Shown piece after piece: positions 1 through 64,000 of a stretch of DNA of 64,000 bases. The stretch is from Chloroflexota bacterium (GTDB taxonomy: Bacteria; Chloroflexota; Dehalococcoidia; UBA2247; RBG-13-53-26). The notes beneath the pieces are model-generated. The model searched no databases, was not told where the DNA came from, and saw only the letters and a list, made by a program, of their open reading frames with translations. How positions within the stretch are numbered: the stretch's first letter is position 1; each line of letters opens with the position of its first letter. The DNA lies in the NCBI GenBank assembly GCA_016876035.1, contig VGOE01000001.1, positions 27,264 to 91,263 of the forward strand, written 5' to 3'. A program made the translations under genes and the position numbers.

Positions 1-1103
1 TGCGCTTGTGCCTCGACTGCGGCAAGTGTACCGTTGTCTGTCCGGTTGCCCAGTACGACCCAGATTTCAACCCTCGCCTGATAGCACAGAGAAGGCTGGG
101 GCGGCGCAAGAACAACAGTTCGCAAGATGCGACAATCTGGTCCTGCCTTAGTTGCCACCTGTGCGTGGAGCGCTGCAATTACCGCGTGGCTTTCCCCGAG
201 TTCATTAGCGCTTTGAGGTGGGAGGCACGGAGCGCAGGATATGAGGTCAAGTGCAGCCACGGCGGGGCGCTCCAGGCACTGATGCACATGATGGCGCGCA
301 AGGAGCTGCGCCAAGATCGTCTGGGCTGGCTGCCGCAAGAGATCAGTTTATCGAGTGACTGCGACACGCTGTTCTTTGTCGGCTGTGCCCCATACTTCGA
401 TGCTATCTTCAGTAACCTTGGTCTGAGTTCGCTGGAAAGTGTGAAAGCAGCACTGAAACTGTTGAACCGCGCCCAAGTGCCCTTTAAGCTACTGGACAAC
501 GAACGTTGCTGTGGGCGCGATCTTCTTCTCCAGGGGGACAGAGACGGATTCTTGGGAGTGGCACGAGCCAACATGGAGGAGTTCGCCCGCCATAATGTCA
601 GGAAGATTATCACTAGCTGCCCCGAATGCTACTACACACTGAAAGTGGACTGGCCAAAGTTTCTGGGGGACATGGGAATTCAGGTCTGGCATCTGATGGA
701 GGTTATGGCACCCCTGGTGCAGAAAGGCAGCCTGAAGCTGGGGAAGCTCGGCAATCGAATCACCTATCACGACCCCTGCACGCTGGGAAGGTGCAGCGGC
801 CTATATGACGAACCGCGCAACGTTCTGAGGGCTGTGGGTGGGCTGGAACTGGCCGAGATGGAGCAAAGCCGCGAGAAATCCCTGTGCTGTGGGGCCAGCC
901 CCTGGTCGCACTGCGGCGCAGTCAACCGGCGGGTACAAGAGCGGCTACTGGCTCAGGCGAAGGCCACCGGCGCGGAGCTACTGGTGACCGCTTGCCCCAA
1001 ATGCCAGATACATCTGAAGTGTGCTCAGAAGGCTGGCGACGCAAAGATTCCTCAGCTTGACATCAAGGATATGGCTACTGTATTGGTTCAGTCACTTGAC
1101 TAG
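1..1103 (+). CDS. HdrD-like (HdrC/HdrB fusion) iron-sulfur oxidoreductase. It has two 4Fe-4S ferredoxin motifs followed by two cysteine-rich CCG domains. The 5' end probably lies upstream of the window.
   Basis: The ORF is open to the window edge. It contains CGKCTVVCP and CLSCHLCVERC ferredoxin-type motifs. It then shows CCG-like motifs (FVGCAPYF, NERCCGRD, ITSCPECYY, YHDPCTLGRC, SLCCGASPW, LVTACPKCQ). It sits directly upstream of hdrA. Confidence 0.7.
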   Translation, partial: RLCLDCGKCTVVCPVAQYDPDFNPRLIAQRRLGRRKNNSSQDATIWSCLSCHLCVERCNYRVAFPEFISALRWEARSAGYEVKCSHGGALQALMHMMARKELRQDRLGWLPQEISLSSDCDTLFFVGCAPYFDAIFSNLGLSSLESVKAALKLLNRAQVPFKLLDNERCCGRDLLLQGDRDGFLGVARANMEEFARHNVRKIITSCPECYYTLKVDWPKFLGDMGIQVWHLMEVMAPLVQKGSLKLGKLGNRITYHDPCTLGRCSGLYDEPRNVLRAVGGLELAEMEQSREKSLCCGASPWSHCGAVNRRVQERLLAQAKATGAELLVTACPKCQIHLKCAQKAGDAKIPQLDIKDMATVLVQSLD

Positions 1104-1115
1104 GAGGTAAGGCAA

Positions 1116-3575
1116 ATGGCAGGAGAAGAACTCAGGATAGGCGTGTTCGTCTGCGATTGCGGGCTCAACATCGCAGGCGCGGTGGAGACTGAAGAGGTCA
1201 GACGGGCGGCCGAAGAACTTCCCAATGTTGTGGTCTCGGTGAGAAACAGGTATACCTGCGCTGACCCAGGACAGGAGGAAATAAAAAGGCACATCCGAGA
1301 GCATAGACTGAACAGAGTAGTGGTAGCATCCTGTAGCCCACGGCTTCACGAACCGACGTTTAGACAGTGTGTTGCTGAGGCTGGAGTGAATCCTTACCTG
1401 GTCGAGATGGCCAATATAAGGGAGCAATGTAGCTGGGTGCATTATGATAACCGCGAACAGGCAACACTTAAGGCTAAAGATACTGTCAGGATGGCAGTGG
1501 CCAGGGCGCGTTACCTTCAGCCAGGGTTCGAGACTGACATCCCTGTCAAAGATGCGGCGCTAGTGATCGGAGGTGGGGTTGCCGGGATTCAGGCCGCTCT
1601 GGATTTGGCCGATGCCGGTCATATGGTCTACCTAGTGGAAAAGCAACCCACTATCGGCGGCATAATGGCCCAGTTGGATAAGACCTTCCCTACCATGGAC
1701 TGCTCCATCTGAATACTAGGCCCCAAGATGGCGGATGTCGGTCGACATCCTAGGATCAAGTTGATGACCTTGAGTGAAGTGGAGAAGGTGTCTGGACACA
1801 TTGGGAATTTCAGGGTGAAGGTGCGCCAAAAGGCGCGGTACGTCAATGAAAAAGAGTGCACTGCCTGCAGCAAGTGCGCCGAAGTGTGTCCGGTGGTAGT
1901 CCCGGATGAATTCCAGCAGGGCTTTTCTTCACGTAAGGCAATCTATATACCCTACCCACAGGCAGTGCCCTCCGCCTATCTCATCGACATGGAGCACTGC
2001 CTGGGCAACAACCCGGTAGCCTGCGATAAGTGTATGGACGCCTGCGAGAAGCAGTGCATAGACCTGAACATGCAGGACAAGGAAGTAGAACTCAACGTGG
2101 GTGTCATAATCGTGGCCACGGGCATGGGAGTGTATGACCCCACCGCCCTGGATGAGTACGGCTATACTCGCTTTGAAAACGTTATCACTAGCCTGGAATT
2201 TGAAAGACTGATAAACGCTGCTGGGCCTACCAAAGGTCACTTGGTACGTCCTTCAGACAGGCAGACCCCCAGGCACATCGGCTTCATTCAGTGTGTAGGC
2301 TCACGAACGGAGAACCGTGGCAACCCCTACTGCTCCAATGTATGTTGCATGAATACGGTAAAGGATAGCTTGCTGATCAAAGAGCACAATCCAGATACGG
2401 AGATTTACGTTTTCTACATGGACCTCCGCACCTTCGGCAAGGGTTTTGAGGATCTGCTGAGGCGTTCCAAAGAGGCAGGTGTTCACTACATCCGCGGCCT
2501 CCCTGGCGAGGTGACGGAAGACCCTGCCACCAGAGGCCTTTGTCTAAGAGTAGAGAATACCACCACAGCTCGGGTCGAGGAATACGATCTGGATATGGTT
2601 GTATTGTCCGTCGGTCTGGAGCCGGCCCAGGATCTGAAGCGGCTGGCCAGCCTGCTCAATCTCTCTCAAACGCCCGACGGTTTTGTGATGGAGTCTCATC
2701 CCAAGCTGCGGCCAGTAGATGCACCCACACCGGGAGTTTTCTTCGCCGGCTGCGTCGAGTCGCCCAAGGACGTAAAAGACAGCGTCACCCAGGCAGGAGC
2801 CGCTGCTGCCAGGAGTGCCATCCTGTTGAACGCCGGCGCTGTCAAGAGCCAGGCCATCAAGGCGATGGTTGACCTGACCAACTGTACCTCCTGCGGAGTC
2901 TGCGCCCGCGTCTGCCCCTACGGGGCTATAACAGTAGATATTAAGGCGAAGAGAGGAGCAGAGGTAGTGGCCGCAGCCTGCGCAGGCTGCGGCACCTGCG
3001 CTGCAGAATGCCGTTTCGACGCCATAACCATGCAGCACTTCACCGATGCGCAAATACTGGCCCAAGTAAACAGTGCCCTGGAAGAAGATCCAGAACAGAA
3101 GATACTGGCCTTCCTCTGCAATTGGTGCAGCTATGCTGGGGCCGACTTGGCAGGATTATCAAGATTGAAGTACCCAGCTAATACCCGTTTCATCCGTGTC
3201 ATGTGCAGCGGGCGAGTGGACGAGAGCTTCATATTGAGGGCCTTCGAGAAAGGCGCTCCTGTAGTGCTGCTCTCCGGTTGCCACCTCGGAGACTGCCACT
3301 ACATCAATGCCAACCACTGGACTATGCGCCGTGCCGATAAACTGTGGGATCGCCTGGAAAAGCTGGGAATACGGCCAGAGCGGCTACAACTGGAGTGGGT
3401 TAGCTCTGCCGAGGGCGCTAGATTTGCTCACATCATGCGCGGCCTAGAGGAGATGCGCTGCAAGGTTACAGCCAACGAGATAAACCATTCCAGGAAGGTG
3501 CTGGCCGAATATAGGCTGTCAAGGGAAGCTGAGGAAAGCAGCGAGGACAGGGAGTCAGAGGCATCAGAGGTGTAG
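1116..3575 (+). CDS. hdrA: Heterodisulfide reductase subunit A (HdrA) fused to a C-terminal MvhD domain. It is a predicted selenoprotein with in-frame TGA at 1710-1712 read as selenocysteine.
   Basis: Two ORFs (1116..1712 and 1728..3575) share one frame and are separated only by TGA. The TGA falls in ...TMDCSI-[TGA]-ILGPKM..., where HdrA normally has a conserved Cys/Sec. The N-terminal has an FAD-binding [10 protein letters not shown] motif. Ferredoxin Cys clusters follow. The C-terminal ~140 aa ([15 protein letters not shown]...[11 protein letters not shown]) is MvhD-like. An AGGAGG RBS precedes the ATG at 1116. Confidence 0.75.
1733..1750 (+). promoter_or_regulatory. Putative bacterial SECIS-like hairpin about 20 nt downstream of the in-frame UGA of hdrA.
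   Basis: GGATGTCG-GT-CGACATCC is a perfect inverted repeat starting 21 nt 3' of the TGA at 1710-1712. Flanking ctagg/cctag could extend the stem. Confidence 0.4.
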
Positions 3576-3581
3576 CATCAG

Positions 3582-3713
3582 ATGGAACAGCGGCTAAAAT
3601 GCCTTCGTTGTGGCTTTGAATACACCGTGAGAGTGGAGCCGGACGAAGCTCCGCGGGACAGGGTTTGTCCCAAATGCCGGTCCAACAGCGTTCGCAAGAT
3701 TTCTTCTAAATAG
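3582..3713 (+). CDS. Small zinc-ribbon protein of 43 aa with a CxxC...CxxC pattern. It is not in the supplied ORF track because it is under 60 aa.
   Basis: The ATG at 3582 lies 7 nt after the hdrA stop. The translation is MEQRLKCLRCGFEYTVRVEPDEAPRDRVCPKCRSNSVRKISSK and has two CxxC pairs. Confidence 0.4.
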   Translation: MEQRLKCLRCGFEYTVRVEPDEAPRDRVCPKCRSNSVRKISSK

Positions 3714-3991
3714 GAGACCAGCGAGGGCAGAGCTCCCCACTACTCATGGCCTGAAATAGGAGCTACTGTAACAACCCCTACCCTTGCTGCCCGTTTTGCT
3801 AGCTTCGGCGACTTGCCGAGCCTATCCTTATGCCAGGAGGACACAAAGGCTTTCTTTGCCCCGCAGCGCTTACACGTAGCATGGCAGACTTCGCCCCCTG
3901 CGTCGCTCAGTACCCAGTGGTGCGGTGGACATTGGTAATGAGGGATACCAACAATTGCCATAAGCAACCAGCCTGCGGATTCCCGGTCGCC

Positions 3992-5209
3992 TCAGATCAC
4001 CTGCTCACCCTTGAGAGCGGCGATATCGGCCCAGGTGTACCCCAGGATATCGATAAGGATCTCCTCCGTGTGCTGACCCAATTCTGGAGCTGGACGGTCT
4101 ATGGACGATGGCGTTCTGGTGAAATCAATAGGGAAACCTGGCATCGTGGTCTTACCCCACATAGGGTGATCGTATTCAACGAGGTACCCGTTGGCAAGCG
4201 GCTGAGGGTCATTGCTGAATTCCTCAACGCTGTTGACCATAGAGAAGATCAGATCATGTTCCCTGAGTATCTTCGCCCACTCATGGCTCGTCCTGGTGGC
4301 AAACCTTTCGTCGAGGATCTTGATGAGTTGTTCGGCATTTGCCTGCCTGTGGTCCATGTTGTCAAAACGGGGGTCCTTTTCCAGATGTTCCAGACCCATA
4401 GCCCGGCATAAGGCTGGCCAGCGAGGGTCGGGCGTTAAGTTCACTAAGGCAATCCACCTATTGTCGCCGCACAAATAGTAGTTGTAGAGCGGATTTCCCG
4501 TCCTTTCCCGCCGGATCCATTGTGTGCCGATACCAGCCATCTTGTGGAAGCCCAGATTCATGTGGAGTAGATAACTAATGCCCCCAAGAAGAGAGGTGTT
4601 AATCTCCTGACCGATACCAGTCCGCTCTCTGGCCAGCAGAGCCGATACGACTCCCAGGGTTGTGGTTATAGCCCCCATCTGATCAGCAATGCCCGCCACG
4701 GGAACCCACGGTTGCCGCCCTGGTTCTGTCACCATGTTCACGAACCCAGATCTGGCCATGGCAGCAAAGTCGAAGGCAGGAGCATCCCTGTCGGGCCCCC
4801 TGGGCCCCCAGCCAGAGCAACCAGCATAGATCAGGCGGGGATTGTACTTGGACAAGGTAGCATAGTCCAACCCCAGTTTCTGGACCGTCTCGCTTCGGAA
4901 GTTGTGCACGAAGACGTCTGACTTCGACACAAGTCGGCACAGTATCTCCTTGCCTTTCTCCTTACTGAGGTCCAGTGCCAGGCTTCTCTTATTGCGGTTG
5001 GCCATCTCAAAATAGACATTTCGCTGGCCGAAGTGGGTAGTGGCGATCGCCCCACCCATGCGCATCATGCCGCGGGCCATGTCGCCGCCGACGCGCTCCT
5101 CTATTTTGATGACATCTGCTCCCATATCACCCAGTAGCATTGTGGCTATGGGACCCTGCTGAAATACGGTCCAGTCCAGAACTCTTATCCCATCAAGTAC
5201 CTTGTCCAT
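3992..5209 (-). CDS. Family III CoA-transferase (CaiB/BaiF-like).
   Basis: The N-terminus reads LDGIRVLDWTVFQQGPIATMLLGDMGADVIKIE, typical of CaiB/BaiF. The length is 405 aa. Confidence 0.8.
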   Translation of the reverse strand: MDKVLDGIRVLDWTVFQQGPIATMLLGDMGADVIKIEERVGGDMARGMMRMGGAIATTHFGQRNVYFEMANRNKRSLALDLSKEKGKEILCRLVSKSDVFVHNFRSETVQKLGLDYATLSKYNPRLIYAGCSGWGPRGPDRDAPAFDFAAMARSGFVNMVTEPGRQPWVPVAGIADQMGAITTTLGVVSALLARERTGIGQEINTSLLGGISYLLHMNLGFHKMAGIGTQWIRRERTGNPLYNYYLCGDNRWIALVNLTPDPRWPALCRAMGLEHLEKDPRFDNMDHRQANAEQLIKILDERFATRTSHEWAKILREHDLIFSMVNSVEEFSNDPQPLANGYLVEYDHPMWGKTTMPGFPIDFTRTPSSIDRPAPELGQHTEEILIDILGYTWADIAALKGEQVI

Positions 5210-5225
5210 TCTCTGCCCCCAATAC

Positions 5226-6257
5226 TCACTTTCGGCTTTCGCCCTTTCTATGTTGTGGACGTAGCCGGTGGCTCTGTCTTTTCAGTCCCTTCCACAGTTC
5301 GCCTTGCCAGTCAACATGTATGTATGACCACTTGATGGTCTTCAGGTTGGTTACCGTCTCCATAGCGTTTATGCCAGGTATCCTACCCAGCTCCTCTGTC
5401 AGAATACGCATCAGATGCCTCCGTTCCCGAAAGACCACCCATGCCAACACATCGTACCGACCAGTGCAGAGCGACACCGTGTGTACACTTCTGCAACCCG
5501 CTACAGCCTCTGCCACATCCTTGATTCGGTCTGGAGACACCCTTATGCCTATGGAGGCATTCCCATTGTATCCGAGCGCAGCGGCACTTACCATGGTGAC
5601 GAACCTTATGACGCCTTCATTAAGTAGCCTCCTCATCCTTCTGACGACAGTAGGCTGACTGGTGCCCAGCTTTACGGCAAGGCTAGCGGTGCTTTCCGTG
5701 CTGTTGCGCTGCAACGCTGCTATCAGGCCAAAATCCAGTTGGTCGAGAGAAGCCCTGCATTCTCTGGGGCGATAACCCTGGTTCTCCGCCAGCAATGCTG
5801 GTGAGATTCTCAGCTCGTGGCACATTATGGTCTCATAGCACGAAACCCCTGGTATCTTGCCCAATCCTTCTGTCAGGAAGCTCAGCAGATCATCGGATCC
5901 TTTGAAGATACCCCAAGACACAATATCGAAAGGGCCGGCGGATAGTGCAACATAATGAATGGGGGCAAGAGAAGCCAGCCTATCTGCTACATCAAGCAGG
6001 GTGCCGGGTGTTACATTGATGCCGAACAGCGCAGTGTTCTCGTATCCGAGAGCCATGTGATCTACCAGACAGACCGTCCGTATAACGCGGGCATCAATCA
6101 ACCTCTGTAACATCACTCCGACCGTTGGTCTGCTGATGCCTAGACTAGTAGCAAGTTCCGTACGGGGCCTCCGTGGCTCAGATTCCAGCAGCTCTATCAA
6201 TCTCAGGTCCAACTCCTCTATCCGCACCAATTTGCTTATTGAAGTCTCGCTGGTCAC
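5226..6257 (-). CDS. Lrp/AsnC-family transcriptional regulator with two tandem HTH plus RAM-domain units (AhbA/B or NirDL-like architecture).
   Basis: There are two repeats of an HTH_AsnC-like segment (LDLRLIELLESEPRRPRTELATSLGISRPTV... and LDFGLIAALQRNSTESTASLAVKLGTSQPTV...). Each is followed by a ligand-binding domain. Confidence 0.7.
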   Translation of the reverse strand: MTSETSISKLVRIEELDLRLIELLESEPRRPRTELATSLGISRPTVGVMLQRLIDARVIRTVCLVDHMALGYENTALFGINVTPGTLLDVADRLASLAPIHYVALSAGPFDIVSWGIFKGSDDLLSFLTEGLGKIPGVSCYETIMCHELRISPALLAENQGYRPRECRASLDQLDFGLIAALQRNSTESTASLAVKLGTSQPTVVRRMRRLLNEGVIRFVTMVSAAALGYNGNASIGIRVSPDRIKDVAEAVAGCRSVHTVSLCTGRYDVLAWVVFRERRHLMRILTEELGRIPGINAMETVTNLKTIKWSYIHVDWQGELWKGLKRQSHRLRPQHRKGESRK

Positions 6258-6584
6258 GTTGTTTCACCTCTCTTATTCATTGGTCGGGCTGCCACCATGC
6301 AAATGCCGCCACAATACAGCCGATTATGGGCAACATAATACATCTAGAGTATCTTTATTTGATAAAATAGTCAATACCCTCTTGACAAGATGCAGAAACG
6401 GTGACTAAAATAAACCATCCTCGGCGGCAAGTAAGTGGAGGCGTGATTACCAATCAAGTGTAGATGTGAGGTGCCATAGGTTGTTTTCCTACATGGGAAC
6501 AGCGAAAGGAGGTGGTAGATGAGTGATAAGACAGCTGGTTGGTAAGGGCCGTAGAACAAAGAGGATAAACACGAAAGGAGAGAA

Positions 6585-9242
6585 ATGCGCAGGAATTCAG
6601 TCAAGAAGACGCTTCCTATCCTGTTGGTGCTTGCTCTGCTGACTCTGGTGATACCGCCCGTGATAGCGCCTGTAAAGGCAGAGGGAGAGGAAGCGATATC
6701 CAGGCCGGGCGAATACAGCGGATACTCTGAGCCAATCTATGACGAGTGGGTTCGCTCCTCTCAGTACGTTGAGGTGCGAGATGGCACGAAGCTAGCAGTG
6801 GACATCTTTCGTCCCTCCGTGGATGGAGTGCCAGTAGATGAACCACTGCCCGTGGTCTGGAGCGCGGAGCGCTACCTTAGGGCATCCCACACTCAGCAAC
6901 TGATAAGAACCACGCTCGATGCATACCCGTATCTGACGACACTGCTCAAACATGGATACGTGGTGGCGGCGGTGGAGGTGAGAGGTACCGGTGCTTCCTA
7001 TGGAGTCTTCTCCGGGGGTTGCGACATGACCGAGGCCTATGACCACTACGACATGACGGAATGGTTTGCGGCACAGGAATGGTGCAACGGCAACGTAGGC
7101 ATGTATGGTGCCTCCTACCGGGGAAACAACCAGTACTGGGCGGCCATGACTGCCCCGCCGCACTTGATGTGCATCTTTCCCGAAGTAGCTCCGTTCGATG
7201 GCTTCTTTTCGGGCAGCCCGAACGGGATATTCTGGGACCAGTTCCTCAAGAACTGGGATGCAATGACTAGGGCGCTGGACTTGAACCTCTACGGCATAAC
7301 GGTTCGAGTTGATGAGGACACCGACGGGTCAATGCTAGCGGCGGCCGTTGCGGAACACGTGAACAACGTCAGCACCTATGCGGTTGCCCAAAACATGCTG
7401 TACCGTAATACCTGGAATCCGGTTACGAATGTCCCCACATTCTTTACCACTGGCAATACTTTCCTTGACTTGGTGCAGACGTCTGACATTCCTGTCTACC
7501 ACTGGACGGGCTGGTTCGATTACTTCGTCTTCCATCAGCCCACGTGGTTCGCCAACCTGGACAATCCCCAGAAGATGACCGTTGGGCCCTGGATCCATAA
7601 GAGTCGTGGCGATGTCAGTTTCCTCGCCATCGAGCACCTTCGCTGGTACGATTACTGGCTGAAGGGGATCGACAATGGTATAATGGATGAGCCGCCTATC
7701 TACTACTACACGATAGGTGCCCCTGAGGGCGAGGAATGGCAGTTTGCCTGGGAATGGCCGCCCCACGGGACAACACCGAAGACATACTATCTCGGCGCGG
7801 GGCCATCGGACAGCGTGAATTCAATCAATGATGGCTCATTGAGCCTGACAGCACCTGTATCGGCCGCCGGCCAGGACGACTACACTGTGGACTATAGCAC
7901 GACCGAGGGCCCGAAGGATCGGTGGACAGCAAACACGCTGGACGACCTTCTGACCGACTTCACTCCTCTCGATGAGAAATCCCTTACCTATACCACCGTG
8001 CCTTTGAGTACAGACGTGCAAATCACAGGCTATCCCGTGGTGTATCTCTGGGCCTCTTCCACCGCCACAGACGGAGATTTCTTCGCCTACCTGGAAGAGA
8101 TTGATGAGAATGGCGTATCCACCAACGTCAGCGATGGATTGCTCCGGGCCTCCCATCGGTCGGTCAACACACCACCGTGGGACAACCTGGGGCTCCCCTG
8201 GCATCAAAGCTATACAGGAGACATAGCCGAGATGCCCGTCGGAGAACCGGTATTGCTGGCCTTTGCGCTGGCCCCCACTTCGAATGTCTTCGATGAAGGG
8301 CACCGCATTCGGTTGACGATCACCTGTGCTGACTACGCTGACATGTTTGATACGCCAACGTTGGATCCCGCGCCGACGGTCAGCGTATACCACAACGCCG
8401 ACTACGCCTCATACATCAGTTTACCAATCATGCTGGCACAGCCTGCAGTGACCGCGGTAAGCCCTGATTCTGGCAACCAAGGGGCGACCCTCGATATCGC
8501 TATTACGGGCAGCGATTTCGGCGAAGCCACAGAGGTAAGTCTTGGTGCTGGTATAACTGTGAATAGCTTTACGGTGGACAGTCCCACCCAAATAACGGCC
8601 AATGTCACTATTGATGCCGCGGCGACAACCGGGATACGGGATGTCTCGGTTACTACCCCAGGAGGGACCGGCGTACTGCCGGGTGCCTTCACGGTGATGC
8701 AAGCTCAACAGGCTGCGATAACTTTAACTCCTGATACTGGGGTTGGGGCTGTGACCGTTTCCGGCACTGGCTTCGCGGCCAACAGCACGATTACGATAAC
8801 CTGGGACGGGACTCTAATGCCAATGGTTCCACTAACTGCGCCAACAGGGGAGGATGGAAGATTCACCGCTATTATTAGCGTGCTGACCTCGAGTGTTCCG
8901 GGCGAGCATACGGTTACCGCGACTGACGCAGCAGGTAGTTCGGCATCGGCGACCTTCACCGTTGTGGAGATGACGGGGCCTACAGGACCGGCTGGTGCTA
9001 CTGGGGCAACTGGGCCACAGGGGCCTGCAGGACCGGCTGGTGCTACTGGGGCAACTGGGCCACAGGGGCCTGCAGGACCGGCTGGTGCTACCGGGGCAAC
9101 TGGGCCACAGGGGCCTACAGGGCCGACTGGACCTGAAGGCGAAACCGGATCGGCGGGTGGCGTGGGCTTGTCTATTGCTGCCATAGTGTTAGCAGTAATT
9201 GCCGTTGCTGGCGCCGGGTACGCTCTGGCCACGAAGAAGTAG
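6585..9242 (+). CDS. Secreted, membrane-anchored CocE/NonD-family (S15 X-Pro dipeptidyl-peptidase-like) hydrolase. It has Ig/TIG-like domains, a collagen-like Gly-X-Y repeat and a C-terminal TM helix.
   Basis: There is an N-terminal signal peptide ([23 protein letters not shown]). The CocE/NonD core reads [16 protein letters not shown]...GVVWSAERY...GASYRG. TIG-like segments read [21 protein letters not shown] and [17 protein letters not shown]. Then comes [22 protein letters not shown] x3 and a hydrophobic tail [25 protein letters not shown]. Confidence 0.75.
8984..9118 (+). repeat. 45-bp tandem repeat of three units encoding a collagen-like triple-helix segment ([15 protein letters not shown] x3).
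   Basis: Units at 8984-9028 and 9029-9073 are identical. The third unit at 9074-9118 has two mismatches. Confidence 0.9.
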
Positions 9243-9788
9243 CGGCCAAGTATTGTTGATGAGGCTGTCTAAGAAGCTGTTTTTGCTGGAGGGTAGTCAA
9301 TGGCCAGTTATTAGCTTTTTGGCCTGAACTTCGCCGGGCGAAGGGCTGAAAAACACGAACAGAAAGGAGGGATGTAAGAAGGACGCAGAATGTGCTGATT
9401 CTGTCTACATTCAGGCAGGAGATCAGAAATTCGAAGGAAATCAGAGAGAGGTTGTACCCCATTGCGGAGAGAATGCCAGGTAAAGTGGTGGCTACATGGT
9501 GGCATACATTTCTGTGCGTGAGTCGTGCCTATTTCAAACCCAAATCAGGGGGAAGTTTGGCCTAAAGCAGATACTCCAGGCTGTCCGTTTCCGTGAGTTC
9601 TCCGACGTCCTCAACATCTACCGAAGCCACCCCTTGTGGCGGGGGGTTGAGGAAGAGGGGTGGTTAATTGTGGTACGGAATCCGATCGGCGGCGAGCATG
9701 ACTTTATCAAGAGGCTAAAGGGGGTGATAGTTGAATGAGATAGGTTATAATCATTAGATAAAGCCCATAGGATCAAGCGACAAATCTT

Positions 9789-11027
9789 TTGAACATGGAG
9801 GTAAGTAAGATGAGCAGTATTTGGAAGAAGGCAACCATAGTCCTGCTGGTCCTGGCTCTTGTAGCCGCGTTCGGCTTTAGCTGTGGCAATGGAGAAAAGA
9901 AAACGACAACGATCATTATAGGCGCCCACCTGGATCTTACCGGGCCCGCTGCACCTGCACTTACTCCCGGCCGGATGGCGCTGGAGGATGTGGTGAGGTA
10001 TTGCAATGATGAAAACCTCATCCCGGGAGTGAGACTGAAGGTAGTCTTTTATGACGGGAACCTCAAACCTTCCAGGGACGTGCCCGGTTGGGACTGGCTC
10101 AAAAATAAGGGCGCACAAGTAATCATCACTGCCATTCCCTTCACCACGCTGACGCTGAAATCCTTTGCTGAGCGGGACCGCGTGCCAATCATCAGCCTCA
10201 GTAACACCGAGGCCTTTCGAGTGCCGCCGGGGTGGGTATTCTGCCCGCCTCCTTCATTCGGCGACCAGGTAAAAACTGTCCTGGACTGGGTCGGCAAAAG
10301 CGACTGGACGGAAGCCCGCCCGGCCAGGATTGGCGTTTTCCAATGGGATGACCCGGCAGCAAAAGAAATCACGCAAAAGGTTAAGGACTGGTGTCAGGCT
10401 CACTCTGGCAAGTTTGAGTTCGTTGCCTCCGTTACGGCTCCCATGGGATCAATGCTGCTGGGTTCTGCTCAGACGGAGCCTCTGAAAAACTGTGACTACG
10501 TATTCTTGTTTGGTACCGGTGCACCCTACTTTATGAAGGCCTACCGCCAGGCAGGGCATACGGCGACGTTTCTTGGTGACAGTTCCATAAGCTCTAATAG
10601 TAACTTTCTAGGGAAATTGGTTGGCTGGGATGGCCTTGATGGGACCCTGACCGCTGAAATAGAGTACTGGTGGGACGAACAGCACGGAACGATCCCTCTG
10701 TCTAAAGAGCTTATTCAGAGATACCGACCCGGTGAGGCTAGCGACCTTATTGGTGGTGGGAAAAACTACAAAGGTTTCACTACTCTCTATATGGGCGTGC
10801 TCCAGATACTGGAGGCAGCAATAAATGAGGTGGGCATCGAGAATTTCGACGGCCAGGCCTTCTACAACGCCTGTCTGACGACCACGGTGCGCATTGATGG
10901 CTACCCGGATATGTCTTACGGCCAGACGAAACGCGAGAGCCTGGATTACATCAAAATCTATGAGTGGAAGGCCGATGGCGAGCATCTGGTTAGCCGCAGC
11001 GATTGGATACCGCTAATAAGAGAGTAG
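9789..11027 (+). CDS. ABC-transporter periplasmic substrate-binding lipoprotein (type I PBP, branched-chain amino acid Liv-like family).
   Basis: It has a signal plus lipobox (LVLALVAAFGFSCGNG). The size is 412 aa and the composition fits a type I PBP fold. A GGAGG RBS lies upstream. Confidence 0.7.
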   Translation: MNMEVSKMSSIWKKATIVLLVLALVAAFGFSCGNGEKKTTTIIIGAHLDLTGPAAPALTPGRMALEDVVRYCNDENLIPGVRLKVVFYDGNLKPSRDVPGWDWLKNKGAQVIITAIPFTTLTLKSFAERDRVPIISLSNTEAFRVPPGWVFCPPPSFGDQVKTVLDWVGKSDWTEARPARIGVFQWDDPAAKEITQKVKDWCQAHSGKFEFVASVTAPMGSMLLGSAQTEPLKNCDYVFLFGTGAPYFMKAYRQAGHTATFLGDSSISSNSNFLGKLVGWDGLDGTLTAEIEYWWDEQHGTIPLSKELIQRYRPGEASDLIGGGKNYKGFTTLYMGVLQILEAAINEVGIENFDGQAFYNACLTTTVRIDGYPDMSYGQTKRESLDYIKIYEWKADGEHLVSRSDWIPLIRE

Positions 11028-11077
11028 AGACCGAAAAGGCGCCTTCCGAGCCGAGCGGCGGTAGCCGTAATCAGGGT

Positions 11078-11123
11078 CTAAGTTGCAGTGCTGTTCCTGG
11101 ATAGGAACAGCACTGCAACTTAG
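11078..11123. terminator. Perfect 21-bp inverted repeat with a 4-nt loop. It may be a bidirectional terminator or a regulatory palindrome.
   Basis: The sequence is CTAAGTTGCAGTGCTGTTCCT-GGAT-AGGAACAGCACTGCAACTTAG. It lies 50 nt after the stop of the binding-protein gene. No clear T-tract follows. Confidence 0.4.
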
Positions 11124-11304
11124 GTAGATGAAATTTCAGACCTACTCGTTGATGGAGTCATAACCACCTAAGCTGATACCACTGCGAGAGTATCTGGTAA
11201 CGTTGAGAGTAGAGCTTCAGCACGTATTGCAATTACAGTAGCACATCAATTACCATCATCGCGAGAACAATTAGACAAACTGGATCATATGAAGGAGGAA
11301 AACA

Positions 11305-12321
11305 ATGAAAGGCAACAGGCTCTGTGATCTGCTTGGCACCAAGTATCCCATCATTCAGGCGCCCATGAACTGGATCACAGGGGCTGACCTGGCGGCAGCA
11401 GTATCTAAGGCCGGGGGCTTGGGGACGCTGGGACCCAACGCGGGGGCTGACACGGTTACCGCCGATGTAGGAGAAACAGGAGAAAGACTGCGCCGCCAGA
11501 TAAGGAAAGTGAAGAGCCTTACAGACAAGCCCTTCGCCGTGAATTTCCCCATCGGCTTGGAAGGAGTGGAGCAGTCAGAAGGAGGGCGAAAATACTCACA
11601 GCGATGCGTCCAGGTGGCACTGGAGGAAGGCATACCTGTGGCTATAACCTCGGTGGGCCCGCCTCAAGTCTACACTAAGACACTGCAGGAGGCTGGAGTC
11701 AAGGTTCTGCATGCTGTGTCCACAGCCAGTCAGGCTAAGAAAGCCGAGGAGAATGGGGTGGATGGGGTCATCTGTGAGGGATATGAAGGGGGTGGTCACA
11801 AGGCAACGACCGAGTTGTCGACTATGGCGCTGATCCCCATGGCTTCCGATGCGGTGAAGATACCCATTGTTGCAGCCGGAGGCATTGCTGATGCCCGCGG
11901 GATGGTGGCTGCCTTGGCCCTGGGTGCTGATGGCGTATATGTGGGTACCCGTTTCATGGCCACCCGTGAGTGCGACGCCCATCCGAAGGTAAAGCAAGCC
12001 GTGGTCGAAGCACATGACGCTTGCACAGTTAGTGTAGACAAGTGGATGGTAGTTGGGCGCGATTTGAAGAACTCGTTCACTAACAAGTATTTCGAGATGA
12101 AGGCATCGGGTGCTTCCATGGAGGAGTTGTGGCAGTACATTAGTGAACACTCGATGTACCGTGGGTTAGTTCAAGGAGACATCGATGAGGGTGAGGTACC
12201 CTGCGGGCAAAACGCTGGGATAATAGATAATATCGTGAGTGCTGATGAGGTAATTCAGAACCTGATGAGCGGGATCTCCTCAGTCTTCGGCCAGGTCAAG
12301 GCAAGAATACCAACTTGCTAG
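11305..12321 (+). CDS. Nitronate monooxygenase / 2-nitropropane dioxygenase family (FabK-like FMN TIM-barrel oxidoreductase).
   Basis: The N-terminus reads LLGTKYPIIQAPMNWITGADLAAAVSKAGGLGTLG. GGIADARGMVAALALGADGVYVGTRF matches NMO family signatures. Confidence 0.8.
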   Translation: MKGNRLCDLLGTKYPIIQAPMNWITGADLAAAVSKAGGLGTLGPNAGADTVTADVGETGERLRRQIRKVKSLTDKPFAVNFPIGLEGVEQSEGGRKYSQRCVQVALEEGIPVAITSVGPPQVYTKTLQEAGVKVLHAVSTASQAKKAEENGVDGVICEGYEGGGHKATTELSTMALIPMASDAVKIPIVAAGGIADARGMVAALALGADGVYVGTRFMATRECDAHPKVKQAVVEAHDACTVSVDKWMVVGRDLKNSFTNKYFEMKASGASMEELWQYISEHSMYRGLVQGDIDEGEVPCGQNAGIIDNIVSADEVIQNLMSGISSVFGQVKARIPTC

Positions 12322-12560
12322 TCGTCTCATAAATAGGATGGTCTCGGTCAATAGCGGTACCAGAAGTCTCTGGCATACAGACTATTGTGAGACGACTAGT
12401 AACAACAATACAACCTGTACACCATATACCCTACAGAGCACCTGTGGTTAAGAAGACCAGCAATCGAACCCAACGGGACGCTGTCAACAACAAAGATACT
12501 AAGCACCTATGAATGAGAAGTCATAACGGGTCGATGCTATGAAGAGGGGGTACTACCGAC

Positions 12561-13076
12561 TCAGGGGCGGCGACGATCCAGACGTGGTCTATCTAGAACA
12601 TCCGGAAGTGGTTCCGTTTTCAAGGCTATTTCCCGGAGTATGCCATCGCGGAGCTTCCTCAAGAGTTGGCCTAATTGTTCGATTTCTGTTGGCGAGAGCG
12701 ATAGCTTTATCACCCGCGAACCGTAAACGAACCCGGCGCGTCTTACCTTGTTGACAGCCTCATCACCCTTTGGCAGCATCTGAATCTTCACCACTCTTTG
12801 GTCTCCCGCACCTCTGACCTTCTTCAAGTATCCAGCGCTTTCCATTCGCGCCACCAGTCCAGAGACACTTTGGGGGGTTCGAAAGGTATATGATGCTATC
12901 TGGCGCTCAGTCAGGGGAGCCTTGCTGGCACTCAGAATCATGAGAATATCCACCTGAGCAAGCGTCAACTGGTGCATACTAAGCTCGGACTCCAAATAGT
13001 CCGAGATAGCCTCCCAGGTCTGTCGCAGGAGTACCCATGTATTAGAGAAAGGATCGTCAAAATTCCAGTCGTACAT
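12561..13076 (-). CDS. MarR-family transcriptional regulator.
   Basis: A winged-HTH segment reads LTLAQVDILMILSASKAPLTERQIASYTFRTPQSVSGLVARMESAGYLKK. It lies downstream of and on the same strand as the ACAD/etf cluster. Confidence 0.75.
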   Translation of the reverse strand: MYDWNFDDPFSNTWVLLRQTWEAISDYLESELSMHQLTLAQVDILMILSASKAPLTERQIASYTFRTPQSVSGLVARMESAGYLKKVRGAGDQRVVKIQMLPKGDEAVNKVRRAGFVYGSRVIKLSLSPTEIEQLGQLLRKLRDGILREIALKTEPLPDVLDRPRLDRRRP

Positions 13077-13302
13077 TTGATGACCTCGGTCTGCTGTAAC
13101 TACGAACTGCTGCCAGATGTCTGCCTATGGCTCTTTCAGCAACAACCTAAGAATACCAGACCTCAGAAAAATTTGGCAAGACGTCGTGAATCTAGTTGAG
13201 ACTATACTCTATCAGGTGCGAAGCTGAGGGAAAAGGCTGCGGAAGTAACAAGCTCCTATTGTTCCCCCTCTTTCCTGACCCGAAAGATGTTTACCCTTGT
13301 GA

Positions 13303-14493
13303 CTACCGCTGTTTGGGCAGTCCCAGGCCCTCCCTACCAGCAACATGATTCTTTGACGTCTCGGTCGTGCCGCCAGCTAGTGTGAAAGAGAGAGCGCTGA
13401 TATATGTGTGTCTGATCCTCCCACCTAGCCTAGCCCACTTGGAGTCCTCATTCAGCTGCCCGTAAAGTCCCAGTATTTGCATGCCAACGTTGCCCAGCCG
13501 CTGGCACGTTTGGCCACCATGGATCTTGATCTCGGCGCTGGTCTTCACTGTAGGCATGTCGTTGGCGGCTCTCCAGTTCAGTTCATGGCCCAAGTTCATC
13601 CCCATTTCGATCTCGATAGCCAGTTGCGCCAGTTTGTTGCGCAACAAGGGATCCTTGGAAAGCGGTTGCCCATCAATCATTGTCTCGTTGCAGTATCGCA
13701 CTAGCTGTTCCAGATACCTTTTGGCGTTGTAGATTGTAAGGAGGCCGTAGGTCCGCTCAATCCCAAAGGCGTGAAGCAACAACTGCCAACCGCCATTCTT
13801 CTCCCCCACCACGTTCTCCTTGGGCACCTTTACATTGTCGAAGAACACCTCACAGAAGGCAGGAATGCCAGTAGGCTGTGTAATTTGGCGAAGAGATATA
13901 CCCGGGCTTTTCATATCGACGATCATCGCCGTCAAGCCCATGTGCTTGTTGGTGGGGTCGGTGCGGGTGAAGACCATGACATAGTCGGCATGATGCGCGT
14001 TGCTGGTCCAGGTCTTCTGCCCGTTCAGGACGTAGCAATCCTTCTCCTCCGCCGCCTTCAACTGAATGTTGAACGTGTCTGTGCCAGCGTTCGGCTCACT
14101 CATGCCTGTGGCCCACTTCGTTTGGCCACGCGTAATAGGAATAACGTATTTCCTCTTCTGTTCCTCGGTGCCAAACTGAAGTATAAGGTCAGCCGAGGCA
14201 GGGGCCATGTCCATCGCTGGCGCACCGCGATAGGCGACTTCTTGCATAAAGATCGCTTCCTTCCAAACCGATGCCCCCTGACCGCCGTATTCCTTCGGCC
14301 ATGTTAGGCCGATCCAATTCTTTTCGCCACACTTGCGCCACATCCGCAAAGCCATCTCGTAATATTCCTCCCCTCGAGACTCTTCCTCAGGCCCTGGGTC
14401 TACTCCCAGCCAGCCGGGCGGGAGTTCGCGATCGAAGAACTCCTGTATTTCTTTTTGGAAAGCCTCCTCTTCAGGTGAGTAGCGAAAATCCAT
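13303..14493 (-). CDS. Acyl-CoA dehydrogenase.
   Basis: The length is 396 aa. ACAD N-terminal and middle domain motifs are present (GMSEPNAGTD, TWTSNAHHADY). It lies adjacent to etfBA. Confidence 0.85.
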   Translation of the reverse strand: MDFRYSPEEEAFQKEIQEFFDRELPPGWLGVDPGPEEESRGEEYYEMALRMWRKCGEKNWIGLTWPKEYGGQGASVWKEAIFMQEVAYRGAPAMDMAPASADLILQFGTEEQKRKYVIPITRGQTKWATGMSEPNAGTDTFNIQLKAAEEKDCYVLNGQKTWTSNAHHADYVMVFTRTDPTNKHMGLTAMIVDMKSPGISLRQITQPTGIPAFCEVFFDNVKVPKENVVGEKNGGWQLLLHAFGIERTYGLLTIYNAKRYLEQLVRYCNETMIDGQPLSKDPLLRNKLAQLAIEIEMGMNLGHELNWRAANDMPTVKTSAEIKIHGGQTCQRLGNVGMQILGLYGQLNEDSKWARLGGRIRHTYISALSFTLAGGTTETSKNHVAGREGLGLPKQR

Positions 14494-14879
14494 CGTTCCC
14501 CTTTCTGTCCCGTTGGTCCTATGGAGCGATCTTTTGTCTTGATTTGGTTAAGGTACTACTCTAAACAATGGCCGTCCGTGAGCGTCATTGCCTTCCGTAT
14601 CTGCCACACCTGTCCTATCACCTGCCCGTAATCCTTGTTTCGGCATCGAAGATACGAGTATCCAAGAACACCGACGCGACGCCTCAACTATGTCCTTTGG
14701 CTAGAGATATTCTACATGCGTGGCGGCTGCGATTCAAGGCGCAGCATTCGCGGCTCCGCAAGACACTCTCCAAAAGACTCAGAATGCTGCTGCCCATTCC
14801 GGGTTGCAATCTGTGGATAACGACGCCCAGCGTGCTATAAAGCAGCCTGGTACTCCCCCGAGCTCAAGTGTTTGATACG

Positions 14880-15785
14880 TTAGCCACGACCAGGTGGAGG
14901 CCCAGAGATAAGCTTCTTCTCTTTCAGAAACTGAACGAATCTCGATGCTACCGTCCTGGGGTCGCCTTCAAGCAAGCCACTGCTCGCCTTTTGGGCGATG
15001 CCTCCCGACATAATCAAACGCATTCGCTCTGCTGCTGAAAGGCTGCTATCCGGAGTGAAGAGCTTTTTCCCTCTGGGTTTGGGCGGCGCGATACTGACAA
15101 CCTTGGTCTTTGAACCTGCCAGGCCGACTTCATCAGGAACCAGATTGAGTGCCTGAAGATCGTATTGTTCGACCGTCTTCATAGAAGCTGCCAGTATGGC
15201 CCGAAGCTTCAAGTATCTGGGCGTATTAATGCCACTTTCAACAGTAAGCAAGGCAGGGAGGGGAGTTTCTATAACGGCTCTGTTCCCCGCTTCGAGCTTC
15301 TTGTGAACAATCGCTTTTTCGTGATCATGTACGTCAATCTTGACAACCTCGGTCACCAATGGGAGACGCAAAATCTGGGCTATTGTAGGGCCAGTCAATC
15401 CCGTGTTGGTGTCAATAGCACGTGCTCCACAGAGAATGAGATCGTACGGTAGCTTGAGAGCAGCAATAGCCTTTGCCAGCACGACCCCGGTAGCGTAAGA
15501 ATCAGAATTGTCAAGAGCGGGATCACAAAGAAGGATAGCTCTGTCGGCACCCATAGCCAAACAAGTACGCAAGACCTCTGTGGCTGAAGGTGAACCCATG
15601 CATAGAGCAGTGACTCCACCACCCCCACACATTTCTTTTATCAGTGTGGCCTCCTCTACAGCCAGCCTATCATAGGGGTTGAGCACGTCGGGCAGCCATC
15701 CCTTCCTGATATTGTTCGCGGCAGTGTCTACCGTGATCGGGCCCTCTGCGTCGGGGACCTGCTTAACGCACACTACTACTTGCAT
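14880..15785 (-). CDS. etfB: Electron transfer flavoprotein beta subunit.
   Basis: The N-terminus reads MQVVVCVKQVPDAEGPITVD. Confidence 0.85.
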   Translation of the reverse strand: MQVVVCVKQVPDAEGPITVDTAANNIRKGWLPDVLNPYDRLAVEEATLIKEMCGGGGVTALCMGSPSATEVLRTCLAMGADRAILLCDPALDNSDSYATGVVLAKAIAALKLPYDLILCGARAIDTNTGLTGPTIAQILRLPLVTEVVKIDVHDHEKAIVHKKLEAGNRAVIETPLPALLTVESGINTPRYLKLRAILAASMKTVEQYDLQALNLVPDEVGLAGSKTKVVSIAPPKPRGKKLFTPDSSLSAAERMRLIMSGGIAQKASSGLLEGDPRTVASRFVQFLKEKKLISGPPPGRG

Positions 15786-15815
15786 ACGAAACCTTTGCGC
15801 GCCGATTAAACCTCA

Positions 15816-16877
15816 CTAGCTCTGTCTGAGGCTTTCTTCTGCCGAAGCCTGCGAGATCATTATTAGCTCATTGGTCATGGCCGGCACTATCGTCAGAAGG
15901 TCACCAAGGATGCCCAGATCAGCCATGTTGAACATGGGTGCACTACGGTCTTTGTTGATGACAACTATTGTCTTGGAGTCTTTCATGCCCATAGTGTGGT
16001 ACACTGATCCCGATATTCCACAAGCGATGTACAGCTTTGGGGTGACGGTCTTCCCTGTTTGCCCAACCTGCTTGGTGGACGGAATGTACCCTTCGTCCAC
16101 AGCCATGCGAGAGCCGGCGACAACCCCACCCAGCACTTCTGCCAGTTTCTCCAGTAACCGGAAGTTTTCACGACTCCCCACCCCCCGCCCACCCGACACA
16201 ATGACGGGAGCCTCATCAAGGCTCATAGTCTTGGGGTCACCCTTGGCAAAACGCACCGCCTTAGCACAAGGCACGCTGGTATCCAATCGCGGGGCAACCC
16301 TAATGACCTCCGCTTGTCTTGTAACCTTGGCACGCTTTACATCCAGGACACCAGGCACGACAGTGGCAATCTGAGGCCGCGCTGTAGGGCAAATCACGTT
16401 AGCGCTAGCCTTATCTCGGTAGACAGGCTTTGTCTGCACCAGTAGCCCGTCTTCGCTCAGGGAGAGGGCAGTGCAGTTCGAGGCTAATCCTGTTTTCAAA
16501 GCGGCTGCCAGCCGGACGGCAATATCCCTGCCGAACGAAGTGGCACCACAAAGGAGTATCCGCGGCTTCCGCTCTCTTACAAGATTTGATAGGGCCTGCG
16601 CCTGGAATTCAACAGAGTTCTCCAGAAGAGGGCTATCCAAGAGGTATACCTTGTCTGCCCCATGCTCACTAAGCCTATTCACCAGTGCCGGATTGTCACG
16701 GCCTACCAGTACAGCAGAGAGTTCGTCACCAAGCCTGTCGGCAAAGCGGCGACCTTCGCTCAGCAATTCCAGGGAGACGTCACAGAGTCCCCCCTCATCA
16801 CACTCTGCCAGAACCAAAATGCCTTTGTCAGCCGACATCAGACCCCCCGGCCTCACACCTATTCCAACCCACGCCAA
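15816..16877 (-). CDS. etfA: Electron transfer flavoprotein alpha subunit. The true start is probably the internal Met at 16838.
   Basis: The C-terminal FAD-binding region reads SGSVYHTMGMKDSKTIVVINKD. MSADKGILVLAE is preceded by a G-rich RBS. Confidence 0.85.
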   Translation of the reverse strand: MAWVGIGVRPGGLMSADKGILVLAECDEGGLCDVSLELLSEGRRFADRLGDELSAVLVGRDNPALVNRLSEHGADKVYLLDSPLLENSVEFQAQALSNLVRERKPRILLCGATSFGRDIAVRLAAALKTGLASNCTALSLSEDGLLVQTKPVYRDKASANVICPTARPQIATVVPGVLDVKRAKVTRQAEVIRVAPRLDTSVPCAKAVRFAKGDPKTMSLDEAPVIVSGGRGVGSRENFRLLEKLAEVLGGVVAGSRMAVDEGYIPSTKQVGQTGKTVTPKLYIACGISGSVYHTMGMKDSKTIVVINKDRSAPMFNMADLGILGDLLTIVPAMTNELIMISQASAEESLRQS

Positions 16878-16916
16878 ACATATATGCCCCCTGAAACGGA
16901 GGTCAAACAGCAGAGC

Positions 16917-18866
16917 CTAGATGATTCTAGCCATCCTAGACGCCTCCAGGGTAGCATCAGGCAACCTTCTGACACCGTTGCAGTCGCCAACCCTATGAAG
17001 TTCCTTGACCTGCTCCTTGAGAGCATAGTAAAGCGCATTGTCTTCCTGACCACCGCAGGCGAGGATCACCGTATCAACCCCTTCAATGCGACGGTCTTGC
17101 AGCGTGAAGATGTTGGAGATAACCACCGTATTCCCGGTGATTTCTCTTACCTTGTGGCAGGGGGTGAAGGTAACACCATTCCGGTATAGCCGGCCGTAGA
17201 TCGTCTGCTTCTGCGGCGGATCGACGTGGATTCCTGCACTGTACTCTTCCGTGACTATCTCGACCTTCTTGCCTTGCTGGGCGCAGAAATCGGCCACAGT
17301 CAGGGCCTCCATATTCTGCTCACCGGCGATAACCACCACATTCTGACCAACCTGAGCTTTGCCCATCAGGACTTCCCTGGTCTCCACCACATTCTTCTGG
17401 TTCACACCCGGAATCCTGGGGATATAAGGAAAAGAGCCGGTGGCTACTACGACCGCGTCGGCGTTCATCTTCTTGACCATGTCTGCCGTAACCTCGACTC
17501 CCAGATGCACATCCACGCCCAGGAGTTTCATTTGGTGGGTCAAATATCTAGGCAACTCCAAGAAACCATCTCTCCCAGGAGCCTTGCCAGCTATCAATAT
17601 CTGTCCCCCTAATTCAGAGCCCCTGTCGTACAGAGAGACCTTGTGACCCCGCATAGCCAGAACTCTGGCTGCTTCCAGGCCGGCAGGGCCTCCACCAATC
17701 ACCACCACCTTCTTCTTCGTAGCTGCTGGCTGAACCTGTAGCCACCCCGGCTGGTACTCTCGCGTCACTTCGGCATTAACCGAGCAACGTATGGGCATCA
17801 TGGCCGAGGCATTCTTGATGCAGCCTTCGTTGCATCCCAGGCACTTGCGGATTTCCTCCACCCTCCCTTCATGCGCCTTATTGGGCAGTTCGGGATCGGC
17901 AATAGTAGCACGGCACATGTTCACGATATCTCCCTGACCGCTGGCGATGATTTCCTCCGCCTGGGCCGGGTCGATGATTCTGCCCCTGACCATAACGGGG
18001 ATCTTCACTACCTTCTTTATCTCCGCTCCAAGATACACAAAGGAGTTCAGAGGGAAATACATGGTCTCCGCCATGCATTGAATGGATCTATAGGTTGAGG
18101 CGGTAATGTCCAGGAAGTCAATTTTCCCTGACTTTGTCAATATCTGGACTATAGTGAGCATGTCGTCCAGAGTATAGCCGCCCTCGGTAAACTCATCACC
18201 GCTTATCCTGAGGCATACGGTGAAGTCACTACCCACTGCCGCTCTCACGGCGTCGATCACCTCAAGAGGAAAGCGCAGGCGGTTTTCCAGGCTGCCGCCG
18301 TATTGGTCAGTCCTAGAATTAAAGAAGGGTGACATGAACTGCTCGAGCATGTATCCATGGCCGGCATAGATCTCGAACCCGTCGTAGCCTGCTTCACGGC
18401 TTATCTTGGCGGCGAAGGCCCAGGCTTCGGTCAGCTCCTTTATTTCCTCAACAGTCATCACATGGGGCATACCCCAGTTGCGGGGGGACAGGAGTGGGGA
18501 AGACGACCAGGTGGTCAGACCGATGACCCTGGGAAAGTCCTGAGCGCCCTGGTTTCCACCCTGGACGATGATCTTGGCGCCGAACTGGTGAACCAGGTCT
18601 GCAGCTTTCTTAAGCTGGGGCACAGAATCCTTTTGATTGAAGACGTTCGCCCCGCAGCTCTTCTGGTGAAAGCCTAGGCCCTCCGTGATGATCAGTCCAA
18701 CGCCTCCCTTTGCCTTCGCAGCCCAATACCAGGCTAGCTTATCGCCCGGGAGATTGGTATGCTCCTCACGTATCCAGGTGCCGTGACCGGAGCTGGCGAT
18801 TCGGTTTCTCAGGGTTATGGTGCCGACCTTCAGCGGCGAGAAAAGGTTTGGAAATTGTTGAGCCAT
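16917..18866 (-). CDS. OYE-type NADH:flavin oxidoreductase fused to an FAD/NAD(P)-binding domain (2,4-dienoyl-CoA reductase or enoate reductase family).
   Basis: It has an Old-Yellow-Enzyme TIM barrel N-terminus (LFSPLKVGTITLRNRIASSGHGT). The C-terminal Rossmann motif reads KKVVVIGGGPAGLEAARVLA. It is a paralog of 61423..63417. Confidence 0.8.
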   Translation of the reverse strand: MAQQFPNLFSPLKVGTITLRNRIASSGHGTWIREEHTNLPGDKLAWYWAAKAKGGVGLIITEGLGFHQKSCGANVFNQKDSVPQLKKAADLVHQFGAKIIVQGGNQGAQDFPRVIGLTTWSSSPLLSPRNWGMPHVMTVEEIKELTEAWAFAAKISREAGYDGFEIYAGHGYMLEQFMSPFFNSRTDQYGGSLENRLRFPLEVIDAVRAAVGSDFTVCLRISGDEFTEGGYTLDDMLTIVQILTKSGKIDFLDITASTYRSIQCMAETMYFPLNSFVYLGAEIKKVVKIPVMVRGRIIDPAQAEEIIASGQGDIVNMCRATIADPELPNKAHEGRVEEIRKCLGCNEGCIKNASAMMPIRCSVNAEVTREYQPGWLQVQPAATKKKVVVIGGGPAGLEAARVLAMRGHKVSLYDRGSELGGQILIAGKAPGRDGFLELPRYLTHQMKLLGVDVHLGVEVTADMVKKMNADAVVVATGSFPYIPRIPGVNQKNVVETREVLMGKAQVGQNVVVIAGEQNMEALTVADFCAQQGKKVEIVTEEYSAGIHVDPPQKQTIYGRLYRNGVTFTPCHKVREITGNTVVISNIFTLQDRRIEGVDTVILACGGQEDNALYYALKEQVKELHRVGDCNGVRRLPDATLEASRMARII

Positions 18867-18951
18867 TTTATCTTCCTTTCTGTCTTAATTTTCGTTAACT
18901 CGGCCTCATCTAGCCAAACCGGGCTTGGCATTGATAATTGTCCGACCGCTC

Positions 18952-20550
18952 CTACAGTCCCACGGGGAACTTCCATTCCCCATAGACCTTCATCTGCACT
19001 CCAGCCATCTCCCCCAGGGTAGCCTTGGCGCGTGCTGCTTCCATTATCGCTGGATAAACGTTTTCGCTAGTGCGCGTAACCTGCTCCAGTTTTTCCAGGG
19101 CCCGGGCAACCTGGCTGTTGTCACGCTCCTTCTTAAACTTCTTCAGCTTCTCAATCTGGCGCCTCGGTGATTCTGGGTCCCATCTAAAAATGGGCACTGT
19201 GTACGGTGCCTTCTCCAGACGGAATTTGTTCACACCGACAACATTGATCTCACCGGTTTCCACTTTGCGTTCGCGCTCGAGCGTGGCCTCCTTATACTCT
19301 TTATGAACCCACCCAGAACTCATGGCTTTAGCCATTCCACCCATGTTTTCAATCCTAGTCACGTATTCCCAGGCACGCTTTTCCAACTCATTAGTGAGCG
19401 ACTCAACATAGTAAGAACCACCCAGGGGATCTATGGTGTTAGTCACATTGGTTTCAAGAGCAGCTATCTGCTCCGTTCTAATAGAAAGTAGCATGGACTG
19501 GTCTGTAGGCAGGCAGAGCCCCTCATCATATCCGTTGGCATGTATCGATTGGGCTCCGCCAAGAGCTCCAGCCAACACCTGATAGGCGATGCGGATGACA
19601 TTATTCAGGGGTTCTTGCGTCGTGTGAGTGGAACCAGCACTCTGGCAGTGGACGCGAAAGAGCGCAGAGCGGGGGTCTGTGATTCCATACCTTTCCCTGA
19701 CAATCTTGTACCACATGCGTCTGGCTGCTCTGAGCTTAGCTATTTCTTCAAAGAAGTCGTTATGTAAACTCATATCAAAAGAGATGCGCTTGGCTAAGCG
19801 ATCAAGAGGCACCCGGCCTCGTCGCTTCGCTTCATCGACGTATTGTAGAGCGGTGGCCATAAGCATACCCAACTCCTGGACTGCGTTCAGGCCCATATCG
19901 CGAGCATTGTAGGAGCCAAAGGAGACAGTGTTCCAACTCGGCGCATGCTCGCAGCACCACTCCATGAAATCCACAGCGTACCTTACATAGGCTTCTGGCG
20001 ATACCTGGTTTACCAGGTCCAGCACACTCCAGCTAAGCATGTCATTGACTGTGGTGCCCCGCAGTTGCTTTATATCCAGCCCTCTTCTCTCGGCCATGAC
20101 AAAGTACATCGCTGTCACGAAATTGCCGCAACGATCAGCGATGTATGTCGATGCTTTCTCTATAGGAAGACCTTCGAAGGTTGTTTCAACATCTTCCAGC
20201 GAGGATAGCGGCACACCGGCATGACCGATGTCAGCAGAAACCCTGGGGTCGTCAGCATCCATACCAGTCGCCGTCGAGATATCAGGAGCTATGGAGAACC
20301 CTGTCTGCCCCAAGGCATACTCTTCACGGTAGAGTTTGTTGGTTTCCTCTGGCGTGTTGAACCCGCTCAAGCGCCTTATGGTCCACAATTGGCCCCGATA
20401 CATGGTGGGATAGACACCCCGGGTAAAAGGCGGACGCCCGGGAAGCCCGAGATCCCTGTCATAATCGAAGTCCTGCAGATCTTGGGCAGTATAGATATCC
20501 TTTACAGGGATTCCGGATGCCGAGACGAGCTGTTCCTTACTATCTCCCAT
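18952..20550 (-). CDS. Acyl-CoA mutase catalytic (substrate-binding TIM-barrel) subunit of the methylmalonyl-CoA mutase family. No B12-binding domain is present in this ORF.
   Basis: The MCM family N-terminal reads GIPVKDIYTAQDL...RPPFTRGVYPTMYRGQLWTIRRLSGF. The 532 aa cover only the catalytic barrel. Confidence 0.8.
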   Translation of the reverse strand: MGDSKEQLVSASGIPVKDIYTAQDLQDFDYDRDLGLPGRPPFTRGVYPTMYRGQLWTIRRLSGFNTPEETNKLYREEYALGQTGFSIAPDISTATGMDADDPRVSADIGHAGVPLSSLEDVETTFEGLPIEKASTYIADRCGNFVTAMYFVMAERRGLDIKQLRGTTVNDMLSWSVLDLVNQVSPEAYVRYAVDFMEWCCEHAPSWNTVSFGSYNARDMGLNAVQELGMLMATALQYVDEAKRRGRVPLDRLAKRISFDMSLHNDFFEEIAKLRAARRMWYKIVRERYGITDPRSALFRVHCQSAGSTHTTQEPLNNVIRIAYQVLAGALGGAQSIHANGYDEGLCLPTDQSMLLSIRTEQIAALETNVTNTIDPLGGSYYVESLTNELEKRAWEYVTRIENMGGMAKAMSSGWVHKEYKEATLERERKVETGEINVVGVNKFRLEKAPYTVPIFRWDPESPRRQIEKLKKFKKERDNSQVARALEKLEQVTRTSENVYPAIMEAARAKATLGEMAGVQMKVYGEWKFPVGL

Positions 20551-20931
20551 ATTGCCAACCTCCCGTAAGATCAGAGTAGGCAGATCGGGTAATAAAATGG
20601 GCTAGCATCGATACACTACCACCACTTCTCACCAGTTACTGGGCGCGCGATATGCAAATCCCCTTCGACATTCACGGTTTCTCCACCCCCTAATTTGAAC
20701 CGTATCACAATCCGTTGCAGTGGTCAATAAGGATCGGAATCAATCGGGTACGATTCTACATGTACTGAGACGAGAATGTCTTTTCATAGAAAAAAACGGG
20801 TCTGCCAGCAGAATTTGAAGGGGGAGGAAGGAGCGAGCAGCATGTGGAGAAGAGGAGGTTATTTCCTGCAAAGTCTCACAGCCCCAAGCTGTACGCCTTT
20901 CTCCTCAACTCAGTAGTAAGCCTTTCTGAGT

Positions 20932-21243
20932 CTACCACGTATGGCTGATAGCTTCATTCTTGCAGGCGCTATGGCAGTTTACCTCCTTCCGGCTGCAAAC
21001 ACCATTGAATCCGGGACATACATATCCCACCCGTTTCCTCGTCTCCTCCTTAACAACGGCTACCACTTTGCCATAGTCATCTTCAGCTAGCTCAAAGATA
21101 TTCTCTGGACAGGCAGCTACACAGTCCCCGCATCCGTTACATTTGTCGGTATCGATGGTAATGAAATAGTCTCCGGTACCATCGGTATAGCCGTAGTTAG
21201 CTCTCACGTGGCCCTCCTTGCGACTCGGCCCTTTCTCGGGCAA
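20932..21243 (-). CDS. Small ferredoxin-like 4Fe-4S protein. The start may be the GTG at 21207.
   Basis: CNGCGDCVAACP is a ferredoxin motif and additional Cys are present. The longest ORF overlaps the upstream activase gene. Confidence 0.5.
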   Translation of the reverse strand: MPEKGPSRKEGHVRANYGYTDGTGDYFITIDTDKCNGCGDCVAACPENIFELAEDDYGKVVAVVKEETRKRVGYVCPGFNGVCSRKEVNCHSACKNEAISHTW

Positions 21244-21994
21244 ATAGAGCTGCCCCTAGTGCACCAATAATCTGGGGATCAGTAGCCAGCAAGGGTTCCA
21301 GACCTACTTTCTCTTTAACCTTGTTGACCATCCCGACATTCTTAGCAATCCCTCCGGTGATGGTAAAGTCCTTCTCTATTGATACCCTTTTCAGCAGATT
21401 GCGGCAGCGGACCGCTATGGCATCGTGCAGGCCGCTGAGGATATCGCCCTTGGGCACTCCTTTTTTCAATAGGGCTAGGGCCTCGGATTTGGCGAAGACA
21501 GCGCACACTGTGCTGAAAGGGAGGTCTTGCGTCGACTCCAGGGACAAGCTACCAATCTCATCCAGGGGCACCTGGAGCACATCGGCAATCATCTCTAGAA
21601 ACCGTCCGGTGCCCCCGGCACACTTGTCATTCATGATGAAGTTGGTCACCCGCCCCTGCTCATCGCAGTTGATGGCTTTGCAGTCCTGCCCGCCCATGTC
21701 CAGGATCGTCCTCACTGATGGGAAATACCAGTGGGCACCTCGCGCATGACAGGAAATCTCTGAGATATTGGCATTGGCAAACGGAACCAGAACCCTGCCG
21801 TACCCAGTAGCCACAATATAGCTAAAGTCCTTCAGGGACAGGCCGGTCCCTTTGAGCGCCTCAGCCATGGTGAGTTCGGCCGCCCTGACGCTTTCGGGAC
21901 CAGTGTCGCAAATGCTATAGGACAGCACGTTGCCATCCTCCATGATAACGCTCTTAGCACCCCGCGAGCCTATGTCTACGCCAGCTACAAACAT
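21197..21994 (-). CDS. CoA-substrate-specific enzyme activase (BadF/BadG/BcrA/BcrD/HgdC ATPase family).
   Basis: The N-terminal reads MFVAGVDIGSRGAKSVIMEDGNVL. There is a Cys pair for a bridging 4Fe-4S cluster. The size is 265 aa. Confidence 0.8.
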   Translation of the reverse strand: MFVAGVDIGSRGAKSVIMEDGNVLSYSICDTGPESVRAAELTMAEALKGTGLSLKDFSYIVATGYGRVLVPFANANISEISCHARGAHWYFPSVRTILDMGGQDCKAINCDEQGRVTNFIMNDKCAGGTGRFLEMIADVLQVPLDEIGSLSLESTQDLPFSTVCAVFAKSEALALLKKGVPKGDILSGLHDAIAVRCRNLLKRVSIEKDFTITGGIAKNVGMVNKVKEKVGLEPLLATDPQIIGALGAALFARERAESQGGPRES

Positions 21995-22280
21995 GTCTCC
22001 TCCTGACCGCTGTGGAGAAACTTGTCAGTCTATTACCATAGTAAGGCAACCCCCGCGCCTGGTCAAAAAAGTTGCCCCGCCTTCCGCCCGGACGGTCTCA
22101 AACCTGACCCTGAACTCTTCCCTACGCCCGTCATTCCACTTTAGTGATTCTTCATCAGCAAGCAAGAAGAAACGGCAGAACCCGTGGCACATCCCGCCGT
22201 TCTTGGTTTGGCGCCAAAATGAACTTTTTGCACCGATTTTGCGTATATAATATTGAGGAAAGGGTTGTGGAGACAGGACC

Positions 22281-22823
22281 TTGGCGAAAGATTTCGGGGC
22301 TGAGAACTTTGAAGCCATTTTCCGTGAACACAAGGATATGGTTTACAGAACTGCTTACCTCATACTGGGTGATGCTCACAGGGCAGAAGATGTTTTGCAA
22401 GAGGTTTTCGTCAGGGTTCACAAATCCCTGGATAGCTTCGACTCTCGAAAAGGGGCCTTCAGCACCTGGCTCCGCCGCATCACAGTCAATCAGTGCATTA
22501 CAGAGCGTCGCAATAGTCACTCGGCCTCCTTATCTTTATCTCTCGAGAGACTTGAAGAAGAAGGCCTTGACCCCGAGGATACCGATTCCGAGCGTCCTGA
22601 GGAGCTTGCCCTAAAGAGGGAAGAAGGCCAGAGGATACAACGAGCCATGAACACGCTGGACCGAAAGCATCGTGCCGTAGTCACTCTGAGGTATTTTGAG
22701 CAGCTTTCCTACGAGGAAATAGCGCAGGTACTGAGTATCCCATTAGGAACCGTGAAGTCGCGCCTGAACACGGCCATTCAAGCTTTGCGCCAGGAACTGG
22801 TGGAAGGGAGGTTCAGACCATGA
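22281..22823 (+). CDS. ECF (sigma-70 family) RNA polymerase sigma factor.
   Basis: Region 2 reads AEDVLQEVFVRVHKSLDSFDSRKGAFSTWLRRITVNQ. Region 4 reads LRYFEQLSYEEIAQVLSIPLGTVKSRL. The stop overlaps the next ATG (ATGA). Confidence 0.8.
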   Translation: MAKDFGAENFEAIFREHKDMVYRTAYLILGDAHRAEDVLQEVFVRVHKSLDSFDSRKGAFSTWLRRITVNQCITERRNSHSASLSLSLERLEEEGLDPEDTDSERPEELALKREEGQRIQRAMNTLDRKHRAVVTLRYFEQLSYEEIAQVLSIPLGTVKSRLNTAIQALRQELVEGRFRP

Positions 22824-23083
22824 ACTGCGAGAACGTCAATCAATCGCTTCTAAGTTATCTCGACAACGAGGTCAGCTTTGACCAAAAGGAGGCTATTGAG
22901 ACCCATCTGTGCGCTTGCAACGGCTGTAGAGAGGATCTGGGGATTCTTGTGGCATCATTGTCAATCAGCGCATTGCTCAGCGCTGCAACAGAGATTCGCC
23001 TGCCTTATCTCTTTAGGGGCTCAACAAAGAATGGTTCGACATGGCGGAAGCCGGTTCCGGAAACCTTGAGGAGCCTTCCGTAA
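22820..23083 (+). CDS. Truncated zf-HC2 anti-sigma factor fragment (N-terminal domain only, 87 aa). It is likely a remnant of a duplicated anti-sigma gene.
   Basis: NCENVNQSLLSYLDNEVSFDQKEAIETHLCACNGCREDLG parallels the N-terminus of the full anti-sigma at 23288. It has no TM or extracytoplasmic domain. Confidence 0.5.
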   Translation: MNCENVNQSLLSYLDNEVSFDQKEAIETHLCACNGCREDLGILVASLSISALLSAATEIRLPYLFRGSTKNGSTWRKPVPETLRSLP

Positions 23084-23089
23084 AGAAGG

Positions 23090-23287
23090 AAGAAAGCGAG
23101 TGGTACAGCAGACCATGAAGACCCTGAATCCGAAGCATCTCGCGGCAGTTGCTGTAAGTGCTTTGACGATCTTTCCTGCCATGAGATCCGGAAAGGGATT
23201 GAGCATGGCGCTGGTGACTGCTAAGTGCGGGCAACACACGGCCTTTCGGGTCTTGCGCCAGGAATCAATTGGAGGGAGGAGCGTGTC
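23090..23287 (+). pseudogene. Decayed copy of the 3' end (region 4) of the ECF sigma factor gene. It is a remnant of a tandem duplication of the sigma/anti-sigma unit.
   Basis: Nucleotide similarity to 22590-22823 is clear. For example ttgcgccaggaactggtggaagggagg...catgaactgc matches ttgcgccaggaatcaattggagggagg...catgaaatgc. MKTLNPKHLAAV parallels MNTLDRKHRAVV. The reading frame is not maintained. Confidence 0.55.
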
Positions 23288-25546
23288 ATGAAATGCAAAA
23301 AAGTAAATCAGTTGCTTGTAAGTTACCTCGACAACGAGGTCAGCTCTGAAGAAAGAGAAGCTATTCAAGCCCATCTGTCCGCCTGCAAAGGCTGTAGAGA
23401 GGAGATGGAGGCTCTTGCCGAGACTCAAAGAGAGCTTCGCCAAGGTCTTAGTGCGGTCGGGGCAGGGGCCTCCGCGCCATCCCATGCGTGGTCGGCGGTA
23501 AAGGAGAGGACAGAGGCACAAAAGAGGAGTGGCATGCCCGTTCTGGAGGCGCTGAGGTCGAGGGTGAGAAGCGGCATAGGGAGGCTAATGCCACGCCCCG
23601 TCTGGCAAAAAGCGCTGGCTTCCGTGCTCACCGTGGCCATAGTTGCTGGCCTGTGCCTGGGGATACCAGCTTTTTCCAAGCAGCAGGATAGCTTGGGTCC
23701 TGGGCCGTCACCGGGGTCCCCTCAGACACCAGTACAGAACGATTTGTGGCCCGAGCCATCGGTACAGTTCGCGCTGTCGCCCGAAACGGATGAGTTGCTG
23801 AAGTTCGCTTCTTACGAAGAGTTGAAGGAGTTCGTGGGTGATAATGCGGCGCCTTTCTATTACTATTACTCTCTTGAGGCGGGTGGGAGTGTTGTCGCCA
23901 GGATTGCGGGGGCTCCTGGGGCTCCTGCGCTTCTCGCTGTCACTGCCGCAAGCCCTGTTATCTACTCCATCACGAATATTCAGGTGGAGGGGGTGGACGA
24001 GGCAGACATCGTCAAGACAGATGGGGAGTTCATCTATCTGGTCTCAGGGACAAAGGTTTTCATCGTGAAGGCGTATCCTGCCAAGGAGACCCGAGTCCTG
24101 TCCAGAATAGAGCTGAAACAAGAACCGCGGGAGATTTTTATAAATGGGAACATGCTGGTCCTATTGGGGGACGCCTGGAAGTCCGAGGCGGTTGTCCCCA
24201 CGTACCAGACCTCCATCAAGATATACGATATCACGGACAGAGAGAATCCTGACCTGGTGAGGGATGTTTCGGTAGACGGCCAGTACTTCGGATCAAGAAT
24301 GATAGGCGACTACGCCTATGTGGTGGTACGCGCACCGGTATGCTACTACAAGGACGAGATAAGGCTTCCCGAGGTCTACCTGGGCAGTAAGGTCAGGGAA
24401 ATACCGGCCACGGACATCTACTACTTTGACGTCACAGATTCCCATTTTGGATTCACCACTATCCTGGCGGTGAACACACAGGACGCCGCCGAGGAGCCGT
24501 CGCGGGAGACGATAATACTAGGGGCCACCAGCAACTTGTATGTTTCCCTGAACAACATATACGTTACCGTCACAGACTGGAGATATTCGGGCAGCGGCTC
24601 TCAAAGCACCAGCATCCACAGGATTCATATAGACGAGGGCAACATAGCCTACAAGGCCAGTGGAGAGGTGCCGGGCACGGTGCTGAACCAGTTCTCCATG
24701 GACGAGTATCAGGGCTTCTTCAGGGTAGCTACCACTTCCTGGGAGCGGGCTGGAAGCAAGGAAATGGCGCTCTACCGAAGCCAAAACAACCTCTATGTCC
24801 TCGACGTGAACCTGGACATCGTTGGCAGGCTGGAGAACCTGGCGCCGGGAGAGACCATTTACTCGGCCAGATTCATGGGAGAGAGATGCTATCTGGTGAC
24901 CTTCAAGCAGGTTGACCCATTTTTCGTCATCAATTTGAAGGACCCTTACAATCCCGAGGTCCTTGGTGCCTTGAAGATAACCGGCTATTCCGACTACCTG
25001 CACCCCTACGACGAGAACCACATCATTGGAATAGGCAAGGAAACGGTGGCAGCGAAGGAGGGCGACTTCGCCTGGGCTCAGGGCGTCAAGATATCGCTCT
25101 TCGACGTCACTGATGTCAGCCACCCCAAGGAAGTGGCCAAGTACGAGATAGGCAAGCGGGGATCGGAATCGCCAGTCCTGCGGGATCACAAAGCACTTCT
25201 TTTTGATAGGGCTAAGAACCTTCTGGTGATGCCCGTCTCTGTGGTCGAGAGTGGCTCTAGCGACCCGTGGCAGGGTGCCTATGTATTCCACATATCCCCC
25301 TATGACGGAATTAAATACAGGGGCAGGATAACCCATTATGACGGGGATGAAGGCAAAATCCCCTCTCCTTTTTCTATACTTCCAGACAAGACATGGCGGA
25401 TATTGCCGGTGTATGAAGCAGACTCCTCCTACGCAGTGACCAGGTCTCTCTACATAGGGGATGTGCTTTACACCATCTCGGCCATGAAGATCAAAATGAA
25501 CAACCTGGAGAATCTGAAGCTGATCAATGAGGTAACAATCAAATAG
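23288..25546 (+). CDS. Anti-sigma factor. It has an N-terminal zf-HC2 domain, one TM helix and a large extracytoplasmic beta-propeller-type domain.
   Basis: MKCKKVNQLLVSYLDNEVSSEEREAIQAHLSACKGCREEM carries the zf-HC2 motif. The TM helix reads ALASVLTVAIVAGLCLGIPAF. The roughly 550-aa C-terminal region has a beta-strand-rich composition (YYYYSLEAGG...). The ORF-track entry extends upstream to 23225. Confidence 0.7.
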   Translation: MKCKKVNQLLVSYLDNEVSSEEREAIQAHLSACKGCREEMEALAETQRELRQGLSAVGAGASAPSHAWSAVKERTEAQKRSGMPVLEALRSRVRSGIGRLMPRPVWQKALASVLTVAIVAGLCLGIPAFSKQQDSLGPGPSPGSPQTPVQNDLWPEPSVQFALSPETDELLKFASYEELKEFVGDNAAPFYYYYSLEAGGSVVARIAGAPGAPALLAVTAASPVIYSITNIQVEGVDEADIVKTDGEFIYLVSGTKVFIVKAYPAKETRVLSRIELKQEPREIFINGNMLVLLGDAWKSEAVVPTYQTSIKIYDITDRENPDLVRDVSVDGQYFGSRMIGDYAYVVVRAPVCYYKDEIRLPEVYLGSKVREIPATDIYYFDVTDSHFGFTTILAVNTQDAAEEPSRETIILGATSNLYVSLNNIYVTVTDWRYSGSGSQSTSIHRIHIDEGNIAYKASGEVPGTVLNQFSMDEYQGFFRVATTSWERAGSKEMALYRSQNNLYVLDVNLDIVGRLENLAPGETIYSARFMGERCYLVTFKQVDPFFVINLKDPYNPEVLGALKITGYSDYLHPYDENHIIGIGKETVAAKEGDFAWAQGVKISLFDVTDVSHPKEVAKYEIGKRGSESPVLRDHKALLFDRAKNLLVMPVSVVESGSSDPWQGAYVFHISPYDGIKYRGRITHYDGDEGKIPSPFSILPDKTWRILPVYEADSSYAVTRSLYIGDVLYTISAMKIKMNNLENLKLINEVTIK

Positions 25547-25595
25547 AAACCGAAAGAGCTTGAGCCACCATTGCGGTAGGGTGGTTGCCATAAGT

Positions 25596-25635
25596 GGTGG
25601 GGGGGCGCGCGAAGCGCGCCCCCCACCAGGTTTTA
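25596..25635 (+). terminator. GC-rich hairpin followed by a TTTT run. It is a likely rho-independent terminator of the anti-sigma gene.
   Basis: The sequence is GGTGGGGGGGCGCGC-GAAG-CGCGCCCCCCACC then AGGTTTTAG. It lies 50 nt after the stop at 25546. Confidence 0.5.
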
Positions 25636-25743
25636 GACCTAATAAGACAAGGCATGTGGGAGACATGACACACAGGACGATATTGGTATGGTACAATGAC
25701 GCTGAAAAAGGTGACGGGTGCAAGCTTTGACCGGAGTGATAGG

Positions 25744-26010
25744 ATGAAAACCTTCCAGGTAATTCGCAGTGGCATTGTTTTTGAGCTTCAGCCTGAACCT
25801 GAGGGTGGTTATACCATAACTGTCCCAGCTCTACCGGGATGCATCTCTTATGGGGGAAATTTCGAAGAGGCTATGGAAATGATAGAAGATGCCATCGAGG
25901 GCTGGCTGGCCGTAGCCAAAGAAGAAAACATCCCCATACCAGATCAGTTTGAATCTGTAGCGAGTAGGGTAGGTCGCGTGAAACGCGACCCAACATCGTG
26001 TAGAGCGTAG
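25744..26010 (+). CDS. hicB: HicB-like (UPF0150) antitoxin-family protein.
   Basis: MKTFQVIRSGIVFELQPEPEGGYTITVPALPGCISYGGNFEEAMEMIEDAIEGWL is a typical HicB N-terminal RNase-H-like fold signature. A GGAG RBS is present. No hicA was recognised nearby. Confidence 0.6.
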   Translation: MKTFQVIRSGIVFELQPEPEGGYTITVPALPGCISYGGNFEEAMEMIEDAIEGWLAVAKEENIPIPDQFESVASRVGRVKRDPTSCRA

Positions 26011-26109
26011 GGCCGACCAGGATAGTGGGTTCACAGAACCCACCCCACGAGACTTGAATCAAAAGGAAAAGGCCGTAACACCAAATTGGCGTTGCGGCCT
26101 TTCGTTCAT

Positions 26110-26154
26110 TGGTAGCGGGGGTTGGATTTGAACCAACGGCCTTCGGGTTATGGG
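26110..26154 (-). repeat. 45-nt copy of the 3' half of the tRNA-Met at 48153-48227 (CCA end through the anticodon loop). It is a putative attL direct repeat.
   Basis: 26110-26154 is identical to 48153-48197 (tggtagcgggggttggatttgaaccaacggccttcgggttatggg). The sequences diverge afterwards. Confidence 0.75.
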
Positions 26155-26369
26155 TCTGGTGAGTATTGTCACAAGGGGTTATTTTACGTTCAAGCTGGAC
26201 ATAATGCATCAGGAGGCAGAATGTCGTTTTGTTCGTAAAATGCCGACCAGTGATAACCCGTTTCATTCCGTTGGTTAGCTTTTTGTTAGCTATTTTCTAG
26301 CTACGTTTTGAGCGTGAGACGATTTTCGTGAGACCCGGTTTGAAATGGTTCGGAGATACACCAGGTCGG

Positions 26370-27350
26370 TCAAGTAATGAAAACCTGAAGCTGTACAAGG
26401 CAGTGCTGTCCTGGGCGGCTGCTGTTGAGGGCAACTTCTGAGAGGGGATTGGGTTGTCGGGGGTCACATTTCCGAGTTTTGTGCAGCACTGCCAGCAGCA
26501 ACCGGTCCACACCCTGGGTCGAGTTGAAAGGCAGCTCATAGGCTGGATGAGCGAAACCCGGATTACAGAGTACCATGCCTCGCCTACAGGTGGCCGCCTT
26601 GACCGCCTCCCCCCTGGCAATCATTCCTTTGCTCAAAGAATCAATGTGGCTAGCTAGGCGGTTGTTAAAGGTACGTAACATGCTTGAGCGGCTGGCCTTG
26701 ATCATTCCCTCAAGCTCCGAAGCACTCACCGATGGCGCTGGCATCCCAAACGTCTTGGAGATGTTGGACAGGGCGGTGCGGTAGACAGTGACGGCATGAT
26801 CAGTAGAAACCCTGATGTCAGCCCCAAGCATACGGCCAGTTTTCATCAACTGGTAGAACGCCCTTTGCTGCTCAGACAGCTTGACCATCCCTGTACCAGC
26901 CCTTATGAGCCTATCGGCGTCTCCATAGTACCTTGCGAACCCAATTTGCCTCGATAAACTGCCGTTCATCCTCGAAAAAGCGTTGATAAAGGCTTCTTGA
27001 GAGGTGGAACCCAGCCGTAATAGCGACTTATCGGCACGGAACATCTTGCCAAAAGCCGACTGAATAGACTTGTTTTCAGCCCATACCTTCTGGCCGATAG
27101 CCTGCCTGACAACAGTGGCCCTCAGTCTTGGCGAGACAGAAGCGAGCTGGTCAGCATTGATGAAAAGCACGGATCCCTGGCGGAAATAGAGGTGATGGCC
27201 GCGGGAAATGTTGAAGAGTTCTTTTGAAGAGACTACCCGGATGCTGGTCAGCTCATTGGTGAAGCGTGGGTCCAGCCCTTTAAGGGCGGTGCGGATGGAC
27301 TCTGAGAATAGGCGGTTGGCTACAATTTCAGTCGATAGGAACGACTCCAT
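26370..27350 (-). CDS. Hypothetical protein (326 aa) with no recognisable motif.
   Basis: It is a long ORF with coding-like composition inside the island. It is overlapped at its 5' end by a 76-aa ORF. Confidence 0.45.
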   Translation of the reverse strand: MESFLSTEIVANRLFSESIRTALKGLDPRFTNELTSIRVVSSKELFNISRGHHLYFRQGSVLFINADQLASVSPRLRATVVRQAIGQKVWAENKSIQSAFGKMFRADKSLLRLGSTSQEAFINAFSRMNGSLSRQIGFARYYGDADRLIRAGTGMVKLSEQQRAFYQLMKTGRMLGADIRVSTDHAVTVYRTALSNISKTFGMPAPSVSASELEGMIKASRSSMLRTFNNRLASHIDSLSKGMIARGEAVKAATCRRGMVLCNPGFAHPAYELPFNSTQGVDRLLLAVLHKTRKCDPRQPNPLSEVALNSSRPGQHCLVQLQVFIT

Positions 27351-27558
27351 ACCCCGCCTCCTCCAACATGTCCACCACCCATGGTATGTAGTCCCTATCT
27401 CCAGGCTGGGAACGCCTCAGTATCCCAGCTTGATCGCCTTCCGGCATAATGACCTCTACACTGCCGATCCCCTGTAGAAAAGGGTTATCTGAGACGATCT
27501 TCCCGTCGTCGGTCAGCGTACCGAGGCGAACGTCCTCAACTACGATGTGGTAGGCCAT
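27328..27558 (-). CDS. Hypothetical small protein (76 aa) overlapping the start of the downstream gene.
   Basis: There is a 23-nt overlap with 26370..27350, which suggests a coupled pair. Confidence 0.3.
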   Translation of the reverse strand: MAYHIVVEDVRLGTLTDDGKIVSDNPFLQGIGSVEVIMPEGDQAGILRRSQPGDRDYIPWVVDMLEEAGYGVVPID

Positions 27559-27830
27559 CTGTGAGTACTATAGACACGACTATTACGTCTGTCAAGATGT
27601 GGTTCTGCTCGGTTGGAGTTGGCAAAGGCGGAAGAACCAAGAAGCGTCTACTCTGCATGGAGCTTTAGGCCTCGCCTTTACCCTTGCCATTTAGACCACT
27701 CTACATAGTTAAGGGATTGGGAACCCTCTGTCCAACTGGGATCACATTGTAACTCAGAAGTTGCAAGCAAACTGTCCCCCGCGCTACAATTGACCCGTAG
27801 AGCTTTTAGCAGGCTGAGAAGGGGGTAACT

Positions 27831-28271
27831 ATGAGCCTTTTGGCAGCACTTTCAGGGAAGTCCACATCCGATGAAGAAATTCTAAGTCAACTCAACGAGG
27901 CGGTGATGCAGCTGCAGGCGGATGCTCTAGGCAAGTTGGACGCTTTCGCACTCGGTAAGAAGGAGATTGAACAGAGCCGGCAGAACGTGATTCAGCTTCT
28001 TGAAATTCTCCAGGAACTTCTGTCCCAGACCGGTGACCTGCAATTCGTCATTCCAGATACACCTCAGGAGAGCGCAGCAAAGGATATAGTGCTGAAGCTC
28101 GAATATCGAGGTAGGCCGAGGGCTGACTGGCTCGAGGATATTCACTCAGCCATATCAAACTTGCGTGATAGCAAACCGCTATCTGATTCCGACTGGGTTT
28201 TATTAGAAGACATCGTAGATATACTGGATACAGAGCTTGCCGAAGACTTGAGGGAACTCAGCCGACAGTAA
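27831..28271 (+). CDS. Hypothetical coiled-coil protein (146 aa). It is translationally coupled to the next gene.
   Basis: A TAATG stop/start overlap occurs at 28269-28273. The composition is Leu/Glu/Gln-rich heptad-like. Confidence 0.45.
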   Translation: MSLLAALSGKSTSDEEILSQLNEAVMQLQADALGKLDAFALGKKEIEQSRQNVIQLLEILQELLSQTGDLQFVIPDTPQESAAKDIVLKLEYRGRPRADWLEDIHSAISNLRDSKPLSDSDWVLLEDIVDILDTELAEDLRELSRQ

Positions 28272-29443
28272 TGCGAGCGTATCTGAGGGCAAAGTGCGCA
28301 CAACTAGAAATTGAACTGAATCGGTTACAGGACTACATTGGCCAACAAGAACGGGATGCAACGCATCCCGTTCTTGTTTCTGATTTGAAAGACCACCTCT
28401 GCCAAATGCAGCGGCTGTGCCGACGGTTGTCCGCGATTGCTGAGAATCCCGATGCTGCTTTGTTGAAACGTGCTCATATGTACCTGAGAGATTACGCCTA
28501 TCTTCAGACATCTCTCAGAGTATGGTATCTCCCCGCATGCTTTTATGAAACGGATACGGATCGGCAATTTGGCAGAATCATACGGCACCTGAATAGTAGG
28601 CTTGGTGTGACGCCAATGGAAGACCTTATCGTATCCCACGGGCGCTTTTTCACTACCTTCCCTGGGATACTGAGAGCACCCATTTTCTACGTTCCCTTTG
28701 CTCAGCACCAGAGTCTTGGAGATCTTCCCGCTCTGTACCACGAAGTTGGGCATATTGTCTATCAACATAATCCGCTCTTCGCAACCGAACTCCAGGCAGT
28801 CGTGATCACCCACTACAGCGAGCTTGCGAGAAGAACTTCCCCTATTCCCAGTGTTCAGCAAGAAGAGCGTTTGAAAGCCCTTTCTTGGTGCGTTCAGTAC
28901 TGGAATTGGAGGAAGGCTATCCGAATACAAGAGCTGTTCTGTGATATTTTTGCAGCCAATGTCGTTGGTCCAGCCTTCATTTTCTCGTGGATAGACTTAG
29001 TTATGCGCCAAGCTGGAGAGCCATATCAGTACTCTGAATGCGACGAACATCCCCCGGATGGGTTCAGGGCAACAACCTGCTTCCAGGCGCTCCCAGCAGC
29101 ATGTCGGGATGCGCCACTAGTGGAATGGATGCAACAGGTGTTCACTCAGTATGTCAGCGGGAAACTTCAGCGGAGAGATCCGGTTCCCTACGCCATGCTG
29201 TGTTCAACCGAGCTTATGGAGAAATTGGTGAATAAGGTCAGCGAGCATCTGGAAAGGATTGGGGTACCGGTCTATGCAGGCCCGATCCCTGATCAGTCTC
29301 AGGCACAAGACTTTGCTGATGTGCTCGATCTTGAGGGACTACTTAATGCAGCAGTGGTGAAGCTGTTGGCTGACCCAAACGGCTATAATAGCTGGGAGTC
29401 CGAAATGGTCAGAAGACTCTATGCAGCGCTCCCAACAGCCTAA
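28271..29443 (+). CDS. Putative zinc metallopeptidase with HExxH-x4-H (HEVGHIVYQH). The family is unassigned and could be ImmA/IrrE-like or SprT-like.
   Basis: The motif is LPALYHEVGHIVYQHNP. The protein is 390 aa. Confidence 0.45.
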   Translation: MRAYLRAKCAQLEIELNRLQDYIGQQERDATHPVLVSDLKDHLCQMQRLCRRLSAIAENPDAALLKRAHMYLRDYAYLQTSLRVWYLPACFYETDTDRQFGRIIRHLNSRLGVTPMEDLIVSHGRFFTTFPGILRAPIFYVPFAQHQSLGDLPALYHEVGHIVYQHNPLFATELQAVVITHYSELARRTSPIPSVQQEERLKALSWCVQYWNWRKAIRIQELFCDIFAANVVGPAFIFSWIDLVMRQAGEPYQYSECDEHPPDGFRATTCFQALPAACRDAPLVEWMQQVFTQYVSGKLQRRDPVPYAMLCSTELMEKLVNKVSEHLERIGVPVYAGPIPDQSQAQDFADVLDLEGLLNAAVVKLLADPNGYNSWESEMVRRLYAALPTA

Positions 29444-31704
29444 TCCTCGTCTTTGAGTAGCGTTTCCCGCAGAAGTTCATCATCCCATCGAACGGTTACA
29501 GGCATACTAATGTCAATATCTGGGGCATTCCAGTTGAATTGAGTAAGGCGGAATACATCCTCAGCAACATGTCGGATGTCAAAAGCTCCGCTAGTCTGGG
29601 CCACGCTGACTAGCAATGTTCGGGCAGTTTTCCCCTGCTCGTCCCATTTCTCAGGCTTTCCTGTAGTCGTGATGATAGCTCGTCCCTCATCTAAGATGAG
29701 GTAGCAACCGGGGAACGGGTTCTGAAAGGTTGTTAGGTCATTTGGAGGCCCTGCAACGCTAAATATGCGCACCGGCAGATGTGTCTTACGAAGTTCCACA
29801 ATGGCATGCCTTACTGACCCACCGATGATGCCCTCTGATCGTAGTCGATTTAGGGCATCTTCGATACCCTCACTCTCCTTTGGCCATATGCGCCCGTCCC
29901 GATGAAATATAATACTTTCGAGGTGGAATCCCTGAGTCGCTATTTGCTTAACTGATGAAAGGAGTTCGTCTCGGATTCTCCTGGTCTTGATCGCTTCTTT
30001 TCCACCGCTACTACCTGTCCTCCGTCGCATCTCTCGGCCCCCCTTACCAAACAGGTATGTATAGACGACTCGTGAATCTTGAACGTCTATGCCAACATAT
30101 AGGTCCTGGTGAAGGAGATCAGCAAGAACCCAAGGCTTGCTTCCTGTTGCGATCAAAACACCAAGGGCTAGGTTGCGCAACTTGGATCTGTTAACGCAAA
30201 CCTCCTGGACATTCCCTTCATGAATACACTGAGAGAATACCGACCTGCATGTCTCTTTGAGGAGGGGATGGACCTGGCTGACGGCCTCTGACGGTAGTAC
30301 GCAAACCAGAAGAGCCCTCCGATGATCCCTCACAAGTGTTTCTGCCTCCGAGATCAGATTGCGTCCCTCTAGGTCAGGGGCGTAGGGAATCTGTCGCGAG
30401 AAGCTAAGATCCAGGCCAGATTGAAGCTTGACTTCAGTTACCAGCCTCTGCACAAATTCCTCTCTCAGCCGCCTGCTAAGCGTATTAGGGCAAAGCAGAA
30501 ATGCGACAGGGAGTGGCTCGGTGTGAAAGGGATGGCGCTCATAAAGAGCCTTAATCTTTGCAGGGCCCCAGTGGCGGATAGGATACGGCTCATTGGTGCG
30601 CTTTTGGAGGGCATCTATTCTGATGATGTGACCCTGACCAAATTCGAGCCCCGGCACTTGAAAGAAAGAGCCATCTATATGTAACGGCTCAAAGGACAAA
30701 TCTAGCGGAACATCCCCATAACAGACTTGCCCCAAGTCTTGAAGGAATTCAGATATTAGCTTCATCCGCACTTGCGGACTTAGCTGTGGGGGAATCGAGC
30801 ATTGTCGCAGGCCAATATGCTCTGTGGTAAATCTGGGGAAAAGGCGACTGACTGGGACAGGGAAGGGAGCCGTGCCACGCTCCTTATCCTGTACATAATA
30901 CACTGCCTCTTCATCAGGACTGAGGCTGCTACTGATCTGGGGGTACCGCCTGCGATAATACTCCAGCACTGTTTCGTTCAATTCCTCTAGCCAGAACTCC
31001 GCTATCGTTTGGCCTGTATCTCCAGCGTAAAAGCACCCAAACTTCACAGGCCCGTTGTCTCTTAAGAAGGCTCTTCTATGCTCCATCCGAACATCGCAGT
31101 GCTCGCGTAGCTGTTCCTCAAGCCCACGATCTCTATAGTCAAGCAAGGAGAGGCGGGATACATAGCGTGTCGCAACATCCACAGCAAGAAATAATCTTCC
31201 GCCTCGGATGGAAGTCACCCCAAAAGAGAACCCACGATATGCGTTTATGATGTCGGAAGCTTTGTCCTGATTATCCGGCGACACACGGAAAAATCGAGTC
31301 CAGGTGTCGCGCCAATAGTTAGGCTGATTTCGAAGTGTATCTGAAAAGGCGCGCTCCACCATGCTAGCGACAAACTCCAGATCTGCCCCGCTTGCTACTC
31401 GAAGGTCTACAGAAATGATCTCATCCGTGGGATCAACGTGGTAGGTCATATGAGGCACATCTTTGAAAGTGAGATCAGCATTAGTCATGTCGACGTCGGC
31501 TGGCATGATGAAATACGCGTCGGTGTCTCGTGACCGTGGAAAGACAGGGCACTTGAGGCGCCTCCTCCACATCTCATCTGCCCATTTCTGGACACGGACT
31601 GGTCTATAGTTATCATCAGGTAGCCGTTCTCGAACTTTGAGTAACCTGTACCTAAAATCGAGCTGCTGGGAATTTCGTATTTCGAACAGGGTGTATGCTA
31701 GCAC
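29440..31704 (-). CDS. Long prokaryotic Argonaute (pAgo) with a PIWI domain.
   Basis: PIWI-domain signatures are present. RALLVCVLPSE...ETCRSVFSQCI...NLALGVLIATGSKPWVL...LYVGIDVQD holds the first catalytic Asp in GIDV. IIFHRDGRI is the RDG motif. C-terminal AFDIRHVAEDVFRL parallels the YYAHLAAFRAR region with His. The length is 754 aa. The start overlaps the stop of the upstream nuclease gene. Confidence 0.7.
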   Translation of the reverse strand: MLAYTLFEIRNSQQLDFRYRLLKVRERLPDDNYRPVRVQKWADEMWRRRLKCPVFPRSRDTDAYFIMPADVDMTNADLTFKDVPHMTYHVDPTDEIISVDLRVASGADLEFVASMVERAFSDTLRNQPNYWRDTWTRFFRVSPDNQDKASDIINAYRGFSFGVTSIRGGRLFLAVDVATRYVSRLSLLDYRDRGLEEQLREHCDVRMEHRRAFLRDNGPVKFGCFYAGDTGQTIAEFWLEELNETVLEYYRRRYPQISSSLSPDEEAVYYVQDKERGTAPFPVPVSRLFPRFTTEHIGLRQCSIPPQLSPQVRMKLISEFLQDLGQVCYGDVPLDLSFEPLHIDGSFFQVPGLEFGQGHIIRIDALQKRTNEPYPIRHWGPAKIKALYERHPFHTEPLPVAFLLCPNTLSRRLREEFVQRLVTEVKLQSGLDLSFSRQIPYAPDLEGRNLISEAETLVRDHRRALLVCVLPSEAVSQVHPLLKETCRSVFSQCIHEGNVQEVCVNRSKLRNLALGVLIATGSKPWVLADLLHQDLYVGIDVQDSRVVYTYLFGKGGREMRRRTGSSGGKEAIKTRRIRDELLSSVKQIATQGFHLESIIFHRDGRIWPKESEGIEDALNRLRSEGIIGGSVRHAIVELRKTHLPVRIFSVAGPPNDLTTFQNPFPGCYLILDEGRAIITTTGKPEKWDEQGKTARTLLVSVAQTSGAFDIRHVAEDVFRLTQFNWNAPDIDISMPVTVRWDDELLRETLLKDED

Positions 31705-31705
31705 C

Positions 31706-32641
31706 TCACCACTCCCTGCATATTCGCTGAAATGGGCAACGCTCGCAAATCTTCACATGCCGGGCATAGCTAAAATCCCGAATATCTGCCACGCCTGTAT
31801 CAGGATCAACCATGAGTGCGCTAATGTTTTCTACGCTTCTCCTGATAACTGCTAACCGGTTCCACTTAGCTTCGGGGTCCAACGTAAAAGCTTCAACCTG
31901 CGGAGTCTCCAAGTTAACGGCATACGCTGTGGTGTCCCTAAGCTCAATACTCAAAGCCAGGTGTGGCCAAAGAAGGTAGCACTCCATTTGCCCCGAATAA
32001 CTTCGTGCATCAGACTTCCCAGTCTTCCAGTCATAGATCGCAAATCGGCCATCGCTGTTTCGCACAGCAAGATCTACCTTAACTGTGACCTTTGTAGTCT
32101 CGAAGTCAAATGCTGTAGCCCCTGGCCCAAATGTCGGGGGCTCAATCCAAACCCGGTTAGCGGTGGCTAGAATCTGCGGAATCCTCAGGGTGTCCCGAAT
32201 GTCACCGAAATTGTCCAAGCAGGTTCTGATCGTAGTTAGTATCCTGCTGAAAGTATCAAGCGGTAGCTGGATTCCATATTCATGCTCAAAGATAGCACCA
32301 AACTCCTCTCCTGCTCTCGTTGGCGCAACTTGGCGGTAGAGTTTCCTCTCAGAAAAATTCCACTGGCGCTCTGCGAGGTCCGCAGCCTTTTCTCGAAGGT
32401 CTTCCACCGACCAACGATGCCCGTTTGCCAGTTCCTTCAGCGACTTTGCAACAGTGGTATGCAAAAGGTCACCGACCCACGCCGAGAGTGTTTTTAGTTG
32501 CCGCAGAATCGCCACCTCTTTCAACAAAGGCTTCCTTGAATTGCGACGCGCTCCAGCCAAGTAATGAAAGAATAGCTGTCGCTCGCAGACTTCTAGCAGG
32601 TTGCCTTTCGAATACGACCATGATCGCTTTGTCGAGTCCAT
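31706..32641 (-). CDS. Cas4/AddB-like PD-(D/E)xK nuclease with a 4-Cys iron-sulfur cluster motif. The start is taken at the internal Met because the longer ORF overlaps the upstream gene.
   Basis: The PD-(D/E)xK core is VKVDLAV...GRFAIYDWKTGK. C-terminal CERCPFQRIC (C-x2-C-x5-C) plus an N-terminal Cys (EVCERQ) match the Cas4/AddB Fe-S arrangement. It lies immediately upstream of pAgo. Confidence 0.7.
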   Translation of the reverse strand: MDSTKRSWSYSKGNLLEVCERQLFFHYLAGARRNSRKPLLKEVAILRQLKTLSAWVGDLLHTTVAKSLKELANGHRWSVEDLREKAADLAERQWNFSERKLYRQVAPTRAGEEFGAIFEHEYGIQLPLDTFSRILTTIRTCLDNFGDIRDTLRIPQILATANRVWIEPPTFGPGATAFDFETTKVTVKVDLAVRNSDGRFAIYDWKTGKSDARSYSGQMECYLLWPHLALSIELRDTTAYAVNLETPQVEAFTLDPEAKWNRLAVIRRSVENISALMVDPDTGVADIRDFSYARHVKICERCPFQRICREW

Positions 32642-32654
32642 AACGCTTGCTGTC

Positions 32655-33044
32655 TTACGGAATATTGAAGGGACTGTAGAAATGTCCCACGCCCTGCGGC
32701 TCCAGGCGGTTGCCGAACAGGGGCCGCAGGCGAATCTCCTGGTTGCGCCAGTACATCTTGGGCTCCACATCCATAGTCAGCTTGTCCACGGGCAAGAGAA
32801 CGACCGGACTGCGGCGCAAGAGCCTCTCACCAGCCTCATAGAGGATATCGTGGAGTGGCTTCAAGTCACTCATTGTTGCCATGATTCGGTCCAGCCCTGC
32901 AACCTTAACTCGCCTGGGCAAAGTGTCCCTGGCTTGAAGACGTTGAAGGAACTGAACAATGCTCATTACTTCTGAGTCATCCTCGTAGCGCTGGCCAATA
33001 AGCCCCCTTTCCACCAGGTTGTAGCCGGCCTTCAATCCTTCCAT
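32655..33044 (-). CDS. Hypothetical protein (129 aa) within the defence operon.
   Basis: It lies 10 nt downstream of the methyltransferase stop and on the same strand. Confidence 0.4.
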   Translation of the reverse strand: MEGLKAGYNLVERGLIGQRYEDDSEVMSIVQFLQRLQARDTLPRRVKVAGLDRIMATMSDLKPLHDILYEAGERLLRRSPVVLLPVDKLTMDVEPKMYWRNQEIRLRPLFGNRLEPQGVGHFYSPFNIP

Positions 33045-33054
33045 AATACGCCCT

Positions 33055-35685
33055 CTACATTAGCCTCCGCTTCCCAGCTCCCAGCGCCTCGGCATGCTCC
33101 CGCAGGCGGTCATAGACCTTCACCCCGGTCTTCTTGTAAAGTAGGTCCAGCACCTGCACTAGGCCATCTCGCCGCCACCGCTCCAGCTCAGGTCGGATGT
33201 CCAGCCCGCTCTCCAGGACAGCATACAGGTAGTGGGCAATATCTATGAGAGGAAGAGGGTGTCCCCGCTCTATCTCTTTCTCTATGAACTCCAGGCGTTT
33301 TGAGGGAGTCATGGGCGCTATGGTCCGCCCTTTGCGCTCCTCAAGATACTGGCGGCGGTTGAACTCCTCCAGACTGAAGCCTCCCCCGGTAGTGAATCGC
33401 TTGCGCAAGTCGTCCCAAGTCAACCCCCTCTCCCCGGCAATGTAAAGAAGGTAGAGTTGGGTGGTTTCATCCAGGCCAGCGGGCAGTAGCTTCAGTTCGT
33501 AGGACTTGATGAGGAAGTCTACCATCCCCTCAATCTCGTCCACGGCGGTATCCACGTCCACGGGCTGGCCACCCCGCATGACATTGGGCCAGTGCCTCGA
33601 ATAGACCTCCAGGCAGCGCCCCATGGCAATGACGAAGAGGTCCGCGTCGCTGATGCGCCGCCCTGAGCGGCGGATGGCTCCCACTGTCTCCTCAACTTTG
33701 GCATGAATCTCGTCCTTGAGACTTTCCCAGGCAACCCGCCTTGGCTCCTCCAAGCGCTTGCGGCATACGAAGGGAATGTCATACGCGATGCCACCAGTTT
33801 TCAAGAGATGCGTGGAGGTCTTCATCTCGGCATGAACAGGGTAGACAGCCGAGACATAGAAGCCTGCCTCCACGATGCTCCGTAGGACAGATTTCCAGGC
33901 CCAAGGTTCCTTATGGTGGAAGGTGAAGACAAATGGCCCATCATCCTTCAGCACCCGGTGAGATTCCTTGAACACCCGAGTGAGTCCCCCGAAGAAGAAG
34001 TCCTCCGCATCCTTCTCTGCCTGCCCGGGCTTCTTGCTGGTGTTATGACGGGCAGTGTTCTTTACGATCTCCCTAGCCCTCGGTGATACCTCCGTTTCAA
34101 ACCAGGGATACTGCTCCTTAAGCCCCAGCTTGAGCCAAACATAGAAGAAGTCAGCCAGCTCCGAGTACATCACATTGTCACAATAGGGCGGGTCTGTGAT
34201 GACGGCGTCCATCGAATTGTCAGCCAGGAAAGCCATGTCTTCAGAAGTATCAGCCCCGAGTGCCACTTGACGTTTATCGCCTGCGAGCCGAAATTGGCTA
34301 ACTTGGCTCAGGGGTAACACCCGGTCAACTGTGCCACTTTCTCCCAATTTCAGGCGGGCTGCTTTCCCGCCCCTGATAGTAATCTCATACGGTGAAACAC
34401 TGTAAGTCTTGGCTGCTCTAACTTTCTGCCAAGTGCCTGCAAATGAATTTCCCCCACCCCTTGTGCCCCATATATTGCTCTCAACGGGCATGTTCGTCGG
34501 CCAGTAAGCATGGCGAGAAAATAATGGCATGATTTGGTAACTATCCGCCCTATACCGACAGAACATGTTGCTGAAATCTGTGAACTCTGATAGCGCCAGC
34601 AACCCAAGTTCCCTTACATTCTGATCCTCTATTCTTAGAATCTCCTTCAGCAGCAGGGAGAGACACAGGAGCTGCCGCTCGTTGAACATTTGGTGGAAGT
34701 ATTTGTAGCCGTAGTTGATAGGCCGGGGATCGCTGCGCCCTTCATTGGGAATCTTGGCGCGCGGGAAGAGCAGCCCGTCCTTCAGCCGCTGAAACTCTGC
34801 TCTGGCCTCTTCGTATAAAGCCTTATCGCTGCCCGTGACCCCTTTATAACCTCGGCGGCATGCGGGGCAGTAATACTCCAGGGCGAACATCTCGGCCTCG
34901 GGCGGGCCCTCCCGCCTCTGGATAGCCTTGAGAATGTTCTCCTTCTGCCCGCAGGCGGGGCAGGTGTATTTCCCACCCCCGGCGTATCCCTCTTCCGGCA
35001 CGTATTCCATACCACACTCGGAACATTCCACAGGGCTGTCCAGGGAATCAACATTGCTCTTGATGTGATAACAATGGGGGCAAAAGACGATATGCTTGCT
35101 ACTCTTGATGGCGATGCGGAAGGAAGGAAAGAGCTTTACCTCTTCGCCACAAGCCAGACAGGGCACCTTCTTCACCCAGAAGGCATACATGATGTCAGCC
35201 TCATGGCCTTGAGGACAAGTAGTGCGGTAGTAGCGCTTGAGCCGGGGGGCGATAGTTCTCTCCAGGTGCTTGAAGGCAGCGTCCAGGGCATCAAACTCTA
35301 CCGGGTCTATCTCCTTCTTGGTGACGAACCAGGCCACCGGATTGAGATCGATGCCGACCACCTTGCACCCCAGGCGCAGGGACTCCACCACCGTGGTGCC
35401 TCCGCCCATAAAGGGGTCCAGGATGATGGGTAGCTTGCCCTCTTTGTTCTTAAGCTCGTTCTTGGAGTAGAAGCGGCTCCACAGGCGGCGCTGGTTCTCC
35501 TCCGGGGAAAGAGAGTCGTCCCACTCGGCGAAGGCAGCCAGGATAAGCATGCGGAAGACACTGCCCAGGCGCCTGGCCCACCACTTGTGAATCATATATA
35601 TAGGGCGCCTCATACCTAAGCCTGTTTCAGCAGTGGCGACCTCGTTTAAGGCTTCTATGGGCAGGTCACGCTCTATGTAGCGCAT
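33055..35685 (-). CDS. DNA methyltransferase with a DUF1156-type N-terminus (amino-methyltransferase, DPPY motif) and inserted zinc-ribbon clusters.
   Basis: The N-terminal reads IHKWWARRLGSVFRMLILAA (DUF1156 WWARR signature). The SAM motif is ILDPFMGGGTTVVE. The catalytic motif IV is VITDPPYCDNVMYSE. Multiple CxxC pairs are present. The protein is 876 aa. Confidence 0.8.
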   Translation of the reverse strand: MRYIERDLPIEALNEVATAETGLGMRRPIYMIHKWWARRLGSVFRMLILAAFAEWDDSLSPEENQRRLWSRFYSKNELKNKEGKLPIILDPFMGGGTTVVESLRLGCKVVGIDLNPVAWFVTKKEIDPVEFDALDAAFKHLERTIAPRLKRYYRTTCPQGHEADIMYAFWVKKVPCLACGEEVKLFPSFRIAIKSSKHIVFCPHCYHIKSNVDSLDSPVECSECGMEYVPEEGYAGGGKYTCPACGQKENILKAIQRREGPPEAEMFALEYYCPACRRGYKGVTGSDKALYEEARAEFQRLKDGLLFPRAKIPNEGRSDPRPINYGYKYFHQMFNERQLLCLSLLLKEILRIEDQNVRELGLLALSEFTDFSNMFCRYRADSYQIMPLFSRHAYWPTNMPVESNIWGTRGGGNSFAGTWQKVRAAKTYSVSPYEITIRGGKAARLKLGESGTVDRVLPLSQVSQFRLAGDKRQVALGADTSEDMAFLADNSMDAVITDPPYCDNVMYSELADFFYVWLKLGLKEQYPWFETEVSPRAREIVKNTARHNTSKKPGQAEKDAEDFFFGGLTRVFKESHRVLKDDGPFVFTFHHKEPWAWKSVLRSIVEAGFYVSAVYPVHAEMKTSTHLLKTGGIAYDIPFVCRKRLEEPRRVAWESLKDEIHAKVEETVGAIRRSGRRISDADLFVIAMGRCLEVYSRHWPNVMRGGQPVDVDTAVDEIEGMVDFLIKSYELKLLPAGLDETTQLYLLYIAGERGLTWDDLRKRFTTGGGFSLEEFNRRQYLEERKGRTIAPMTPSKRLEFIEKEIERGHPLPLIDIAHYLYAVLESGLDIRPELERWRRDGLVQVLDLLYKKTGVKVYDRLREHAEALGAGKRRLM

Positions 35686-35694
35686 GGCGACTTC

Positions 35695-36030
35695 TCACTT
35701 CTTCGTTGGCGGGTGGAAATGTGTCTCAGAGCGAAGGGACGTTGGAAAATCACATTTCCCACACCAGAGGTCCCGATCAAGATTTTTGTGGCGTGTCCAT
35801 CCATGGTGGTCTTCAAGCGTTCTCTGAACCTGACGCTGCCAATTGCCGCCTTTGTGGAGAATGTTGGCAGGCACAAGCGAACCAAATTCCGGATAGACAA
35901 CGGGGTTGTTGCTCGCTGCAAGCTGTTGAGCGCAGTTCAGAACCGCTGAGTCACAGGCAGGGCAAAGGGGCCATGGCCAACTGCTATAGTCGGGCTTCGT
36001 ATGGTTAGAATTCCAACTGCATGAGCGCAT
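35695..36030 (-). CDS. Hypothetical zinc-ribbon protein (111 aa, 4 Cys) in the defence operon.
   Basis: Two Cys pairs are present (CPACDSAV...CGKCDF). It lies 9 nt upstream of the methyltransferase start. Confidence 0.35.
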   Translation of the reverse strand: MRSCSWNSNHTKPDYSSWPWPLCPACDSAVLNCAQQLAASNNPVVYPEFGSLVPANILHKGGNWQRQVQRTLEDHHGWTRHKNLDRDLWCGKCDFPTSLRSETHFHPPTKK

Positions 36031-36061
36031 TTTACTTCCCTCGCAACATTCAGCTTCCCCT

Positions 36062-36289
36062 TCATCTCCTGCAGAGAGACAAACTCCCCTTCTTGCCCTC
36101 GGCCCAGGCTTTACGGGACCTCTTTACCTGGTGCGCCAGTTCCTCGCCGCCCAGGATCTCCGCCGTTGCCTCCCACTCATCCCTCTCCCTGAGGTAGGCG
36201 GCAAAGTCAGCCACCGCCTTAACCCTGTCCTCTGAAAGGGACTTGACCTCTTCCAGTAACTTGCCCTTGTAGCCACCAGCCTTAGCCAC
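36062..36289 (-). CDS. Small hypothetical protein (75 aa, GTG start) in the defence operon.
   Basis: A GTG start is preceded by AGAGGGGGTGA. It lies 6 nt after the PglZ-domain gene stop. Confidence 0.4.
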   Translation of the reverse strand: MAKAGGYKGKLLEEVKSLSEDRVKAVADFAAYLRERDEWEATAEILGGEELAHQVKRSRKAWAEGKKGSLSLCRR

Positions 36290-36295
36290 GATTCA

Positions 36296-37243
36296 TCACC
36301 CCCTCTTTAGCCTTATCACAGGTACCAGACACTCCATGAGTGAAATGCCGCCATGTGCCACATCCGACTGCTTGCCAGGGGCACTCCAGTAGTAGCGCCC
36401 CCGGACATAGCACCCCTTATCATCGAACAGAACATAGGTATGGTCTTTGGGAAGAGCACGCAGCACCTCAAACTCTCCGGCATTCGGGCCATCGAATGTG
36501 ATCCCCCGCTGGGCACCAAAGAGCTTCAGAAGCACCTTGCGATTGGAGACGGGGGCGTGCCAGAAAAGGGCAGCGGACTGGGCATATACATAGCCATGGT
36601 CAGAGGTGAGCACCACCTCCTTCGTTTCCAGCATGTTTAGAATCTTGAGCAGAGCCTCCTCCGTCCGTTGCAAAGCAAAGGAAGGGGTAACCCCCTTGCC
36701 TTTCATGGGATGCATCAGTTCGTCTGGAAAGGAAAGCCATACCAACGCCTTTGGTCCCTGCAGGAAGATCGGAACATCGCCCGACCTGATGGAGCGGAAG
36801 GTGAATCCCTGCCACTTCTTGGGCATAGCTGCCGCTCCTGCTACTCCGAAGACATCACGGAAGAAAGCCCGTGTCGTCGATGGCACCCCTGAGTAGGCAT
36901 AGGAGTATTGTGCAGGGTCGAAGCCCTTTTCTTTGAGCCGGGGCATTAGCCAGTTGGCCTCTCTGAGGGAGAGGCCGTCCAGCACAACGATGGACGCCTC
37001 CAGGCAACTGAACTCGGCTGTCCTGTTCTGGGATCTGGCCCGCTCCAACAGCAAATCGTAGAGTTCAAAGTAGGTATCCCTTATGAACTCCTCCAGATTA
37101 TTGGTCTCGCGCTCTTGCTGGACATAGAAAGCATCCACATCGCCTGAGTCACCTGATGTCCATATATCATTTAGAGCCTTGAACAAAGGGCCGACAGGAT
37201 CGTCCTGGGTGAGAAGCTGTGTGACAAGGCTATTCAGATTCAT
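36296..37243 (-). CDS. Stand-alone PglZ-domain protein (alkaline-phosphatase superfamily fold).
   Basis: Motifs IVVLDGLSLRE, GVPSTTRAFF and VVLTSDHGYVY resemble the PglZ/BrxZ metal-binding and catalytic Ser/Thr signatures. The start overlaps the ATPase stop by 14 nt. Confidence 0.6.
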   Translation of the reverse strand: MNLNSLVTQLLTQDDPVGPLFKALNDIWTSGDSGDVDAFYVQQERETNNLEEFIRDTYFELYDLLLERARSQNRTAEFSCLEASIVVLDGLSLREANWLMPRLKEKGFDPAQYSYAYSGVPSTTRAFFRDVFGVAGAAAMPKKWQGFTFRSIRSGDVPIFLQGPKALVWLSFPDELMHPMKGKGVTPSFALQRTEEALLKILNMLETKEVVLTSDHGYVYAQSAALFWHAPVSNRKVLLKLFGAQRGITFDGPNAGEFEVLRALPKDHTYVLFDDKGCYVRGRYYWSAPGKQSDVAHGGISLMECLVPVIRLKRG

Positions 37244-39821
37244 GCTTCTCCACCTCCAGGGTGGCCTTGATGATGCCCTCTGAGGGAACGGGCAGCTTGC
37301 CCAGGAGCTTCATCAGCTCGTCCTTCGCCATAGCCCGAGGCATCCATAGCTTTACAGACAGCTCAACCTGGCTGACGCCTTTCTTGCCCTTGAAGTCCGC
37401 CAGCAATTCTTCTAACTTGCTCGCCTCTTCCATCGCCTTACCTCTGAGAGATATGGTGACAGAAGCAACTTTGTCACCCGAGGAGAGACGTCCCTCTAAC
37501 TCAGTGACCATCTTGAAGGGAGTAGTATGTTCCTGGCTAGCAAGGGGCACAGTCTCCCTTTCGGCGACCTTTTTGTCCTCTTTCACCGCCGTGCCGCCTT
37601 CGGGCGTCCGCTCATACTCTGTAGTTTCCCCAGGCACTACCTTCTCCGGCTCTTTCTCGGCGGTAATGGCCACCCCTCCGGGAACCGATGGCCCATACTG
37701 CGCCAGATAAAGCCGCATCTCGTCCAGGACTTCGTGGCACGGGTTGCTCTTATCATAGAGGCGCTTGTCCAACTCCAATATGATCTCACCGCTGACGCAG
37801 AGGCTGCGTACTCGGGAGGGCAAGGTTTCAGCATCCAGCAAAAGAGGCCTCCCCACTTGCTTCATGAACATACTTTTCAGCTCATCAAACCTTCTACCTT
37901 GCCCCTGGGCTTCGGCCAACTCCGTTATAATGGCATCGTCCACCACCTCGGTGCTAGCAGCGCTCCTGACCTTGTCGGCGATGTCTTCGGTGCTTAGCTC
38001 ACAGGCGACCGGGCGGAAATATACCTGGGCACCTTTGCCACTGGCCTTCATCCACTCTCCATAAGCCCGCTGCACCCGGTTTCGCAGTTCATCCTCTTGT
38101 TGCTGCTGGTATTCACTCAGGGCTTTCTTCTTGTCTGCCCCTACCTCTGTTTCCATAGCTTGGCAAACCAGGATGCGCTGGGCCCTAATTAGCAGCTCTT
38201 CGCTTTGAGCAAGATCGCCCCCGGTCTTGGGACGAACCAGGATAACCATATTTCGCCATTCTCTGCCATGAAAGATCTTGTCCCGGATGTCATCGCTCTC
38301 CACAAACTTGGTTGACACTAATATCCTAAGCTGGCGGGTATCAGGAATTTCGCTATCAAGTGGGTAGATACTGACGTCCATACCCTTGAGGAAGCTCTTA
38401 ATAACCTCAGCCAGCTTGCTCTGAGCAGCCTTGGAGTCTTCCGCAAGCTGTCTTTCAGCCCGGGCATTGATACTAATGGGGAGGTTTTCCTCGTCTCTAA
38501 ACACATAACGACCATTCAGCGGATGGACAAACCAAGCATTCAGAGCACCTTGCCTAAGCTTGGATAGCACAAGGTTTATCTGATTTATGTCCCTCTGCAG
38601 AGTAAGATTTCCCAGGACTATTTGCCCCTCATTTGCACCGGGCTGGCCCGCCACAAAGGAACGAAGAAGAATTGTGGACAGAATGCCCCTAGCCAGCTTT
38701 TCGTCTTTGGTCCGCTTGATGTCGCTGAGACACCGTTCCACCAGCACCGGCTCCAGCTTAAAGAGGTCATCCTGAACCTCTTCATTTTCTGGGTTTATGT
38801 CGGAGGAGAGTAACAGATCTCTCTCTGCAGCGCAGTCACGGAGGACACTAGAGAGGAGATAGAGGATGCCACGGGTATTCTGATAATTTCGGGAAGCACC
38901 AAAGCTCTGGAAAAGAACCTCCAAAAGCTCGGGGTGAAGGGGGTAGTATTTGAGCATTTGGGAACGATAAGCATCGATAGGCTCGACAACAGTTTCCAGG
39001 GAACCCTTGATGTCTGCATAGCGCTTCACATAGGCTTCCACCACTCTCTTGGCCTTGGCCTTGTCGATGCTTTGGAACAGCCTGAACCGAATGACCTCCG
39101 CCTTGTCCTCCGAAGCTCCCAGGTCTTGAATGAAGACCTGCTCCCTGCCCAGCCTTCCCAAGATTCCTTCACTCCTACCGTATAGCGAAATCAAGACAAT
39201 CAACTTGCAGTCGCTATCTGAGCTTACCTCTGAAAGGACCTGGAGGAAGTTGAGGTTGCGAGTTTTCCTTACAGGGTCGGCGATGGCCTCATACCAGGAT
39301 TCGAGCTCATCCATGATAATGACAACTGGTTCCTTGCCGATGGCTTCTTTGAACTGGGTGATGGTCGGATAGTCACGAATCTGGCCAAGCATGGAGGCCT
39401 TCCCTAGCCCCTTGAACACGGGCTCCCATAAGAACTCTGGATTCCCCTCTTCCCCCTCCATCAACTGCAACACAACTGGCATAGCCTGTGGTAATTGAAC
39501 TTTGATAGACCACCTGTCCTGCCAGGCTTTGGCCACATTAGGAGCCGCAAACAGGTGGTATAGCACAAGCAGACAGTGCGACTTGCCGGTGCCATAGCCA
39601 CCGGCAAAGATGAAAGTGCCATGAGCTCTTCTACCCGAGAGCCGCTCGGTTATTGCTTTTAGCGCCTGGGAGAGTGCATGGGAAGGGTAGGTTATGGAAA
39701 GGATGCGATCGGCTGAGGCTTCTGGCTTGGTTGGGATAGTCACATTATATAACCTTACTATCCCGAAGATGTCGCCTTTCTGGGCTTCATCAGAAAGTGA
39801 AACAACATCGTTGATTAACAT
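37230..39821 (-). CDS. Large P-loop ATPase of the BrxC/PglY-like family (DUF499-like).
   Basis: Walker A is FAGGYGTGKSHCLL. Walker B is VVIIMDELESW. It is the first gene of the operon, with about 480 nt of non-coding DNA upstream. The protein is 863 aa. Confidence 0.7.
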   Translation of the reverse strand: MLINDVVSLSDEAQKGDIFGIVRLYNVTIPTKPEASADRILSITYPSHALSQALKAITERLSGRRAHGTFIFAGGYGTGKSHCLLVLYHLFAAPNVAKAWQDRWSIKVQLPQAMPVVLQLMEGEEGNPEFLWEPVFKGLGKASMLGQIRDYPTITQFKEAIGKEPVVIIMDELESWYEAIADPVRKTRNLNFLQVLSEVSSDSDCKLIVLISLYGRSEGILGRLGREQVFIQDLGASEDKAEVIRFRLFQSIDKAKAKRVVEAYVKRYADIKGSLETVVEPIDAYRSQMLKYYPLHPELLEVLFQSFGASRNYQNTRGILYLLSSVLRDCAAERDLLLSSDINPENEEVQDDLFKLEPVLVERCLSDIKRTKDEKLARGILSTILLRSFVAGQPGANEGQIVLGNLTLQRDINQINLVLSKLRQGALNAWFVHPLNGRYVFRDEENLPISINARAERQLAEDSKAAQSKLAEVIKSFLKGMDVSIYPLDSEIPDTRQLRILVSTKFVESDDIRDKIFHGREWRNMVILVRPKTGGDLAQSEELLIRAQRILVCQAMETEVGADKKKALSEYQQQQEDELRNRVQRAYGEWMKASGKGAQVYFRPVACELSTEDIADKVRSAASTEVVDDAIITELAEAQGQGRRFDELKSMFMKQVGRPLLLDAETLPSRVRSLCVSGEIILELDKRLYDKSNPCHEVLDEMRLYLAQYGPSVPGGVAITAEKEPEKVVPGETTEYERTPEGGTAVKEDKKVAERETVPLASQEHTTPFKMVTELEGRLSSGDKVASVTISLRGKAMEEASKLEELLADFKGKKGVSQVELSVKLWMPRAMAKDELMKLLGKLPVPSEGIIKATLEVEKHESE

Positions 39822-40304
39822 GGTTACCCCTCCCAGAGTCGCTTTCTGTGAAGTATCAGCTGCACCTAAAGAATGATCAGCATCAGGATTTCAGTATACT
39901 CCATTTTGTAGACCTTGAGAAGACAACGAATTGTGAAGAATTTCTCAAAGGTCACAACTTTTCGTCAGCTTCTGGACTCGCCAAATCCCTGGCAGGGTCT
40001 ATCTAGCTCTATGGCGACTGACCAATCTATCGACTCCCAAAGCAACTAATCCCACCCCAAATCCCCTGGCCGGGCTATCTTGCAGCCATTCCTGCCCTGA
40101 TTATTTCCTCTGAAGTCTTGACGGGACAGACCAAATGAGGTACTTTTTGCTTACCTACCACTGGCGGATTTTAAGCCGTCCCGAGGTGGCCCATTTGGGT
40201 GACCGGTGACACCTTGACAAGTACTATTATGATGGTCTAACATTCTGGCGCAGCTTTGTCCGAAAACGTTGAGCGTTACATAGATTCATGAACTATGTTC
40301 TGGG

Positions 40305-40544
40305 TTGGAGGGAGAAAAGGCTATGACCCACATACCTATGCTTCTTAGCGAGCCTATTCCAAAAGTAAGGTGCCTCCAATGTGGTGAGGAATACGAGTAT
40401 GATCCTGTTGCAGGATGGGGTTGCCTCATACTGACAGATGAGAGGAATGCACCAACCGTCATTCTGGGAGTATGGTGCAGTAACAGCTGCCTTAACGAAT
40501 GGCTTAATAAGCCTCAAGCTAGGCGCTCACTGGTGTCTGAATAG
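40305..40544 (+). CDS. Small hypothetical Cys-rich protein (79 aa).
   Basis: CLQCGEEYEY...CSNSC is present. GGAG lies upstream of the ATG. Confidence 0.3.
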   Translation: MEGEKAMTHIPMLLSEPIPKVRCLQCGEEYEYDPVAGWGCLILTDERNAPTVILGVWCSNSCLNEWLNKPQARRSLVSE

Positions 40545-40986
40545 TGAGATTCTCCACGGGTCTTATCGCTACTGTCGGTTGGTCTTCGATCTGGCTAAAG
40601 ATGAACCATTCTGGGTAACTGCCGTAACATGAATATATTATTGCAGAGTCTCATTCTATCAGGGCAGCACCTATCTTTGTTAGATGATGTCTTCCGACAA
40701 CATTACCCACCATATGCTGAAATCACTAAGAAGCTTTTGAGCCTCCCTATCATGCATCCCGAAATGCTCGCGTCCGCAAATCCGCTGGCTGCGAAATCAG
40801 GTCAGACCTTTTCAACCATTATACCATCCCAATCTCGGCTTGGACGAAGGGTGACAGCCTTGGCCTAAGATTATAAACGTGGCTGCTCAATAAGGCCAAC
40901 CTCTGAGAATGGGCTGGCTCTTGGGGGCACACAACGTCAAGTTGTTGGGCCCAGCGTGTAATCAAGAGATGACAGGGATAACTAGC

Positions 40987-42132
40987 CTACCGCTCGTAGG
41001 AATAGCCCTTCACGTAGTTGTGGATGGTCGGTTTGCTCACGCCCATCATCTTGGCAATCTGCCCCATGGATAGCCCGCCATGGTGAAGCTCCCTTGCCTT
41101 CTGGATACGCTCCTCAAGGGTCATCCTCTTGGGCAGCTTCATTGCCGGAGGTTCTCCGCCGGCTGCAAAGGCATGGCTTAGTTTGGCGGTCCAGAATGTG
41201 GGCAAATCATTCTCCAGAAGCCCCATGAAGTCGGCATCTGGAGAGTAAACGTAGCTCCACCTTCTTCTTTCGCCCTTCACTGTGCCAAAGGCTTGTTTTG
41301 CCTGGGTCGCAATTCTAGCCAGTTCAGGCCTATCAAACTCTAGCTGAAGCATCCCCAAATCCTTGAATACCACCACGTTGGCAGAGCTAGCGATATTTCT
41401 ATCCACTTGGCGGGCTTCCTGGCTGACGAAGACAAGCGTCTGCTCCCTTTGGCGAGATAGATTTAGGATGCGGGACATCTCTCTGCTTCTAGCTGCTAGG
41501 CTCTCCCTGGAGTGATACCGCAGATAGGCTTCGTCCACAAGCACGATAGACTTCTGGGGGATGTCTTCGAAGCTTTCGGCAATGCCTATCCAGTCTGGGA
41601 GAAGCTTCTGGCCTTGCTTTGGAAGCCCAAGAACGTAAGGTGTCAGCACATATCTGCATAACTCCAACAGCCGATAGCCCAGGGCGGACTTACCACTGCC
41701 CCGCTTCCCTAAGATTAGCACCACGGAGGGGTGGGCGATAACCTCCCGCCATCTAGCATCGACCTCAATCTGGGCTTCAGTTCTAAGTGCTGGCGAAGTA
41801 ATGGTCTCGGTTTCCCCTGCTGGCTTGTTATCAATCTGTTTGAAGGCAAGTGACCAGGCTTCAAAAAGCCGGCGTTTACTTTCCTGCATCAATACCTCTT
41901 GGCACTGTCGCCATAGCTCTACCAGGAATGGCTCCAAGAAGGGTGAAGCAATGGCAAAAGTAATGCCTGCCTGGAGTCGCCTGCCTTGAGGGGCGACAGC
42001 GAGTCCCAATAGGCCCCACAGAGCAGCGGAGTAATAACCGTTGTCTGTCGGCTGATTACTGACCATTCCAATATGTCGCCGTCTCAAATGTGACATAATA
42101 GCCTCTGGGAGCCATTGTAAACGAAAAGTCAT
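40987..42132 (-). CDS. P-loop NTPase with a C-terminal helix-turn-helix. It may be a replication or partition-associated ATPase of the mobile element.
   Basis: Walker A is LILGKRGSGKSALG. Walker B is IVLVDEAYL. The C-terminal HTH is GLSMGQIAKMMGVSKPTIHNYV. Confidence 0.55.
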   Translation of the reverse strand: MTFRLQWLPEAIMSHLRRRHIGMVSNQPTDNGYYSAALWGLLGLAVAPQGRRLQAGITFAIASPFLEPFLVELWRQCQEVLMQESKRRLFEAWSLAFKQIDNKPAGETETITSPALRTEAQIEVDARWREVIAHPSVVLILGKRGSGKSALGYRLLELCRYVLTPYVLGLPKQGQKLLPDWIGIAESFEDIPQKSIVLVDEAYLRYHSRESLAARSREMSRILNLSRQREQTLVFVSQEARQVDRNIASSANVVVFKDLGMLQLEFDRPELARIATQAKQAFGTVKGERRRWSYVYSPDADFMGLLENDLPTFWTAKLSHAFAAGGEPPAMKLPKRMTLEERIQKARELHHGGLSMGQIAKMMGVSKPTIHNYVKGYSYER

Positions 42133-42359
42133 ATTCGTTCAATACCCTTCAACCAGCTTTGAAATTGAACGGCTGCCCGTTCAAAAGCGTCCAATTAAAC
42201 GGCTGGTCGAACACCTGATTCAACAGTCGCTTTGCTACCTTTGCAGTAGGAAATGGTATATCCTCCGCTTCATCATCTTCGGGCGGACAGAGACCATCGG
42301 TTGGAAACAGCCAGTCCAGCATTTCGCACTCCCAGCCTTCACCAGCTATCCTTTGTTTG

Positions 42360-43040
42360 CTACCACCCAAAGTCCACCCCTTGTTGTACCCGCAGAGATT
42401 CCTCAGCTTGCAGGGTCTTGAAATACCTTAGTGTCATCCTGGCTGTTGTGTGCCGGAGCTGGTCCTGGACAGCCTTCGGATTGCCAGTCACCCTCAGTCT
42501 TTCTATAGCCCCGCTATGCCTCAGGATATGCACGGCCCCCACATGGTCGGGCTTAGTGACTCCGGCTTTAGCCATGGCTGCGTCAACAATCTGAAAGGCC
42601 CTGGTTCGGGTTATGGGAAAGAACTGCTCTTCGATATTGAGGCCGTGGCGGTAGGCATAGGCTTGCAGTTGCGCTGCAAGGCTAGATGATATGGCTGCTA
42701 TCCCGGGTTTCTTACCCTTACCGAAGATCTCCAGGTGCCAGCCGGTAGGATCCTGCTTTATATCCCTCGGCCTGACCCTTAATGCCTCGCTGATCCGCAG
42801 ACAAGCGTCAAAGAGTGTCTGTACCAACAGCCTGTCACGATCCTGGTGTCTGCCAGAACTGCCGGCGGCCTCAGCTATGGCCGTCACCTCAGCCAACCCC
42901 AGGTGCGGTACATAACCACTCTCAGCCACCTGTGCCCTGACAATTGCTTGCCTCTGAGCACTTTTGTTTAGCCTTGGAAGCCTTGGGGTCACCGCCACCA
43001 GGTTTGTTGACGACTGTGGTCTATCGCCACTGGCTGTCAT
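42360..43040 (-). CDS. Small tyrosine recombinase of the phage-integrase family (resolvase or Xer-like).
   Basis: The C-terminal catalytic region reads HILRHSGAIERL...LRHTTARMTLRYF (HxxR...Y). The protein is 226 aa. Confidence 0.65.
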   Translation of the reverse strand: MTASGDRPQSSTNLVAVTPRLPRLNKSAQRQAIVRAQVAESGYVPHLGLAEVTAIAEAAGSSGRHQDRDRLLVQTLFDACLRISEALRVRPRDIKQDPTGWHLEIFGKGKKPGIAAISSSLAAQLQAYAYRHGLNIEEQFFPITRTRAFQIVDAAMAKAGVTKPDHVGAVHILRHSGAIERLRVTGNPKAVQDQLRHTTARMTLRYFKTLQAEESLRVQQGVDFGW

Positions 43041-43267
43041 TGCTTAACCTTCTTGTCCCTTTTGATAACGTCCCTCAGTCTGAGCCTATGGGTTTTCAGG
43101 ATGCTGTATATATATCCCCGGCTACACCCTAACTCTTGGGCCGCTACCGTTACGCTTCCACACTTTCTCAGCTTGTCAAGAATGTTTTTGACAGGCACGT
43201 CCAGCCGTTTCCGTCCTAGACCACTTACCACCACTGTTTTGCCACAATGGGGACATTGGACGTTCAT
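43037..43267 (-). CDS. Small DNA-binding protein with an N-terminal Zn ribbon and a C-terminal HTH.
   Basis: The Zn ribbon is CPHCGK. The HTH is GSVTVAAQELGCSRGYIYSIL. It overlaps the recombinase start by 4 nt. Confidence 0.5.
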   Translation of the reverse strand: MNVQCPHCGKTVVVSGLGRKRLDVPVKNILDKLRKCGSVTVAAQELGCSRGYIYSILKTHRLRLRDVIKRDKKVKQ

Positions 43268-43299
43268 TGGTCACCCCTCAAAACAGAATTTATTTTCGT

Positions 43300-43480
43300 T
43301 CTTTACTGACACTTCATGCTTACCTAGCTTCTATATATACACTGACACTACTCTTGACACTTCACTGACACTTCACTGACAGTTTACTGACAGTTTGAAC
43401 TGTCAGTGTTTGGACTGACAATTGTCGGGGTATTCTTTAGCTTCAGTTCGTGCCTAAGTGTCAGTATGTCAGTAGTGTCA
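43300..43480. repeat. Iteron-like cluster of at least 9 direct and inverted copies of an ACTGACA/TGTCAGT core. It is a putative origin or integrase/repressor binding array.
   Basis: CACTTCACTGACA occurs twice. GTTTACTGACA, GTTTGAACTGTCAG and GGACTGACAAT are present. Downstream copies include GTGTCAGTATGTCAGTAGTGTCA. The cluster lies between the DUF3987-like gene and the HTH gene. Confidence 0.6.
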
Positions 43481-43486
43481 TGCATT

Positions 43487-44722
43487 TTAGGTGGCCTGCA
43501 GCATCCTCTTCTTGCCCTCGTAGTGGTTTCTCAGTACCCCTAACCTGAGTAACGGCTCCACTGTTGTCTCCAGTTCTTTGGCGGCCAGATTCAGATTACG
43601 ATAGACATCGCGATACGGAACTAGACCCCCGGCACTCTTTACATATTCAACTATCCGCATCTCCTTCTGTTTGCTCTGCGACTGTCCGAAGTTGGCGAAT
43701 ACTTCAGTAACACCTGCTTCGAGGTACCCCCCTACCGCAATAGCCAGTTCTAGGTGATCTGCTGATATAACTTTTGACATGGCATCTGCGGCATAGAGTA
43801 GAGCTACCTTCCAGATGAAGTCCTGGACCCTGACAATGAGCGTAGGTATTAAGCCCGGCTGTTGGCAACGCCAGTAATACTGGCTGTAGTATCGCTCAAA
43901 GAGCGCCTCTGCCTCACTTGATATGGTTATCTCTCCATCAGGCACACCATCAGCCCATTGGCGGATCTCATTCAACCGTTCGACTACCTTTATGCGCTTC
44001 TCCGGGTCAACCTTTGGTGGATTGGGCATAGGGTCCTTTGGCAGCCCATAAAAGTAACACCAACGATTCGCAAAGCCGCCGTATATGTCCCGCTCGGTAA
44101 GTGCCTTTTGTAGCCAATCCTGTGTTGTACCAGCCGTGATAGACAGGAAAGGCTCTTTGGCTGGCTTGATGGGTTTTTGACGCACTTGTGCATTGAACAC
44201 GTCTGATGAATCATATAACTCGTTGAGGGCTGGAATAATGTTGGCCACTGACTCCTGTTTCGCTTTTGCCAACAAAGAATAGAACTCGCCAAGCTCTATG
44301 AGTCTAACCTTCCGCTCTCCGGCTAAATCGTCCAGCACCCCTTCGGAACTTCGAATGCCCCGAAGCACCTTGAATGGCGGACTTCCCTCATCTTCTGGGG
44401 ACAGGTGAAGCCTGTCTAATACGTCTCGGCCTCTTAACCATGTCGTATCTTTCCGAGTTATTCCACTTCTACCTACGAGACACGTATAGAAGTTTGGGTA
44501 AAGCTTACGTGCATGATAGACGAAAAGCCTTCGGCCTAGGGTACACCCAAAGACTTGAAGGAAAGTAGCATAGTGGAAAGCGTCCGCTGCTTCGGTAGTA
44601 TTCGCCACCATGTCTCGATAGTCTGCGAACAAGCCCCGCCATGAGATTTCTGGTAATTCTGGATTAGCGGTGATGGTGATTGGCCTTGAGATTGTCTTTT
44701 CCGTAATCGTAATCTCTGGCAT
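43487..44722 (-). CDS. Primase-associated replication protein, possibly a DUF3987-like helicase-loader domain.
   Basis: The 411 aa lie immediately downstream of the primase gene with a 2-nt gap. No Walker motif was seen, so the assignment is tentative. Confidence 0.4.
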   Translation of the reverse strand: MPEITITEKTISRPITITANPELPEISWRGLFADYRDMVANTTEAADAFHYATFLQVFGCTLGRRLFVYHARKLYPNFYTCLVGRSGITRKDTTWLRGRDVLDRLHLSPEDEGSPPFKVLRGIRSSEGVLDDLAGERKVRLIELGEFYSLLAKAKQESVANIIPALNELYDSSDVFNAQVRQKPIKPAKEPFLSITAGTTQDWLQKALTERDIYGGFANRWCYFYGLPKDPMPNPPKVDPEKRIKVVERLNEIRQWADGVPDGEITISSEAEALFERYYSQYYWRCQQPGLIPTLIVRVQDFIWKVALLYAADAMSKVISADHLELAIAVGGYLEAGVTEVFANFGQSQSKQKEMRIVEYVKSAGGLVPYRDVYRNLNLAAKELETTVEPLLRLGVLRNHYEGKKRMLQAT

Positions 44723-44724
44723 GG

Positions 44725-45672
44725 CTAGTCCCCCGTCAGCAGATCATCGAGTCCTTTGAACCTAGTATCCCAGTCCGCTTCAAAGGTGCGTAAACCGAAC
44801 CTAATGAGGAAAGCGGCCAGCGTGTCCAAGTGCAGACGTACGGTGGTGTTCCGGTTTTTATCTTCATCGAAGGCGATAACGATGCGTTTCGGCCTCAGTT
44901 GACGGACTATCGGTATCACGCCTCGCCAGTTCCCTACGCCTGGTACTGCCAATACCAGATGGCCCAACTTCAAAGCAGCGATGTCAGCTTTGAGTGGCCC
45001 TTCCGTAATCCACATTTCGCTATCATTGGAGACTAGCCCTGCCACATGAACCGGCGCTCCTGGCGAACACCCGGCGTTAAACCCTTTGCTTGATAGCCAC
45101 TTATATTTGCCGCCGCCTACCTCATCGCAACGTACTTGAAGCCCGACGATGCGCTTCTTTATATCTCGCACAGGTATCAGGATACCGACTGGCCCTGCCA
45201 ACTGACATTGTCCAGCTTCAAGGTAAAACCCGGGCACTCCTGCCAGTCTAACACTCCTAGTTTCAAGTCTTATGATCAACTTGCCTCGTCCGGTGGGCGG
45301 TAATGTTCTATAGCATAGGCTGTCAATCTGTGCGTCTGTTAAACCCCGGCGCTGCAAGCTAGCTCGGTGTATGGCTGATAGTTGTAACTCTTCTAGCAAA
45401 GCGTTATACGTCTTGTCTAACACGTCGGGCGCTGCTTTCGGTGTCTGTTTAGGGTCTGGTCTAAACGTAGGTAGTGGTGGCAATGGCATGGTTGCGTCCA
45501 GCTTGTGAAGCCAACCTGCGCCTTTGTTTCCGGCTGGCTTGTCGCTCTCAATCCTGGCACATATCGCGGCTTTTCCATCCCCGGATACGAGACACCAATC
45601 CGGCTTGCCGCAGACCGGACATGGGTTGTGCCGGTTAACCCTCACCCATTTTGAAACTATGGCGGCAGTCAT
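44725..45672 (-). CDS. DNA primase with an N-terminal zinc finger and a Toprim domain (P4-alpha or DnaG-like).
   Basis: The Zn finger is CPVCGKPDWC...AAIC. The Toprim acidic motifs are ITEGPLKADIAAL and RIVIAFDEDKN. Confidence 0.65.
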   Translation of the reverse strand: MTAAIVSKWVRVNRHNPCPVCGKPDWCLVSGDGKAAICARIESDKPAGNKGAGWLHKLDATMPLPPLPTFRPDPKQTPKAAPDVLDKTYNALLEELQLSAIHRASLQRRGLTDAQIDSLCYRTLPPTGRGKLIIRLETRSVRLAGVPGFYLEAGQCQLAGPVGILIPVRDIKKRIVGLQVRCDEVGGGKYKWLSSKGFNAGCSPGAPVHVAGLVSNDSEMWITEGPLKADIAALKLGHLVLAVPGVGNWRGVIPIVRQLRPKRIVIAFDEDKNRNTTVRLHLDTLAAFLIRFGLRTFEADWDTRFKGLDDLLTGD

Positions 45673-45920
45673 TAGCGGCCTACTTTTTCACTGCCCTGAT
45701 TAGCGCTATATCGCCTGAAGGTATCCTGTCTGTTGTGGTCTGGCACCAGGGTGGTCCGCCGCCGCTGACGGCACGGCTTGCAACGCTTTGGCTCAGATAA
45801 TGACTTGCTATGGAAATAGACTTGCTCTCCAGCCGTGAAAGTGAACTCCCGTCCACAATCACAGCAACGGAGAACCTTATCCCGGAAGTGAGGCTTTTTG
45901 CCGCCCGGCCTTTGCGTCAT
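45672..45920 (-). CDS. Small zinc-finger protein (82 aa).
   Basis: The motif is CCDCGREF...CKPCRQRR. Confidence 0.35.
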   Translation of the reverse strand: MTQRPGGKKPHFRDKVLRCCDCGREFTFTAGEQVYFHSKSLSEPKRCKPCRQRRRTTLVPDHNRQDTFRRYSANQGSEKVGR

Positions 45921-45951
45921 AATCCTTCCTTCCTTTCGAGTCGGCTGCTGC

Positions 45952-46155
45952 CTAATTGTTAGGCTTGCCAGCTTCAGCCAGCATTCGCTGAAGGGCGGCT
46001 TTAGGAATTACCAACCGCCGCTCCGATATTCGAATAACAGGTAGCTTCCCCTCCCGACACAAACTGTATGCAGTTGCCCTTGAAATCCCTAGAGCATCCG
46101 CCGCCTCGACTACCGTCATTGTCAGGCGTTCGCTCTCCTTCTTAGACATTCTCAC
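45952..46155 (-). CDS. xis: Excisionase/AlpA-family HTH DNA-binding protein.
   Basis: LTMTVVEAADALGISRATAYSLCREGKLPVIRISERRLVIPKAAL is a typical MerR-like excisionase HTH. Confidence 0.6.
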   Translation of the reverse strand: MRMSKKESERLTMTVVEAADALGISRATAYSLCREGKLPVIRISERRLVIPKAALQRMLAEAGKPNN

Positions 46156-46267
46156 AACCTCCTACTTGACAACTATCTCTAGTAGGAATTATAATTCTTA
46201 GTAACAGGACTGACAATGCCTAATGTAGGGACTAAGAGAAGCGACTGTTAGGAATAGAGGGATTAAG

Positions 46268-46939
46268 ATGGCAGTCAAGCGCAAACGAGCCAAGATTACA
46301 CATAAAGAAGAAACCATGATTCTTGACTACTCACGTAGGTTCCGCAAGTTGGGACGAACCCAATTGGCTGAAAAGATTCAGGCAGAAGTCAAATGGTCGG
46401 GCAAGCCTCCTGAAATAGAGGTATTGGAGAAAAAAATATCGAAGTATAGAAAAATTAATGACCCCGAGGAGGAACCCTGGGATATGTCTAAACTAGACAA
46501 GTATCCCATTCCGCCGGAAGCGCTACCCTCAGTGATACTGTGCTACGTCTATCGACTGGAACATGGCGACACCTTACTTACTGTCCGGGAAGCCAAGTGG
46601 GTTTCACGCATCTATGCTATTTGGAAAGACAAGGCAGAAGAGTATGTAAAAGCGCTCGATTATATCGCTTCGTTTCTCGCCCTGGGTGAAGTCAGCATGG
46701 AATTTATCGAAAGATCAAGCACCAGGAACAGAGATTTGGCAACTTTGCATAGCAACCTTCGCATGATGAACGTCATATGGCTTTACGGACAAATCACTAG
46801 AAAGCCGCCGAGTGAAGAGTTAGTAAGATGGATTAAGAACAAAATGGACGAGTGGCCGGAAGAGCTGAAGGCCCAATTTCCAGATTGGTTTAGGGAGGCA
46901 GATAATGAGAGGTCACATAATCAAGCGATACAAGAATAG
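46268..46939 (+). CDS. Hypothetical protein (223 aa) upstream of the integrase.
   Basis: An ORF with an RBS-like GGGATTAAG precedes the ATG. No motif was recognised. Confidence 0.45.
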   Translation: MAVKRKRAKITHKEETMILDYSRRFRKLGRTQLAEKIQAEVKWSGKPPEIEVLEKKISKYRKINDPEEEPWDMSKLDKYPIPPEALPSVILCYVYRLEHGDTLLTVREAKWVSRIYAIWKDKAEEYVKALDYIASFLALGEVSMEFIERSSTRNRDLATLHSNLRMMNVIWLYGQITRKPPSEELVRWIKNKMDEWPEELKAQFPDWFREADNERSHNQAIQE

Positions 46940-48082
46940 CTACACGATTGTCCTAACCCTCGGCTATGACCCGGCCACTGGCAAGCGTAGGCAGCAATGG
47001 GTTAGCGTCAAAGGGACTAAGAAGGATGCGGAGAAGCGCCTGGCGGAGCTCCTGCACCAGCTCGATACCGGCACCTTCATGAAGCCTGGCAAGACTACCC
47101 TGGCCGAATACCTGGAGCGATGGTTGAAGGACTACGCATGGCCTAATCTGTCCCCGAGGACCGCCGAGGGGTATGAACACATCGTCAGGCGTCACCTTAT
47201 CCCGGGTCTCGGCTCGATATCTCTGACACAGTTGAAGCCCGAACATCTCCAGCGCTACTACTCCGAGAAGCTATCAAGCGGCCGGTGTGATGGTAGGGGG
47301 GACTGAGCGCGAGAACAGTACGACATCATCACGTTACCCTGCATGATGCCCTGCAAACGGCTGTCAAGTGGGGATTGCTGGTCAGAAATCCGGCTGACGC
47401 AGTAGCCACCCCCCGCTTTCAGCCTCACGAGATGCACACTCTTTCCGAAGAAGATATTTACACTTTCCTTGAAGCCGCGAAGAAGACACCCTACTATGCC
47501 TTATTCTATCTGGCACTTTTCACCGGTATGAGGCGGTCTGAACTTCTGGCTCTGCAATGGTGTGACGTCGATCTGGCATTAGGTCAGGTATATGTTGCGC
47601 GTACTCTTCACCACCTGCGAAATGGAGGAATTGCCTTCAGAGCACCTAAAACAGCCAAAGGCCGCCGGACCATAGCTCTTCCACCGTCAGCTTGTATTGC
47701 TCTCAGAGCGCATAGGGAAGCACAGGAGGCAAGGCGAACCATGCTGGAGATCCCGCTGAGAGAGGATGAACTGGTTTTCTCTCAACTGGACGGTAGACCA
47801 CTACTTCCTGATACGGTAACCCATGCTTGGGTTAAACTGGTAAGGCGCACCGGCCTTCAGGGAATCCGATTACACGATGCCAGACACACCCATGCTTCCT
47901 TGATGCTGAAACAGGGTGTCCATCCCAAGATAGTTCAAGAGAGATTAGGCCATGCCAGCATACAGATAACCCTTGATACCTACTCCCATGTGGCCCCCGG
48001 GCTCCAAGCGGCTGCCGCTGTCCGATTTGACGAACTGCTGGCTCCCAAGCGTGACAAAGAGGTAGTTGAAAAAGTTGGTTAG
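46905..48082 (+). pseudogene. int: Tyrosine integrase (phage-integrase family) split into two frames by a roughly 14-nt insertion with stops near 47285-47300.
   Basis: The N-terminal SAM-like/core-binding part (46905..47306) reads ...EYLERWLKDYAW...LKPEHLQRYYSEKLSSGR. The catalytic part (47375..48082) reads RHHHVTLHDALQTAVKWGLLVRNPAD...LRHLRNG...HDARHTHASLML...LGHASIQITLDTYSHV (R..HxxR..Y). The continuation GGLSARTV is in frame 2 after tgtgatggtagggg. Confidence 0.6.
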
Positions 48083-48152
48083 CTATCCGTTAGCTAAAAT
48101 GAAAATGCCCCCAACTGGACGGGCCATATTGAGGGCATTTTAGCTTCAAAAA

Positions 48153-48227
48153 TGGTAGCGGGGGTTGGATTTGAACCAACGGCCTTCGGGTTATGGGCCC
48201 GACGAGCTACCACTGCTCCACCCCGCG
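48153..48227 (-). tRNA. tRNA-Met (anticodon CAU), initiator-type.
   Basis: The RNA reads CGCGGGGTGGAGCAGTGGTAGCTCGTCGGGCCCATAACCCGAAGGCCGTTGGTTCAAATCCAACCCCCGCTACCA. Positions 1:72 are mismatched (C:U). Three G:C pairs close the anticodon stem. The anticodon loop is CCCAUAA. A CCA end is encoded. Confidence 0.85.
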
Positions 48228-48254
48228 ATATAAATAAAGGTACTGCTCCAGGGG

Positions 48255-51219
<2,965 letters not shown>

Positions 51220-51472
51220 TACTTACCCGAAGCAGTACCAATATTCACTTTTTAAGGTACAGGCAAGGCGAGGAAATACTGTTCACAACAACTGATGGCC
51301 CGGGCCTTGCCACGCGAACTATTAGTATAGCACCATGATTCGAGCCCTGTCAAGCCCGCGATTTGACCCTTAATCCGTGGATTGATAAGGGAATCTGAAG
51401 CTATGCAGATTCACTTTTGTACCAACCTTCCGGGTGGTTGAAAGGGGTAATACTCTGTAATACCATACCCTT

Positions 51473-51837
51473 ATGGCTAAGGTAGTAGTAACGTTCAAGT
51501 TGGAAGCGCAGATCTACTCAAAGCTGAAGGAGATAGCTGAGAAGGAAGGCAGAGAGTTTCTGAGATCTTGAGGGAGTCTTTAACCGACTGGCTACAAAAC
51601 AAGAAGTACGTTTCTACGTCTGACTTTATTACCTTGATAAAGGAGCAGAAGAACGCTGGCAAAAGCTGGGCAGGAATATCATCCCTGGTACTCGGACGAT
51701 ATGGGATTTCTTTGGACAAAGAAACGATACAGTTCGGAGGCTCAAATGCTCTGAAAGGGCTCGCCTCGGAGGATGCTCTGAACGTTATGTTGCTCGTCAA
51801 CCCATTCTCATTCTCGGCGTTTGCCTTTCGCTCTTAG
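51473..51837 (+). pseudogene. Ribbon-helix-helix (CopG/Arc-like) protein gene interrupted by a -1 frameshift in a T-run near 51556-51560. A complete 32-aa RHH peptide followed by an independent ORF is also possible.
   Basis: Frame 2 gives MAKVVVTFKLEAQIYSKLKEIAEKEGREFLRS*. Frame 1 continues (V)SEILRESLTDWLQNKK... A joined reading REF-SEILRESLTDWL fits the RHH second helix. One extra T in gagTTTctg would restore the frame. Confidence 0.4.
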
Positions 51838-52398
51838 TTTCTCGCCAACGCTGAATGCCCTGGCTATGACATCTCCAAGCGCCTGGTATTGACGATCTGG
51901 GGATGGAGTGTACGCAAAAGGCTTGATTTTGCTGACGTCTGGCTTGCCATCGGTCAGGCAGTTCTCTGAAACATGGGTTTCCTCAATTCTACCAACGACA
52001 AGGGAATGGCTGCCCAAGTCCAAGATGTGGACAACCTTACACTCCAGATTGACGGGGCATTGTTCAATAAGCGGAGCACTGCCTAATTTGCCGTAGAACA
52101 CTTTGAACTGGCAGACCTCCACTTTGCCTGCTTTAGAACCAGAGGTAATACCACAGTAATCCGTTTCCACTACCATATCTGTGGAGGGTACATTCACGGA
52201 AAAAGTCATGTTCTGTCTGATGCCTCCAAGGGTATAGCGATGATGCCGGATGGCCACAGAAATCATTGGTGGCTCGCCATTGGCAATGCCTGACCAGGCT
52301 ACTGCCATGAAATTTGGTTTGCCATCGACATTTGCCCCGACTAGGAGCGCAGGCATAGGGTAGATCAGCGTCTGAGGCCCCATGGTGATTTTGTTCAT
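51808..52398 (-). CDS. Flavin reductase-like FMN-binding split-barrel protein.
   Basis: MNKITMGPQTLIYPMPALLVGANVDGKPNFMAVAWSGIANGEPPMISVAIR is typical of the flavin reductase domain. The start is taken at the internal Met, and the longer ORF extends to 52446. Confidence 0.7.
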   Translation of the reverse strand: MNKITMGPQTLIYPMPALLVGANVDGKPNFMAVAWSGIANGEPPMISVAIRHHRYTLGGIRQNMTFSVNVPSTDMVVETDYCGITSGSKAGKVEVCQFKVFYGKLGSAPLIEQCPVNLECKVVHILDLGSHSLVVGRIEETHVSENCLTDGKPDVSKIKPFAYTPSPDRQYQALGDVIARAFSVGEKLRAKGKRRE

Positions 52399-52849
52399 AG
52401 TCTTTCCTCCAACCAATCGAGTGGTTTTCAGGTACCGAGAGCTCACCTCAGAAGTGAAGAGTGCGTGATTTAGCTAGGATTGTAACCTATTTGAGCCCAG
52501 ATCACAAAAGAGCAAACAACCGACGTAATGTGACCCCAAGGGCCGTCCCATATTAATTTGCCCCGCCGATAGCCTTGCAGGAGTTCAAGCTGCACCACTT
52601 TGCACTCAGCCGTAGGTTGTGGTGGCATAATGCCCAACACAGTAGTCTCTTGGCTGGTTAGTCGGCGGAGCCCACCGACGCATTGCGTTTCATACTTTGG
52701 TTTGCTACCCAGCAGGATTAAAGAAAAGCAATTAGGCCTCGTACCCCCAAAAGCGTGGTACAATAGGTTGCACTATCTCACGAGAGGATAACAGGCAATA
52801 GACAACCTCATAATTACAAGAGAGATGCCTGGAGCGAACTGGGGGGCAC

Positions 52850-53695
52850 TTGATGCAGACGACTGGCATTTTCTATCACGAGATAATGAGAAATGAACAT
52901 GCTCCTTTAGACATGAACATCGGAAGAGCTTTCGATGCTCTGAAAGGAGAGGGTCTACTCTTGGAAGAAGGAGTAAGTTTCTTTGAAGCGGAACCAGTCA
53001 CTGAGACTCTTGTCCTCAAGGTGCATACCGAGGAGTGGGTGGCGGAGGTTAAGAGAGGAGGATACTGGAAAGTGAGCCTTTATTCAGCGGGAGCCGTTGC
53101 AATGGCTTTCGATAAAGTCCTCTCCGGCGAGATGCATAATGCCCTTGCCCTTGTTGGGGCCGGTGGACACCATGCCCGGAGGGATTACGCCTGGGGAGGA
53201 TGCTACATCAATCACGAGGCCATTGCCGTAGCTCTGGCAAGGGAAACCGGCAGAGGAACAAGGTTCGCCATAGTTGATACCGACACCCATCACGGCGATG
53301 GCACCAGGGATATCTTCTCAGAAGACAAAGATATTCTTCACATCTGCTATTGCGCGTACGGCAAAGGAGAAGGAAAAACCAAAGTGTGTCTTCCCCATGC
53401 ATCTGGAGACGACGAGTTTGTACGCAGATTTCGCAACGAGGTCCCTCCCCTCATTCGCGAATTTGAACCAGAGCTCATTCTGTGGTTTTGCGGTCTCGAT
53501 ACCCACAAAGACAGCTACGGAACCAGAAAGCTTACGGAGAACTGCTATCCTCGGCTGTGCGAAGTCCTGATGGAAACAGCTGAGCATGTGTGCCGGGGGA
53601 GGCTTATCGTCAGAATAGGATGCAACGCGCCTTCCTATGTGGCAGCAGAGGCGCTTCCGAAGATGGTGAGGATTCTCGCCATGAGAAAATCGTGA
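52850..53695 (+). CDS. Histone deacetylase / acetoin-utilisation (AcuC) / acetylpolyamine amidohydrolase family protein.
   Basis: GAGGHHARRDYAWGGCYINHEAIA and IVDTDTHHGDGT are HDAC-family Zn-site motifs. Confidence 0.8.
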   Translation: MMQTTGIFYHEIMRNEHAPLDMNIGRAFDALKGEGLLLEEGVSFFEAEPVTETLVLKVHTEEWVAEVKRGGYWKVSLYSAGAVAMAFDKVLSGEMHNALALVGAGGHHARRDYAWGGCYINHEAIAVALARETGRGTRFAIVDTDTHHGDGTRDIFSEDKDILHICYCAYGKGEGKTKVCLPHASGDDEFVRRFRNEVPPLIREFEPELILWFCGLDTHKDSYGTRKLTENCYPRLCEVLMETAEHVCRGRLIVRIGCNAPSYVAAEALPKMVRILAMRKS

Positions 53696-53886
53696 CCATA
53701 GGCAACAGTCTTCCTGCACTACTGCTATCCGACGACCAACACGCCATTGAGATAGAATTCACCAATTGACCAAGGGGCCAACAGCCCGGTTACGTGCTAT
53801 GGGAATCTCTACGTCAACTATCGATGAGAATAGGACACATTATGGCTCTTTGCATCGTCGTGGTATTGGCCAAACCCTGAACACTC

Positions 53887-54822
53887 ATGAGCTGTGGGCT
53901 GATAAATACAGCCGACGTATCTCAGGCTGCTTTTATCGAGGCTCGAACAGACCAGGGCCTCGCCTCTTTCCACTCGGCCAAAAAGGTGATATCGTTTGGG
54001 AGGCCACTAGATCGCAAGGGAACACTGATGACTGAACATGAAATTGTGCATGTCGCAACGGCTCCCTCACATACACTTGAGGCAAATCTGGTAGAGAAAG
54101 TGGCAGCCATCGTTGGTAAAGACCTTTACAGGACACGACTTCTCTTATCTGGAGAGATTCCCAGAATCATCACCCACCATGACACCATGCAAATGGCAGA
54201 ATTGACCGCTCAGAAGCTGAGAGACCTGGGCCTGGTGGCGTTTGCGTGCCGTGATTCGGAGCTTCGCCAGCCGTCTCGGGCCTACAGAGCACAGACTCTG
54301 AGATTCGCGGAGAGAGCAATCCACTTCTCGGATAAGGGTGGCCAGGTGAGAATAATGGATTCCACGAATACCTCCTTGGTTATCAAGGGAAGAATACAGG
54401 CTTACACAGAAACAAAGGCGGTAACAACAAAAAGGAAGTTCAGCTTGCCAGCCACAGTGCTGACTGGCGGCATTCCTATCTGGCGCACAGTGAAAGAAGA
54501 CACTACGGATAAGTCCATTCAAAATGAGTGTTTTGTCAGGCTCTACGACCGGATATCGGCCGATGCTGCTGTGGAGGTTCTCCAGTATGACCTTGACTAT
54601 TCGTTCCTAGGGGTGAAGATGGTTTTATCTTCTCTCGGAAACTTGAACATCGTTGTCATGAGAATCAGAGATACACTCCCACAGGCAGTTTTCGATGACA
54701 GACTGATGAAACCTTTCAGGTTGGATATATCTTCTGCTACGCCCAAGGAGAACATTGAGATCAACTGCAAATTGATTTACTTGTGCCATCGAGTCATGAG
54801 TAATCTTAACCCGCACCTATAG
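53887..54822 (+). CDS. Hypothetical protein. The start may be the internal Met near 54025.
   Basis: The ORF has coding-like composition. No motif was recognised. Confidence 0.4.
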   Translation: MSCGLINTADVSQAAFIEARTDQGLASFHSAKKVISFGRPLDRKGTLMTEHEIVHVATAPSHTLEANLVEKVAAIVGKDLYRTRLLLSGEIPRIITHHDTMQMAELTAQKLRDLGLVAFACRDSELRQPSRAYRAQTLRFAERAIHFSDKGGQVRIMDSTNTSLVIKGRIQAYTETKAVTTKRKFSLPATVLTGGIPIWRTVKEDTTDKSIQNECFVRLYDRISADAAVEVLQYDLDYSFLGVKMVLSSLGNLNIVVMRIRDTLPQAVFDDRLMKPFRLDISSATPKENIEINCKLIYLCHRVMSNLNPHL

Positions 54823-55058
54823 CTGGTCTGCGCACATTTCGAGGCAAGCAACCAAGAAGAATAGAATCGATCCGATCTCACTTTGAATGGCACAAACTGA
54901 CGTAATGTGGCTCAACGAAACTGACGAATGTGCCGTCGGCGCCTTTGGACACGGATCTCGAGAACGTGACGTCTTGACGGTTACAAAGCAGGGTTGTAAT
55001 CTATCGAGATGAAAGACCTGCCTTCAGCCTGATCGAAGCCAACGCTGCCTATAAGCAT

Positions 55059-56627
55059 ATGTTGGATCCCAAATACAAACAACCGTCAATAGACCTGAAC
55101 GAGCAGTTTAGACGTGCCCTCGACATGATGGAACATACCGGTACGAGCGTTTTCATCACCGGACGGGCGGGCACAGGGAAGTCGACTCTGCTTTACTACT
55201 TCCGCCAGACGACCAATAAGAAGGTCGCGGTGCTGGCGCCCACTGGTGTTGCTGCTCTCAACGTTAAGGGGCAGACGATCCATTCCTTCTTCGGGTTCAA
55301 GCCCAACATCACTTTGGAACGGGTCAAGAAAGTGCCTTTCAGTGATGACGGAGAGAATATCTACAGAAACTTGGATGCCATAGTCATCGATGAAATCTCA
55401 ATGGTGAGAGCCGATCTACTCGATTGTATGGACAAATTCCTGCGACTGAACGGCCCCAGCGCAGACAGGCCTTTTGGCGGCCTACAGATGATCTTTATCG
55501 GCGACCTCTACCAGTTGCCTCCTGTTATCACTAGCACTGAAAAGGAAGCTTTCAGCTCTCTTTATGAGACACCATACTTCTACAGTGCCAAGGTGTTCGA
55601 CTCCTTTGAAATGGAGTTTGTGGAACTGGAGAAGGTCTACCGCCAGCATGACCAAGAGTTTATCGACCTGCTCAACTCCGTCCGGAACAAATCGATTACC
55701 GAAGAGGGGCTAGAGCTTCTCAACCAGAGGTATATGCCGGAATTCGAACCATCTCCGGATGATTTCTGCGTTTACATTACGACAACGAACAGGCTTGCAG
55801 ACAAGGTCAATAGCCAGCAACTGGCAAAACTGAAAACCAGACTCCACACCTTCACTGCTGATATCGAGGGGGATTTTGGTAACGAATACCTTCCTACTGC
55901 AATTGATCTCCAGGTCAAGGTAGGGGCACAGATCATGATGCTCAATAATGATATCGATGGCCGCTGGGTCAACGGCACCATCGGCAGAATTACCCGCATA
56001 GCTGGCGACAAGACTGATGAGTGTATCATTACGGCTGAGTTGGCCGATGATGAAACCGTGGAGATTACGCCCTACACTTGGGAGATCTTTTGGTTCTTCG
56101 CCGACGGAGGAGAGTTGCAGTCAGAAGTCATCGGCAGGTTCAGACAGTACCCCCTGATGCTTGCCTGGGCGGTAACCATACACAAGAGCCAGGGTAAGAC
56201 GTTTGATAGGGTGGTCATCGATATCGGCAAGGGCACATTTGCCCACGGGCAGGCCTATGTGGCACTGAGCCGGTGCACCAGGCTGGATGGCATTATCCTG
56301 AAAAAGCCTATTCAAAAGAAACACGTCTGGACAGATTACAAGGTGGTAGATTTTCTGACTAGATACCAATACAGGAAAGCGGAACAATCCTGCCCGCTCG
56401 ATAATAAGCTTGAAGTGATCAAGAGAGCCATCAAGGACAAGGCGACACTGCAAATAGTGTACCTGAAGCCTAACGACGAGAAGACGAGAAGAACCGTGAG
56501 GCCCGAGGCGCTTGGGGAGATGGAGTACCGTGGCAAGAAATACCTGGGAATGCGGGCATTTTGCATGAAGCGGAACGAGGAAAGGACTTTCCGGATCGAC
56601 AGAATACTGGAAATAGAAGGCGTGTGA
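55059..56627 (+). CDS. pif1: Pif1-family (RecD-like) ATP-dependent DNA helicase with a C-terminal WYL domain.
   Basis: Walker A is ITGRAGTGKST. Motifs VIDEISMVRADLLD and LQMIFIGDLYQLPPV are typical of Pif1/RecD. The C-terminal reads ATLQIVYLKPNDEKTRRTVRPEALGEMEYRGKKYLGMRAFCMKRNEERTFRIDRILEI (WYL-like). Confidence 0.8.
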   Translation: MLDPKYKQPSIDLNEQFRRALDMMEHTGTSVFITGRAGTGKSTLLYYFRQTTNKKVAVLAPTGVAALNVKGQTIHSFFGFKPNITLERVKKVPFSDDGENIYRNLDAIVIDEISMVRADLLDCMDKFLRLNGPSADRPFGGLQMIFIGDLYQLPPVITSTEKEAFSSLYETPYFYSAKVFDSFEMEFVELEKVYRQHDQEFIDLLNSVRNKSITEEGLELLNQRYMPEFEPSPDDFCVYITTTNRLADKVNSQQLAKLKTRLHTFTADIEGDFGNEYLPTAIDLQVKVGAQIMMLNNDIDGRWVNGTIGRITRIAGDKTDECIITAELADDETVEITPYTWEIFWFFADGGELQSEVIGRFRQYPLMLAWAVTIHKSQGKTFDRVVIDIGKGTFAHGQAYVALSRCTRLDGIILKKPIQKKHVWTDYKVVDFLTRYQYRKAEQSCPLDNKLEVIKRAIKDKATLQIVYLKPNDEKTRRTVRPEALGEMEYRGKKYLGMRAFCMKRNEERTFRIDRILEIEGV

Positions 56628-56873
56628 AGGGAGCGCAGATACGCGAACTCAGTCTGTGCAGGGCAATCTTGCCGGTGGGCACTCAAATAGCCGAAACTCA
56701 TCCCTATTGCACCATCTGGCGAATCGCGCAATGCGGTAACCGACAATCCCACAGAATAGGCTGACTTGGTACAATCATAGAGTTTGTCAGGTCTTGTCGG
56801 CTGCCTGTGCATGGCGTCTTTGACGAGAAGCAGAAGACTGTGCTATACCTCACACAGATAGAAAGGGGGTCAT

Positions 56874-57695
56874 ATGAGACTTTGCATGGTTCAGATCCTT
56901 GACCTGCCTGAAGAGTTCCTGGATCCTATGTTCAGCATGATGAAGCCCAGCTTCGACAACGTCCTGCGGCCGGACACCGAAGTGGTGCTGAAGCCGGCCA
57001 AGGGCGGCCACCCGACGGATCACCTCGAAGACCTGGACAATCCCTATTTCGATTTCCTGAACAAAAGGCCCATCATAGACGCACTCCTGGAGGCAGAAAA
57101 GGAAGGCTTTGATGGGGCCTGGGTAAACTGTTTTGGAGACCCTGGGATTAAGGAAGCCAGGGCCGCTGTCGGCATACCGGTTTTCGGAGCCTGCGAGTCA
57201 ACTCTGCACTTCGCCTGCCAGATAGGCCGTAAGTTCGCCATAATCACTGCCAACATGCCAGGGCAAGTGGCCCTGATGGAGGATCAGGTCAGGCAGCACA
57301 GTTTGCAAGACCGCCTGATCATCAACGGGGTGAGGACGGACAAGACTCCCTTTGATGAGGCCATGACGAAAGGCATGCAGGATCCCAGTCTTATTGCCTC
57401 CAGTATCGAAGAGGTGGCCAGAGGCTGTGTTGCCGATGGTGCTGATGTGGTAATAATTGGCTGTTGTGGACTGGGGCCACTCTGCACCTTGGCCGGCTTC
57501 AACAAGATAACCGTCGGGAGCCAGCAGGAGGTGCCAGTCCTGAACGCCGTCACCATAGTCGCCAAGACCACCGAGATGGCTGTTGATATTAGAAGGGGAG
57601 CAGGTCTGCCCATCCCCAGCCGCATCAGGGGGCAGGCCCTTCCGTCAAAAGAGGATTTGGCCAGGGTGAGAGCTGCCTACGGACTGCCGGCTTAG
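56874..57695 (+). CDS. Asp/Glu/hydantoin racemase-family protein (arylmalonate decarboxylase or maleate isomerase-like).
   Basis: Two conserved Cys-containing half-site motifs are present (GACESTLHFA and VVIIGCCGLG). Confidence 0.6.
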   Translation: MRLCMVQILDLPEEFLDPMFSMMKPSFDNVLRPDTEVVLKPAKGGHPTDHLEDLDNPYFDFLNKRPIIDALLEAEKEGFDGAWVNCFGDPGIKEARAAVGIPVFGACESTLHFACQIGRKFAIITANMPGQVALMEDQVRQHSLQDRLIINGVRTDKTPFDEAMTKGMQDPSLIASSIEEVARGCVADGADVVIIGCCGLGPLCTLAGFNKITVGSQQEVPVLNAVTIVAKTTEMAVDIRRGAGLPIPSRIRGQALPSKEDLARVRAAYGLPA

Positions 57696-57849
57696 CCGGG
57701 AATCCTAAGCACTTGTGCTGTTCAGGGCAGCAACGGCCGATGAAAGGGTTGCCTGGGTGTGCCGCAAGACTCGTCCGACGCCTACGCCAATGCTCTGGGC
57801 ACCACATACACGTAAGCCTGAACGCTGAAGCAAATCTAGGAGGTGAAAG

Positions 57850-58617
57850 GTGAGTTCGCTGTTTTCTCTGAAAGATAAGGTAGCTATTGTTACTGGGGGT
57901 GGCCGCTGGACAGGAAGGACTATTGCCCTGGAGATGGCTAAGGCCGGGGCTGATGTGGTGGTCTGTGCCCGAACTGTCGAGGGGATCGAAGAAGCGGCAG
58001 CAGAGATTCGCAGCCTGGGTCGCCGATCTCTGGCTGTTCAGACCGATGTTCGGGTGAAGAAGCAGGTGGACAACCTTGTGAAAAAGACCCTGGCTGAGTT
58101 CGGCCGTATCGACATCCTGGTTAACAACGCTGGTGGCGGCTCCATGGAGAAAGCCTTGGAGTTGGATGGAAAGGGTTGGGACTTCATGGTACGAGAAAAC
58201 CTGAAGTCTGTATTCCTGTGCAGCAAGGCAGTGGTGGGCGCTATGATGAAACAGGGGGGTGGCTGTATTGTCAACATCGCTTCCTGCGAGGGCGTTCGGG
58301 CAGCCCCTTGCAATCCTGCCTACGGCGCAGCCAAAGCCGGAGTAATGAATCTCACCATGACCCTGGCAGTCGATTGGGCTCCTTACAATATCCGGGTCAA
58401 CGCCGTAGCTCCGGGCTTCATTGCCCTCCCCGGTTTGCAGGAGTTTCTCCCCTTTTACCCTCACCTGGTGAACATCTACAATAAGGTTCCCTTGAAGCGG
58501 GCTGCGAAGTTTGAAGAGATAGCGGGACCGGTTATTTTCCTTGCTTCCGCTGCCGCAGGCTACACCACTGGCATAACGATTATCGTTGATGGCGGGATGA
58601 CTAGCTCGACAGGATAG
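57850..58617 (+). CDS. Short-chain dehydrogenase/reductase (SDR) family oxidoreductase.
   Basis: The GTG start has an AGGAGGTGA RBS. The Rossmann motif is VAIVTGGGRWTGRTIA. NNAGG is present. The YxxxK motif is AYGAAKAG. Confidence 0.85.
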   Translation: MSSLFSLKDKVAIVTGGGRWTGRTIALEMAKAGADVVVCARTVEGIEEAAAEIRSLGRRSLAVQTDVRVKKQVDNLVKKTLAEFGRIDILVNNAGGGSMEKALELDGKGWDFMVRENLKSVFLCSKAVVGAMMKQGGGCIVNIASCEGVRAAPCNPAYGAAKAGVMNLTMTLAVDWAPYNIRVNAVAPGFIALPGLQEFLPFYPHLVNIYNKVPLKRAAKFEEIAGPVIFLASAAAGYTTGITIIVDGGMTSSTG

Positions 58618-58635
58618 CTTCGGTCTCAAAGAAGA

Positions 58636-59688
58636 CTATATACCCTGTTCAGTGCGCTGCAAATATGAGGATGCCAGATCTCCAAAAGACATTTTCCTAT
58701 AGTCGAGGGCGACCATGGTTTCCATGGACTGGATGCCTGGGATGGGGCCCAGTTCTTCTGCTAAGAAGTCAGATAGGCCTATCGGGCCTGGAAACATCGT
58801 CTCAACAATGACATCATAGCGACCAGTCACTCGGATCAAGGACCATACGTTGGGCAGAGTCTGAACCTTATCCATGACTGTATCGATATCTCCCGGTGAG
58901 ACTTTGATACCTACCATACCGAAGGTGCGATACCCCAGATGGAGCGGGCTGGCAAAGGCAACGACCTTTGTAATCTGCTTATCCAGAAGCCTCTGTAGTC
59001 TGGCAGATGCATTGGCCCAACTTATGCCAAGCTTCTTGGCTAAATGCGACACCGCCTGGCGACCGTCCTCTTCCAGCTCCTGAAGAATCCTCAAATCAAG
59101 TTGGTCAATGCTGAGGCCTGAGTCCTGGTCTCTTTGTTGAGCCTGAGGAGCCTTCTGTTCTTGTCGATCGCGCCAGGGCTCTGAATGAGAGGAGAGCGCG
59201 TCTGAGAAAGACATGATTCTCCAGTTATGGGAATGCGGTGGTGACAAGCAGACGCGCCATTCGATGACCATCATTGTTTCGGCGGATTGAATGCCGGGGA
59301 TGCTACCCAATTCCCTGGCCAAGAAGATGGAAAGATCCGACGCGTTGGCAAACATGCTCCAGATAATGATATCTTGCCAGCCAGCGGCTATGGTCACCAG
59401 TTTCACATTCGGGATGTCCCGCAGCCTGTCGCTAACGCTACGCAGCTTTGCCGGTGATACCTGGATTCCTGTTAGCGCCATAAGTCGGTATCCCAAAGCC
59501 AAAGGGTTGGCAAAGGCTGTGATCCTGGTGATCTTCCGATCCAGGAGTCTTTGCAGCCTTTTGCAAGCATAGGTCTCACTGATTCCAAGTTCTCTGGCGA
59601 AATGTGATGCAGGTAGTCTACCATTGGATCGGATCTCCTTCAGAATCTTCAGATCAATGACATCCAAATTGGCGTCCATTTTCACCAC
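58636..59688 (-). CDS. Lrp/AsnC-family regulator with tandem HTH plus RAM units. It is a paralog of 5226..6257.
   Basis: Two HTH_AsnC-like segments are present (LDVIDLKILKEIRSNGRLPASHFARELGISET and LDLRILQELEEDGRQAVSHLAKKLGISWAN). Confidence 0.7.
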   Translation of the reverse strand: MVKMDANLDVIDLKILKEIRSNGRLPASHFARELGISETYACKRLQRLLDRKITRITAFANPLALGYRLMALTGIQVSPAKLRSVSDRLRDIPNVKLVTIAAGWQDIIIWSMFANASDLSIFLARELGSIPGIQSAETMMVIEWRVCLSPPHSHNWRIMSFSDALSSHSEPWRDRQEQKAPQAQQRDQDSGLSIDQLDLRILQELEEDGRQAVSHLAKKLGISWANASARLQRLLDKQITKVVAFASPLHLGYRTFGMVGIKVSPGDIDTVMDKVQTLPNVWSLIRVTGRYDVIVETMFPGPIGLSDFLAEELGPIPGIQSMETMVALDYRKMSFGDLASSYLQRTEQGI

Positions 59689-60094
59689 GGTTCAGTCTCC
59701 GTCGTATTCCTGGCAGCGCTGCCAATATCATCGATTGGGAGTTTCTACCCTACCGGTGAAAGGCATTCAGCCTCTATCAGCACTGCATATTATAGCCTGG
59801 TGTGACTAGCATTTGTCAATGGGCTGGTGATGAAACATAATACAAGTTGGCATATTTCGTCAATAACTATAAGATGATGTGGCACAATGATCGATATTAC
59901 TACACACCTTCACGCTTATCCATTGACAAATGACTCTTCCGATGATACAATAACACGCCGTCTAAACTTCTCAATGGGAGGCTATCAAGCGAGGTGATGC
60001 CTTCGCTGATTGCTCCAATAAAAAATCCGGCGTTCCAGAACGGCATTCCAAGTTCAGCTAGGGTGGCTGAGGATCGAAAGGAGATAACCACAGA

Positions 60095-60520
60095 ATGAAA
60101 GTAGAGAGGATTGATCATGTTCACGTCTACGTCAAGAACGTGGATAAGGCTGTTGAGCTTTTCGGGCCGCTCCTGGGCAAGGATTTCTACCTTGTTGTCG
60201 AAGTTCCTGAATCCGGTGCCCGCGTTGCTCTCAACCCCCTGCACCTGGAGTTCATCCAGCCTACTGATCCAGAGGGCATGACCGCCAAAGCCTTGGAAAC
60301 ATCAGGCTCCTGGGAGGAGGGGGGTATCTGTATCTCTCTAAAAGTGCCAGACATCGAAAGAGCGACTGCTGAAATGGAATCGAAGGGTATCAAGGTGCTT
60401 GCCAGCATGCAGGTAGGGAAGCTAAGGGAGGTGGCCTTTGACAGTGCCAAGACCTTCGGGGTGATGATCGAGCTATGCGAATATCCAGGTGATGATATTA
60501 CGCTGGCTGCCATGGGCTGA
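60095..60520 (+). CDS. VOC-family protein (glyoxalase fold), methylmalonyl-CoA epimerase-like.
   Basis: MKVERIDHVHVYVKNVDKAVELFGPLLG...LEFIQPTDP...GVMIELCEYPGDD has the MCE-like pattern. It is a paralog of 63457..63870. Confidence 0.7.
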   Translation: MKVERIDHVHVYVKNVDKAVELFGPLLGKDFYLVVEVPESGARVALNPLHLEFIQPTDPEGMTAKALETSGSWEEGGICISLKVPDIERATAEMESKGIKVLASMQVGKLREVAFDSAKTFGVMIELCEYPGDDITLAAMG

Positions 60521-60557
60521 TAGAGTCTAAGTACACGATCAGAAAGAAAGGAGAGCC

Positions 60558-61412
60558 GTGATCCTAGACAAGTTCAAGCTAACGGACAAGGTGGCCATAG
60601 TCACTGGAGCTGGGACAGGCCTGGGCCGGGGAATGTCTCTGGCCTTTGCCGATGCTGGTGCCCATGTGGTCTGTGCAGCGCGAGGCGTGGAGGCACTGGA
60701 GGCCACAGCGAAGGAGGTCCGGGCCCGGAAGAGAAAGGCGCTGGTTGTGCCTACTGATGTGACGAAAACGGACCAGATAGACAATCTGGTGAGCAGAACT
60801 ATGAAGGAATTTGGGCGGATAGATATCCTGGTCAATAACTCTGGAGGAGCTTATTTCATCAAGACTATGGACCTCACTGAGGGGGAATGGGAGGGATTCA
60901 TTCGTTTGAACCTGAGCAGCGTTTTGCTGATGAGCAAGGCTGTAGCCAAGGTGATGGCGGAGCAGAAGAGGGGCAATATTATCAACATCTCTTCTCAGGC
61001 CTCCGTTGGGGTGGCCAAGCACGTTTCCTACTCCGCTGCCAAGGCAGGCATCATATCGCTTACCCGGGCCCTGGCTTGGGAGTGGGCCTCTTACAACATT
61101 CGGGTGAACTGCATTGCCCCTGGTCCCGTGGTTCATGAGAGGACCAAGGAGTTTTTCAGCATGATGCCGGAGGAAGTGAACACGGCTGCCCTTTGCATCA
61201 AGCGGCTCGGCACTGCGGAAGATGTGGCTGCTGCTGCGGTGTACCTTGCCTCGGACGCTTCAGAGTGGGTCACCGCCCAGACCATGAATATAGACGGCGG
61301 GCAGCGCTGCGGCTATACCTATGATGATCAGGTGGTTGACATGATGGTGGCCTACGCCAGGCCATTCTACTGGGGGGAGGCAGGGCCACCGGGATCACAG
61401 TGGAAAGGGTAA
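60558..61412 (+). CDS. SDR-family oxidoreductase.
   Basis: It has a GTG start. The Rossmann motif is VAIVTGAGTGLGRGMS. NNSGG is present. The YxxxK motif is SYSAAKAG. Confidence 0.85.
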   Translation: MILDKFKLTDKVAIVTGAGTGLGRGMSLAFADAGAHVVCAARGVEALEATAKEVRARKRKALVVPTDVTKTDQIDNLVSRTMKEFGRIDILVNNSGGAYFIKTMDLTEGEWEGFIRLNLSSVLLMSKAVAKVMAEQKRGNIINISSQASVGVAKHVSYSAAKAGIISLTRALAWEWASYNIRVNCIAPGPVVHERTKEFFSMMPEEVNTAALCIKRLGTAEDVAAAAVYLASDASEWVTAQTMNIDGGQRCGYTYDDQVVDMMVAYARPFYWGEAGPPGSQWKG

Positions 61413-61422
61413 GAAAAGGGGC

Positions 61423-63417
61423 ATGATGCCAGACAAGAATCCATTCTTCCCAAGGCTATTCTCTCCTGGTCGCATCGGAGAAATGGAACTGAGGAACCTG
61501 ATTGTCATGCCGCCAATGGGAACCGGGCATGGCAGCACCGAAGGATACGTCACCGAGAAACTGATGGACTACTACGAGGCACGAGCCAAAGGGGGCGTTG
61601 GGTTAGTGATTATTGAAGTGACGTGCGTTGATGCTACCACCGGCATGGATATGCGCGGTCGGCTGGTGGTGGATGATGACAAGTTCGTGCCGGGCCTGAG
61701 CCAGTTGGCTGAGGCTATCCACAGACACGGAGCCAAGACAGCCTTACAGCTACACCATGGTGGAAGAGTGGCCAAGTCAGCGCTAACTGGCAGGCAGCCT
61801 GTAGCGCCTTCGGCGATCCCCATGCCAAGCAGTGGGTGGGCATGGGAAAACCCTGAAGTGCCCAGGGAACTGACCATTGCCGAGATCAAGCAACTGGTGA
61901 ACAAGTACGCCGAGGCAGCACAACGCGCCAAGAAGGCGGGATTTGATGCCGTGGACATCCATGCCCAGGGTCTTTACCTTCCGGCCCAATTTCTATCTGC
62001 CGCCTCAAATAAGCGCCAGGACGAGTATGGGGGTGAGCTAAAGAACAGGGCCAGGTTTCTCCTTGAAATCATAAGAGCCATCAAAGAGTCAGCGGGGCAG
62101 CACTTCCCGGTGATAGTCAGGCTGAACTGGGTGGAGTTCGGCATAGAGGGTGAATTCACTTTTGACGAGTGCCTTCAGGTAGCCCAGATGATCCAGCAGG
62201 CAGGTGCCGATGCTATCCGCGGTTATATTGCTGGATGGGGTATGCCTGACCTATCACAGGTGACAGATCCAGCGGAGTTTCAAGCATTCCTGTCACTGTC
62301 CATGGAGGAGCCGCCAAACAGCCAGGCCTTCTTTACAGACAGGATTAAGAAACATGTGACTATGCCGGTAATAGCAGGGTCGAGGATCACCCCCGAAATC
62401 GGGGAAATGATGCTACGGGAGAACAGGGCTGACTTCATCGCCATAGGCAGAGGCTTGATCACTGACCCGGATTGGGCCAAGAAAGCTGCCTCTGGCAAAA
62501 CAGATGAAATCGTGCCGTGCATAGCCTGCATGCGCTGTGTCAACACTGCCCTGACTGAGGCTAACATGCAATGCTCAGTAAACCCGGCCGTGAGCCGGGA
62601 GCGGGAATATGAGATCAAGCCAGCGGCCAGACAGAAGAAGGTGGTAGTGGTAGGCGGCGGCCCCGGTGGTATGGAGGCGGCCAGGGTGGCGGCGCTGAGG
62701 GGGCACCGGGTAACGCTGTACGAGAAACAGCCCCAGCTTGGCGGGCAACTGCTTCTGGCAACGGTGCCACCGCACAAGAACAACCTGGCTCCTTTAGCAG
62801 GTTACCTTTCAACGCAGATGGAGAAGCGCGGCGTCAAGGTCAACCTTGGCGTTGAGGCCACGCCAGAGCTAATAGAGAAGGCTAAACCAGACGCAGTTAT
62901 CCTGGCCACAGGTGCAAGTCCCTTCGTTCCAGACATCCAGGGCATTAGGCGGAGCAGTGTGTTTACTGCTGAGCAGGTTTTACAAGGCCAGCTGGTAGGA
63001 GAGAAGGTTGTTGTCATTGGGGGTGAGCTGGTGGGATGCGAAACTGCGGATTTCCTGGCAGAGATGGGTAAGAAGGTTACCATAACGAGGAGGGGGCCGA
63101 AGATGGCCACCCGAATCGGGCCAGGGGTCAGAGAGATGCTTCTGGGAAGGCTGGCTGCTCTTGGAGTGACCATGCTAACTGGTGTTGAATATGAGGAATT
63201 GACAGACAAGGGTTTGGTCATCACCACCAAGGACGGGGGAAAACAGACCATTGAAGCAGATATCATAGTTCTGGCTGCCGGCGCCAGGCCGAACAGGAAG
63301 CTTCTACAAGCGCTGGAGGGGAAGGTTCCTGAGATTTACAGCATTGGCGACTCCGTTGAGCCAAGGAGAATAGCGGAGGCCGTGGCTGAAGGCTATCAGG
63401 CTGCGCTGAAGCTCTGA
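61423..63417 (+). CDS. OYE-type NADH:flavin oxidoreductase fused to an FAD/NAD(P)-binding domain (dienoyl-CoA or enoate reductase-like). It is a paralog of 16917..18866.
   Basis: The OYE N-terminus reads LFSPGRIGEMELRNLIVMPPMGTGHGS. The Rossmann motif is KKVVVVGGGPGGMEAARVAA. Confidence 0.8.
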   Translation: MMPDKNPFFPRLFSPGRIGEMELRNLIVMPPMGTGHGSTEGYVTEKLMDYYEARAKGGVGLVIIEVTCVDATTGMDMRGRLVVDDDKFVPGLSQLAEAIHRHGAKTALQLHHGGRVAKSALTGRQPVAPSAIPMPSSGWAWENPEVPRELTIAEIKQLVNKYAEAAQRAKKAGFDAVDIHAQGLYLPAQFLSAASNKRQDEYGGELKNRARFLLEIIRAIKESAGQHFPVIVRLNWVEFGIEGEFTFDECLQVAQMIQQAGADAIRGYIAGWGMPDLSQVTDPAEFQAFLSLSMEEPPNSQAFFTDRIKKHVTMPVIAGSRITPEIGEMMLRENRADFIAIGRGLITDPDWAKKAASGKTDEIVPCIACMRCVNTALTEANMQCSVNPAVSREREYEIKPAARQKKVVVVGGGPGGMEAARVAALRGHRVTLYEKQPQLGGQLLLATVPPHKNNLAPLAGYLSTQMEKRGVKVNLGVEATPELIEKAKPDAVILATGASPFVPDIQGIRRSSVFTAEQVLQGQLVGEKVVVIGGELVGCETADFLAEMGKKVTITRRGPKMATRIGPGVREMLLGRLAALGVTMLTGVEYEELTDKGLVITTKDGGKQTIEADIIVLAAGARPNRKLLQALEGKVPEIYSIGDSVEPRRIAEAVAEGYQAALKL

Positions 63418-63456
63418 ATGTGCGCTTCTAATTAACGCAAGGAGGTAAAAGGGCCG

Positions 63457-63870
63457 ATGAAAGTTGAGAGGATCGATCATTTTCATGCCTATGCTAAGGA
63501 TGTAGATGCGGCCGCCAATCTCTTCGGGGAGTTGTTTGGAACGGAATTCGATCCGCCCTGGGTGTCGGATGAATGGGGCTGCAAGGTGCGCTTTCACCGA
63601 TTGGGCTTCGAATTCATTCAACCAACAGACCCAAACGGGCTAATAGCACAAGCACTGGCAAATCGAAAAGAAGGCGTGATCTGCATCTCGCTGAAGGTGC
63701 CTAACATGGAGGAGGCGATTGCCGAGATGGAGTCCCGAGGCATCAAGCTGCTGCATCTGTTTCAGGTGGGGCAAAACAAGGAGGCGACCTTCGACTATGC
63801 AAACACCTTTGGGTTGCAGATCGAACTTTGTGAATATCCAGGTGACGACATCCAGGCTGCATCCTTGTAG
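63457..63870 (+). CDS. VOC-family protein, methylmalonyl-CoA epimerase-like (second copy).
   Basis: MKVERIDHFHAYAKDVDAAANLFGELFG...FEFIQPTDP...GLQIELCEYPGDD is present. An AAGGAGGT RBS lies upstream. Confidence 0.7.
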   Translation: MKVERIDHFHAYAKDVDAAANLFGELFGTEFDPPWVSDEWGCKVRFHRLGFEFIQPTDPNGLIAQALANRKEGVICISLKVPNMEEAIAEMESRGIKLLHLFQVGQNKEATFDYANTFGLQIELCEYPGDDIQAASL

Positions 63871-64000
63871 CAACAGACTGTGTGATATGTCTCAAAATAT
63901 GTTGAAGCCTGCCTGGGTAAGAACTGATTTCAGAAAATCCGACAAATGAATTAGTCCGAATAGTCAGAGGGGGTGGAATCCTATGCCAGTGTGAGATATG

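What the first reader, a model, noticed from the sequence alone, without database searches (positions are those of the whole stretch)
33055..39821. Minimal BREX-like module: DUF499 ATPase, stand-alone 315-aa PglZ domain and DUF1156 methyltransferase
Canonical BREX uses a PglX methyltransferase, a large PglZ of about 800 aa and a BrxC of about 1200 aa. Here the ATPase is 863 aa. The PglZ domain is a free-standing 315-aa protein with motifs VLDGLS, PSTTR and TSDHG. The methyltransferase is of the DUF1156 type, with WWARR and DPPY motifs plus several inserted CxxC zinc ribbons. Two small proteins (75 aa and a 111-aa Zn ribbon) sit between the PglZ gene and the methyltransferase gene. This looks like a stripped-down or distinct Pgl-like variant.
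Basis: partly seen in the sequence, partly recalled or inferred. Interest (0 to 1): 0.7.

Follow-up and report, generated by a model that had tools for sequence, protein, structure and literature searches.

The report
Helicase-less BREX-related methylation defence module
This is a real four-gene relative of the BREX anti-phage system (ATPase, small PglZ enzyme, DNA methylase and a small partner protein); its family was described by computer analysis in 2026, but this copy belongs to a branch that lacks the family's helicase, which makes it the smallest natural version of the BREX core.

Summary
On the minus strand lie a DUF499 AAA+ ATPase (863 aa), a stand-alone PglZ (315 aa), two small ORFs and a DUF1156 N6-adenine methyltransferase (876 aa). 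All the quoted motifs are present. In about 100 related loci the order ATPase, PglZ, methyltransferase, DUF8076 never changes. This matches the "Type-3 BREX-related (BR) system" of Rakesh & Krishnan (NAR 2026), and DUF8076 is their "iSTAND" protein. That definition also requires a Snf2 helicase. None is present here, nor in a PglZ-tree clade of Chloroflexota and archaeal loci that keeps every catalytic motif. The remaining four proteins correspond to the BrxB:BrxC:PglZ:PglX core of BREX. The 75-aa and 111-aa ORFs are variable cargo: a decayed antitoxin and an unknown protein. They sit at a junction that holds other defence genes in relatives. The pAgo/Cas4-like pair downstream is a separate neighbour, seen only in this lineage. 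The whole region is cargo of a 22-kb island at tRNA-Met. Verdict: a new variant of a known kind, untested experimentally, of moderate interest.

The parts
37230..39821 (-). DUF499-type AAA+ ATPase (863 aa), the counterpart of BrxC, HmaC and MtsA. Walker A is GGYGTGKS at 74-81 and Walker B is VIIMDE at 167-172.
   Evidence: Pfam DUF499 7e-12. PADLOC HmaC 8e-19, DUF499 9e-14, SspC 2e-7, BrxC 6e-6. Motifs. It is the first gene of the conserved row in about 100 loci.
36296..37243 (-). Stand-alone PglZ (315 aa): an N-terminal helical region (about residues 1-79) followed by an alkaline-phosphatase/NPP-type core. D89, S92, P121, T124, D174, D215, H216, H297 and E304 are among the 19 columns invariant across the family. 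It overlaps the ATPase gene by 14 nt.
   Evidence: Pfam PglZ 24.7 bits (cut-off 25) and PADLOC PglZ 8e-7. Alignment A1 gives the invariant columns. AF2 model pLDDT 86.9. Foldseek: PorX 5e-10, BREX PglZ 9zn5_B 2e-6, then ENPPs. Profile against PDB sequences.
36062..36289 (-). 75-aa ORF: a remnant of an antitoxin-like gene. It is variable cargo at the PglZ-methyltransferase junction, not a system component.
   Evidence: 81% identical over 70 aa to the 82-aa gene that precedes a ParE toxin gene in L001. The C-terminal part matches in another frame, and no ParE is left in the window. Homologues occur only in L001, L002, L007, L087 and L088. Weak DUF2281 hit.
35695..36030 (-). 111-aa ORF with two CxxC pairs, function unknown. 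It is variable cargo at the same junction.
   Evidence: No Pfam or PADLOC hit. The only homologues are in the closest relatives L087 and L088, at 7e-52. It occupies the position of ParE in L001.
33055..35685 (-). DUF1156-type N6-adenine DNA methyltransferase (876 aa). WWARR at 35, motif I DPFMGGG at 90, a Cys-rich insert (five CxxC plus CPQGH, residues 157-276) that is probably the target-recognition region, and motif IV DPPY at 498.
   Evidence: Pfam N6_N4_Mtase 1e-10 and DUF1156 5e-4 (below cut-off). PADLOC HmaB 6e-45, DUF1156_MTase 3e-24, PglXI 2e-21. Motifs. Zn-finger elaboration of the TRD insert is described for Type-3 BR methyltransferases.
32655..33044 (-). DUF8076 protein (129 aa), the small protein called 'iSTAND' in the Type-3 BR system. 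It is the fourth conserved gene of the module and the proposed counterpart of BrxB/BrxF.

Best explanation
[quoted passage not shown] It probably works as a methylation-based self/non-self defence system. Shown: the four genes are DUF499 AAA+ ATPase, stand-alone PglZ, DUF1156 N6-adenine methyltransferase and DUF8076/iSTAND. They form a conserved, co-oriented row whose catalytic motifs are intact throughout the clade. The Snf2 helicase that follows DUF8076 in the rest of the family is absent from this clade. Inferred from experiments on relatives: the ATPase, helped by the small DUF8076 protein, loads and activates the methyltransferase, which marks host DNA at a short motif read by its Cys-rich insert. 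This mirrors MANTIS, where MtsA and MtsB are needed for MtsC methylation, and BREX, where PglX needs BrxB, BrxC and PglZ. DUF8076 would bridge PglZ to the ATPase as BrxB does. On unmethylated incoming DNA the complex would switch to restriction, with the metal-dependent PglZ phosphodiesterase/nuclease as the only effector. [quoted passage not shown] The 75-aa and 111-aa ORFs are unrelated cargo. The module travels as cargo of a 22-kb integrative island.
Confidence: 0.68

Rival explanations
1. Methylation-only remnant. The lineage lost its helicase and with it restriction. The four genes persist as an ATPase-dependent orphan DNA methyltransferase complex, used for epigenetic marking or for protection against other restriction systems rather than as an immune system.
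Against: The PglZ metal-binding and nucleophile motifs are strictly conserved in the helicase-less clade. The module sits in defence islands and mobile elements, next to pAgo, GmrSD, AbiEii, Fic and SIR2. It has spread between Chloroflexota and archaea. All this fits a selected defence function. However, PglZ is also needed for methylation in BREX, so its conservation does not settle the question.
Confidence: 0.2
2. Ordinary five-gene Type-3 BR system whose Snf2 helicase is encoded elsewhere in the genome and acts in trans.
For: Most related loci come from fragmented MAGs. Only 2.9-10 kb downstream of the module, and up to 10 kb upstream, could be inspected.
Against: The absence is clade-wide, not sporadic. 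Several loci are flanked directly by housekeeping genes (L001). No relative of either helicase type occurs in the 64-kb window. The module moves here as island cargo without a helicase.
Confidence: 0.07
3. Composite system. The pAgo and Cas4-like nuclease genes that begin 13 nt after DUF8076, where the helicase sits in canonical loci, have been recruited as the DNA-degrading arm of the BR module.
For: Same strand, 13-nt and 1-nt gaps, and no convincing terminator between the genes. The position is equivalent to that of the helicase.
Against: The pair occurs only in the window's own lineage (L094-L098, identical DUF8076 and matching gene lengths). It is absent from every other locus fetched, including the near relative L089, whose sequence extends past DUF8076. 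pAgo plus Cas4-like nuclease matches stand-alone PADLOC pAgo system models. Other relatives have unrelated defence genes at that position.
Confidence: 0.05

Closest known systems
Type-3 DUF499-centred BREX-related (BR) system (Rakesh & Krishnan, Nucleic Acids Res 2026, PMC12839542)
   Same: DUF499 AAA+ ATPase, DUF1156 N6-methyltransferase with a Zn-finger-rich TRD insert, stand-alone active PglZ, and the small 'iSTAND' protein (Pfam DUF8076). The gene order is the same, and the PglZ and DUF8076 proteins are homologous by sequence.
   Different: The BrxHII-like Swi2/Snf2 helicase, described there as one of three retained core components, is missing here and in a whole PglZ clade. The proteins are also shorter: methyltransferase 876 aa against about 1000-1100, and DUF8076 129 aa against about 142.
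[not shown]
   Same: The logic is the same: an ORC/Cdc6-type ATPase, a PglZ, an N6-adenine methyltransferase and an inactive-ATPase-like partner. The methyltransferase hits the PglXI profile at 2e-21, and the N-terminus of the ATPase hits BrxC at 6e-6. [quoted passage not shown]
   Different: The ATPase is DUF499-type, 863 aa rather than about 1200. PglZ is a bare 315-aa domain rather than about 800 aa with extra domains. No BrxA, BrxL or BrxH homologue was detected, and the methyltransferase carries the DUF1156 N-terminus.
Hma (Type-1 BR) and MANTIS/Gao_RL (Type-2 BR)
   Same: The best PADLOC matches of the ATPase and methyltransferase are HmaC and HmaB. MANTIS shows experimentally that a DUF499 ATPase plus a small co-regulator are needed to load the methyltransferase, which hemimethylates asymmetric 6-bp sites.
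   Different: Those systems restrict through a helicase-nuclease (HmaA or MtsD) and have no PglZ. MANTIS uses MtsB rather than DUF8076. The window has PglZ and neither a helicase nor a dedicated nuclease.
PorX-type PglZ domains (type IX secretion response regulators)
   Same: They are the best structural matches of the 315-aa protein (Foldseek 5e-10). The D...PxxT...DH...H metal and nucleophile motifs are shared.
   Different: PorX has receiver and other domains and acts in signalling, and its gene context is unrelated.

Membership tests
Type-3 BR (DUF499-centred BREX-related) system | DUF499-type ORC/Cdc6-like AAA+ ATPase with intact Walker motifs | tested here: met
   Pfam DUF499 7e-12, PADLOC HmaC 8e-19 and DUF499 9e-14. 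Walker A at 74 and Walker B at 167.
Type-3 BR (DUF499-centred BREX-related) system | N6-adenine methyltransferase with DUF1156 N-terminus and a TRD insert after motif I (some with several 4-Cys zinc fingers) | tested here: met
   N6_N4_Mtase 1e-10, DUF1156 5e-4 (20.6 bits, under the 24-bit cut-off), HmaB 6e-45. WWARR, DPFMGGG, five CxxC and DPPY.
Type-3 BR (DUF499-centred BREX-related) system | Stand-alone PglZ with conserved metal-binding residues, encoded as a separate gene | tested here: met
   315 aa. Invariant D89, T124, D215, H216 and H297. The fold matches PorX and BREX PglZ. Profile hits to PDB PglZ chains.
Type-3 BR (DUF499-centred BREX-related) system | Small 'iSTAND' protein (present in 82% of published taxa) | tested here: met
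   The window's 129-aa DUF8076 belongs to the same sequence family as the published iSTAND sequence (136.7 bits with the family profile; 25.3 bits, E 7e-10, with the proximal-clade profile). Whether the fold is an inactive STAND NTPase is inconclusive here.
Type-3 BR (DUF499-centred BREX-related) system | BrxHII-like Swi2/Snf2 helicase without nuclease, one of the three 'core' components | tested here: not met
   No homologue of the 934-aa or 529-aa helicases in the 64-kb window or in any of the 9 evaluable loci of the same PglZ clade. It is present in all evaluable loci of the other clades except L022.
Canonical BREX (types 1-6) | Large multidomain PglZ (about 800 aa) and BrxC/PglY ATPase (about 1200 aa) | tested here: not met
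   PglZ is 315 aa and matches only the C-terminal core of the PADLOC PglZ models. The ATPase is 863 aa and matches BrxC models only over residues 3-100.
Canonical BREX (types 1-6) | Accessory genes BrxA plus BrxL, BrxH, PglW or BrxP | tested here: not met
   PADLOC and Pfam scans of all ORFs in the row and its neighbours gave no BrxA, BrxL, BrxH, PglW or BrxP hit.
Hma (Type-1 BR) / MANTIS (Type-2 BR) | Helicase-nuclease effector (HmaA or MtsD) and, for MANTIS, the MtsB co-regulator | tested here: not met
   No helicase, PLD or MtsB-type domain in the row. A PglZ is present instead.
Any methylation-based defence system | Site-specific host methylation and restriction of unmethylated DNA | not testable with these tools
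   This needs methylome sequencing and phage or plasmid challenge of the cloned operon.

The most novel reading that the evidence does not exclude
In this island the helicase-less BR module and the pAgo/Cas4-like nuclease pair that starts 13 nt after DUF8076 form one operon-level composite. The BR methylation mark (or the DUF499/PglZ complex) would license or direct the Argonaute-nuclease arm, which would replace the lost helicase as the DNA-degrading effector.
Probability: 0.05. Interest if true: 0.8.

Novelty: new variant of a known kind. Interest (0 to 1): 0.5.

Why it matters
How BREX stops phage is still unresolved. Genetics point to a BrxB:BrxC:PglZ:PglX core plus accessory motors of variable importance. 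This lineage is a natural system of about 6.6 kb that consists only of the counterparts of that core, with PglZ reduced to its bare catalytic domain and no helicase or BrxL. If it defends on its own, it would be the smallest BREX-like system known. It would be a clean test of whether PglZ is the effector and of how an ATPase-gated methyltransferase tells self from non-self. If it only methylates, it documents how a defence system decays into an ATPase-dependent orphan methylase. It would also refine the published definition of Type-3 BR systems, in which the helicase is treated as core.

Tried and rejected
(1) pAgo linkage. I searched all fetched loci for the window's pAgo and Cas4-like proteins. 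They occur only in contigs whose DUF8076 is identical to the window's and whose gene lengths match, so I rejected them as part of the conserved system.

(2) The small ORFs as components. The 75-aa ORF has homologues in only a few close relatives, where it pairs with ParE. The 111-aa ORF is found only in L087 and L088. I rejected both as components.

(3) A ParE remnant in another frame of 35500-36400. tblastn found nothing (E 0.8).

(5) Pairwise BLASTP of the window's DUF8076 against the published iSTAND gave no hit. Only profiles connect them.

(6) Direct sequence searches of the PDB with the ATPase found nothing, and with the methyltransferase found only marginal motif-I hits.

(7) Promoter and terminator scans gave counts no higher than shuffled sequence, so they say nothing about operon structure.

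(8) The weak PADLOC 'mad1/mad8' hits of the upstream AAA-HTH protein are HTH-level matches, so I did not pursue MADS.

(9) Supplementary Data S1 of the NAR paper, which lists the neighbourhoods, is held only as a table of contents. I could not check whether helicase-less loci were among its 569 taxa.
Full report
**1. What is in the sequence**

The minus strand between 39821 and 29440 carries eight tightly packed, co-oriented ORFs:

| Gene | Coordinates | Size |
|---|---|---|
| DUF499 ATPase | 39821-37230 | 863 aa |
| PglZ | 37243-36296 | 315 aa (14-nt overlap with the ATPase gene) |
| small ORF | 36289-36062 | 75 aa |
| small ORF | 36030-35695 | 111 aa |
| DUF1156 methyltransferase | 35685-33055 | 876 aa |
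| DUF8076 protein | 33044-32655 | 129 aa |
| Cas4-like PD-(D/E)XK nuclease | 32641-31706 | 311 aa (start inferred from the profile match) |
| Argonaute (pAgo) | 31704-29440 | 754 aa |

- Profile searches confirm the ATPase as DUF499-type (Pfam 7e-12; PADLOC HmaC 8e-19, with weaker SspC and BrxC hits).
- They confirm the methyltransferase as a DUF1156/HmaB-type N6-adenine enzyme (HmaB 6e-45, PglXI 2e-21).
- PglZ scores 24.7 bits against Pfam PglZ, just under the cut-off of 25. Three further results settle it:
  - a PADLOC PglZ hit at 8e-7;
  - a profile of 23 homologues that finds PorX and BREX PglZ chains in the PDB at 3e-6 to 4e-5;
  - a confident AlphaFold model (pLDDT 86.9, pTM 0.89) whose best Foldseek matches are PorX PglZ domains (5e-10), BREX PglZ 9zn5_B (2e-6) and then ENPP phosphodiesterases.
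- The family-invariant residues D89, T124 (in P-S-x-T), D215-H216 and H297 are the expected metal-binding and nucleophile positions.

**2. The conserved unit**

I collected homologues of the short PglZ. A scan of one genome per species returned 80 loci from many bacterial and archaeal phyla. I added metagenome contigs that encode close relatives.

- Wherever the contig is long enough, the order is ATPase, PglZ, methyltransferase, then a 129-146-aa protein.
- That small protein carries Pfam DUF8076 in precomputed annotations, and at least 555 protein clusters belong to the family.
- The 129-aa type and the 142-146-aa type of distant loci are one family: their hit sets share 14 members.

**3. 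What the system is called**

A full-text search found Rakesh & Krishnan (NAR 2026, PMC12839542). [quoted passage not shown]

- Type 1 is Hma.
- Type 2 is Gao_RL, since renamed MANTIS.
- Type 3 is a DUF499 ATPase, a DUF1156 methyltransferase (some with two 4-Cys zinc fingers in the TRD insert), a BrxHII-like Snf2 helicase without nuclease, a stand-alone active PglZ, and an "iSTAND" protein. It was found in 569 taxa.

The iSTAND sequence printed in their Supplementary Data S3 (MKGYEIFEQK...FNLSS) scores 136.7 bits against my DUF8076 family profile. It scores 25.3 bits (E 7e-10) against a profile built only from the window's own clade. DUF8076 is therefore their iSTAND.

**4. What is different here**

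- **Distant clades.** In the PglZ clades that are about 25% identical to the window, every locus with enough downstream DNA has a 934-aa SNF2 helicase right after DUF8076 (Pfam SNF2-rel_dom 6e-23, Helicase_C 8e-20).
- **Sister clade.** This clade has a 529-aa ResIII/Helicase_C protein at that position.
- **Window's clade.** It comprises three Chloroflexota subgroups plus archaeal loci from Thermoproteota and other archaea.
  - None of the 9 evaluable loci has a helicase within 2.9-10 kb downstream of the module.
  - Several of these loci are flanked directly by housekeeping genes.
  - No relative of either helicase exists anywhere in the 64-kb window.
- **The four remaining genes are not decaying.**
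  - Walker A/B, DPFMGGG (except L092), DPPY, PSxT, SDHGY and HGGxSLME are conserved in the helicase-less loci.
  - The PglZ D-G-x-S motif is conserved in all but L018.
  - The methyltransferases keep 5-6 CxxC pairs, although they are 100-250 aa shorter than in helicase-bearing loci.

The window therefore carries a streamlined, helicase-less variant of the Type-3 BR system, about 2,180 aa in total.

**5. The small ORFs and the neighbours**

- **75-aa ORF.** It is 81% identical to the gene that precedes a ParE toxin gene in L001. In the window its C-terminus is frameshifted and ParE is gone.
- **111-aa ORF.** This Cys-rich ORF has homologues only in the closest relatives, L087 and L088.
- **The PglZ-methyltransferase junction.** The gap ranges from overlapping genes to 7.8 kb. 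In relatives it holds unrelated defence-type cargo:
  - an OLD-family nuclease plus UvrD helicase and a Schlafen protein (L024);
  - a NACHT-HEAT protein (L033);
  - an AAA_22 giant protein plus an Mrr nuclease (L003);
  - a second methyltransferase plus an ATPase (L013);
  - a DEAD-HIRAN helicase (L035);
  - Fic (L043);
  - DUF3800 (L080).

  The two small ORFs are cargo at this insertion hotspot, not components.
- **The pAgo/Cas4-like pair.** It matches PADLOC pAgo_II at 5e-70 and Aga_Cas4-like_Nuc at 6e-33. It follows DUF8076 only in contigs whose DUF8076 is identical to the window's. Other relatives have GmrSD, AbiEii, Fic, SIR2 or HicB there. I treat it as an adjacent, independent system.
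- **The island.** The whole region is cargo of a 22-kb integrative island.
  - A 54-nt direct repeat of the 3' half of tRNA-Met lies at 26110-26163 and 48153-48206.
  - It brackets an integrase split over two frames, a second recombinase, DUF3854/DUF3987 replication-type genes, an AAA-HTH protein, the BR module, the pAgo pair and three genes with no family match.

**6. Mechanism**

Shown: the identities of the genes, their conserved order, the intact catalytic motifs and the absence of a helicase.

Inferred from experimentally studied relatives:

- In MANTIS, the DUF499 ATPase MtsA and the small co-regulator MtsB are both needed to load the methyltransferase MtsC, which hemimethylates asymmetric 6-bp sites.
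- In BREX, BrxB (an inactive AAA+ domain) bridges PglZ to the AAA+ domain of BrxC, PglZ has metal-dependent nicking and cleavage activity, and BrxL is dispensable for methylation and variably needed for restriction.

Confidence is about 0.85 that this is a helicase-less Type-3 BR-family module. It is about 0.5 that the module restricts by itself through PglZ. The overall figure is 0.68.

**7. Rivals**

| Rival | Probability | Main points |
|---|---|---|
| Methylation-only remnant that lost restriction | 0.2 | BrxL-type motors matter only for restriction; but the module keeps defence-island and mobile-element contexts |
| Helicase encoded in trans elsewhere in the genome | 0.07 | The MAGs are incomplete; but the absence is clade-wide |
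| Composite with the pAgo/nuclease pair as effector arm | 0.05 | 13-nt spacing, at the helicase's position; but the pairing is unique to this lineage |

**8. Novelty and score**

The kind of system is known, though only from computational description and only since January 2026. The window's system fails one defining feature of that description, the core helicase, and it does so as part of a coherent clade. I classify it as a new variant of a known kind.

It matters as a natural minimal BREX-like core that could make the effector question testable. There are no experimental data, and the reading 'lost its restriction arm' remains open. Interest: 0.5.

Noticed in passing
window 26110-26163 and 48153-48206; tRNA-Met 48153-48227 (-): A 54-nt direct repeat (93% identical overall; at least the first 29 nt identical) of the 3' half of tRNA-Met, with copies 22,043 bp apart, looks like the att sites of a 22-kb integrative island. 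The island carries the BR module, the pAgo pair and mobility genes. Genes outside it are metabolic housekeeping genes.
   Followed up: partly
window 46905-47306 (+) and 47375-48082 (+): The island's tyrosine integrase is split into an Arm-binding/SAM-like N-terminal ORF and a catalytic ORF in a different frame. This suggests a frameshifted, possibly immobilised integrase, or an assembly error. A second, short Phage_integrase-family ORF lies at 42360-43040 (-).
   Followed up: partly
window 29440-31704 (-) and 31706-32641 (-): A 754-aa prokaryotic Argonaute (PADLOC pAgo_II 5e-70; Pfam Piwi below cut-off) is paired with a Cas4-like PD-(D/E)XK nuclease (Aga_Cas4-like_Nuc 6e-33). The pair starts 13 nt after the DUF8076 stop codon. 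This adjacency was found only in contigs of the window's own lineage.
   Followed up: partly
related loci L003, L013, L024, L033, L035, L043, L080, L001 (between the PglZ and methyltransferase genes): The PglZ-methyltransferase junction of this family is an insertion hotspot, with 0 to 7.8 kb of cargo. The cargo includes an OLD-type nuclease plus UvrD helicase (Gabija-like) and a Schlafen protein, a NACHT-HEAT protein, an AAA_22 giant protein plus an Mrr nuclease, a DEAD-HIRAN helicase, Fic, DUF3800 and a ParE toxin-antitoxin pair.
   Followed up: partly
window 28271-29443 (+), 27831-28271 (+), 26370-27350 (-): Three island genes (390, 146 and 326 aa) have no Pfam hits, and the 390-aa one also has no PADLOC hit. 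The 390-aa gene is convergent with pAgo and overlaps its end by 4 nt. The same 390-aa and 146-aa genes accompany the pAgo pair in L094-L098.
   Followed up: no
window 40987-42132 (-): A 381-aa protein with a P-loop region (weak AAA_16 match) and a C-terminal HTH (Terminase_5/HTH_38-type) lies between the mobility genes and the BR module. It could be a regulator or a packaging-type ATPase of the island.
   Followed up: no
window 55059-56627 (+): A PIF1-like SF1 helicase fused to a C-terminal WYL domain lies outside the island. It is unrelated to the BR helicases.
   Followed up: no
window 22726-22949 and 23194-23417: A 224-nt direct repeat (72% identity, copies 468 nt apart) lies at the start of the zf-HC2/beta-propeller gene and just upstream of it.
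   Followed up: no
L029 14030-15616, L028 5879-7465, L027 15623-16510: A sister clade of the helicase-less group carries a much shorter helicase (529 aa, ResIII/Helicase_C) after DUF8076 in place of the 934-aa SNF2 type. This may be an intermediate form in the reduction of the helicase arm.
   Followed up: partly

What the first reader, a model, noticed from the sequence alone, without database searches (positions are those of the whole stretch)
43300..43480. Dense array of TGACA/TGTCA iteron-like repeats next to the primase/replication genes
At least nine direct and inverted copies of an ACTGACA core occur in about 180 nt. They include two tandem 13-mers (CACTTCACTGACA) and an inverted pair (ACTGACAGTTTGAACTGTCAGT). 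The array sits between the primase-associated gene and the HTH/recombinase genes. This placement is typical of a replication origin, or of an operator bound by the adjacent HTH or recombinase proteins.
Basis: seen in the sequence. Interest (0 to 1): 0.5.

Follow-up and report, generated by a model that had tools for sequence, protein, structure and literature searches.

The report
Replication origin of a defence island
The repeat cluster is real and is most likely the replication origin of a 22-kb integrated mobile island: about a dozen short protein-binding sites placed just after the island's own helicase gene, a known design (staphylococcal pathogenicity islands) found here in Chloroflexota-type bacteria.

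Summary
Nine exact ACTGACA copies plus three degenerate ones lie in 43305-43480. The other seven copies in the 64 kb are at chance level.

The array fills the gap directly 3' of a DUF3987 gene (43487-44722, minus strand). Its predicted fold is an MCM-like AAA+ helicase with a C-terminal winged helix. A Toprim primase gene precedes it. Both sit in a 22-kb island integrated in tRNA-Met.

In 62 of 63 related loci the same about 190-nt architecture follows the helicase stop codon. The repeat unit is (A)AGTG + 5 variable nt + AA. The 5-mer differs between lineages, with at least 10 classes, and all copies change together.

The class tracks the helicase's winged helix, notably residues 375 and 378. 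It does not track the ATPase core, the primase or the downstream 76-aa HTH protein. That HTH gene is often absent, and its recognition helix is identical across three classes.

Best reading: an iteron origin read by a self-loading initiator-helicase, as in SaPI/PICI elements. The operator reading for the HTH or recombinase is not supported. Binding and replication are untested. This is a new member of a known kind, of moderate interest.

The parts
43281..43486 (.). Whole intergenic origin-like region: iteron array plus conserved spacers plus A/T-rich tail. It is 40% GC against 52% for the island.
43459..43480 (-). Proximal set. Three sites lie 7-30 nt after the helicase stop codon and read xCTGACA on the gene (minus) strand. 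Cores are at 43476-43480 (degenerate), 43467-43473 and 43459-43465.
43428..43458 (-). Spacer 1 (family consensus CTTACGCACGAAnTGAAGCTAAAAAAT). It is conserved across iteron classes and holds AGCTA box 1 at 43438-43442.
43414..43427 (.). Palindromic site pair 1 (ACTGACAATTGTCG; family consensus CTGACAATTGTCAG).
43386..43407 (.). Palindromic site pair 2 (ACTGACAGTTTGAACTGTCAGT).
   Evidence: I7
43341..43392 (-). Distal tandem set. Five sites read AAGTGTCAGTR on the gene strand, opposite in orientation to the proximal set. Cores are at 43386, 43375, 43364, 43355 (degenerate) and 43341. The first three have an 11-nt period.
43315..43340 (-). Spacer 2 (family consensus AAAGCTAAGTGAGCGTG). It holds AGCTA box 2 (43325-43329) and a TATATATA run (43332-43339).
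43304..43314 (-). Solitary last site (AAGTGTCAGTA on the gene strand), present at about +180 nt after the stop codon in nearly all related loci.
43281..43303 (.). A/T-rich tail (70-80% AT) before the ribosome-binding site of the next gene. It is a candidate melting region.
43487..44722 (-). DUF3987 protein, 411 aa. The predicted fold is an MCM-like AAA+ core plus a C-terminal winged helix. It is the proposed initiator-helicase (Rep).
43490..43687 (-). Codons 346-411 of Rep, the winged-helix domain. Model helices are 349-364, 370-376 and 381-393, followed by a basic hairpin. R375 and N378 co-vary with the iteron 5-mer.
44725..45672 (-). Toprim-type primase (DUF3854), 315 aa, immediately upstream of Rep.
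45672..45920 (-). Treble-clef zinc-finger protein (zf_Tbcl), 82 aa, in the same operon.
45952..46155 (-). HTH_17 (AlpA/Xis-like) protein, 67 aa, first gene of the operon.
46905..48082 (+). Tyrosine integrase (arm-binding, SAM-like and catalytic domains), split by a frameshift in a G-run near 47296-47301.
48153..48197 (.). att repeat inside the 3' part of tRNA-Met (48153-48227, minus strand).
26110..26154 (.). Second copy of the identical 45-nt att repeat, marking the far end of the 22-kb island.
43037..43267 (-). 76-aa zinc-ribbon/HTH protein downstream of the array. It is a neighbour, not the predicted binder.
42360..43040 (-). Small Xer-like tyrosine recombinase, 226 aa. It is a neighbour and is not conserved next to the array.

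Best explanation
The array is the vegetative replication origin (ori) of a 22-kb integrative island (26110-48197).

Proposed mechanism:
- About 12 iterons of the form (A)AGTG-TCAGT-AA lie directly 3' of the island's rep gene.
- They form a proximal set of three in one orientation, two palindromic pairs, and a distal set of five tandem copies plus one solitary copy in the opposite orientation.
- The C-terminal winged-helix domain of the DUF3987 protein, an MCM-like AAA+ helicase, binds these sites sequence-specifically.
- After excision, oppositely oriented Rep assemblies load themselves on the DNA and melt it, probably in the A/T-rich stretches around the last iteron.
- The adjacent Toprim (DUF3854) primase then primes synthesis.
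- The variable 5-nt half of the iteron and winged-helix residues 375/378 (plus the wing) set replicon specificity.

Shown here:
- the repeat anatomy;
- conservation of that anatomy in 62 related loci;
- concerted change of the core;
- concentration of class-associated substitutions in the winged helix;
- the predicted fold.

Inferred: binding, melting, helicase self-loading, priming and replication itself.
For: 1. Enrichment. Nine exact cores lie in 169 nt against about 0.02 expected.

2. Conserved position and architecture. In 62 of 63 related loci with a readable 3' flank, an array starts within about 15 nt of the DUF3987 stop codon.
- Site positions are near-constant, for example 15-, 24-, 32-, 68-, 76+, 90-, 105+, 115+, 138+, 149+, 186+.
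- Arrays with the TGACA core carry 10-13 copies against 0.4-1 expected.

3. Concerted core change. The variable 5-mer is TCAGT, TCATA, TCACA, TCACC, TCAGA, TCGGT, TCTGT, GTAGT, GTAGC, TAGTA or AGCGT in different lineages.
- All copies change together, in both orientations.
- The spacers stay conserved.
- This is what a trans-acting sequence reader with shifting specificity predicts.

4. The class tracks the Rep winged helix.
- YRNLNLS goes with TCAGT, YHNLNLS with GTAGT, and YHSLRLS with GTAGC.
- HRNLNFSS goes with TCGGT.
- RRLS[MI]S goes with TCAG(T/A).
- xxxNMS goes with TCATA, in three different backgrounds.
- RRLK[MV]S goes with TCACC.
- xxLHL[SG] goes with TCACA, in three backgrounds.
- H375 against R375 is the only difference shared by all GTAGN-versus-TCAGT comparisons within the short-wing type.

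5. Contrast score (difference in different-class pairs minus same-class pairs).
- Mean 0.33 in the winged helix, with 11 of 66 columns at or above 0.6.
- Mean 0.08 in the Rep core (0 of 334 columns) and 0.07 in the primase (1 of 315 columns).
- L002 and L006 are 88% identical in the core but 48% in the winged helix, so the module swaps together with the ori.

7. Homologue architectures. Some relatives are fused to PrimPol + PriCT or to DnaB_N. Distant phage homologues are annotated as helicase or primase next to DNA polymerase I.

8. Literature.
- SaPI/PICI Reps bind 5-6-nt iterons through a C-terminal winged-helix domain.
- In those elements, 6-12 iterons lie immediately 3' of rep, in two opposed sets (PMC9371898, PMC6092414).
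- A PriCT-DUF3987 protein is an active helicase on a pAgo-carrying, tRNA-integrated element (PMC11724360).
Against: - No experiment. Binding, melting and replication are all inferred.
- Linkage. The winged-helix coding segment lies within 200 nt of the array, so co-inheritance by recombination could produce part of the association. Recurrence of the same residue-base pairings in different winged-helix backgrounds argues against linkage alone but does not exclude it.
- No AT-rich centre. SaPI/PICI origins have a pronounced AT-rich centre between the two iteron sets, and this array does not. The AT-richest stretches (43331-43350 and 43281-43310) flank the last iteron, and the family-average AT profile is nearly flat at 0.55-0.66.
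- Deviant P-loop. The Rep P-loop reads GRSGxTRKD rather than GxxxxGK[ST], so ATPase competence is unverified.
- Moderate model confidence. The AF2 model has mean pLDDT 71.5.
- Possibly immobile copy. The integrase is frameshifted here, so this particular copy may no longer excise.
- No autonomous relatives. None were found among PLSDB plasmids or IMG/VR contigs, so autonomous replication of this lineage has never been observed.
Confidence: 0.75

Rival explanations
1. Rep-binding sites with a mainly regulatory role. They would serve autorepression, read-through control of the downstream genes, or copy-number and incompatibility 'handcuffing', while the true origin lies elsewhere in the island.
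For: - The same covariation and adjacency evidence shows only that the winged helix reads the sites, not that replication starts there.
- The region lacks a clear AT-rich centre.
- Iterons in plasmids also serve copy control (PMC4980987, found; only its title and abstract opening were seen, so this point rests on my general knowledge).
Against: - No second cluster of the class-specific repeat exists anywhere in the 22-kb island or in 313 kb of related loci. There is no alternative iteron origin to regulate.
- The array lies downstream of rep, not at its promoter.
- The promoter scan finds nothing in the region.
- In the closest characterised systems the array at this position is the ori itself (PMC6092414, PMC9371898).
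Confidence: 0.1
2. Operator or promoter region of the downstream operon (76-aa HTH, small tyrosine recombinase, ATPase-HTH), bound by the HTH protein or the recombinase.
For: - In the window and about 20 related loci, an HTH76 homologue starts 220-280 nt after the rep stop, directly after the array.
- The core TGACA resembles the -35 hexamer TTGACA.
Against: - In many loci the gene after the array is unrelated (L002, L003, L005, L007, L008, L020), is an integrase (L035, L042, L044), or the HTH lies 2 kb away (L006, L015).
- A recombinase homologue is seen in only five loci.
- The HTH recognition helix CSRAYIYKVLK is identical in loci of classes GTAGT, TCACC and TCATA.
- No sigma-70-like promoter was found.
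- Other classes (TACCA, CGCTCACC) have no resemblance to a -35 hexamer.
Confidence: 0.05
3. Partition centromere, like parC of plasmid R1. As I recall, parC has two sets of five 11-bp repeats bound by a small DNA-binding protein. Here the array would serve the downstream ATPase.
For: The unit has an 11-nt period, there are about 12 copies, and a 381-aa P-loop/HTH protein lies 1.1 kb downstream.
Against: - The downstream gene set is not conserved with the array.
- No ParM, ParA or ParR family hit was found.
- Covariation points to the upstream Rep winged helix.
Confidence: 0.04
4. A structured RNA, or a transcription terminator of the pri-rep operon formed by the inverted repeats.
For: Inverted repeats lie just after a stop codon.
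Against: - No Rfam match up to E = 1.
- No terminator-like site on the gene strand.
- Direct tandem copies change in concert with the inverted ones, which base pairing does not require.
Confidence: 0.03
5. Chance clustering, or a generic dispersed genomic repeat.
For: None beyond the shortness of the motif.
Against: - Poisson P is about 1e-21 for the cluster.
- Copies outside the array are at chance.
- The architecture is conserved in 62 loci.
Confidence: 0.01

Closest known systems
SaPI/PICI replication module (pri - rep - ori) of phage-inducible chromosomal islands (PMC9371898, PMC6092414)
   Same: - Gene order: int / xis(alpA) - primase - initiator-helicase - ori - accessory genes, on an island integrated at a specific site.
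- The ori lies immediately 3' of the rep ORF.
- There are 6-12 short iterons (5-6 nt specific core) in two sets of opposite orientation.
- Rep is a hexameric-type AAA+ helicase. SaPIbov1-type Rep is SF6/MCM-like.
- The C-terminal winged helix sets ori specificity, and several allelic specificities exist.
   Different: - Rep belongs to DUF3987 and shows no detectable sequence similarity to any PDB chain, SaPI Reps included.
- The primase is a separate DUF3854 Toprim protein.
- There is no marked AT-rich centre.
- The layout is asymmetric (3 sites, 2 palindromes, 5 + 1 sites), with a constant AGTG half-site and two conserved AGCTA boxes.
- The host lineage is Chloroflexota/Dehalococcoidia.
- No packaging or capsid-remodelling genes were recognised, and no helper phage is known. 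The cargo is anti-phage defence.
pAgo-associated integrative element with AgaPP PrimPol and the PriCT-DUF3987 helicase AgaPH (PMC11724360)
   Same: The element is integrated at a tRNA and carries an integrase, a primase, a DUF3987 helicase and a long pAgo with nuclease partners among defence genes. Here the pAgo plus Cas4-like nuclease lie at 29440-32770. That DUF3987 protein was shown to be an ATP-dependent helicase that binds its primase.
   Different: - That paper describes no origin or iterons: a text search found 0 occurrences of 'iteron'.
- Its primase is an AEP PrimPol, whereas this one is Toprim/DUF3854.
- Some relatives of the window's Rep do carry PrimPol/PriCT fusions.
Satellite phage P4 alpha protein with ori and crr (from my own knowledge; also discussed in PMC6092414)
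   Same: A primase-helicase has a C-terminal winged-helix origin-binding domain that reads short repeated sites present in direct and inverted orientation.
   Different: - P4 needs a second repeat cluster (crr) several kb away. No second cluster exists here.
- P4 alpha is an SF3/D5-type helicase fused to its primase.
- The P4 ori is not at the 3' end of the alpha gene.
Iteron plasmids (RepA/pi/TrfA type origins; PMC4980987)
   Same: Tandem, helically phased repeats are bound by a winged-helix initiator, and repeat sequence determines replicon specificity and incompatibility.
   Different: - Plasmid iterons are 17-22 bp direct repeats next to DnaA boxes and an AT-rich DUE.
- Their initiator (WH1-WH2 Rep) is not a helicase and recruits host DnaB.
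SCCmec Cch MCM-like helicase (PDB 5dgk)

Membership tests
SaPI/PICI-type rep-adjacent iteron origin | The origin lies in the non-coding region immediately 3' of the replication-initiator gene. | tested here: met
   The array starts 7 nt after the DUF3987 stop codon in the window. The same holds in 62 of 63 related loci.
SaPI/PICI-type rep-adjacent iteron origin | Six to twelve short (penta- or hexanucleotide core) iterons. | tested here: met
   About 12 sites, 9 of them exact, with a 5-nt variable core inside an 11-nt unit.
SaPI/PICI-type rep-adjacent iteron origin | Two iteron sets pointing in opposite directions. | tested here: met
   The proximal three sites are in one orientation and the distal six in the other, with two palindromic pairs between them.
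SaPI/PICI-type rep-adjacent iteron origin | A central AT-rich region between the two sets (presumed melting site). | tested here: inconclusive
   Spacer 1 between the sets is only 50-65% AT. The AT-richest stretches (70-80%) flank the last iteron. The family-average profile is nearly flat.
SaPI/PICI-type rep-adjacent iteron origin | The initiator is a helicase whose C-terminal winged-helix domain determines iteron specificity. | tested here: met
   By prediction and covariation only: MCM-like fold plus a winged helix, and class-associated substitutions concentrated in residues 346-411. Biochemical binding was not tested.
SaPI/PICI-type rep-adjacent iteron origin | A pri-rep-ori segment drives autonomous replication, and Rep binds and melts the ori. 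| not testable with these tools
   This needs EMSA or footprinting and a plasmid-maintenance assay.
PICI (phage-inducible chromosomal island) as an element | Induction by a helper phage and packaging in helper capsids (terS, cos/pac, capsid-remodelling genes). | tested here: not met
   No packaging or morphogenesis family was recognised in the island ORFs scanned against Pfam and PADLOC. No PHROGs scan was run, and four ORFs (326, 146, 390 and 223 aa) matched nothing. The only terminase-type hit is the HTH of Terminase_5 in the 381-aa ATPase. No relatives were found in IMG/VR. Helper dependence itself is not testable here.
PICI (phage-inducible chromosomal island) as an element | Layout: int, xis/alpA, pri, rep, ori, then accessory genes, within specific att sites. 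| tested here: met
   The order is int, orf223, then HTH_17, zf, Toprim primase, DUF3987, array, then cargo. The island is bounded by identical 45-nt repeats at tRNA-Met.
DUF3987 (Pfam PF13148) helicase family | Match to the family profile at the curated threshold. | tested here: inconclusive
   The window protein scores 23.5 bits against a cutoff of 27. Most of its 60-75% identical homologues carry a precomputed PF13148 hit.
DUF3987 (Pfam PF13148) helicase family | Canonical Walker A/B motifs and ATP-dependent unwinding (PMC11724360). | tested here: inconclusive
   The topology is strand-loop-helix, but the loop reads GRSGxTRKD and the putative Walker B reads LIxLGE. Activity is not testable here.
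P4-type ori/crr system | A second cis-acting repeat cluster (crr) elsewhere in the element. | tested here: not met
   No second cluster in the island or in 313 kb of related loci.
Iteron-plasmid origin (RepA type) | 17-22-bp direct iterons, DnaA box(es), and a WH1-WH2 Rep that is not a helicase. | tested here: not met
   The unit is 11 nt with both orientations. No Rep_3/RepA-type hit was found among the neighbouring proteins. No plasmid relatives were found. DnaA boxes were not searched for with a tool.

The most novel reading that the evidence does not exclude
The array and its relatives may define an unrecognised lineage of PICI-like, self-replicating integrative islands in Chloroflexota/Dehalococcoidia. 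These islands ferry defence cargo (pAgo, Hma/BREX-like systems).

Their DUF3987 initiator-helicase and ori would have diversified into at least 10 mutually exclusive specificity (incompatibility) groups. The diversification would run through a very small recognition code: winged-helix positions 375 and 378 plus the wing, read against a 5-nt half-site.

A second, invariant AGCTA-box factor would be shared by all groups.

If true, the 1.5-kb rep-ori cassette would also be the first candidate replicon for building vectors in Dehalococcoidia. As far as I know, no plasmid is known for this group.
Probability: 0.45. Interest if true: 0.6.

Novelty: new member of a known kind. Interest (0 to 1): 0.42.

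Why it matters
- It assigns a concrete, testable origin and origin-binding domain to DUF3987 replicons. This helicase family is widespread on satellites and defence islands. The one biochemical study I read describes no origin for it (PMC11724360).
- It suggests that this pAgo/Hma-type defence island could amplify itself after excision.
- The natural series of at least 10 iteron classes, with matched winged-helix variants, is a ready-made data set for studying how initiator-origin specificity and incompatibility evolve.
- A compact pri-rep-ori cassette from Chloroflexota could seed replicating vectors for a phylum with few genetic tools.
- The design itself (iterons 3' of a self-loading helicase gene) is already established for SaPI/PICI elements, so the finding extends that design rather than overturning it.

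Tried and rejected
- Plain mutual information between alignment columns and iteron class was dominated by column entropy and phylogeny. I replaced it with a contrast of different-class against same-class pairs.
- Second repeat cluster or upstream operator: none found. The only lead was an 11-mer, GGACTGACAAT, shared between 43412 and the xis/orf223 promoter region at 46207. It is a lone copy, and class-specific 8-mers outside arrays are at chance in 44 loci.
- Rfam scan of 43150-43600 at E up to 1: nothing.
- Promoter and terminator scan: no promoter, and one weak terminator-like hairpin on the wrong strand.
- Relatives in IMG/VR viral contigs: none. Relatives in PLSDB plasmids: none.
- Sequence search of the PDB with the family profile: only a spurious hit at E = 0.15.
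- Generality to distant DUF3987 proteins:
  - E. coli CP4-57 YfjI has an AT-rich 3' flank with no evident iterons, and hhalign to it was uninformative.
  - In phages ReqiDocB7 and PaMx33 the homologue is followed directly by overlapping genes.
  - So the rep-ori adjacency is shown only for the Chloroflexota clade.
- L057 was first classed TCATA from a flank truncated at 119 nt. I treated that as unreliable.
- L030, L059 and L063 have frameshifted 3' ends, so my 'stop' fell inside their GGTAGT arrays.
Full report
**1. The observation**

- ACTGACA occurs 16 times in the window on both strands. Nine copies fall within 43305-43473. The other seven are scattered and match the shuffle expectation of about 7.
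- With three degenerate copies that keep only TGACA/TGTCR (43355, 43423, 43476), there are about 12 sites in 176 nt.
- One detail needs correcting. The two 'tandem 13-mers' overlap by 2 nt, so the real tandem period is 11 nt (43364, 43375, 43386).
- The inverted pair at 43386-43407 is exact.
- The bare 5-mer TGACA is not enriched window-wide. Matches to the 10-mer with up to 2 mismatches outside the array are at chance.

**2. Context**

The array fills the 219-nt gap between two minus-strand genes. Reading along the minus strand, the operon is:

| Position | Product |
|---|---|
| 45952-46155 | HTH_17 (AlpA/Xis-like) |
| 45672-45920 | treble-clef zinc finger |
| 44725-45672 | DUF3854 Toprim primase |
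| 43487-44722 | DUF3987 protein |
| 43268-43486 | the array |
| 43037-43267 | 76-aa zinc-ribbon/HTH protein |
| 42360-43040 | small Xer-like recombinase |
| 40987-42132 | P-loop/HTH protein |

- A tyrosine integrase (46905-48082) abuts tRNA-Met (48153-48227), which follows a 23S rRNA gene.
- The 3' 45 nt of the tRNA are repeated exactly at 26110-26154. This delimits a 22-kb integrated island.
- Its cargo is defensive. It carries a long pAgo with a Cas4-like nuclease, and a DUF1156/HmaB methylase with a PglZ-like protein and a DUF499/HmaC ATPase.

**3. The array belongs to the DUF3987 gene**

The DUF3987 protein has more than 170 homologues at 50-75% identity. Almost all come from Chloroflexota/Dehalococcoidia metagenome bins. 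Some are fused to PrimPol + PriCT or to DnaB_N.

I fetched 7 genome loci and 60 metagenome loci.
- In 63 of them the 3' flank is readable.
- In 62 of those, an array begins within about 15 nt of the stop codon.
- The exception, L067, is a partial match at 49% identity.

Site positions are nearly superimposable between loci: three sites in one orientation at about +15, +24 and +32; a palindromic pair near +68/+76; a second pair near +90/+105; tandem sites at an 11-nt period up to about +150; and a solitary site near +180-190.

Arrays with the TGACA core contain 10-13 copies, against 0.4-1.0 expected from the rest of each locus.

**4. The repeat core changes in concert**

The unit is (A)AGTG + 5 nt + AA. 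The 5-mer is TCAGT in the window. Elsewhere it is TCATA, TCACA, TCACC, TCAGA, TCGGT, TCTGT, GTAGT, GTAGC, TAGTA or AGCGT.

Within a locus, essentially all copies carry the same core, whether direct or inverted. Some arrays mix two close variants. The spacers between the site groups remain alignable across classes.

Concerted change of a dozen dispersed copies, with conserved spacers, is the signature of sites read by one trans-acting protein whose specificity has shifted. It is not what RNA pairing, promoter hexamers or chance would give.

**5. Which protein reads the sites**

Downstream genes:
- The gene after the array is not constant.
- A 76-aa HTH homologue follows directly in about 20 loci. 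It is absent, replaced by an integrase or unrelated genes, or 2 kb away in the others.
- The small recombinase is seen in five loci.
- The HTH recognition helix (CSRAYIYKVLK) is identical in loci of classes GTAGT, TCACC and TCATA.

Rep C-terminus: by contrast, the last 66 residues of the DUF3987 protein track the class.

| Winged-helix motif | Iteron 5-mer |
|---|---|
| YRNLNLS | TCAGT |
| YHNLNLS | GTAGT |
| YHSLRLS | GTAGC |
| HRNLNFSS | TCGGT |
| RRLS[MI]S | TCAG(T/A) |
| xxxNMS (three backgrounds) | TCATA |
| RRLK[MV]S | TCACC |
| xxLHL[SG] (three backgrounds) | TCACA |
| WHNLGLSS | AGCGT |

- Among short-wing proteins, H375 against R375 is the only substitution shared by every GTAGN-versus-TCAGT comparison.
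- Among long-wing proteins, position 378 (N, S or K) separates TCATA, TCAG(T/A) and TCACC.

Contrast score: I scored the frequency of a difference in different-class pairs minus same-class pairs.

| Region | Mean score | Columns at or above 0.6 |
|---|---|---|
| Rep residues 346-411 | 0.33 | 11 of 66 |
| Rep core | 0.08 | 0 of 334 |
| Primase | 0.07 | 1 of 315 |

L002 and L006 are 88% identical in the core but 48% in the C-terminal domain. The domain and its origin therefore move as a module.

Caveat: the domain is encoded within 200 nt of the array, so linkage contributes to the association. The recurrence of the same residue-base pairings in different backgrounds is the argument that linkage is not the whole story.

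**6. What the protein is**

- Model helices are 349-364, 370-376 and 381-393, followed by a basic hairpin. Residues 375/376 end helix 2, residue 378 sits in the turn, and residues 380-382 open helix 3. Wing positions 400-408 also score high. Base contact by these residues is inferred.
- The P-loop is deviant (GRSGxTRKD), so ATPase activity cannot be assumed.
- Sequence search of the PDB found nothing.
- Distant phage homologues (24-26% identity) are annotated as helicase or primase beside DNA polymerase I.

**7. Mechanism proposed**

After excision, Rep binds the two oppositely oriented iteron sets through its winged helix. It assembles on the DNA and opens it. The Toprim primase then primes synthesis.

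The likely melting region is the A/T-rich DNA around the last iteron: 43331-43350 and 43281-43310, at 70-80% AT. The whole intergenic region is 40% GC, against 52% for the island.

All of these steps are inferred by analogy.

**8. Comparison with known systems**

*SaPI/PICI.* The closest match is the SaPI/PICI replication module.
- There, Reps are self-loading helicases (SF3 or SF6/MCM-like) whose C-terminal winged-helix domain recognises penta- or hexanucleotide iterons.
- Six to twelve iterons lie immediately downstream of rep, in two opposed sets around an AT-rich region (PMC9371898).
- The same organisation holds in Gram-negative PICIs. [quoted passage not shown]
- The window's island has the PICI gene order.
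- It differs in several ways: no recognisable packaging genes, no marked AT-rich centre, an asymmetric site layout, and two invariant AGCTA boxes. The boxes sit at about +55 (24 of 56 arrays) and +160-170 (37 of 56), against chance rates of 0.07 and 0.12.

*DUF3987 literature.*
- The family was predicted to be a helicase with a C-terminal winged helix (PMC5862659).
- It was shown to be a 5'-to-3' helicase that binds its PrimPol on a pAgo-carrying, tRNA-integrated element (PMC11724360). No origin is described there.
- It serves as a marker gene of PICMI satellites (PMC10803314).

*Other systems.*
- P4 differs in needing a second cluster (crr), which is absent here.
- Iteron plasmids differ in repeat length and in having a non-helicase Rep.

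**9. Limits of generality**

- E. coli YfjI (CP4-57) has no obvious iterons in its 3' flank.
- Two phage homologues have no intergenic space after the gene.
- The rep-ori adjacency is therefore shown only for this Chloroflexota clade.
- No relatives occur in PLSDB or IMG/VR.

**10. Verdict**

- The 'origin' reading is well supported by comparative evidence: confidence is about 0.75 for origin and about 0.85 for 'sites read by the Rep winged helix'.
- The 'operator of the HTH or recombinase' reading is not supported.
- This is a new member of a known kind. It is of moderate interest, mainly because of the natural specificity series and the possible use as a replicon for Chloroflexota.

Noticed in passing
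window 26110-48197: A 22-kb integrated island bounded by a perfect 45-nt direct repeat (26110-26154 = 48153-48197). The repeat is the 3' part of tRNA-Met, which sits directly downstream of a 23S rRNA gene (48255-51219, minus strand). No 5S or 16S rRNA gene is present in the window.
   Followed up: partly
window 29440-32770: Long (PADLOC class II) prokaryotic Argonaute, 754 aa, followed by an Argonaute-associated Cas4-like PD-(D/E)XK nuclease, 354 aa. Together with the integrase, primase and DUF3987 helicase, this is the association reported for pAgo-carrying mobile elements (PMC11724360). Here the primase is Toprim rather than PrimPol.
   Followed up: partly
window 33055-39821: A second defence cluster: DUF1156/HmaB-like methyltransferase (876 aa), a short PglZ-like protein (315 aa), and a DUF499/HmaC-like ATPase (863 aa). 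All hits are far below the NCBIfam equivalog cutoffs, so this may be a divergent Hma/BREX-like hybrid.
   Followed up: no
window 47290-47380: The island's integrase is split into two ORFs (46905-47306 and 47375-48082) by a frameshift in a run of six G near 47296-47301. The homologue in L035 is in one frame. This is either a pseudogene, leaving the island immobilised, or a homopolymer assembly error.
   Followed up: partly
window 43325-43329 and 43438-43442; related loci at about +55 and +160-170 nt after the rep stop: An invariant AGCTA(A) box sits in each of the two spacers of the array. It is conserved regardless of iteron class (24 and 37 of 56 distinct arrays, against 0.07 and 0.12 expected by chance). 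It may be the site of a second, conserved factor. Its function is unexplained.
   Followed up: partly
window 46166-46217: A consensus sigma-70 promoter (TTGACA, 18 nt, TATAAT; + strand) lies in the divergent xis/orf223 region. It is followed by GGACTGACAAT, an 11-mer identical to 43412-43422 inside the array. A lone Rep site acting as an operator is conceivable, but no such extra copies recur in related loci.
   Followed up: partly
window 40987-42132: A 381-aa protein with a P-loop NTPase region and a C-terminal HTH. The HTH gives the only 'terminase' (Terminase_5, gpP-like) hit in the island. Its function is unknown, and it is not conserved next to the array in relatives.
   Followed up: no
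L002 vs L006 (and L018 vs L006), Rep proteins: The Rep cores are 87-88% identical but the C-terminal winged helices only 45-48%. There are two wing types: short (NHYEGKKRMLEA) and long (NSYQKTDRGRQVRRYEAV). This indicates modular exchange of the winged-helix-plus-ori cassette between otherwise close replicons.
   Followed up: partly
L035 5355-5620 and L006/L010 arrays: Some arrays mix two core variants: TCGGT with TCAGT in L035, and TCATA with TCAGT in the L006 group. These could be intermediates in a specificity shift, or origins read with relaxed specificity.
   Followed up: no
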